Of a stretch of 26,095 nucleotides of DNA, positions 1-26,095 are shown in pieces. The stretch is from Myxococcota bacterium. GTDB lineage: Bacteria > Myxococcota > JACRCW01. Where the stretch lies: the NCBI GenBank assembly GCA_040752415.1, contig JBFMGU010000150.1, forward strand, positions 1-26,095. The letters run 5' to 3'. Below the pieces are notes generated by a model. That model made no database searches and was not told the DNA's origin. It saw only the letters and a list, made by a program, of their open reading frames with translations. The position numbers were made by a program, and so were the translations under genes. How positions within the stretch are numbered: the first letter of the stretch is position 1; each line of letters opens with the position of its first letter.

Positions 1-1487
1 AGCCGTTCGTCTGCGGGAGACGCGAACACGCCGCCCTCCGACGTGATCCCCGGGCCACACTGCGCCTCACCACCCGCGCCTCCCGGCGTGCCATGTCCAC
101 CACCGCCGCCGCCGCCGTTGCCGTAGGTGCCGCCTCCGCCGCCAAGCGTCTCCGCGGACGTCGACGGGACTGGCGCGGGCGGGTAGGTGGTGATGCCTTC
201 ACCTGGATTCTGCGGCTCACCGCAAGCCACGTTGGGCGAGCCACCCTGGCCACCGCGGAAGCCCGCGGCGTCGGCGTGGATGTCATGACCGTTGAGGTAA
301 ATGGACTCCGCCATCACGGCCACCACGCCGCCGCGCTCTCCGTCCCAGGCCTGGGCGGGCGTGATGTCGTCGTAGAGGGTGAGCGCGCCGTACTCCGGCA
401 CCGTGCAGAACTGGGCCCGCGCGCCCATGAAGAGCTGCGTCTCGGTGATGGGCTCGGTCACCTCCAGGCGGGACTCGGTGTTGACCAGCGTGCTGGAGAT
501 GACGCGCGTCACCCACCAACGTCCCACGCCGGCCATGTTCGTCTCGTTGAGCATGGCGGCGTTCTCATCGACCCCCAAGTCCGCCTGCATGATGATGACG
601 AGGATGCGGTCGCCGGCGTCGGGGGATTCCAGCCGGGTGTAGAGCTTTCCGTCGCTGGAGTTGTAGCGGATGGGGCCGCAGCGGTTGAACGGCATGCCGC
701 CGTACCAGTCCATGTTTCCGTCGCCAGCCAGACCGTCGCAGTCGGTGCTCATGGAGCAGACGGGGACGCTGAGGCACTCGTGGGGCATGCATTCGTTGGT
801 GGGAACACCGGAGCTGCTACCGCCGCTGCTGCTGCTGGTGATGAATCCCGACGACGAGGAGGAGCTGGTAATCCCCGGGCCACCCGTGGTGCTGGCAAAC
901 CCCGACGACGAACTGGAGCTGGAAACACCGGCCGTGGCATCCCCCCCGCCCGACGACGACGAGCTGCTGGCGCTGGAAACCCCGCCGGTGCTGGCCAGCC
1001 CGGATGACGACGATGAGCTGGAGACGCCCGCGGCGGACGACGTCGCTGCCGCGCTGGAAGAGGACGCCGCGGAGGAGCTGCTCGCGGTGGCGGACGACGA
1101 CGAGCCTGGCCCCGAGCTGGCGCCAAGGCTGGACGATGATGCGTTGCTTGCGCTGGAGGATGAGGCGGTGCCCCCGCTGGCGTTGCTGGAGCCGTTGGCG
1201 CTCGTGCTGCCGCCGGAAGACGCATTCCCCGACGAGCTTGTGCCACCGCTGGCGTTCACGTTGGCGCCGGAGGAGGATCGGGTGACGTCGTCAGGGCCGC
1301 CCGTGCTGGCGCGCGCCACGCCGGCGTCCCAGGTCACCAGCACGCAGCGGTTGGCCACGCAGTCGTAGTTGTCGACGGTGGAACAGTCGGACTTGTCGTT
1401 GCAGACCGCGCTGGTGTCCATCTCGGAGCAGGCCGAGAGGGCCAACCCACAGATGAGCCACCTGGAACGCCAACCCCGTCCCGCCAT
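1..1487 (-). CDS. Secreted lipoprotein (partial, runs off the left edge): Cys-rich N-terminus, long Ser/Gly linker, AgmC-N-like Gly-rich domain
   Basis: Absent from the ORF track because no stop lies in the window. Manual translation: ATG at 1487 with GGAGGG RBS; MAGRGWRSRWLICGLALSAC lipobox; CNDKSDC..YDCVANRC; poly-Ser linker; then AGDRILVIIMQ..AGVGRWW..AQFCTVPEY..AWDGERGGVVAV..AAGFRGG..GEG..NGGGGGGG. The frame is open to position 3. The AgmC resemblance is from recall. Confidence 0.85.
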   Translation of the reverse strand, partial: MAGRGWRSRWLICGLALSACSEMDTSAVCNDKSDCSTVDNYDCVANRCVLVTWDAGVARASTGGPDDVTRSSSGANVNASGGTSSSGNASSGGSTSANGSSNASGGTASSSSASNASSSSLGASSGPGSSSSATASSSSAASSSSAAATSSAAGVSSSSSSSGLASTGGVSSASSSSSSGGGDATAGVSSSSSSSGFASTTGGPGITSSSSSSGFITSSSSGGSSSGVPTNECMPHECLSVPVCSMSTDCDGLAGDGNMDWYGGMPFNRCGPIRYNSSDGKLYTRLESPDAGDRILVIIMQADLGVDENAAMLNETNMAGVGRWWVTRVISSTLVNTESRLEVTEPITETQLFMGARAQFCTVPEYGALTLYDDITPAQAWDGERGGVVAVMAESIYLNGHDIHADAAGFRGGQGGSPNVACGEPQNPGEGITTYPPAPVPSTSAETLGGGGGTYGNGGGGGGGHGTPGGAGGEAQCGPGITSEGGVFASPADER

Positions 1488-1575
1488 GATCACCCTCCGG
1501 CCTGGGCCGTGGCGTTGCATGGTGCCATTGCCGGGTGTTGCCCGCACCTGTCGCGCGGGTGGTATAGCCTCGTCC

Positions 1576-2688
1576 ATGGCAAGCATGCGTGGCCCGTGGT
1601 TCGGGATCGCCTCCCTGCTGCTGATGGGCGCGACGGCGTTGCCCGCGCAGGGGGCGGAGAAAGACAAGGACAAGGCGAAGGATGAAACCGTCTCGGTGGC
1701 GGTCTTCCCGTTGCGCGCCAAGCCCGGCGTAGAAGCGGTCACGGCGGAGCTGCTGACGCTCACCATCGTCGACGAGCTGCGCACGGTCTCCTCCTTTGCG
1801 CTGGTGATGTCTCCGCATGAGGTGGGGGTGCGGCTCAGTCCCAAGGAGCAGGAACAGCTCATGGACTGCGCCTCCGACCGGTGCGCCATGCTCGACACCG
1901 AGATGGCGGGCGCCCTTGGCGTTTCTCACATGCTGGTGGGCAGCATCTTCAAGGTGGACAAGGAATTGCTGCTGAACCTCAAGCTCCTGGACCTGCGCAC
2001 CGCGCTGGAGGTGGCCAGCGTTTCGCGTCGGATGGCGGGGAGCACCAACGCCATGCTGGCGTCGGCGAAGAGCCTGCTGGGGGAGCTGCTGAAGAAGTGC
2101 AAGTTCCTCAAGCCGCTGGGCAAGGAGTCCGCCACCGCCGCGCCCCCTCCGCCGCCACCGCCGCCGCCTCGTCGCGCACCGCAACCGGAGACCGTCACCA
2201 CCGCGGCGCCCGCTCCCGCGCCCGTCGAGGCGGAGGCCTCGCCCGCTCCCGTGACGACGTTGATGGCCGTTCCCGACCCGCCCACGCGCCCCGCACCCGA
2301 GGCCACCACACCCGCCCCCGCCGCCGCGGCCGCGCCTCCTCCGCGCGTGGTTCCGCTGTGGGCTCCCGGTGTCCTGGGTGGCGGCGTGACCGGCCTGGCC
2401 GTGGGCGTGTTGGGCCTGGTGGGGACGGCGGTGATGGGCACGTTGGCCACCATGTTGCTCGGCGTGGTGTACGTGGTGCCGGTGTTGAACCTGCTGCTCT
2501 TCCCCGACTCCAGCAGTCCCGACACGCGCCTGCCGCGCCTTGCGCATGGCAGTCAGGCGGAGCTGATGACGGCGGGTGCCGCGTGGGCGCTGGCTGCTGT
2601 TGGCGCGGTCCTGGTGCCCGTGGTGCTGGTGCTGATCGTCGGCGGCGCGGTGGCCACCAGTGCGGGTGGTGCGCTCAGCCGCGAGTGA
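1576..2688 (+). CDS. Secreted/membrane protein: TolB-N/CsgG-like alpha-beta domain, Pro-rich linker, C-terminal TM helices
   Basis: Signal peptide from ATG 1576 (or 1585); VAVFPL..C-x4-C..MAGALGVSHMLVGSIFKVDKELLLNLKLLD pattern; PPPPPPPP linker; hydrophobic C-terminus. The ORF-track start at 1369 overlaps the divergent gene and is rejected. Confidence 0.7.
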   Translation: MASMRGPWFGIASLLLMGATALPAQGAEKDKDKAKDETVSVAVFPLRAKPGVEAVTAELLTLTIVDELRTVSSFALVMSPHEVGVRLSPKEQEQLMDCASDRCAMLDTEMAGALGVSHMLVGSIFKVDKELLLNLKLLDLRTALEVASVSRRMAGSTNAMLASAKSLLGELLKKCKFLKPLGKESATAAPPPPPPPPPRRAPQPETVTTAAPAPAPVEAEASPAPVTTLMAVPDPPTRPAPEATTPAPAAAAAPPPRVVPLWAPGVLGGGVTGLAVGVLGLVGTAVMGTLATMLLGVVYVVPVLNLLLFPDSSSPDTRLPRLAHGSQAELMTAGAAWALAAVGAVLVPVVLVLIVGGAVATSAGGALSRE

Positions 2689-2696
2689 CGTCGGAA

Positions 2697-2730
2697 ACGG
2701 ACGGGCGGCGCGCGAGGTCCGCCCATCCGT
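2697..2730. terminator. Hairpin between convergent genes (putative terminator)
   Basis: ACGGACGGGCGG (2697-2708) and CCGCCCATCCGT (2719-2730) form a 12-bp stem with one G-U on the minus strand. No U-tract. Confidence 0.5.
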
Positions 2731-2742
2731 CACCACACGCGC

Positions 2743-4236
2743 TCAGTAGAGATTCCCGCTGCGCTTCTGGCCTGTGTAGTCCACGTAGACGGTGCGCCAC
2801 TCGCTGTAGAAGTCGATGGCGGTCTTCCCCATCTCACGTGCGCCCACGCCGGTGGCCTTGGTTCCGCCAAAGGGCAGGTGCGCCTCTCCGCCCACGGTGG
2901 GGTTGTTGACGTGGAGCATGCCGGTCTCCAGCCGGTCCACGTACTGCAACGCCCGCGCAACGTTGTTGGTGTAGAGGCTGGAGGTCAGGCCGTAGCGCAC
3001 GCCGTTGGCCACCTCGATGGCCTCGTCAAACGACTTCACGCGCAGGATGGAGAGCACCGGGCCAAAGACCTCCTCCTGGGCAATGCGCATGTTGGGCTTG
3101 ACGTGGTCGAACACGGTGGGCGCCACGAAGTAGCCCTTCTTGAGGTCTCCGTCGGTGACGCGGTCGCCGCCGCACACCAGGCGCGCGCCTTCCTCTTTGG
3201 CAATCTGGATGTAGCTGAGGTCCGTCTTGAACTGCCCCTCGTCGACGGCCGGGCCCATGCCGCTGCCATCCTTGAGCGGGTCGCCCACGGTGATCTTGCG
3301 GGTCAGCTCCGCCACGCGCTCCACGAACTTGTCCGCCACCGACTCCATCACGACGACACGACTCGTGGCCGTGCAGCGCTGACCGGTGGAGCCGAACGCG
3401 CCGCCCACGGTGCCCGCGGCGGCCAGCTCCAGGTCCGCGTCGTCCAGGACGATGACCGCGTTCTTGCCGCCCATCTCGCATTGCACCTTCTTGAGCAGCG
3501 GCGCGGCGTCGGAATACAGGCGCGTGCCCACCTCGTTGCTGCCGGTGAACGAGACCGCCACGATCTCCGGGTGCGTGACAATGCGCTGGCCCACCGTGCC
3601 GCCACCGCCCATCACCAGGTTCAGCACCCCCTTGGGCAGGCCGGCCTCATGGAAGATCTCGACGAGGATGCTGGCCGTCCACGGCGTCAGCGAGGCGGGC
3701 TTGAACACCACGGCGTTGCCGCACAGCAGCGCGGGGGCAATCTTCCAGACGGGGATGCACACCGGGAAGTTCCACGGCGTGACAATCCCCACCACGCCCA
3801 GCGGAGCGCGCACGGTGTACGTGAACGTGTTGGGCAGCTCCGAGGGCGCGGTCTCACCGTTGAGGCGGCGGCCTTCTCCGGCGGTGAACTCCAGCACGTT
3901 GATGGCCTTCTGCACCTCGCCACGCGCCTCTGCAATCAGCTTGCCTTCCTCCAGCGTGAGCGCGCGGGCCAGCTCCTCCTTGCGCGCCTCCATGACCCGC
4001 ATGGCGCGGAACAACAGCTCACCGCGCTTGGGGGCGGGCGTGGCGCGCCAGCCGGGCAGGGCGGCCTTGGCGGCTTCCACCGCGGCGTCCACGTCGGAGG
4101 CGTCACCCAGGGTGTACGTGCCCAGCACGTGCTCGGTGTTGGCGGGGTTGATGTTCTGACCGGTCTTGCCAGTGCGGCCGGCCACCCACTCACCGTGGAT
4201 GAAGTTGAGAAGGGGCTTGTGGGTTGTCTGCGTCAC
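2743..4236 (-). CDS. NAD(P)-dependent aldehyde dehydrogenase (alpha-ketoglutaric semialdehyde dehydrogenase-like)
   Basis: TPWNFP, FKPAS, FTGS, CEMGGKN, GQRCTA (catalytic Cys), EEVFGPV and PFGG motifs. GTG start at 4236 with GGAGG RBS; 497 aa. Confidence 0.93.
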   Translation of the reverse strand: MTQTTHKPLLNFIHGEWVAGRTGKTGQNINPANTEHVLGTYTLGDASDVDAAVEAAKAALPGWRATPAPKRGELLFRAMRVMEARKEELARALTLEEGKLIAEARGEVQKAINVLEFTAGEGRRLNGETAPSELPNTFTYTVRAPLGVVGIVTPWNFPVCIPVWKIAPALLCGNAVVFKPASLTPWTASILVEIFHEAGLPKGVLNLVMGGGGTVGQRIVTHPEIVAVSFTGSNEVGTRLYSDAAPLLKKVQCEMGGKNAVIVLDDADLELAAAGTVGGAFGSTGQRCTATSRVVVMESVADKFVERVAELTRKITVGDPLKDGSGMGPAVDEGQFKTDLSYIQIAKEEGARLVCGGDRVTDGDLKKGYFVAPTVFDHVKPNMRIAQEEVFGPVLSILRVKSFDEAIEVANGVRYGLTSSLYTNNVARALQYVDRLETGMLHVNNPTVGGEAHLPFGGTKATGVGAREMGKTAIDFYSEWRTVYVDYTGQKRSGNLY

Positions 4237-4332
4237 GGCGTCTGTCCTCCCGCGCGGCGGTGTGAAGGCCGCGTCAAGGAGGCCGGGCGTACCTGCGCGT
4301 GACGGACAGGTCAAACGCCCAACAGCGGATTC

Positions 4333-4917
4333 TCAGCGCCAGGTGGCGGGCTTGAAGCCCATGGCCTCGCCCAGCTGACGACCGAAGACGGTGGGCTCCG
4401 CGGGGCGGGGCACGCACCAGGTGACGCCGTTGGTGGTGAGCCATTGCGCCAGCTCCGGCGTGGCCTCACCAAAAGCCGCCACCGTCACGCCGCCACGCCC
4501 CGTGGCCTGCAACCACCGCACGATGTCTGGACCCATGGTGGGGCCCAGCAGCAGGTCCACCAGGACCACGTGCACGCGCTCACCAATCAGCACGCCCTCC
4601 GCCTCATGTGGCGACGAGAACGTGGTCACGAGCATGCCCGCGTCCCACAGGCCCATGGCCAGCGCGTCGCGCTGCGGACCCGCGGGCATCACCAGCACCG
4701 CGTGGAACTCCGTGTGGTTGTGCTCGAGCTTGTGGCTTACCTGCGTAGCCGCCACGCCAGGCGCAGACCACGTCGTCGCTTGGGGGAAACCGCTGTGGGC
4801 CAGACTCTCGAGATGGGTATTCATGATCGCGTCGCCTTGGCGCGGAACCGTTCCGCCTTGGGCGACCTCCGCGTTGTTCATCAACGGGCGGGAGGCCTGA
4901 ACGTTGTGCGTGGTCAT
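4333..4917 (-). CDS. Atypical (pseudo-)receiver domain protein with N-terminal extension
   Basis: ATG 4917 with AAGGAGG RBS. The C-terminal ~120 aa follow the CheY fold pattern (VHVVLVDLLLG), but the acidic pair, Thr/Ser and Lys are substituted. Confidence 0.7.
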   Translation of the reverse strand: MTTHNVQASRPLMNNAEVAQGGTVPRQGDAIMNTHLESLAHSGFPQATTWSAPGVAATQVSHKLEHNHTEFHAVLVMPAGPQRDALAMGLWDAGMLVTTFSSPHEAEGVLIGERVHVVLVDLLLGPTMGPDIVRWLQATGRGGVTVAAFGEATPELAQWLTTNGVTWCVPRPAEPTVFGRQLGEAMGFKPATWR

Positions 4918-4964
4918 GCGTGCCTCCTTTCCCGACGTGCCTCTCGGCTCGCGACCTCCCGCTG

Positions 4965-4980
4965 TGCAGCCGCCGGGCCA
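4965..4980 (-). promoter_or_regulatory. Putative sigma54 -24/-12 promoter
   Basis: Minus strand TGGCCCG-GCGG-CTGCA (GG-N10-GC), 47 nt upstream of ATG 4917. Confidence 0.45.
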
Positions 4981-5157
4981 GCGCCGAAAGCACGCGACGG
5001 GGGTCACACCGCGGTCCGCGCTCGGGATGCCGAAGTGGGTGTAAGTGGCGGATTTGTCATGGTTTTTGGCGGGTTTGCGGAAAGCACGGTGGGGATGGGG
5101 GTGCACGTGCGACCGCGCAGCTGCACGCGTGTGGATGCGGACATCCGTGTCAGACGG

Positions 5158-5175
5158 TGCGTCACCGGTGACGCA
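5158..5175. promoter_or_regulatory. Perfect 18-bp palindrome, candidate activator/enhancer site
   Basis: TGCGTCACCGGTGACGCA in a 400-bp intergenic region, about 180 bp upstream of the sigma54-like motif. Confidence 0.45.
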
Positions 5176-5316
5176 AAGCGGCAGCCGGATGAGCGCGACA
5201 CACCAACGCGCGAGATCCGAAACGCGTGCGAAACAATGTGCGTTGATCCGGTGACAGAGTGACGACGGCGACGACGCGGTCTGGGAGCCGCGTGCGCGCC
5301 GTGTTCGTGTTTCCAC

Positions 5317-5709
5317 TTAGCCGCGCGCGACGTGACGCCCGAGCACGGTGATGAGCCCGCTCAAGGTGGCCGGCGTGTGGAGCAACCCCGTGTCGCCGAA
5401 CTCACGGGCGTACTCGGCGAGGGTGGGGGACGCGCTCCACGCCACCACCGGTGTGTTCTCGTGCGCGCGCAGGGAGCGCAGGGCCGCCATGAATGGCCCG
5501 GTGCGCATTCCGGGCTTGCCCACGTCCACGACGATGACGTCGACGGTGTTGTTGGCCAGCTCCGGCACGGCGTCATCGAGCGTATTGACCACGCGCACGG
5601 TGTAGCCCGCCTCCTGCAAGGCGTCCCGGGTGATGTCCCGCAGATTCACGTCGTCCTCCACCAGCAGGACAACGCCTCTTGCCGCTTCCCTCACGCGACC
5701 CAGCCCCAC
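5317..5709 (-). CDS. Single-domain response regulator (CheY-like)
   Basis: VLLVEDD, DVIVVDVGKPG and PVVAWSA motifs; the conserved KP is replaced by TP. Start may be GTG 5694. Confidence 0.85.
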   Translation of the reverse strand: MGLGRVREAARGVVLLVEDDVNLRDITRDALQEAGYTVRVVNTLDDAVPELANNTVDVIVVDVGKPGMRTGPFMAALRSLRAHENTPVVAWSASPTLAEYAREFGDTGLLHTPATLSGLITVLGRHVARG

Positions 5710-5866
5710 GAGGTCTGCGCGGCACCCCCTTCCGCATCCCGCGGAGGCAGTCCGGCAACGCTCGACGGAGCGAGCATGCTCTCAACAGGCGCCCCCGATC
5801 AACCCTCGACGTGCGCGGGTCGGCGTGGTGTCAAATTGCCCCATGACCATGCCACCACGCGCCCCC

Positions 5867-7057
5867 ATGCGCGCCTCACGGGAACAGGTCCTGGCCTTCC
5901 GCCTCGACGGGCATCACCTTGCCCGGCGCCTCCCTCGTGGCTCGCTGCTGCAGACGGCAGGTGCGTGCGGGCTCCAGGATACGCCGCCCGGCTCCGCGCT
6001 GCTGGGAATGCACGCGCGCGTTTCCGGCCTGACCCCCGACGACGTCACGCGCGCCCTGGAGAACGCCAAGACGCTGTTTGCCACGTGGAGTCTTCGCGGT
6101 GCGCCGCACGTGATGCCCACGCGGGATGCCTCCGTCTTCACGCTGGGACTGCTTCCTGACGACGAGGAATCTCTGCGCGCCTTCCTGGGCGGCGGGGTGA
6201 TTCCGTTGGATGTCGTCGGGATGACTGCCGCGGAGCTCGTGGCGCGGACAGGGGAGGTGTCGCGCCAGGTGCTGGACGGGCGGGATGTGACCAAGGATGA
6301 GCTGGGCGTCGAGCTGTCCGAACGCATCGCCCGCGAGCTGAAGGGGAAGCAGCGGGCGCGCTGGCGCGCTCCGTCGATCGTTGTCCGCGGTCAGACGATG
6401 GGCGAGTCGCTGGTGCGGTTCGCGATCAGCGTGGTGGCATTGCAGGGCGTGGTGTGCGTGGGACCTCGTCGTGGGGGCGCGGTTCGTTATGCGCGCACGG
6501 ACCAGTGGCTGGGCAAGGCGTTGCCGAAGGCTCGTCGGGAAACGGCGGAAGCGGAGCTGGTGCGCCGGTATCTTGCCTGCTACGGGCCGTCGACGTCGGA
6601 GGAGCTGGCGCAGTGGGCGGGGATTGGGCTGGCCCAGGCGGAGCATGCGTGGAAGCGCGTGGCAAAGGAGCTCATTCCAGCCGACATCGACGGAAGGACC
6701 GCTTGGGTCCACCGTGGGGACCAGGCGCGGCTGGGCTCACCGAACGTGCCGCAAGGTGTCCGCTTCCTTCTCCCCCACGACCCGTTCCTGCAGCTGCGCG
6801 ACCGCACCACGCTCGCCCCGGAACGCGCGCTTCAGCGTCGGATCTGGCGCGCCATCGGGAATCCCGGCGTGGTGCTGGCCGAGGGGCGGTTGATGGGGCT
6901 GTGGCGTCCAGCGAAGAGCGGAAAACGACTGCGAATCTCCGTCGAGCTGGTAGCTCCCATGACCCGAGAGGTCCGCACGCACCTCGAGGTGGAAGCAGCG
7001 GCGTTGGCGCCGTGGCGGGGAGTCTCGACGGTGGAGGTCAAGGTGACGTCGGAGTAG
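5867..7057 (+). CDS. HTH_42 winged-helix DNA glycosylase family protein (AlkZ/YcaQ-like)
   Basis: FRLDGHHL..GLQDTPPGSALLGMHARV..TWSLRGAPH..LVRRYLACYGPST..LAQWAG..FLLPHDPFL..PGVVLAEGRLMGLWR. Alternative starts at 5843 and 5849. Confidence 0.85.
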   Translation: MRASREQVLAFRLDGHHLARRLPRGSLLQTAGACGLQDTPPGSALLGMHARVSGLTPDDVTRALENAKTLFATWSLRGAPHVMPTRDASVFTLGLLPDDEESLRAFLGGGVIPLDVVGMTAAELVARTGEVSRQVLDGRDVTKDELGVELSERIARELKGKQRARWRAPSIVVRGQTMGESLVRFAISVVALQGVVCVGPRRGGAVRYARTDQWLGKALPKARRETAEAELVRRYLACYGPSTSEELAQWAGIGLAQAEHAWKRVAKELIPADIDGRTAWVHRGDQARLGSPNVPQGVRFLLPHDPFLQLRDRTTLAPERALQRRIWRAIGNPGVVLAEGRLMGLWRPAKSGKRLRISVELVAPMTREVRTHLEVEAAALAPWRGVSTVEVKVTSE

Positions 7058-8085
7058 CCGGGGTGCGCAGCGCCTTCACCAGGACGTCTCGCATGCACTG
7101 GGCAAGCAGCTCGTGGCCCGGGTCGGAGAAGTGCCAGATGTCCGAGAACGTGGTGCGTGCCTCGCCGTTGAACGCGCGTGAACAATCCGCCACCGACGCC
7201 ACGTCCCTCGCCTCCAACTGCTGCAGCTCCCGACGCATGGCCTCGTAGCTGCCCGTCAGGCTCTCCAGCGACGGGTGCGCCTGCAGGTAGCCCGCGAGCA
7301 GCACGTGTTCCACCTCACTGAGCGGCGTCTTCTCGAACAACGCCGGTTGCAACACCGCCACCAGCTTCGCCCCGCGCTCCGACGTCATGCGGGCCATGCC
7401 TTGCATGTGCTCGGCGTAGAGGCGCACGCGCTCGTCGTAGTCGTGGGCGTGGTAGGTGACGGTCCAGGCGCGTCCGTCGTGGGTAGGCGTTTCCTCGCCG
7501 TACAGCGCGCGCGGTGGCGCCGTTGAGCACGTCATTGAGCCCGTTGAGCACCAGGACCACGTCGGGCTTCTCCACGTGCAGGAAGTGGCGCAGCGCTTCC
7601 TCCTCCTGGACGGATTTCCACGCGCCCGCCGCGAAGACGGTGATGTCGACGGGGACGCCATCCTGCGCCGCGAGCTGGGCGAGTCGATGGAAGTACGTGC
7701 GGTCCGCGCGGGAGGCGTTGGCGCCGGTGGCCACGCTGCCTCCCAGGATCACCACCCGACGAGCATCCCGGGGGCCCGGCACGCGCTGGAGCCCGCGCTC
7801 ATCCACGTCGACGAGGGGAGGATGGTGGACCTCCGCCATGTGCCAGCCAAAGCGTGAGTGTTTGGTGTGCGGAGGCAGTCGCGCGCCCCAGTAGCCCTCG
7901 CGCGGGCCGTCGGGTGGCACGTCGAGGTTGCGCTCCAGGAAGCTGGCCTCCCACGCGCGCACGTTCAGGCCCTTGCCTTGCTGACGCCACAACCTCCGGC
8001 CCACCCAGCCCGCGCCGCCAACGACGGTCGCCGTCATCAACAGCGTCAGGGCCCAGAAGGCCGCGGGTTTCCATCGCTTCGACAT
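7038..8085 (-). pseudogene. SGNH/GDSL hydrolase family membrane-anchored protein split by a frameshift at ~7505-7513
   Basis: The 5' frame (ATG 8085) has a TM anchor, ILGGSVA (block I) and NGLND (block III). The 3' frame has LQP and DIWH (block V). Total length is 1048 nt; adding one GC unit restores a 349-aa ORF. Confidence 0.8.
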
Positions 8086-8182
8086 GGGGCAAGGTGTCCG
8101 ACGCCGTCGGTTAGCACGGAGAAGTCGGCTGCCGCTGCTCCAGGCAAGCCTCGCGCTCCCACCGCGCTCGCTCCGGAACAAT

Positions 8183-8215
8183 TTGACACTCAGTCCCAAA
8201 TGGGACTAAGTGTCA
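8183..8215 (+). promoter_or_regulatory. TetR-type operator inverted repeat overlapping a TTGACA -35
   Basis: TGACACTCAGTCCCA-AA-TGGGACTAAGTGTCA (14/15 arm match); TTGACA at 8183-8188; directly upstream of the ICMT-tetR pair. Confidence 0.8.
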
Positions 8216-8234
8216 TTTTTGGAGCGTGAAGGTC

Positions 8235-8930
8235 ATGGCAGCAGATTCAAGCCGCGCCAACGTGGTCCGCGGCGTTCTCCGTGCTTGCGCTGCGGGGGCG
8301 GTGTTCGCGTTGGTGCTCGTCGGGACGGCGGGGACGGCCGGGTGGTGGCAGGCGTGGGCGTTTGTCGCGGCCTCGACGGTCGCCGTGGCGGCGCTCCACG
8401 TGCTCGTCTTTGATGCCAACCCCGACCTGGTACGTGAGCGCGCCACGGCGGGGGCGTTGGCGCCGGCGTGGGATCGCCACCTGGTGCGGGGGATGAATCT
8501 CTCGCTGCCACTCATGCTGGCGCTGGCGGGGTTGGACCATCGCTCGGGGTGGACTCCGGCGTGGGGCATGGCACCGTCGCTTGCGGCGCTGGTCTGCCTC
8601 GTCGTGGGCAACGCCATCACGCTGCAGGCCATGCGGGCGAATGCCTTCTTCTCCAGCCACGTGCGCATCCAGCGGGACCGCAACCATGTCCCCGTCGGAA
8701 ACGGGCCGTACGCGTGCGTTCGCCACCCGGGTTACGCCGGGGCGGTGCTCTACAACCTCGCCGCGGCCGTGCTGTTGGGTTCCGTCCCGGCGCTCGTCGT
8801 GGCTGGGGTGTTCGTGGTGCTTGTCGTCATCAGGACGGCGCTGGAGGACGCCACGTTGACGCGGGAGCTGCCCGGATACGCGGAGTATGCGCGTCGGGTC
8901 AGGAGCCGCCTGGTGCCGCTGCTGTGGTGA
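8235..8930 (+). CDS. Isoprenylcysteine carboxyl methyltransferase (ICMT/PEMT) family membrane protein
   Basis: Multiple TM helices; ANAFFSSHVRIQ..GPYACVRHPGYAG..RTALED..L..ELPGYAEY..VRSRLVP; GGAG RBS at 8221-8224. Confidence 0.88.
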   Translation: MAADSSRANVVRGVLRACAAGAVFALVLVGTAGTAGWWQAWAFVAASTVAVAALHVLVFDANPDLVRERATAGALAPAWDRHLVRGMNLSLPLMLALAGLDHRSGWTPAWGMAPSLAALVCLVVGNAITLQAMRANAFFSSHVRIQRDRNHVPVGNGPYACVRHPGYAGAVLYNLAAAVLLGSVPALVVAGVFVVLVVIRTALEDATLTRELPGYAEYARRVRSRLVPLLW

Positions 8931-9541
8931 AACCCCTCGACGCCGCAGCGCCGGGCCGGAGGGCGCGGAAGAAGGAGATGGCCCGCGCGGCGATCCAGCA
9001 GCACGCCATGCGCCTGTTCCTCAAGCGCGGTTACGCCGCTGTCACCGCCGACGAGATCGCGGATGCGGCGAACGTCTCCCGCTCCACGTTCTTCCGCTAC
9101 TTCCCGACGAAGGACGACGTGGTGGTGCGCGACGCGTTCGACGAGCTGTTCCTGGATGCGGTGAAGGCCCAGCCCGCGGACCTCTCGCCGGCGGAAGCGG
9201 TGCGGCGCACGTTGCACCAGTTCATGGACTCGTTGACGCCGGAAATCCTGGAGATGGAACGACGTCGCCTGGCGCTCATCCTGGCCACGCCGGAGCTGCG
9301 CCAGCGGATGCTGGGCATGTATCCCGACACACTGCGAAGAATCACTGCCATGCTTGCCGCACGTTCTCGTCGGGGGAACGCGCAGGAGCTCCGTCTCCAG
9401 GCAGGTGCGTTGCTCGGCGTTGGCCTCGCGGCGTTGGTGGGAGCCCAGGACGAGGACGCGGACTACTTCGCGCTGTTCGAGGAGGGGCTGGCCCGGCTGG
9501 ATGCGTCGGAGGGAAGGTCGCGGAAGAAGCGGCAGCATTGA
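8927..9541 (+). CDS. TetR/AcrR family transcriptional regulator
   Basis: GTG start overlaps the upstream stop (GTGA); GRRARKK..AMRLFLKRGY..VTADEIADAANVSRSTFFRYFPTKDDV HTH. Confidence 0.92.
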   Translation: MKPLDAAAPGRRARKKEMARAAIQQHAMRLFLKRGYAAVTADEIADAANVSRSTFFRYFPTKDDVVVRDAFDELFLDAVKAQPADLSPAEAVRRTLHQFMDSLTPEILEMERRRLALILATPELRQRMLGMYPDTLRRITAMLAARSRRGNAQELRLQAGALLGVGLAALVGAQDEDADYFALFEEGLARLDASEGRSRKKRQH

Positions 9542-9644
9542 GCCGGGTTCCGTCACCAGCGCGCGAAACATCGAAGCTCCCAGGGGTTCCGAGGTGGGAT
9601 CGCGCGCAGCCCCTCACCGTGACGTTCCTGGGAAAGGCGCGCGT

Positions 9645-9673
9645 TTGACAACAAATAAGCATCGGCTTATTCA
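9645..9673 (+). promoter_or_regulatory. Sigma70-type promoter with ArsR-type operator palindrome
   Basis: TTGACA at 9645-9650; AATAAGC-ATCG-GCTTATT at 9654-9671; weak -10 (TATTCA) at 17-bp spacing. Confidence 0.7.
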
Positions 9674-9679
9674 TTGCGC

Positions 9680-10009
9680 ATGCAGAGCGGGGCCGCGGCG
9701 GAAAACAAGATCTTCCAGGCGCTGGCCGATCCCAGCCGCCGGGCGATCTTCAAGTCCCTCATGCGGGGCGAAGCGGCGGTGAAGGACCTCACGGCGCGCT
9801 TCGACATCTCGCAGCCGGCCGTCTCGCAGCACCTTGCCACCCTGAAAGACGCCGGACTGGTGAACGGACGGCGCGAGGGGCGCTGCGTGTACTACCGGGT
9901 GGAGCCGCGCGGGATGAAGCCGCTCATCGACTGGGTCTCGCACTACCGCGCCTTCTGGACGGAGCACGTCGATCGGCTTGAACAGCTTCTGGAGAAGATG
10001 GACGAGTGA
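9680..10009 (+). CDS. ArsR/SmtB family transcriptional regulator
   Basis: IFQALADPSRRAI..ISQPAVSQHLATLKDAGLV..RREGR..YY..FW; 109 aa. Confidence 0.92.
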   Translation: MQSGAAAENKIFQALADPSRRAIFKSLMRGEAAVKDLTARFDISQPAVSQHLATLKDAGLVNGRREGRCVYYRVEPRGMKPLIDWVSHYRAFWTEHVDRLEQLLEKMDE

Positions 10010-10078
10010 CTACCGTCGACGTGACCGCGCGCTCGCGGCTTCAATGTTTTCACCACCCTTGATGACAGGAACGCAAAC

Positions 10079-12505
<2,427 letters not shown>

Positions 12506-12656
12506 GTGACTCAACCTTCCTCGACTACCGGTGCGGGCTCCGCACGCTTCGAACCCGTCGACAGCTCCTTGCCGACGACGGACGCGGACGGGTGTGGTCT
12601 GGAGCAGCTACCGTTCGCTGACGTGGTCGCGGAAAGAGCTGGCCTCAACGCAGGAG

Positions 12657-12682
12657 AAAAGAGTGTCCCCAGCGGGATTCGA
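12657..12682 (-). repeat. Duplicated 3' end of tRNA-Glu (att-like direct repeat)
   Basis: AAAAGAGTGTCCCCAGCGGGATTCGA is identical (26/26) to 13433-13458. Confidence 0.92.
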
Positions 12683-12793
12683 GGCCCGGTTGACGTCGTC
12701 ACCGAGGAAGACACTTTCGGTGTGAGCATGTCAGCAAGCTGGAAAGCGTTGACCCCTTGGGCTTCCTACCGTTCTAGGGCTTAGACTCGCCGC

Positions 12794-13351
12794 ATGGGAC
12801 TCTTGACCTTCAGCATCAACGTCACCCTGGACGGCTGCGTCGACCACCGGGAGGGAATCGCCGACGACGAGACACACGCTTTCTTCACCCGCGTCATGGA
12901 CGAGGGCGGGGCGATGCTGTGGGGCCGCGTCACCTACGAGATGATGGAGAGCTACTGGCCGGCGGTCGCCCGCGGCGACGAGGAGGCGCCGCCGGCGATA
13001 CGCGAGTGGGCGGTCAAGCTGGAGGCCAAGCCGAAGTACGTGGTGTCGTCGACGCGAAAGGACTTCCCGTGGACCAACAGCCACCACATCGGCGGCGACC
13101 TGCGCGCAGGCGTGCAGAAGCTCAAGGACGCGACCCCGGCCGGCGTGCTCCTCGGTAGCGGCAAGCTCGCGACCGAGCTGGACCGGCTGGACCTGATCGA
13201 CGAGTACAAGTTCCTCGTCCACCCCAGGATCGCCGGCCACGGCCCGACCCTGTACCAGAGCGGGCTGCCCAGCACGCGACGGCTCGAGCTGGTCTCGGCG
13301 AAGCCGCTCCGCAACGGCGCGGTCGCCGTGCACTACCGGCGCGCGCGCTGA
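12794..13351 (+). CDS. Dihydrofolate reductase-like (RibD C-terminal domain) family protein
   Basis: NVTLDGC..MLWGRVTYEMM..PKYVVSST..GSGKLA..LIDEYKFLVHPRIAGHGPTL. TAGACT lies 6 nt before the ATG and there is no RBS. Confidence 0.9.
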   Translation: MGLLTFSINVTLDGCVDHREGIADDETHAFFTRVMDEGGAMLWGRVTYEMMESYWPAVARGDEEAPPAIREWAVKLEAKPKYVVSSTRKDFPWTNSHHIGGDLRAGVQKLKDATPAGVLLGSGKLATELDRLDLIDEYKFLVHPRIAGHGPTLYQSGLPSTRRLELVSAKPLRNGAVAVHYRRAR

Positions 13352-13439
13352 CTCAGAAGCAGCCCCATCGCGCCCAGCTCGTCGCTTGCGTCTGCTTCCA
13401 TGGTCACGCAACTCGCGGACTTCAGCGGTGGAAAAAGAG

Positions 13440-13512
13440 TGTCCCCAGCGGGATTCGAACCCGCGTTTCAGCCTTGAAAGGGCCGCATCCTGGGCCTCTA
13501 GATGATGGGGAC
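13440..13512 (-). tRNA. tRNA-Glu: tRNA-Glu (anticodon TTC), CCA not encoded
   Basis: GTCCCCA/TGGGGAC acceptor stem; CGGCC-CTTTCAA-GGCTG anticodon arm; GCGGG-TTCGAAT-CCCGC T arm. Confidence 0.97.
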
Positions 13513-13535
13513 GTAGAGGGGGTCCGGTGGTTGGT

Positions 13536-13608
13536 TGAGCCGACCGGGGATCGAACCCGGGACCCACGGATTAAAAGTCCGTTGCTCTGCCAGCTGAGCT
13601 ATCGGCCC
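13536..13608 (-). tRNA. tRNA-Lys: tRNA-Lys (anticodon TTT)
   Basis: GGGCCGA/TCGGCTC acceptor stem; GCTC..GAGC D arm; ACGGA-CTTTTAA-TCCGT anticodon arm; CCGGG-TTCGATC-CCCGG T arm. Confidence 0.97.
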
Positions 13609-13663
13609 GTGGTTTGCGGACCCCTCGTTGCGACGGCCGGTCCAGTCCGGCAGTGCTGCCCCT

Positions 13664-13691
13664 AATGTCCCGACGCCCCCGCCGGTGTCAA
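13664..13691 (-). promoter_or_regulatory. Putative sigma70 promoter for the tRNA-Lys/Glu pair
   Basis: Minus strand TTGACA-N16-GACATT upstream of tRNA-Lys. Confidence 0.4.
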
Positions 13692-13825
13692 TCCCCAACC
13701 GCGCAAACCTTGTCGGTCGCGGTCCGGGCCCACCCTCCGCCCAAGGCGCGTTGACGTGTGCGCAAGCCTCGGTTACCTGCGCCGCACACCGGCGCACACC
13801 GCGCCCAGTAGCCCAGGTTCAAGCC

Positions 13826-15001
13826 ATGCAAGACGCTGTCATCCTCTCCGCCGTTCGCACCCCCATTGGCTCCTTCCAAGGCGCCCTCAGCGCGCTCAAG
13901 GCCCCGCAGCTCGGCTCCGCGGCAATCAAGGCCGCCCTCGAGCGCGCCGGCGTGACCGCCGACCAGATTGAAGAGGTCTACATGGGTGAGGTGCTGACCG
14001 CGGGCGTGGGCCAGGCCCCCGCGCGGCAGGCCTCCCTGGGCGCAGGCATCCCCAACACCATCCCCTGCACCACGCTCAACAAGGTGTGCGGCTCCGGCCT
14101 CAAGGCCGTGATGCTGGCGGCCCAGACCATCCGCGCCGGCGACGCCCACGTGCTGGTGGCCGGTGGCCAGGAGTCCATGAGCAACGCGCCGTACCTGCTG
14201 CCCACCGCCCGCAACGGCATGCGCATGGGCAACCAGCAGGTGGTGGACTCCATGATCTTCGACGGGCTGTGGGATCCCTACAAGGACACGCACATGGGCA
14301 ACTGCGGTGACCTGTGCGCGCGCGAGAAGGACTTCTCCCGTGAGGCGCAGGATGCGTTCGCCGCGGAGAGCTACCGTCGGGCGCAGGCCGCCACCAAGAA
14401 CGGCAAGTTCAAGGCGGAGATCGTCCCCGTCACCATCGCCGGCAAGAAGGGTGACACCATCGTCGACAGCGACGAGGAGCCCAGCAAGGTCGACTTCGAG
14501 AAGATGAAGACCCTGAAGGCCGCCTTTGGCAAGGATGGCACGGTCACCGCCGCCAACGCGTCCAAGATCAATGACGGGGCCAGCGCGGTCGTCGTCACCA
14601 GCAAGGAGTGGGCGGAGAAGAACGGCAAGAAGCCGCTGGCCCGCATTGTGGCCTACGCGAGCGCCGCCGGCGCGCCGGAGTGGTTCACCACCGCGCCCAT
14701 TCCCGCCATGCAGAACGCGCTCAAGAAGGCCAACCTGTCCGTCAAGGACATTGACCTGTGGGAGATCAACGAGGCGTTCTCCGTCGTCACCATGATTGCC
14801 ATGCGGGAGATGGGCCTGGATCACAACAAGGTCAACGTGAACGGCGGCGCCGTGGCGCTGGGCCACCCCATTGGCGCCAGCGGCGCGCGCATCCTCTCCA
14901 CGCTGGTCCACGCGCTGCATGACCGCGGGCTGCGTCGCGGCATGGCCTCCCTGTGCATTGGTGGCGGTGAGGCGGTGGCGGTGGTGGTGGAGCGCGTCTG
15001 A
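13826..15001 (+). CDS. atoB: Acetyl-CoA C-acetyltransferase (thiolase)
   Basis: [20 protein letters not shown] (catalytic Cys), [27 protein letters not shown]; 391 aa. Confidence 0.95.
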
Positions 15002-15654
15002 TGCGCGGCTCCCGGGTGATGTTCCTGGTGGCGGCAGCGCTGTTGGTCTGGGCGTGCGAGGACAACACGCCCACCTACAGCCTCCGGATCCGTCTGGATG
15101 GGAAGGACGGGGGCGGCCTCATGTCCGCCGAGGGCGAAGGTGTGGAGGTCAGTGACACCGACGAGACCAGCGGCGTGTTCCCCCGCGCCAAGAGCAGCCT
15201 CAAGAACTTCCCCTGCGACGTCTCCATCCGCCTGGGCCAGTGCGTGGCCGCCCGTCCCATCCAGCTGGTGTTCGTGCCCGCGTCGCAGTCGCAGAGCGGG
15301 ACCACGAATTGTCGTCGCAGCGCGGAGGAGCTGATGAAGGACGCGCTGGGGCAGGAGATCGTCCTTGGCCGCGGAGATGCCGGCACCGTGTGGCTGCAGG
15401 CCTTCCACGGCGACGACGACGACGACAGCCAGCTGGTGGAGCGCCGCGAGATGAACGCCTACGCGGAGCTCAAGTCCGGCACGGTGGTGCTGGAGACGTT
15501 TGATGCGGACCTGATGAAGGCGCGCATCGACGCACATGACGCCGACGGTGGCAGCTTTGTCGTCGGGGAGCTGGTGGCCGTCCCCAATGACAACGGCAGC
15601 AACCCCGGCGTGGGCCCCCGCTGCACCTGGCCCATTGGCGCCAAGGCGGACTGA
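15001..15654 (+). CDS. Hypothetical lipoprotein
   Basis: [19 protein letters not shown] lipobox; TGATG coupling to the thiolase stop; fills the gap to hbd with GC3-rich codons. Confidence 0.75.
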
Positions 15655-15723
15655 TCTTCCCACGCTGCGCGCCGTCCCGAGGTGCGCGGCGTCTTCGTTT
15701 CCCCGGAAACCACGGAGCAACAC

Positions 15724-16575
15724 ATGTCGACGATCAACACGGTGGGCGTCATTGGCGCCGGTCAGATGGGCAATGGCATTGCGCAGGTGTGCGCGCAGGC
15801 AGGCGTGAGCGTGATCTGCTCGGACATCTCGCAGGCGGCCCTGGACAAGGGAAGGAGCACCGTGGAGCAGAGCCTGGGGCGCCTGGTGAAGAAGGAGAAG
15901 CTCACGCAGGCGCAGGCGGACAAGGCACTCAGCCTCATCACCTTCACCACCGACCTGGGGAAGCACGCGGGTGCCGACTTCGTCGTCGAGGCTGCCACCG
16001 AGAACGAGGGGCTCAAGAAGAACATCTTCAAGGAGGTGGACAAGGCGGCGAAGCCGGGCGTGATCCTGGCGTCCAACACGTCGTCGATCTCCATCACGCG
16101 GCTGGCCGCGGTGACCTCGCGCCCGGAGAAGTTCATCGGGATGCACTTCATGAACCCGGTGCCGGTGATGCAGCTGGTGGAGCTCATCCGCGGCCTGGCC
16201 ACCAGCGACGAGACCTACGCCGCCACCAAGGCGCTGGCCGAGAAGGTGGGCAAGGTCACCACGGTGAGCAAGGACTTCCCCGGCTTCATGGCCAACCGCG
16301 TGCTGATGCCGATGATCAACGAGGCGTTCTGCGCGGCGGAGCAGGGCGTGGGAACGTTCGAGGACATTGACCAGACCATGAAGCTGGGCGCCAACCACCC
16401 CATGGGCCCGTTCGCTCTGGCAGACCTCATTGGCCTGGACACGTGCCTGGCCATCATGGAGGTCCTGCACACGCAGTTTGGCGACTCCAAGTACCGTCCC
16501 TCGACGCTGCTGCGCCAGTACGTGGACGCCGGTTGGCTGGGCCGCAAGACCGGGCGCGGGGTGTACAGGTACTGA
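15724..16575 (+). CDS. hbd: 3-hydroxybutyryl-CoA dehydrogenase
   Basis: [68 protein letters not shown]. Confidence 0.95.
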
Positions 16576-16613
16576 TGGGGCTTGGGAATCGCGCGGTATT
16601 CAGCTGCAAGAAA

Positions 16614-16728
16614 GGAAGTCAGGAGTCAGAAGTCAGAAGTCAGAATGGTGTTTCACGACGTCGGCCCGCCTGCACATTCTGACTTCTGTATTCTGACTTC
16701 TGAATTCCCCTTCAGACCCTCTGACTTC
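16614..16728. repeat. Inverted arrays of 7-bp tandem repeats (GAAGTCA)n / (TGACTTC)n
   Basis: Four units plus GAATG at 16615-16647, a 27-nt spacer, CATTC plus four units at 16675-16707, and one extra unit at about 16719-16728. Confidence 0.9.
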
Positions 16729-16746
16729 GTTGGCGCCCTGGACCCG

Positions 16747-17235
16747 TCAGCCGTCGCTCTGGCCCGCCACCACCGGGTCATCCTTGAGCACGTCGCCACC
16801 CACGTAGACACGCGCGTCATCCTGCAGCGCCCGGACCAGCTCAGAGAGCGCGCGTTCTGCCTGCGCGAGTCGGGCCTCCGTCCTGCGCTGCATGCGCGCC
16901 AGCTCCCTCAGCCGCTTCACCACGCTCCGCGCTTCCGCGTGCGCGGCCAGCATGCGCTCCATCCGCACCGGGCCCCACGCATCCACCTGCGGCAGCACCA
17001 CGGAGAGCACGGTTTCCTCGTCGTCAAGGCCCCGCTCGATGGCGTCCACCACCTGCTCCAGCTTGGCGCGCACCTTCCGCGTGGGGACAGGACCCTCCGT
17101 TGCGGCGCGGAGGATCTGCTGCGCTTCACTGACGGCGCCAAACACGGCCTCTCGAGCGGCCACCGCGGCACGTCGTGCGTCCGATGCTGATGGGGGAGAA
17201 ACGTTGCTGCTCGTGGTCGTTCCGGGAGTGTCCAT
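16747..17235 (-). CDS. Hemerythrin-like helical protein (degenerate metal ligands)
   Basis: ATG 17235 with GGAGG RBS; L.DEE.VL..VLPQVDAWGPVRMERMLAAH..R and C-terminal LKDDPV..GQSDG resemble myxobacterial hemerythrin-domain proteins (from recall); 162 aa. Confidence 0.65.
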   Translation of the reverse strand: MDTPGTTTSSNVSPPSASDARRAAVAAREAVFGAVSEAQQILRAATEGPVPTRKVRAKLEQVVDAIERGLDDEETVLSVVLPQVDAWGPVRMERMLAAHAEARSVVKRLRELARMQRRTEARLAQAERALSELVRALQDDARVYVGGDVLKDDPVVAGQSDG

Positions 17236-17400
17236 GGTCCGGCTCCTCCGCCCGCGACAGGCGCGTCGCGAGGACGGAACGGCGTGGTGCAAAGGCCGGA
17301 CCCGTCGGGGAGCAGGAGATTCCAGGCCTTGGGCGAATGTGTTGCGCGCGGCCTCGAGCGTTCCCGCAGTGGATGCGGTGGCTGGGATAGGCTCGCGGTG

Positions 17401-18114
17401 ATGAACCCCCGCCCGCACGACGTTGCCGCCGCGCGACAGGCCATCCGCAACGGAGGACTGCGTGGCGAGGCGCTGCTGGCCTGGTTGGTTGCCCACGCGC
17501 CCACCGAGCGAGACCGTGTCGTCGAGGAGCTGCTGGGCATCGGGCACCGTCGGGTGGAGGGGAAGCCGTTGGGCGGCGAGCTGGTGGGCTACATCCCCAG
17601 TGGGCTGGCCGCGATTGTGCGCGCGTTCCTGGACATCCCGCTGGGGCCCCAGGACGTCCTCCTCGACGTGGGAGCCGGCCTGGGCAAGGTGGTGATGCTT
17701 GCGGAGCTGCTGACCGGAGCGCGAGCGCACGGCGTGGAATTGCAGCCGCACCTGGTGGAGGAGGCTCGCGTGCGCGCCGCGGAGCTTGGGCTCACGCGGG
17801 TCTCCTTCAAGGTTGGCGACGCACGCCACATGCACTGCGACGACGCCACGGTGTTCTTCCTCTACCTGCCGTTCACCGGCACAACCCTCCACGACACCCT
17901 GGAGCGCATCCACCGCGCGGCGCAGCGACGTTCGGTGGTGGTGTGCACCCTGGGCCTGGACCTTCCGCCGCGTGACTGGCTGGTGCCACGGGAGGCCACC
18001 TCGTTCTGGTTGTCCCTCCATGACAGCCGTTGTCCCGGCACGCAGCCTCGTGAACAGGAGGGGAGGGCGCTGTCTGGTGCGGTTGCGGAACGCGTGGCGG
18101 AGGAGAGGCCCTAG
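17401..18114 (+). CDS. Class I SAM-dependent methyltransferase
   Basis: GYIPS..DVLLDVGAGLGKV..AHGVEL..VGDAR..VFFLYLPF; 237 aa. Confidence 0.85.
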   Translation: MNPRPHDVAAARQAIRNGGLRGEALLAWLVAHAPTERDRVVEELLGIGHRRVEGKPLGGELVGYIPSGLAAIVRAFLDIPLGPQDVLLDVGAGLGKVVMLAELLTGARAHGVELQPHLVEEARVRAAELGLTRVSFKVGDARHMHCDDATVFFLYLPFTGTTLHDTLERIHRAAQRRSVVVCTLGLDLPPRDWLVPREATSFWLSLHDSRCPGTQPREQEGRALSGAVAERVAEERP

Positions 18115-18226
18115 GCATCACGGGTGTGCGCCGCGAGCGTGACGCTGGCCAAGGTGGAGATCCGGATGCGGGTTTCCCTTGGGGTTTCCACGGCTTGGCC
18201 TGACCGATGAAAAAAATCGGCTGGCG

Positions 18227-18253
18227 TGTCGATTCTGCCGGTCCTCGTTCGTC
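18227..18253 (+). promoter_or_regulatory. ECF42-type promoter, copy 1
   Basis: TGTCGA-N17-CGTC upstream of yciI/ECF42. Confidence 0.75.
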
Positions 18254-18309
18254 GTCAGGGTGGAGGCCCGGGAGACCCCGGAGTTGATCCCGCGGAATGG
18301 AAAATGGCG

Positions 18310-18336
18310 TGTCGATTTCGCGGCCCGTCGTTCGAC
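18310..18336 (+). promoter_or_regulatory. ECF42-type promoter, copy 2
   Basis: TGTCGA-N17-CGAC, 83 bp downstream of copy 1. Confidence 0.8.
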
Positions 18337-18401
18337 GTCAGAGTGAAACCCTTCAACGCCGGTCACACGCAACGCCGGCTGCATCCAGAGGAGAGACGAC
18401 A

Positions 18402-18836
18402 ATGAAGTTCATGATCATCGTCAAGGCCAACCAGGAGTCCGAGACCGGCGCTCTTCCCGAGCCCAAGCTGTTGCAGGAGATGGGCAAGTACAACGAGGAG
18501 CTTGTGAAGGCGGGCGTGATGGTGGCGGGAGAAGGACTCCACCCCAGCTCCAAGGGCGCGCGCGTGAAGTTCAGCGGGAACAAGCGCACCGTCGTGGACG
18601 GGCCGTTCTCCGAGACCAAGGAGCTCGTGGCGGGGTTCTGGCTCTGGGAGTGCAAGGACCTGCAGGAAGCCGTGGAGTGGGTGAAGCGCTGCCCCAACCC
18701 CATGATGAGCGAGTCGGAGATCGAGATCCGCCAGGTGGTCTCGCCGGAGGACTTCGCCCCCGTCGACCCCACCGGTGAGATCCGCGCCGCCGAGGAGCGC
18801 CTCCGCGCGGAGGTGGCGAAGAAGAACAAGAAGTGA
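18402..18836 (+). CDS. YciI family (DGPF) protein
   Basis: YNEELVKAGVMVAGEGLHPSSKGARV..VDGPFSETKELVAGFW..EIEIRQV; GAGGAG RBS. Confidence 0.93.
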   Translation: MKFMIIVKANQESETGALPEPKLLQEMGKYNEELVKAGVMVAGEGLHPSSKGARVKFSGNKRTVVDGPFSETKELVAGFWLWECKDLQEAVEWVKRCPNPMMSESEIEIRQVVSPEDFAPVDPTGEIRAAEERLRAEVAKKNKK

Positions 18837-18845
18837 GGCGAAGTG

Positions 18846-18882
18846 GTCGTCGATCCCGGCGTGATGGGCCGGGGTCGACGAC
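18846..18882 (+). terminator. 15-bp hairpin after yciI (terminator/attenuator or mRNA-stabilising stem)
   Basis: GTCGTCGATCCCGGC, 7-nt loop, GCCGGGGTCGACGAC, with one U-G pair and no U-tract. Confidence 0.6.
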
Positions 18883-18950
18883 GTGCGGGACGCGTGATGG
18901 TGAACATGCATCTTGCGGGGGGCGGGAGCGGGATGCTCTGATCGGTTGCC

Positions 18951-20228
18951 GTGACGGCTTCCGAGACGCACCGAACCATCAACGCGGTCTGGAGGATTGA
19001 GTCGGCCCGGCTCATTGCGGGTCTTGCGCGCATGGTGCGCGACGTGGGCCTGGCCGAGGAGCTTGCGCAGGACGCACTGGTTGCCGCGTTGGAGAAGTGG
19101 CCCACGTCGGGCATCCCGGACAAACCGGGTGCCTGGCTGATGGCCACGGCCAAGCATCGCGCCATCGACCGGCTGCGTCGGAAGAAGCTGCTGGAGCGCA
19201 AGCACGAGGAGCTGGGTCACCAGATCGAGGCCCAGGGCAGCCTGGACGCTCCGGACCTCGACGCTGCGCTGGATGACGACGTGGGCGACGACCTCTTGCG
19301 CCTGGTTTTCACCGCGTGTCACCCCGTGCTTCCGTCGGAGGCGCGCGTGGCGCTCACGCTGCGTCTCATTGGCGGCCTCACCACCGAGGAGATTGCCCGC
19401 GCGTTCCTGGTGCCCGAGCCCACGGTGGCGCAGCGCATTGTGCGGGCCAAGCGGACCCTCGCCGAGAAACGCGTGCCCTACGAGGTGCCGCGCGGGACGG
19501 AATTGGCGGCGCGTCTCTCGTCGGTGCTGGAGGTCATCTACCTCATCTTCAACGAAGGCTATTCCGCCACCGCCGGCGACGACTGGATGCGTCCCGCGCT
19601 GTGTGAGGACGCGCTGCGTCTCGGTCGCATCCTCGTGGGCCTGGTGCCCAATGAAGCGGAGGCGCATGGGCTCGTTTCCCTGATGGAGATCCAGGCATCG
19701 CGTGCGCGGGCGCGCGTGGGTCCGTCGGGGGAGCCCGTGCTCCTGATGGATCAGAACCGCGCGCGCTGGGATTGGCTGCTCGTCCGTCGTGGACTGGCCG
19801 CGCTGGAGCGCGCGGAGGCGCTGGGAGGACGGGGCCCCTACGTGCTGCAGGCCGCCATCGCCGCGTGTCACGCGCGGGCGCGGACGGCGGATCAGACGGA
19901 TTGGAACCGCATTGCCGAGCTGTACGGGGAGCTGGTGGCGCTCAATCCGTCGCCCGTTGTGGAGTTGAACCGCGCCGTGGCGGTGGGAATGGCGTTGGGG
20001 CCTGCCGCGGGTCTCGCCATCGTCGACACGCTCACCGAGGAGCCCACCCTCCAGCGCTACCACCTGCTGCCCAGTGTGCGTGGAACCTTCCTCGTGAAGC
20101 TGGAACGCTACGCGGAGGCGCGCGCGGAGTTCGAGAAGGCCGCCTCGCTCACGCGCAATGAGCGGGAACGCAAGCTCCTCATGGAACGCGCTGCCGCGTG
20201 CGCCCAGGGCCTTGCGCCCCCGACGTGA
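18951..20228 (+). CDS. ECF42-group RNA polymerase sigma factor with C-terminal TPR extension
   Basis: AEELAQDA..PGAWL..RAIDRLRR (sigma2); DDLLRLVFTACHPVL..GLTTEEIARAFLV..AQRIVRAK (sigma4); YLIFNEGY..QNRARWD..GPYVLQAAIAACH..SPVVELNRAVA; adjacent to a DGPF gene. Confidence 0.92.
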   Translation: MTASETHRTINAVWRIESARLIAGLARMVRDVGLAEELAQDALVAALEKWPTSGIPDKPGAWLMATAKHRAIDRLRRKKLLERKHEELGHQIEAQGSLDAPDLDAALDDDVGDDLLRLVFTACHPVLPSEARVALTLRLIGGLTTEEIARAFLVPEPTVAQRIVRAKRTLAEKRVPYEVPRGTELAARLSSVLEVIYLIFNEGYSATAGDDWMRPALCEDALRLGRILVGLVPNEAEAHGLVSLMEIQASRARARVGPSGEPVLLMDQNRARWDWLLVRRGLAALERAEALGGRGPYVLQAAIAACHARARTADQTDWNRIAELYGELVALNPSPVVELNRAVAVGMALGPAAGLAIVDTLTEEPTLQRYHLLPSVRGTFLVKLERYAEARAEFEKAASLTRNERERKLLMERAAACAQGLAPPT

Positions 20229-20243
20229 TCAGGCCGGAGTGCC

Positions 20244-20903
20244 ATGAGACCCCATCGCGTCTGGCTCGCGCTGTTCATGCTGCCGCTGGTGTTGGCGGTG
20301 GTGTTCTCGACGTTCGGCGCATACTTCACGGCCGTCGCGGGACTGCAGGGTGACGACGTGGCAAGGGCGATGGACCGCGTCATCGCGTTCCCGGTGTCGC
20401 TGGGTTTCTCGCTGGCGTTCCTGGTGACGCGCGCCTTCGCCCGGAAGGACGGTCTCACGCTGCGTGACCTGGGTTGGGCGCGTCCCAGCGCGTTGGACGT
20501 CGTCACCGGGCTGGGGGCGGGCGCGGTGCTGTGGGCCCTCAACGTCTACGTCCTGTACCCGCTGGTGCAACGCGCCCAGCCCGCCTTCGACCCGACGCTG
20601 GCCAACCTCAGTCTTCCCGCGGCGGTGGTCATGATGGGCATCTCGGCGGCGTCGGAGGACACGCTGTACCGCGGCTACGCGTTCAAGCTGCTCCGCGAGC
20701 GTCAAGGAACGCTGCTCACCCTCCTGGTGACGAGCGTCTTCTACGCGCCTCTTGCCGGTGCGCAGGGGTGGCCGCTGGTGACGTGGGCGGTGTACTTCGG
20801 GCTCGTGCTCGGCGTGCTGCGCATCTGGCGCGGGAACCTGTGGGCGGTGTGGCTCACGCACGTCGTGGTGGCGTTGGGGCCCAAGGTGGCGTCGCAGTTC
20901 TGA
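20244..20903 (+). CDS. CPBP (CAAX/Abi) family intramembrane protease-like protein
   Basis: Multiple TM helices; SEDTLYRGY (EExxxR-like); WRGNLWAVWLTH; GGAG RBS. Confidence 0.75.
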   Translation: MRPHRVWLALFMLPLVLAVVFSTFGAYFTAVAGLQGDDVARAMDRVIAFPVSLGFSLAFLVTRAFARKDGLTLRDLGWARPSALDVVTGLGAGAVLWALNVYVLYPLVQRAQPAFDPTLANLSLPAAVVMMGISAASEDTLYRGYAFKLLRERQGTLLTLLVTSVFYAPLAGAQGWPLVTWAVYFGLVLGVLRIWRGNLWAVWLTHVVVALGPKVASQF

Positions 20904-20918
20904 GCAACGCCCTCGACG

Positions 20919-21941
20919 TCACAGGGCGCGAATCCAGGTGCTCAGCATCTCGATGCCCGCCTCGTCGACGACCTCCACTCCAAGCGGGGGCATTTCGCCA
21001 TTCCGGATGCGTTTGACGGCGGCGGACTTCTCCGGTGATCCCCGGTCAATCACCGAGCCTACCGCCGTGCGGTACGTGGCCGTGGCCTCGACGCTGCCGA
21101 GCTCACCCAGGCGGAGGAAGAAATCGAATGACTGGGATGGGTCGTAGCAGCGGTGCTCCAGGCCCGGGAGGTGCGGCAGGGACATGGGCGCGGGTGGCGG
21201 CTCCACGGGCTTTCTCGGCGGACGGCTGAGGTTGTGGCAGTGCGCGCAGTTGGCGTGCAGGTAACCCAAGGCGTTTCGCTCGACCTCGTTGCCCGGGATC
21301 TGTATCGTGGCGTCGGGCGGTGAGGACAACCGTCCTTCGTCGATGAGGTCGCGGAGGTCCCAGGAGCCCGCCGGGGCGTCGTACGCGAGCTGGATGGCGG
21401 AGAAACCCAGCGCCCGGCTCTCCGTCCCGTCGTGGCAACCCATGCATTTTGTCGACGAGGGAACGTCGTGCGGGGTCCCGCCTGCGTTCTGTGCTCCGTC
21501 GGGGGCGGCAAGCGCGTCGGTGCCTTCACCGTTCCAGATGTAGGCTTGCGCGGCCCAGTCCTCGGGGTTGGGACCGACCTTCTGGATCAGTCTTGTCTCC
21601 ACGCGCTTCCCGTCGCGGGTGAACTCCTTCCAGAGCTTGGTTCCCTCGGGGAACAGCCAGAAGTCGGCGTTGCGGGTGTCAATCTGGGTTCCCGCGGGAA
21701 GGAGGATCCAGCGGCGCTTCGACGCTCCGTCGCTCCAGAGCTGGAACTGCGGCGTGAAAGGGCGGACGCCATCCGCGGTGGTGTCGCCGGCGATGTCGGA
21801 GAAGAGGCCGGTCTCGGAGAGTTTCGAGGGCAGCCGGCTCATCCGCTCCCTGGGAATCTCCGCGCAGCTCTCAGGGTCCAGCGTCCATTGGCCACACGCG
21901 CAGCAGAGCATCATCGCCCAGCTCAACACCGCCCTTTGCAT
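20919..21941 (-). CDS. Diheme c-type cytochrome lipoprotein
   Basis: Lipoprotein-type signal (MLCCACG); LSETGLF..LWSDGASKRRW..FPEGT..KEF..ETRL; CMGCH; YLHANCAHCH; MPPLG. Confidence 0.8.
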   Translation of the reverse strand: MQRAVLSWAMMLCCACGQWTLDPESCAEIPRERMSRLPSKLSETGLFSDIAGDTTADGVRPFTPQFQLWSDGASKRRWILLPAGTQIDTRNADFWLFPEGTKLWKEFTRDGKRVETRLIQKVGPNPEDWAAQAYIWNGEGTDALAAPDGAQNAGGTPHDVPSSTKCMGCHDGTESRALGFSAIQLAYDAPAGSWDLRDLIDEGRLSSPPDATIQIPGNEVERNALGYLHANCAHCHNLSRPPRKPVEPPPAPMSLPHLPGLEHRCYDPSQSFDFFLRLGELGSVEATATYRTAVGSVIDRGSPEKSAAVKRIRNGEMPPLGVEVVDEAGIEMLSTWIRAL

Positions 21942-22086
21942 TCGCTGAATTCCTCCGACCTCAGGCGCAGCACATTGCGCGCCAACCTTGCGCGTACCGG
22001 TTTCCCGCGACGTCGACGTTGGGGCAGGGCGCCAAAGCGTGTCCCCGAGTTCCCAGCGTCAACGGCCATTCACACCCATCCACCGC

Positions 22087-22112
22087 GAACCCTTTTGCCG
22101 GCTGGGCTGCTC
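22087..22112 (+). promoter_or_regulatory. Putative ECF promoter (GAACC-N17-GCTC), copy 1
   Basis: GAACCCTTTTGCCG..GCTC; a matching copy precedes the neighbouring ECF sigma gene. Confidence 0.6.
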
Positions 22113-22139
22113 ATGCTGGAAACAAGGGAGGTGGTGCGC

Positions 22140-22541
22140 ATGGGACGCCAGAAGTTGATCTTCATCTACAACGGCGAGAGCGGCGTGGCGGCGATGCTCC
22201 TGGACGCGCTGAAGAAGGTCGTGGGGCGGGAGGACTGCGCACTTTGCGAGATCGTCTACAGCCCGGTGGGCAAGCGGCCGTCGTGGAGGGCGTGTCAGGC
22301 GCGGCTGGGCGTCGAGGTCGAGGAGCGCCACCGGGACAGCCTCCCGTCATCCTGGGGCATCCGGGCGGAACAGCTGCCCTGCATCCTCCTGGCGGCGCCC
22401 ACGTCGGACGGATTGCCCACAATGCTCGTCGACAAGAATGAGCTTGAGGGATGCCGGGGCCTGGTCCCGTCGCTGGAGGTGCTCCTCAGGGCGAAGCTTC
22501 CGGTGGATCACGTCGGTCACGCATCTCCCGCGCCGTCTTGA
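22140..22541 (+). CDS. Hypothetical CxxC protein, possibly thioredoxin-like fold
   Basis: GGAGG RBS; KLIFIYNGESG..DCALCEIVY..HRD..LPCILL; 133 aa. Confidence 0.75.
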   Translation: MGRQKLIFIYNGESGVAAMLLDALKKVVGREDCALCEIVYSPVGKRPSWRACQARLGVEVEERHRDSLPSSWGIRAEQLPCILLAAPTSDGLPTMLVDKNELEGCRGLVPSLEVLLRAKLPVDHVGHASPAPS

Positions 22542-22576
22542 CCGGAGCCGGGGCCGGAAGATCCCGCGCGGGTATT

Positions 22577-22602
22577 GAACCCTTTGGCCGTGTCGTAGGC
22601 TC
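22577..22602 (+). promoter_or_regulatory. Putative ECF promoter (GAACC-N17-GCTC), copy 2, autoregulatory
   Basis: GAACCCTTTGGCCG..GCTC ending 8 nt before ATG 22611. Confidence 0.6.
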
Positions 22603-22610
22603 TCTGGGGC

Positions 22611-23150
22611 ATGCAGGCGGGTACACCGGAACAGCTCTTGTCCGCGGCGCAGGCCGGCGACCAGCAGGCGTTGGAGAGCCTTCTCGCGCTCCATCGCAAT
22701 GGCGTCTACCGCTACGGGATGCGTGTGTGCCGAACCACGGAGGACGCCGAGGACGCGGTGCAGGAAACGCTGTGGGCGGCCACGCGCGCGTTGAAGACGT
22801 TCCGGGGCACCGCGGGGAGCATCGCGGGTTGGTTGTTCACCATCGTTCGTCACCGGTGCTACCGCATGCTCGACCGGTGGCGTCGAGCGGAAGAAGCCGC
22901 TGACCTTCCCACGCCCTTCCAGTCACCCCTCGAGGACACCGTTGCGGCCCGGGAGCAGAGCCGTCTCCTTGCCGAGGCGCTCGCGCGCATGGATCCCAGG
23001 GACCGCCAGGTCATCTTGTTGCGCGACGTCGAGGGCCTCACCGCGCCGGAAGCTGCTGCTGCGCTCGGCATTTCGGTGGGCGCCTTGAAGAGCCGGCTTC
23101 ATCGCGCGCGGGTCACGCTGCGTGAGGCGCTCCAGGGCGAAGCTGGCTGA
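22611..23150 (+). CDS. ECF RNA polymerase sigma factor (sigma70 group 4)
   Basis: AQAGDQQAL..DAEDAVQETL..FRG..WLFTIVR (sigma2); RQVILLRDVEGLTAPEAAAALGISVGALKSRLHRAR (sigma4). Confidence 0.92.
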   Translation: MQAGTPEQLLSAAQAGDQQALESLLALHRNGVYRYGMRVCRTTEDAEDAVQETLWAATRALKTFRGTAGSIAGWLFTIVRHRCYRMLDRWRRAEEAADLPTPFQSPLEDTVAAREQSRLLAEALARMDPRDRQVILLRDVEGLTAPEAAAALGISVGALKSRLHRARVTLREALQGEAG

Positions 23151-23302
23151 CGCGCCAGGACGTCCCGCGCCTGGTCATCCGACGCTGCTGGCCGCCATGG
23201 GGGACCCTGCGCACCCGTCTGCGCGGTCTCCGGGGATTCCCTGGGCGTGATCCGGGACTCGAGCGTTTCAGCGGAGTGGGGTTGCACAAAAGTCGGGGCG
23301 GA

Positions 23303-23329
23303 TGTCGATCCGGAACGGCCCCGGTCGAC
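23303..23329 (+). promoter_or_regulatory. ECF42-type promoter, copy 3
   Basis: TGTCGA-N17-CGAC, 59 nt upstream of ATG 23389. Confidence 0.7.
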
Positions 23330-23388
23330 GATGTTCCAGAGCGGGCAGACGGGCCTGCTCGAACCGAGGGATTCAAGGAGATCCGCCC

Positions 23389-23976
23389 ATGAGGAAGTTG
23401 ATCATTTCAGAGTTCATGACGCTCGACGGAGTCATCCAGGCGCCGGGGGGCGCGGATGAAGATCGCGACAACGGGTTCGCACACGGCGGCTGGACCATGC
23501 CCTACTGGCATGACGACATCGGCAAGCACTTCCTGTCCTTGATGCAGGACGTGGACGCCTTCCTGCTGGGCCGGCGCACCTACGTGGGGCACGCCGAAGC
23601 CTTTGAGCCGTTGCCACCTGGGGACCCGTTTGGTGACGTCATGAACGCGCCGGCCAAGTACGTCGTCTCGAAGACTCTCGAGAAGCCGACCTGGCGCAAC
23701 ACGACGATCATCCGGGACAACGTCGTCGCGGAGGTTCGCGCGCTCAAGGCACAAGCGGGCAAGAGCATTGTCACGGATGGAAGCAGCAAGCTGGTGCATA
23801 CCCTGCTGGCGCATGACCTTGTCGACGAGCTGCACCTGCTGCTGTATCCGCTGACGGTGGGCGGCGGTAAGCGCCTGTTCCCGGAGAACGTGCACACCCG
23901 GTTCACGTTGAAGGGGGCGACGCCGTATCCCACAGGCGTCGTGGGTCTGCACTACGTTCGGGAATCGTCGCGCTGA
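23389..23976 (+). CDS. Dihydrofolate reductase-like (RibD C-terminal domain) family protein
   Basis: AAGGAG RBS; FMTLDGVIQAPGG..GGW..LLGRRTY..KYVVSKTL..GSSKLV..LVDELHLLLYP..GGGKRLF. Confidence 0.92.
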   Translation: MRKLIISEFMTLDGVIQAPGGADEDRDNGFAHGGWTMPYWHDDIGKHFLSLMQDVDAFLLGRRTYVGHAEAFEPLPPGDPFGDVMNAPAKYVVSKTLEKPTWRNTTIIRDNVVAEVRALKAQAGKSIVTDGSSKLVHTLLAHDLVDELHLLLYPLTVGGGKRLFPENVHTRFTLKGATPYPTGVVGLHYVRESSR

Positions 23977-24089
23977 CGTGGCGTGCACCTGGGCCGCTGC
24001 TCGCCGACCAAGCGCGTCGCCCCAGGAGAGCCGCACCCCATGGAAACCGCCAGCTTCATCGCCAACCCGGGCGGGGAGGTTGATCCCCC

Positions 24090-24121
24090 TTGACTCCGTA
24101 CTTAGGTACGGACCGTACCTT
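24090..24121 (+). promoter_or_regulatory. MerR-type promoter/operator
   Basis: TTGACT-CCGTAC-TTAG-GTACGG-ACCG-TACCTT: same -35 and CCGTAC-N4-GTACGG dyad as the Tn21/Tn501 mer operator, with an elongated 20-bp spacer. Confidence 0.88.
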
Positions 24122-24141
24122 GGCGGGCAATGGGGAGCGGC

Positions 24142-24555
24142 ATGGCGGGCATCACCATTGGGACTTTGGCCAAACGCGCGGGCGTGAACGTGGAGACCGT
24201 CCGCTACTACCAGCGCAACGGGCTGCTGCCGGAACCCGAGGCCACGGACGGCGCCTTCCGTCACTACGACGACGACGTGTTGGCGCGCTTGCTGTTCATC
24301 CGTCGGGCCAAGGACCTTGGGTTCACGCTCAAGGACATTGGCGAGCTGCTCGCTTTGCGCGTGGAGCGTGGCCGGAAGTGCGCCGACGTGAAGAGCAAGG
24401 CGGCGGCCCGCATCGCCGACATCGAGAGCAAGATCCAATCGCTCACGCGCATGAAGGACGCGCTGGATTGCCTGATCGCGGATTGCTCGTCGGGCGGACC
24501 GATTCAGGAGTGCCCGATTCTGCGCGCCTTGGACCGCGACGAGGAGACGCAATGA
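24142..24555 (+). CDS. merR: Hg(II)-responsive MerR transcriptional regulator
   Basis: TIGTLAKRAGVNVETVRYYQR.GLL HTH; Cys80/Cys115/Cys124 have the same spacing as the canonical C82/C117/C126 triad; CPIL. Confidence 0.88.
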   Translation: MAGITIGTLAKRAGVNVETVRYYQRNGLLPEPEATDGAFRHYDDDVLARLLFIRRAKDLGFTLKDIGELLALRVERGRKCADVKSKAAARIADIESKIQSLTRMKDALDCLIADCSSGGPIQECPILRALDRDEETQ

Positions 24556-25262
24556 CGACCGTGGAGCTGATCTTCGACGACACGTGTCCGAACGTGGAAC
24601 CCGCGCGCGAGCAGCTACGCACTGCCTTGACGCAACTGGGTCTGCCGCTGGCGTGGACGGAATGGCGTCGTGATGACCCGGCCAGTCCGCCGTACGTGCG
24701 GCAATACGGCTCGCCCACGGTTCTCGTCGACGGCCGCGATGTCGTCAGGGTCCCGGATACGGACGGCGCTGCGTGCTGCAGGCTCTACTCCGGGCCTGAT
24801 GGGATGCGAGGTACACCGTCGTCAGCGGACATTGCTCGTGCCATTGCGGTGTCGCAGGCTCCCAATCGCCGGGTGGCGCTTGCTGCGATTCCGAGCGCGG
24901 TGTTGTCGCTGCTCCCCGTCGTCACATGTCCGTCTTGTTGGCCTGGCTACGCGGCGATCCTGTCGAGCCTTGGCATTGGGGCCATTGCCGAAGCGCGCGT
25001 TGTCCTGCCACTCACGTTCGTTTTCCTCGCCATCGCCCTGGGCTCGCTGGCGTACACGAGTCGCCGCACGCGGAAATGGCTTCCGCTGGTGGTCGGCGTT
25101 GTTGGCGCCGCGGCCATTGTCATTGGGAAGTTTGCGATAACATCCGATGGCGTGCTGTACGCGGGGGTCGCGGTGCTCACGACGGCGTCGCTGTGGTCGA
25201 GCGTCGGAAGGCTCTCGTCACTGGTTCCGGTCCACGCGTTCAGAAAGGGTGTGCCGACATGA
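24552..25262 (+). CDS. merC: Fusion of a thioredoxin-like domain and a MerC-like mercury transporter domain
   Basis: ATGA overlap with merR. N-domain: CPN..GSPTVLVDGRD..CCRLY..G.P. C-domain: LLP..CPSCWPGYAAILSSLGIG and about four TM helices. Confidence 0.72.
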   Translation: MTTVELIFDDTCPNVEPAREQLRTALTQLGLPLAWTEWRRDDPASPPYVRQYGSPTVLVDGRDVVRVPDTDGAACCRLYSGPDGMRGTPSSADIARAIAVSQAPNRRVALAAIPSAVLSLLPVVTCPSCWPGYAAILSSLGIGAIAEARVVLPLTFVFLAIALGSLAYTSRRTRKWLPLVVGVVGAAAIVIGKFAITSDGVLYAGVAVLTTASLWSSVGRLSSLVPVHAFRKGVPT

Positions 25263-25903
25263 TCAACGTTCGATCCCTCGTCGTGGCGTCCTTGATCGCC
25301 TTCGCTGGTGCGGGATGCAGCTATGAGCAGATTTGCGCGCTCTTCCACAACGACGAGAAGCCCGCTGCCAGAACCGCGACCGCAGCGCTGACCATTGACG
25401 GAATGACGTGCGAGTCCTGCGCGGAAAAGCTGACCGCGGCATTCCGCGAGGCCGAAGGGGTCACGGATGCCCGAGTGAGCTTTACCGACAAGCGCGCGAC
25501 CGTCACGTACGACGCCGACAAGAGCAACGTCGCGGTGTTGACGTCTGTCGTCGAGAAGACCGGTTATCGCGTTGCGGGTGGTGGCGAGACGACGGTTGCG
25601 GCCTCCGAGGGAGTCGACGCGGAGCCGGGCTTCGCCATGTGCGCCATGGCATGCGGGACCAAGCGCGAATACGCGGAGAAGGACGTCGTCACGCAGCCGG
25701 GTGCCAAGGTGGGTGACCTCGTCCGGTGCCCGGTCAGCAACGCGGTGTTCGACGTGAAGGAGGACAGCCCGTTCATCGAGCAGGATGGGAAGCGCTTCTT
25801 CACGTGCTGCGCTGGATGCTTCGCCCAGTTCCAGAGGGACCCGGCGCGCTTCTTTGCGAAGGTCGAGCGCCAGAACGCCGAGCACTCCAGGCGGTTGCAG
25901 TAG
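25259..25903 (+). CDS. Heavy-metal-binding lipoprotein: HMA (MerP/CopZ-like) plus YHS/TRASH-like domain
   Basis: ATGA overlap; lipobox GAGC; IDGMTCESC; CAMAC; CPVS..GKRFFTCCAGCFAQFQRDPARF. Confidence 0.8.
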   Translation: MINVRSLVVASLIAFAGAGCSYEQICALFHNDEKPAARTATAALTIDGMTCESCAEKLTAAFREAEGVTDARVSFTDKRATVTYDADKSNVAVLTSVVEKTGYRVAGGGETTVAASEGVDAEPGFAMCAMACGTKREYAEKDVVTQPGAKVGDLVRCPVSNAVFDVKEDSPFIEQDGKRFFTCCAGCFAQFQRDPARFFAKVERQNAEHSRRLQ

Positions 25904-25954
25904 GGGAAATTGCAGCCCGCGGCACCTGGGCCGGCCTGGGGCGGAAGAAGAGAG

Positions 25955-26000
25955 TGCCCCCGACGTGATTCGAACACGTGGCCTACAGTTTAGGAAACTG
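25955..26000 (-). repeat. 3' half of tRNA-Arg(CCT), att-like fragment
   Basis: Minus strand CAGT-TTCCTAA-ACTGT-AGGCC-ACGTG-TTCGAAT-CACGT-CGGGGGC-A; no D arm or 5' acceptor strand upstream. Confidence 0.85.
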
Positions 26001-26095
26001 GCGGTCAAAACTGAGGTGGTGCGCACCGAGATGCAAGTAGTGGAAACGAGTGTGGTTTCCGCCATTGAGCAGGCTGGAGAACAGGAACAGGGGCG

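Follow-up and report, generated by a model that had tools for sequence, protein, structure and literature searches.

How did a single gene come to lie between two identical copies of a tRNA 3′ end, with no integrase gene beside it? The question is posed by the tRNA-Glu(TTC) gene in a 26,095-nucleotide window (the whole stretch of DNA that we analyzed) from a metagenome-assembled Myxococcota genome. An initial annotation had read the locus as a possible serial accretion of integron-like cassettes. We consider it probable that the tRNA gene holds a tandem array of two decayed integrative elements of an Mx8-IntP-like integrase family. The site itself comprises the following parts.

12657..12682, minus strand: displaced att core copy, an exact repeat running from the tRNA-Glu(TTC) T-loop through the acceptor 3′ end and 7 nt further
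12683..12777, no strand: spacer of 95 nt from this core copy to the RibD_C module
12778..13379, plus strand: RibD_C (DHFR-fold reductase family) gene module, with a 185-aa ORF at 12794-13351
13433..13458, minus strand: att core that overlaps the intact tRNA-Glu gene and runs slightly past it (attL)
13439..13512, minus strand: intact tRNA-Glu(TTC), the integration target (ARAGORN; Rfam tRNA, 59.6 bits)
13536..13608, minus strand: tRNA-Lys(TTT), start of the conserved chromosome (ARAGORN; Rfam)

The 26-bp direct repeat (12657-12682 = 13433-13458, same strand) is exact and runs from the T-loop of tRNA-Glu(TTC) to 7 nt past the discriminator, and its coordinates and extent agree with the initial annotation. 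It lengthens to 35 nt at 89% identity; past the displaced copy, similarity to the tRNA drops to 5/9 across 12683-12691 and vanishes beyond. With up to three mismatches allowed, the core occurs exactly twice in the 11.0-Mb, 520-contig assembly, and allowing six adds a single tRNA-like stretch at 25948-25973, which is unrelated and lies to the wrong side of the tRNA-Glu gene. Apart from that stretch, the sites on contigs C33 and C50 described below and chance-level matches, no third att copy was found in the assembly at up to 6 mismatches in 26 or 4 in 20. The islet between the two identical cores measures 776 bp and has the RibD_C gene as its sole gene; on the chromosomal side, tRNA-Lys(TTT) is followed by thiolase and 3-hydroxyacyl-CoA dehydrogenase genes. 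The locus thus shows the intact tRNA gene and the directly oriented, displaced 3′ fragment of a tRNA island, but not the integrase gene within the island. No integrase was detected by Pfam in the window (50 scanned of 134 ORFs of at least 80 aa), and tblastn of 78 family integrases against it matched nothing more than the arm discussed below (a 38-residue tail) and the tRNA itself, with no integrase remnant beyond ∼53 nt at either arm. The islet is therefore integrase-free, as had been annotated.

The gene between the repeats had been called DHFR-like, which agrees with the match of ORF 12794-13351(+) to Pfam RibD_C (E 1.7e-13). Its module is 88-91% identical to a copy in another genome (G030:C36) over 12778-12834 and 13007-13356, where the context is different. 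Soil/root metagenome contigs match it at ∼98% identity, with divergent sequence beyond 12778/12793 and 13379. All copies elsewhere (in genomes G030 and G035 and in contigs of four metagenome runs) have the gene in common and carry neither att nor arms, the shared stretch being 12778-13356/13379 only. The cargo is tightly bounded, since the module ends at 13379 and the adjoining arm starts by 13383. The gene had also been credited with its own promoter, a claim that found no support: a sigma-70 consensus scan of 12400-13700 gave 0 sites, hence none in the 12683-12777 spacer, with a consensus that may not suit this phylum. One terminator-like site, no more than chance expectation, corresponds to the displaced tRNA T-arm and its T-run. 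The 95-nt spacer may represent the P-side arm of element 1, the younger element; compared with the P side of the C33/C50 island it scored no better than shuffles (450-1414 of 2000 equal or exceed it), and the spacers at 12506-12604, 12683-12777 and 13352-13382 gave chance-level 14- to 21-mers at most in a genome-wide search.

The similarity between the two junctions continues past the tRNA, as had been noted from a manual alignment, and it is these flanking arms that bear on the origin of the array.

12605..12656, plus strand: arm 2, predicted diverged remnant of an integrase gene 3′ end, P′ arm of the presumed older element; it abuts the displaced tRNA fragment
13380..13432, plus strand: arm 1, predicted remnant of the 3′ end of an Mx8-IntP-like integrase gene, P′ arm of the presumed younger element

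When the 52 nt left of each core were aligned with the core as anchor, 31 of 51 columns were identical with a 1-nt offset (score 29), a divergence of ∼40% next to cores that are identical over 26 bp. Dinucleotide shuffles scored 17.7 ± 2.0, and neither these (0/2000) nor random genomic 52-mers (0/2000) reached 29; an unanchored local alignment of the arms by themselves was not significant (1793/5000 shuffles reach its score). Anchored in the same way, arm 2 resembled arm 1, the 3′ end of the C33 integrase gene and an arm at the tRNA-Glu(TTC) gene of G001, the only other genome of the same family, with 0/2000, 0/2000 and 1/2000 shuffles reaching the respective scores. Leave-one-out nhmmer recovered arm 1 with an E value of 4.3e-9; arm 2 was recovered at 12606-12655 in the correct register, at 9.0 bits, with a genome-wide E value of 22 and ranked 7th. 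By itself arm 2 is thus weak, and its assignment as a putative integrase remnant leans on its prespecified position and register. As a search for dispersed repeats, the nhmmer arm profile found just the three copies in this genome from which it was built, and together with the core scan it gave no further copy of the arm-plus-att unit beyond the window. Among 401 genomes of the phylum the arm pattern was restricted to one family (f1), and 2 further matches share nothing else by eye. In this genome the arm stands next to tRNA-Glu genes of either isoacceptor, and in G001 next to tRNA-Glu(TTC). An RNA element at the arm was also considered and rejected: at the gathering threshold Rfam reported two tRNAs only in the window, and no covarying helix was seen by eye in the four arms.

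The nature of the arm became apparent from a reference island at tRNA-Glu(CTC) (C33:3399-3472) in the same genome. A C33 ORF of 498 aa with tyrosine-integrase domains (1941-3437) passes through a homologous arm and stops inside this tRNA gene. Three Pfam integrase domains match the ORF, two under their gathering scores, and it has 77 homologues with E values down to 9e-126, several of which are named integrase by their sources. Among phage proteins it is closest to Mx8 IntP/Int (E 9e-70), with 41% identity along residues 8-384, a span covering 76% of the query. Directly upstream lies an ORF that scores above the cut-off of the excisionase family TIGR01764. The C33 integrase has a catalytic Tyr motif and carries Tyr in place of the box II His that 61 of 78 family members have; 8 of the 78 show this Tyr. 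The protein has no paralogue in its own genome by tblastn and none in G001 (92% complete). Against genome contigs it matched two loci at 42% and 51% identity, one without a tRNA and with its match ending within 3 nt of the contig end, the other at tRNA-Asp. The far end of the island lies at C50:9407-9426, where 20 nt are identical to the tRNA-Glu(CTC) 3′ end and are followed by a hairpin and T9 terminator with no arm. Since the displaced native flank on C50 lacks the arm, it is the element that brings the arm, not the tRNA. Between the C33 and TTC cores, 4 of 20 positions differ.

The correspondence extends to the protein level. Residues 459-496 of the C33 integrase matched 13355-13468 by tblastn with 45% identity (E 2.7e-5), and in frame MVTQLADFSGG in arm 1 corresponds to MVTQLVDLTGA in the C33 protein; the integrase-frame reading of arm 1 ends ...SMVTQLADFSGGKRVSPAGFEPAFQP before its stop, the C33 integrase ends ...DMVTQLVDLTGATQMIPAGIEPAFAT before its own, and the replacements are conservative. 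An att core inside the integrase reading frame is found for the C33 ORF at tRNA-Glu(CTC), for a homologue (locus L051) whose ORF stops inside tRNA-Asp at the DNA level, and in many homologue tails, whose C termini are translated tRNA genes (for example, ...TPAGFEPAFMP and ...GGRDLNPRPPA). One homologue ends ...PAGFEASERL, an attP-type junction, and the distal copy in the window reads likewise (FEARL). Because the C33 integrase ORF reads through the arm and the native flank on C50 is armless, we take the arms to be, from their sequence, the predicted 3′ end of an integrase gene, that is, the P′ side of attP, and not a tRNA trailer. Arms without an integrase gene number three (two in the window and one in G001), with ∼50 nt kept in each, which is a little odd for random deletions. 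We also observed that the linker upstream of the tail in the C33 integrase is of low complexity, so it would not be recognizable in remnants.

The DNA on the far side of arm 2 is consistent with an earlier insertion.

1..12604, no strand: DNA distal to the array, presumed older island(s) (Pfam and NCBIfam; no G001 synteny)
9674-10009, within 1..12604: ArsR
10079-12505, within 1..12604: UvrA paralogue (uvrA2)

The remaining genes of this stretch encode an aldehyde dehydrogenase, a response regulator, an AlkZ-like glycosylase, a GDSL lipase, an ICMT-like methyltransferase and TetR. Positions 13390-16570 are syntenic with contig C29 of G001 at 73-83%, and this synteny breaks off at the tRNA and arm; between 1-12700 and G001 there was no synteny, just paralogue-level matches of 67-77%. 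The arsR-uvrA2 segment (9645-12439) is 86% identical to contig C26 of G035, a genome of another family. The suggestion that the uvrA2-arsR side is an earlier related insert was supported by the homology of arm 2 to the C33 integrase 3′ end, by the armless C50 flank and by the lack of synteny with G001, and we infer that the entire 12.6 kb on the left is part of the older island. A core scan of the fragmented assembly did not find this island's far end or the native flank of the TTC site.

Taken together, these data suggest the following history. In the source family, an Mx8-IntP-like tyrosine integrase gene would read across its own attP core, the last ∼50 nt of int adjoining a 26-bp core that mimics the tRNA from T-loop to 3′ end, so that upon integration the int tail would come to rest against the regenerated tRNA. 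An older element may have integrated in this way, leaving arm 2 (12605-12656) and perhaps the uvrA2-arsR side. A second, related element would then have entered the regenerated tRNA and pushed the first core copy outward, producing an attP-like internal junction of arm 2, core and element 1; 12657-12682, which stands between arm 2 and element-1 DNA, reads as such a junction. Finally, the int body would have been lost from both elements by deletion or replacement, and the younger one reduced to its RibD_C cargo between two att-proximal ends, a 776-bp islet of the CIME (cis-mobilizable element) type. We infer this probable order of events, and int loss by deletion, from the arrangement of the sequence; an integrase tail without its body is what would mark the islet as a deletion remnant.

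One alternative is that the arm is a native functional trailer of the family's tRNA-Glu genes, such as a processing or termination signal, and that the distal copy arose when the tRNA 3′ half and its trailer were duplicated as one segment. The family-restricted occurrence of the arm beside tRNA-Glu genes of both isoacceptors here and in G001 would suit a trailer, but the native flank of tRNA-Glu(CTC) on C50 has its own strong terminator in place of an arm, the C33 arm lies inside an integrase ORF with changes that are conservative in the protein, a duplication would not leave 26 identical bases between flanks of ∼60% identity, and Rfam finds nothing at the arm; we therefore regard this reading as very improbable. 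Equally improbable is a false join of the assembly at the 26-bp repeat or the tRNA, by which the array would exist in no single cell. The source genome is a 520-contig bin with 4.3% estimated contamination in which most tRNA species occur twice, and the internal junction rests on this assembly, as no public contig spans 12474-12741. Against an artifact, both junctions have arm and core arranged as expected of real att sites, the two arms being different, the GC content of the region is even, and usual assembly word sizes exceed 26 bp. Of the 24 public runs listed, 21 contain some of the window (∼0.14-0.21 of its words, in no case half or more) and the remaining 3 next to nothing of it; contigs from four runs over 11000-15000 cover the uvrA-like and RibD_C genes and leave 12474-12741 uncovered. 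The 14 joints listed fall in the uvrA-like gene (9, at 11199-12304), in RibD_C (1, at 12843-12923) and in the thiolase region (4, at 13954-14742). None of the joints listed is at an att site or skips 12683-13458; no contig covers that junction, and the joints have no bearing on excision either way.

The decayed-array reading has its most serious competitor in the view that the islet is a working minimal mobile unit, a single-gene circle moved in trans by an Mx8-IntP-like integrase. Here the 26-bp core, the ∼53-nt int-tail arm and the 95-nt P side would make up a sufficient attP, the enzyme being the C33 integrase or one not assembled, which amounts to a CIME mobilized in trans or in cis. Att ends that are identical next to arms diverged by ∼40% imply a core that was kept or recently formed; the cargo is closely delimited by att-proximal segments (13379/13383), the integrase-less arms recur three times, and the genome itself encodes both an excisionase and an integrase with a homologous arm. 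These points are offset by the RibD_C copies elsewhere (G030, G035 and the four metagenome runs), which share the gene only, by the absence of the att-plus-arm unit from the rest of the genome, by the 4/20 mismatch of the C33 core together with the lack of a C33 integrase paralogue in the assembly, and by two metagenome scans without relatives: the arm-plus-core pattern gave 0 matches, and a 20-mer of the attP-type junction gave 2, both inside an ORF without tRNA or arm and discarded as chance. An arm that consists of part of an ORF speaks for an origin by decay. We accordingly rate a working unit as unlikely, although the islet might be mobilizable in trans. Still less likely is a general form of this idea, in which core and ∼53-nt arm are a portable attP and trans-acting Mx8-type integrases stack single-gene units at tRNA-Glu as an analogue of an integron array, the three integrase-less arms then being products of stacking and not of independent decay. 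The serial accretion initially proposed thus holds as to the tandem, related insert, its arm being element-derived, but not as to integron-like cassettes, since the arms are truncated int ORF ends; a cassette system finds no support in the bare RibD_C copies, nor in the scans of the genome, public contigs and metagenomes, which gave no circle, no empty site and no att-plus-arm unit outside this locus, and the homologous full-length island on C33 points to a deletion remnant.

If two decayed elements lie at this tRNA-Glu, integrase families that cross attP, as in Mx8, would leave the int tail at the tRNA after decay as a scar of each past integration, which would offer a simple way to recognize tandem integrase-less island remnants. 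Standard island finders, which require an integrase and at least 2 kb, discard such remnants, and these stay uncatalogued. The locus would also mark tRNA-Glu as a hotspot of gene gain in a poorly sampled myxobacterial family. Were remnants of this kind mobilizable in trans, they would give myxobacterial work a compact, naturally occurring means of site-specific gene delivery.

Among known systems, the integron cassette, an attC-bounded single gene that IntI captures at attI, shares with the islet a single gene of ∼0.8 kb between recombination sites, in series with another insert. Unlike an integron, the locus shows no IntI and no attI, its sites read as tRNA-mimic cores with an integrase-tail arm rather than as imperfect-palindrome attC sites, and the same gene elsewhere lacks them; the resemblance is one of layout only. 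A second comparison is with the module of myxophage Mx8, in which intP/int carries attP inside its coding sequence, the excisionase gene uoi lies upstream and attB is in tRNA-Asp genes. The C33 integrase is 41% identical to that of Mx8, has an excisionase-family gene upstream and is encoded by an ORF that crosses the core and ends in a tRNA, and the arms in the window are homologous to the last codons of that ORF. In contrast to Mx8, the target is tRNA-Glu (TTC, CTC) instead of tRNA-Asp, and the integrase body is gone in the window. The core here lies ∼12 codons from the stop, and integration changes a few residues; in Mx8, integration reportedly changes a large C-terminal segment of Int. The placement of Mx8 attP within int, and the resulting alteration of the int 3′ end upon integration, are set out in the sections on attP of PMC6070905.

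With the islands defined by Islander, the locus shares the intact tRNA, the directly oriented, displaced 3′ fragment and a crossover sublocation from T-loop to 3′ end. As far as the Islander rules given in PMC4383910 go, integrases extending across attP are allowed and tandem arrays are recorded, but an integrase gene and a length of at least 2 kb are required, so that the islet, with no integrase gene and less than 2 kb, would fail these filters. With the CIMEs and tandem ICE/IME-type islands of Streptococcus (ICESt1/ICESt3 and the tRNA-Lys islands of S. agalactiae) the points of agreement are these: attL and attR are kept, here as identical 26-bp cores, integration genes are lost, and the remnant stands in tandem with a related element at a tRNA 3′ end, with the RibD_C gene as its only content and arm 1 as a truncated integrase 3′ end. 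Unlike in those arrays, int is missing from both members, the remnant, at 776 bp and one gene, is unusually small, and the elements belong to a phage-type (Mx8-like) family that shows no sign of conjugation genes. In the three-step model outlined in PMC5704250, integration, decay and entry of a second element into an att site give rise to CIMEs and to accretion, and the order of arm, core, islet, arm, core and tRNA fits the model as outlined there. The locus fits this known, CIME-like pattern of accretion followed by decay.

The tRNA-Glu(TTC) gene shares with the DNA beyond its 3′ end a 26-bp exact direct repeat (12657-12682 = 13433-13458; 35 nt at 89% identity when extended), which in tRNA terms extends from the T-loop, across the acceptor 3′ strand, to a point 7 nt beyond the discriminator. 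With up to 3 mismatches allowed, the 11.0-Mb assembly contains exactly two copies of this att core, both on contig C58, which the window covers end to end. As the initial annotation described, the two copies, 776 bp apart from start to start, bracket one credible, DHFR-like gene with a RibD_C domain:

12794-13351, plus strand, gene for a RibD_C-domain (DHFR-fold) protein (185 aa; Pfam E = 1.7e-13)
13439-13512, minus strand, tRNA-Glu(TTC)
13536-13608, minus strand, tRNA-Lys(TTT)

The islet was also rightly described as integrase-free: Pfam detected no integrase among the window ORFs (50 scanned of 134 of at least 80 aa), and tblastn, run with 78 members of the relevant integrase family, returned only one of the core-flanking arms described below and the tRNA read in another frame. 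The promoter attributed to the RibD_C gene was not confirmed, as a sigma-70 consensus scan of 12400-13700, with a consensus that may not suit the phylum, was empty. The sole terminator-like site in that interval is the displaced tRNA T-arm with its TCTTTT tail (12667-12684, minus strand), which could terminate transcription from the RibD_C side; such sites are no more numerous there than in shuffles. At 25948-25973 (on to ~26010), some 120 nt short of the contig end, 21 of 26 positions match the core, and the minus strand has a hairpin resembling a T-arm and a 3′ end resembling that of an acceptor. The site was called as a tRNA by neither ARAGORN nor Rfam and may represent a tRNA pseudogene or a further displaced fragment.

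We compared the 52-nt segments to the left of the two core copies, with the alignment anchored at the core. Arm 1 (13380-13432, next to the tRNA) and arm 2 (12605-12656, distal) share 31 identities over 51 columns with a 1-nt offset; their score of 29 was reached by none of 2000 dinucleotide shuffles (17.7 ± 2.0) and by none of 2000 random genomic 52-mers. In unanchored local alignment, however, 1793 of 5000 shuffles reached the observed score, which is not significant. The arm similarity reported at both junctions is thus real but modest and dependent on register; arm 2 is weak outside the anchored test (9 bits in leave-one-out nhmmer, E = 22 genome-wide). The same arm was found in the 3′ flanks of tRNA-Glu(TTC) in G001, the sole other genome of the family, and of tRNA-Glu(CTC) on C33, another contig of the same assembly. 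In all six pairwise anchored comparisons of the four arms, 0 or 1 of 2000 shuffles reached the observed score, and the C33 arm is the nearest relative of arm 1. An arm profile search found no further copies in the own genome. Among 401 genomes from the phylum, four contain the arm motif GGTCRCG joined to the tRNA-Glu core: the own genome has 3 such sites and G001 has 1, while in the other two nothing else resembles the arm by eye.

The C33 arm lies inside a 498-aa ORF (1941-3437) that ends within tRNA-Glu(CTC) (3399-3472). Its product scored just over the gathering score for Phage_int_SAM_3 and below those for Phage_int_M and Phage_integrase, and has 77 database homologues (identity up to 58%, E down to 9e-126), several source-named "integrase"; the best phage match is Mx8 Int/IntP (41% identity, residues 8-384, E = 9e-70). 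The tyrosine integrase that the initial annotation had suggested seeking elsewhere has a candidate in this Mx8-IntP-like ORF, which reads through the homologous arm. Directly upstream, ORF 1493-1969 matches excisionase family TIGR01764, over the cut-off. The C-terminus of C33 Int reads ...RLQPADMVTQLVDLTGATQMIPAGIEPAFAT*, and arm 1 in the same frame reads ...SLASASMVTQLADFSGGKRVSPAGFEPAFQP*; a small tblastn search aligned Int residues 459-496 with window 13355-13468 (45% identity, E = 2.7e-5). The replacements V/A, L/F, T/S, and A/G are conservative, as expected for formerly protein-coding sequence, and we infer that the window elements have lost int. Many of the homologues carry, ~20 codons ahead of their tRNA-derived residues, a tandem 4-residue repeat (LATTLATT, YSPSYSP, LLPPLLPP, LATRLATR, and LATLATLAL were seen), corresponding to 12-nt direct repeats in DNA; these may be arm-type binding sites for the integrase, contained within its own ORF.

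In a search for core-like strings, 20 nt identical to the tRNA-Glu(CTC) 3′ end turned up at 9407-9426 of contig C50 of the same genome. Here the C33 island has its distal junction, with sequence unrelated to the tRNA on the inner side and, on the outer side, a strong hairpin and T9 terminator without the arm. One native tRNA-Glu flank in this organism therefore lacks the arm; the arm comes in with the element and forms the P′ side of attP, next to int. On the plus strand, the order within a single island is native flank - core - P side ... cargo ... xis - int - arm - core - tRNA. C33:1493-3472 and C50:9407-9426 delimit an apparently full-length Mx8-IntP-like island of at least 12.8 kb across a contig gap, with an excisionase-like gene, the 498-aa integrase, and a displaced piece of the tRNA, 20 bp long. 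The assembly, a fragmented bin, has 85 tRNA genes, most tRNA species being present twice, and its 11 Mb may include DNA of a second organism. A tRNA-Glu pair at C471:46477-46625 differs strongly from the window and C33 genes; the TTC gene of the pair continues into an encoded CCA.

In the window, the order is ...uvrA2 - 100 nt - arm 2 - core - 95 nt - RibD_C - 28 nt - arm 1 - core - tRNA-Glu(TTC). Where arm 2, the core, and the younger RibD_C element meet, the structure is that of an attP, as a tandem array of two related elements produces; the DNA left of the displaced fragment was thus correctly taken for an earlier related insert. The arms differ by ~40% while the cores are identical, which excludes simple duplication as the origin of the second copy and argues for two separate integrations. 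The 95-nt spacer has no recognizable relatives, and neither the outer end of the older element nor the native TTC flank was found in the assembly. The best reading is integration, decay, and reintegration at tRNA-Glu(TTC) by Mx8-IntP-like elements: one would have integrated and decayed to an integrase-less, att-flanked remnant, and a second would then have entered the regenerated site.

The flanking DNA fits this reading. On the tRNA side, to the right, gene order in 13390-16570 (tRNAs, thiolase, an ORF, and 3-hydroxyacyl-CoA dehydrogenase) follows that of G001:C29, with 73-83% identity; to the left, window 1-12700 gives scattered paralogue-level matches only, G001 being the one other genome in this same-family comparison. 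In G001 the arm is followed by another gene, weakly phosphotransferase-like, and the contig ends 1.1 kb on; no C33 Int homologue was found in this 92% complete genome. A locus in G035, from another family, shares 86% identity with the arsR-uvrA2 pair (9645-12439). Genes for an AlkZ-like DNA glycosylase, TetR, ArsR, and a UvrA paralogue (808 aa, below the NCBIfam cut-off for true UvrA) lie close together at 5630-12505. Genes of these kinds have often been associated with self-protection against DNA-damaging natural products.

The RibD_C module is sharply bounded, and the att sites lie outside its limits. In G030, from another family, a copy in unrelated context without a tRNA (C36; 8703-9101 of locus L040) matches window 12778-12834 and 13007-13356 at 88-91% identity and lacks the ~170 bp between; G035:C46 matches 12793-13308 at 75%. 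Of 24 public runs listed, 21 contain about a fifth of the sampled words of the stretch (0.14-0.21), 3 contain almost none, and no run reaches one half. Contigs from four of these runs match 12778-13379 at ~98% identity (one of 706 nt has 11 differences) and cease to match at 12778/12793 on one side and at 13379, the start of arm 1, on the other. Of the 14 joints listed in run contigs, 9 fall in the uvrA-like gene, 1 in the RibD_C gene, 4 in the thiolase region, and none at att sites, while 12474-12741, across the internal junction, had zero coverage. Copies thus occur elsewhere without att sites, so that the unit moving between genomes is the gene and not an att-bounded unit, and the sequences suggest recent horizontal spread of RibD_C alone. 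The ~98% matches come from soil and root metagenomes of several studies. A second, longer RibD_C-domain gene (23302-23976, 224 aa, Pfam E = 2.8e-22) adjoins ECF sigma factor and MerC/HMA-domain ORFs.

The initial annotation had proposed integron-like serial capture of minimal cassettes at tRNA-Glu, and what speaks for it is limited to the intact cores, the tightly bounded cargo, and the threefold recurrence of int-less arms. However, each arm is a fragment of an integrase ORF, and a full-length island of the family, the kind of homologue named beforehand as pointing to a deletion remnant, lies at tRNA-Glu(CTC) in the same genome. Nor was the att-arm unit found around RibD_C or any other gene elsewhere in the own genome, G030, or the public-run contigs (two metagenome scans were uninformative). 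Cassette capture is therefore not supported; the three favorable features are compatible with a trans-mobilizable remnant or a fossil, and none distinguishes the two.

The sequence of integration, decay, and reintegration is a known one. The array corresponds to the accretion and CIME model, for which PMC5704250 describes integration, decay, and a second integration; here, the remnant and second element belong to an Mx8-IntP-like family. For Mx8, reviews place attP inside the coding sequence of int, which acquires a new 3′ end upon integration (PMC6070905), and the Islander paper lists Mx8's among integrases that extend across attP (PMC4383910). The C33 family likewise reads across att into tRNA: many homologues terminate in translated tRNA genes (e.g., ...TPAGFEPAFMP and ...GGRDLNPRPPA), and at one locus (L051) the int ORF stops within a tRNA-Asp gene. 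The two are also parallel in the gene beside int, which is an excisionase-like ORF in C33 and is annotated as uoi in the Mx8 record.
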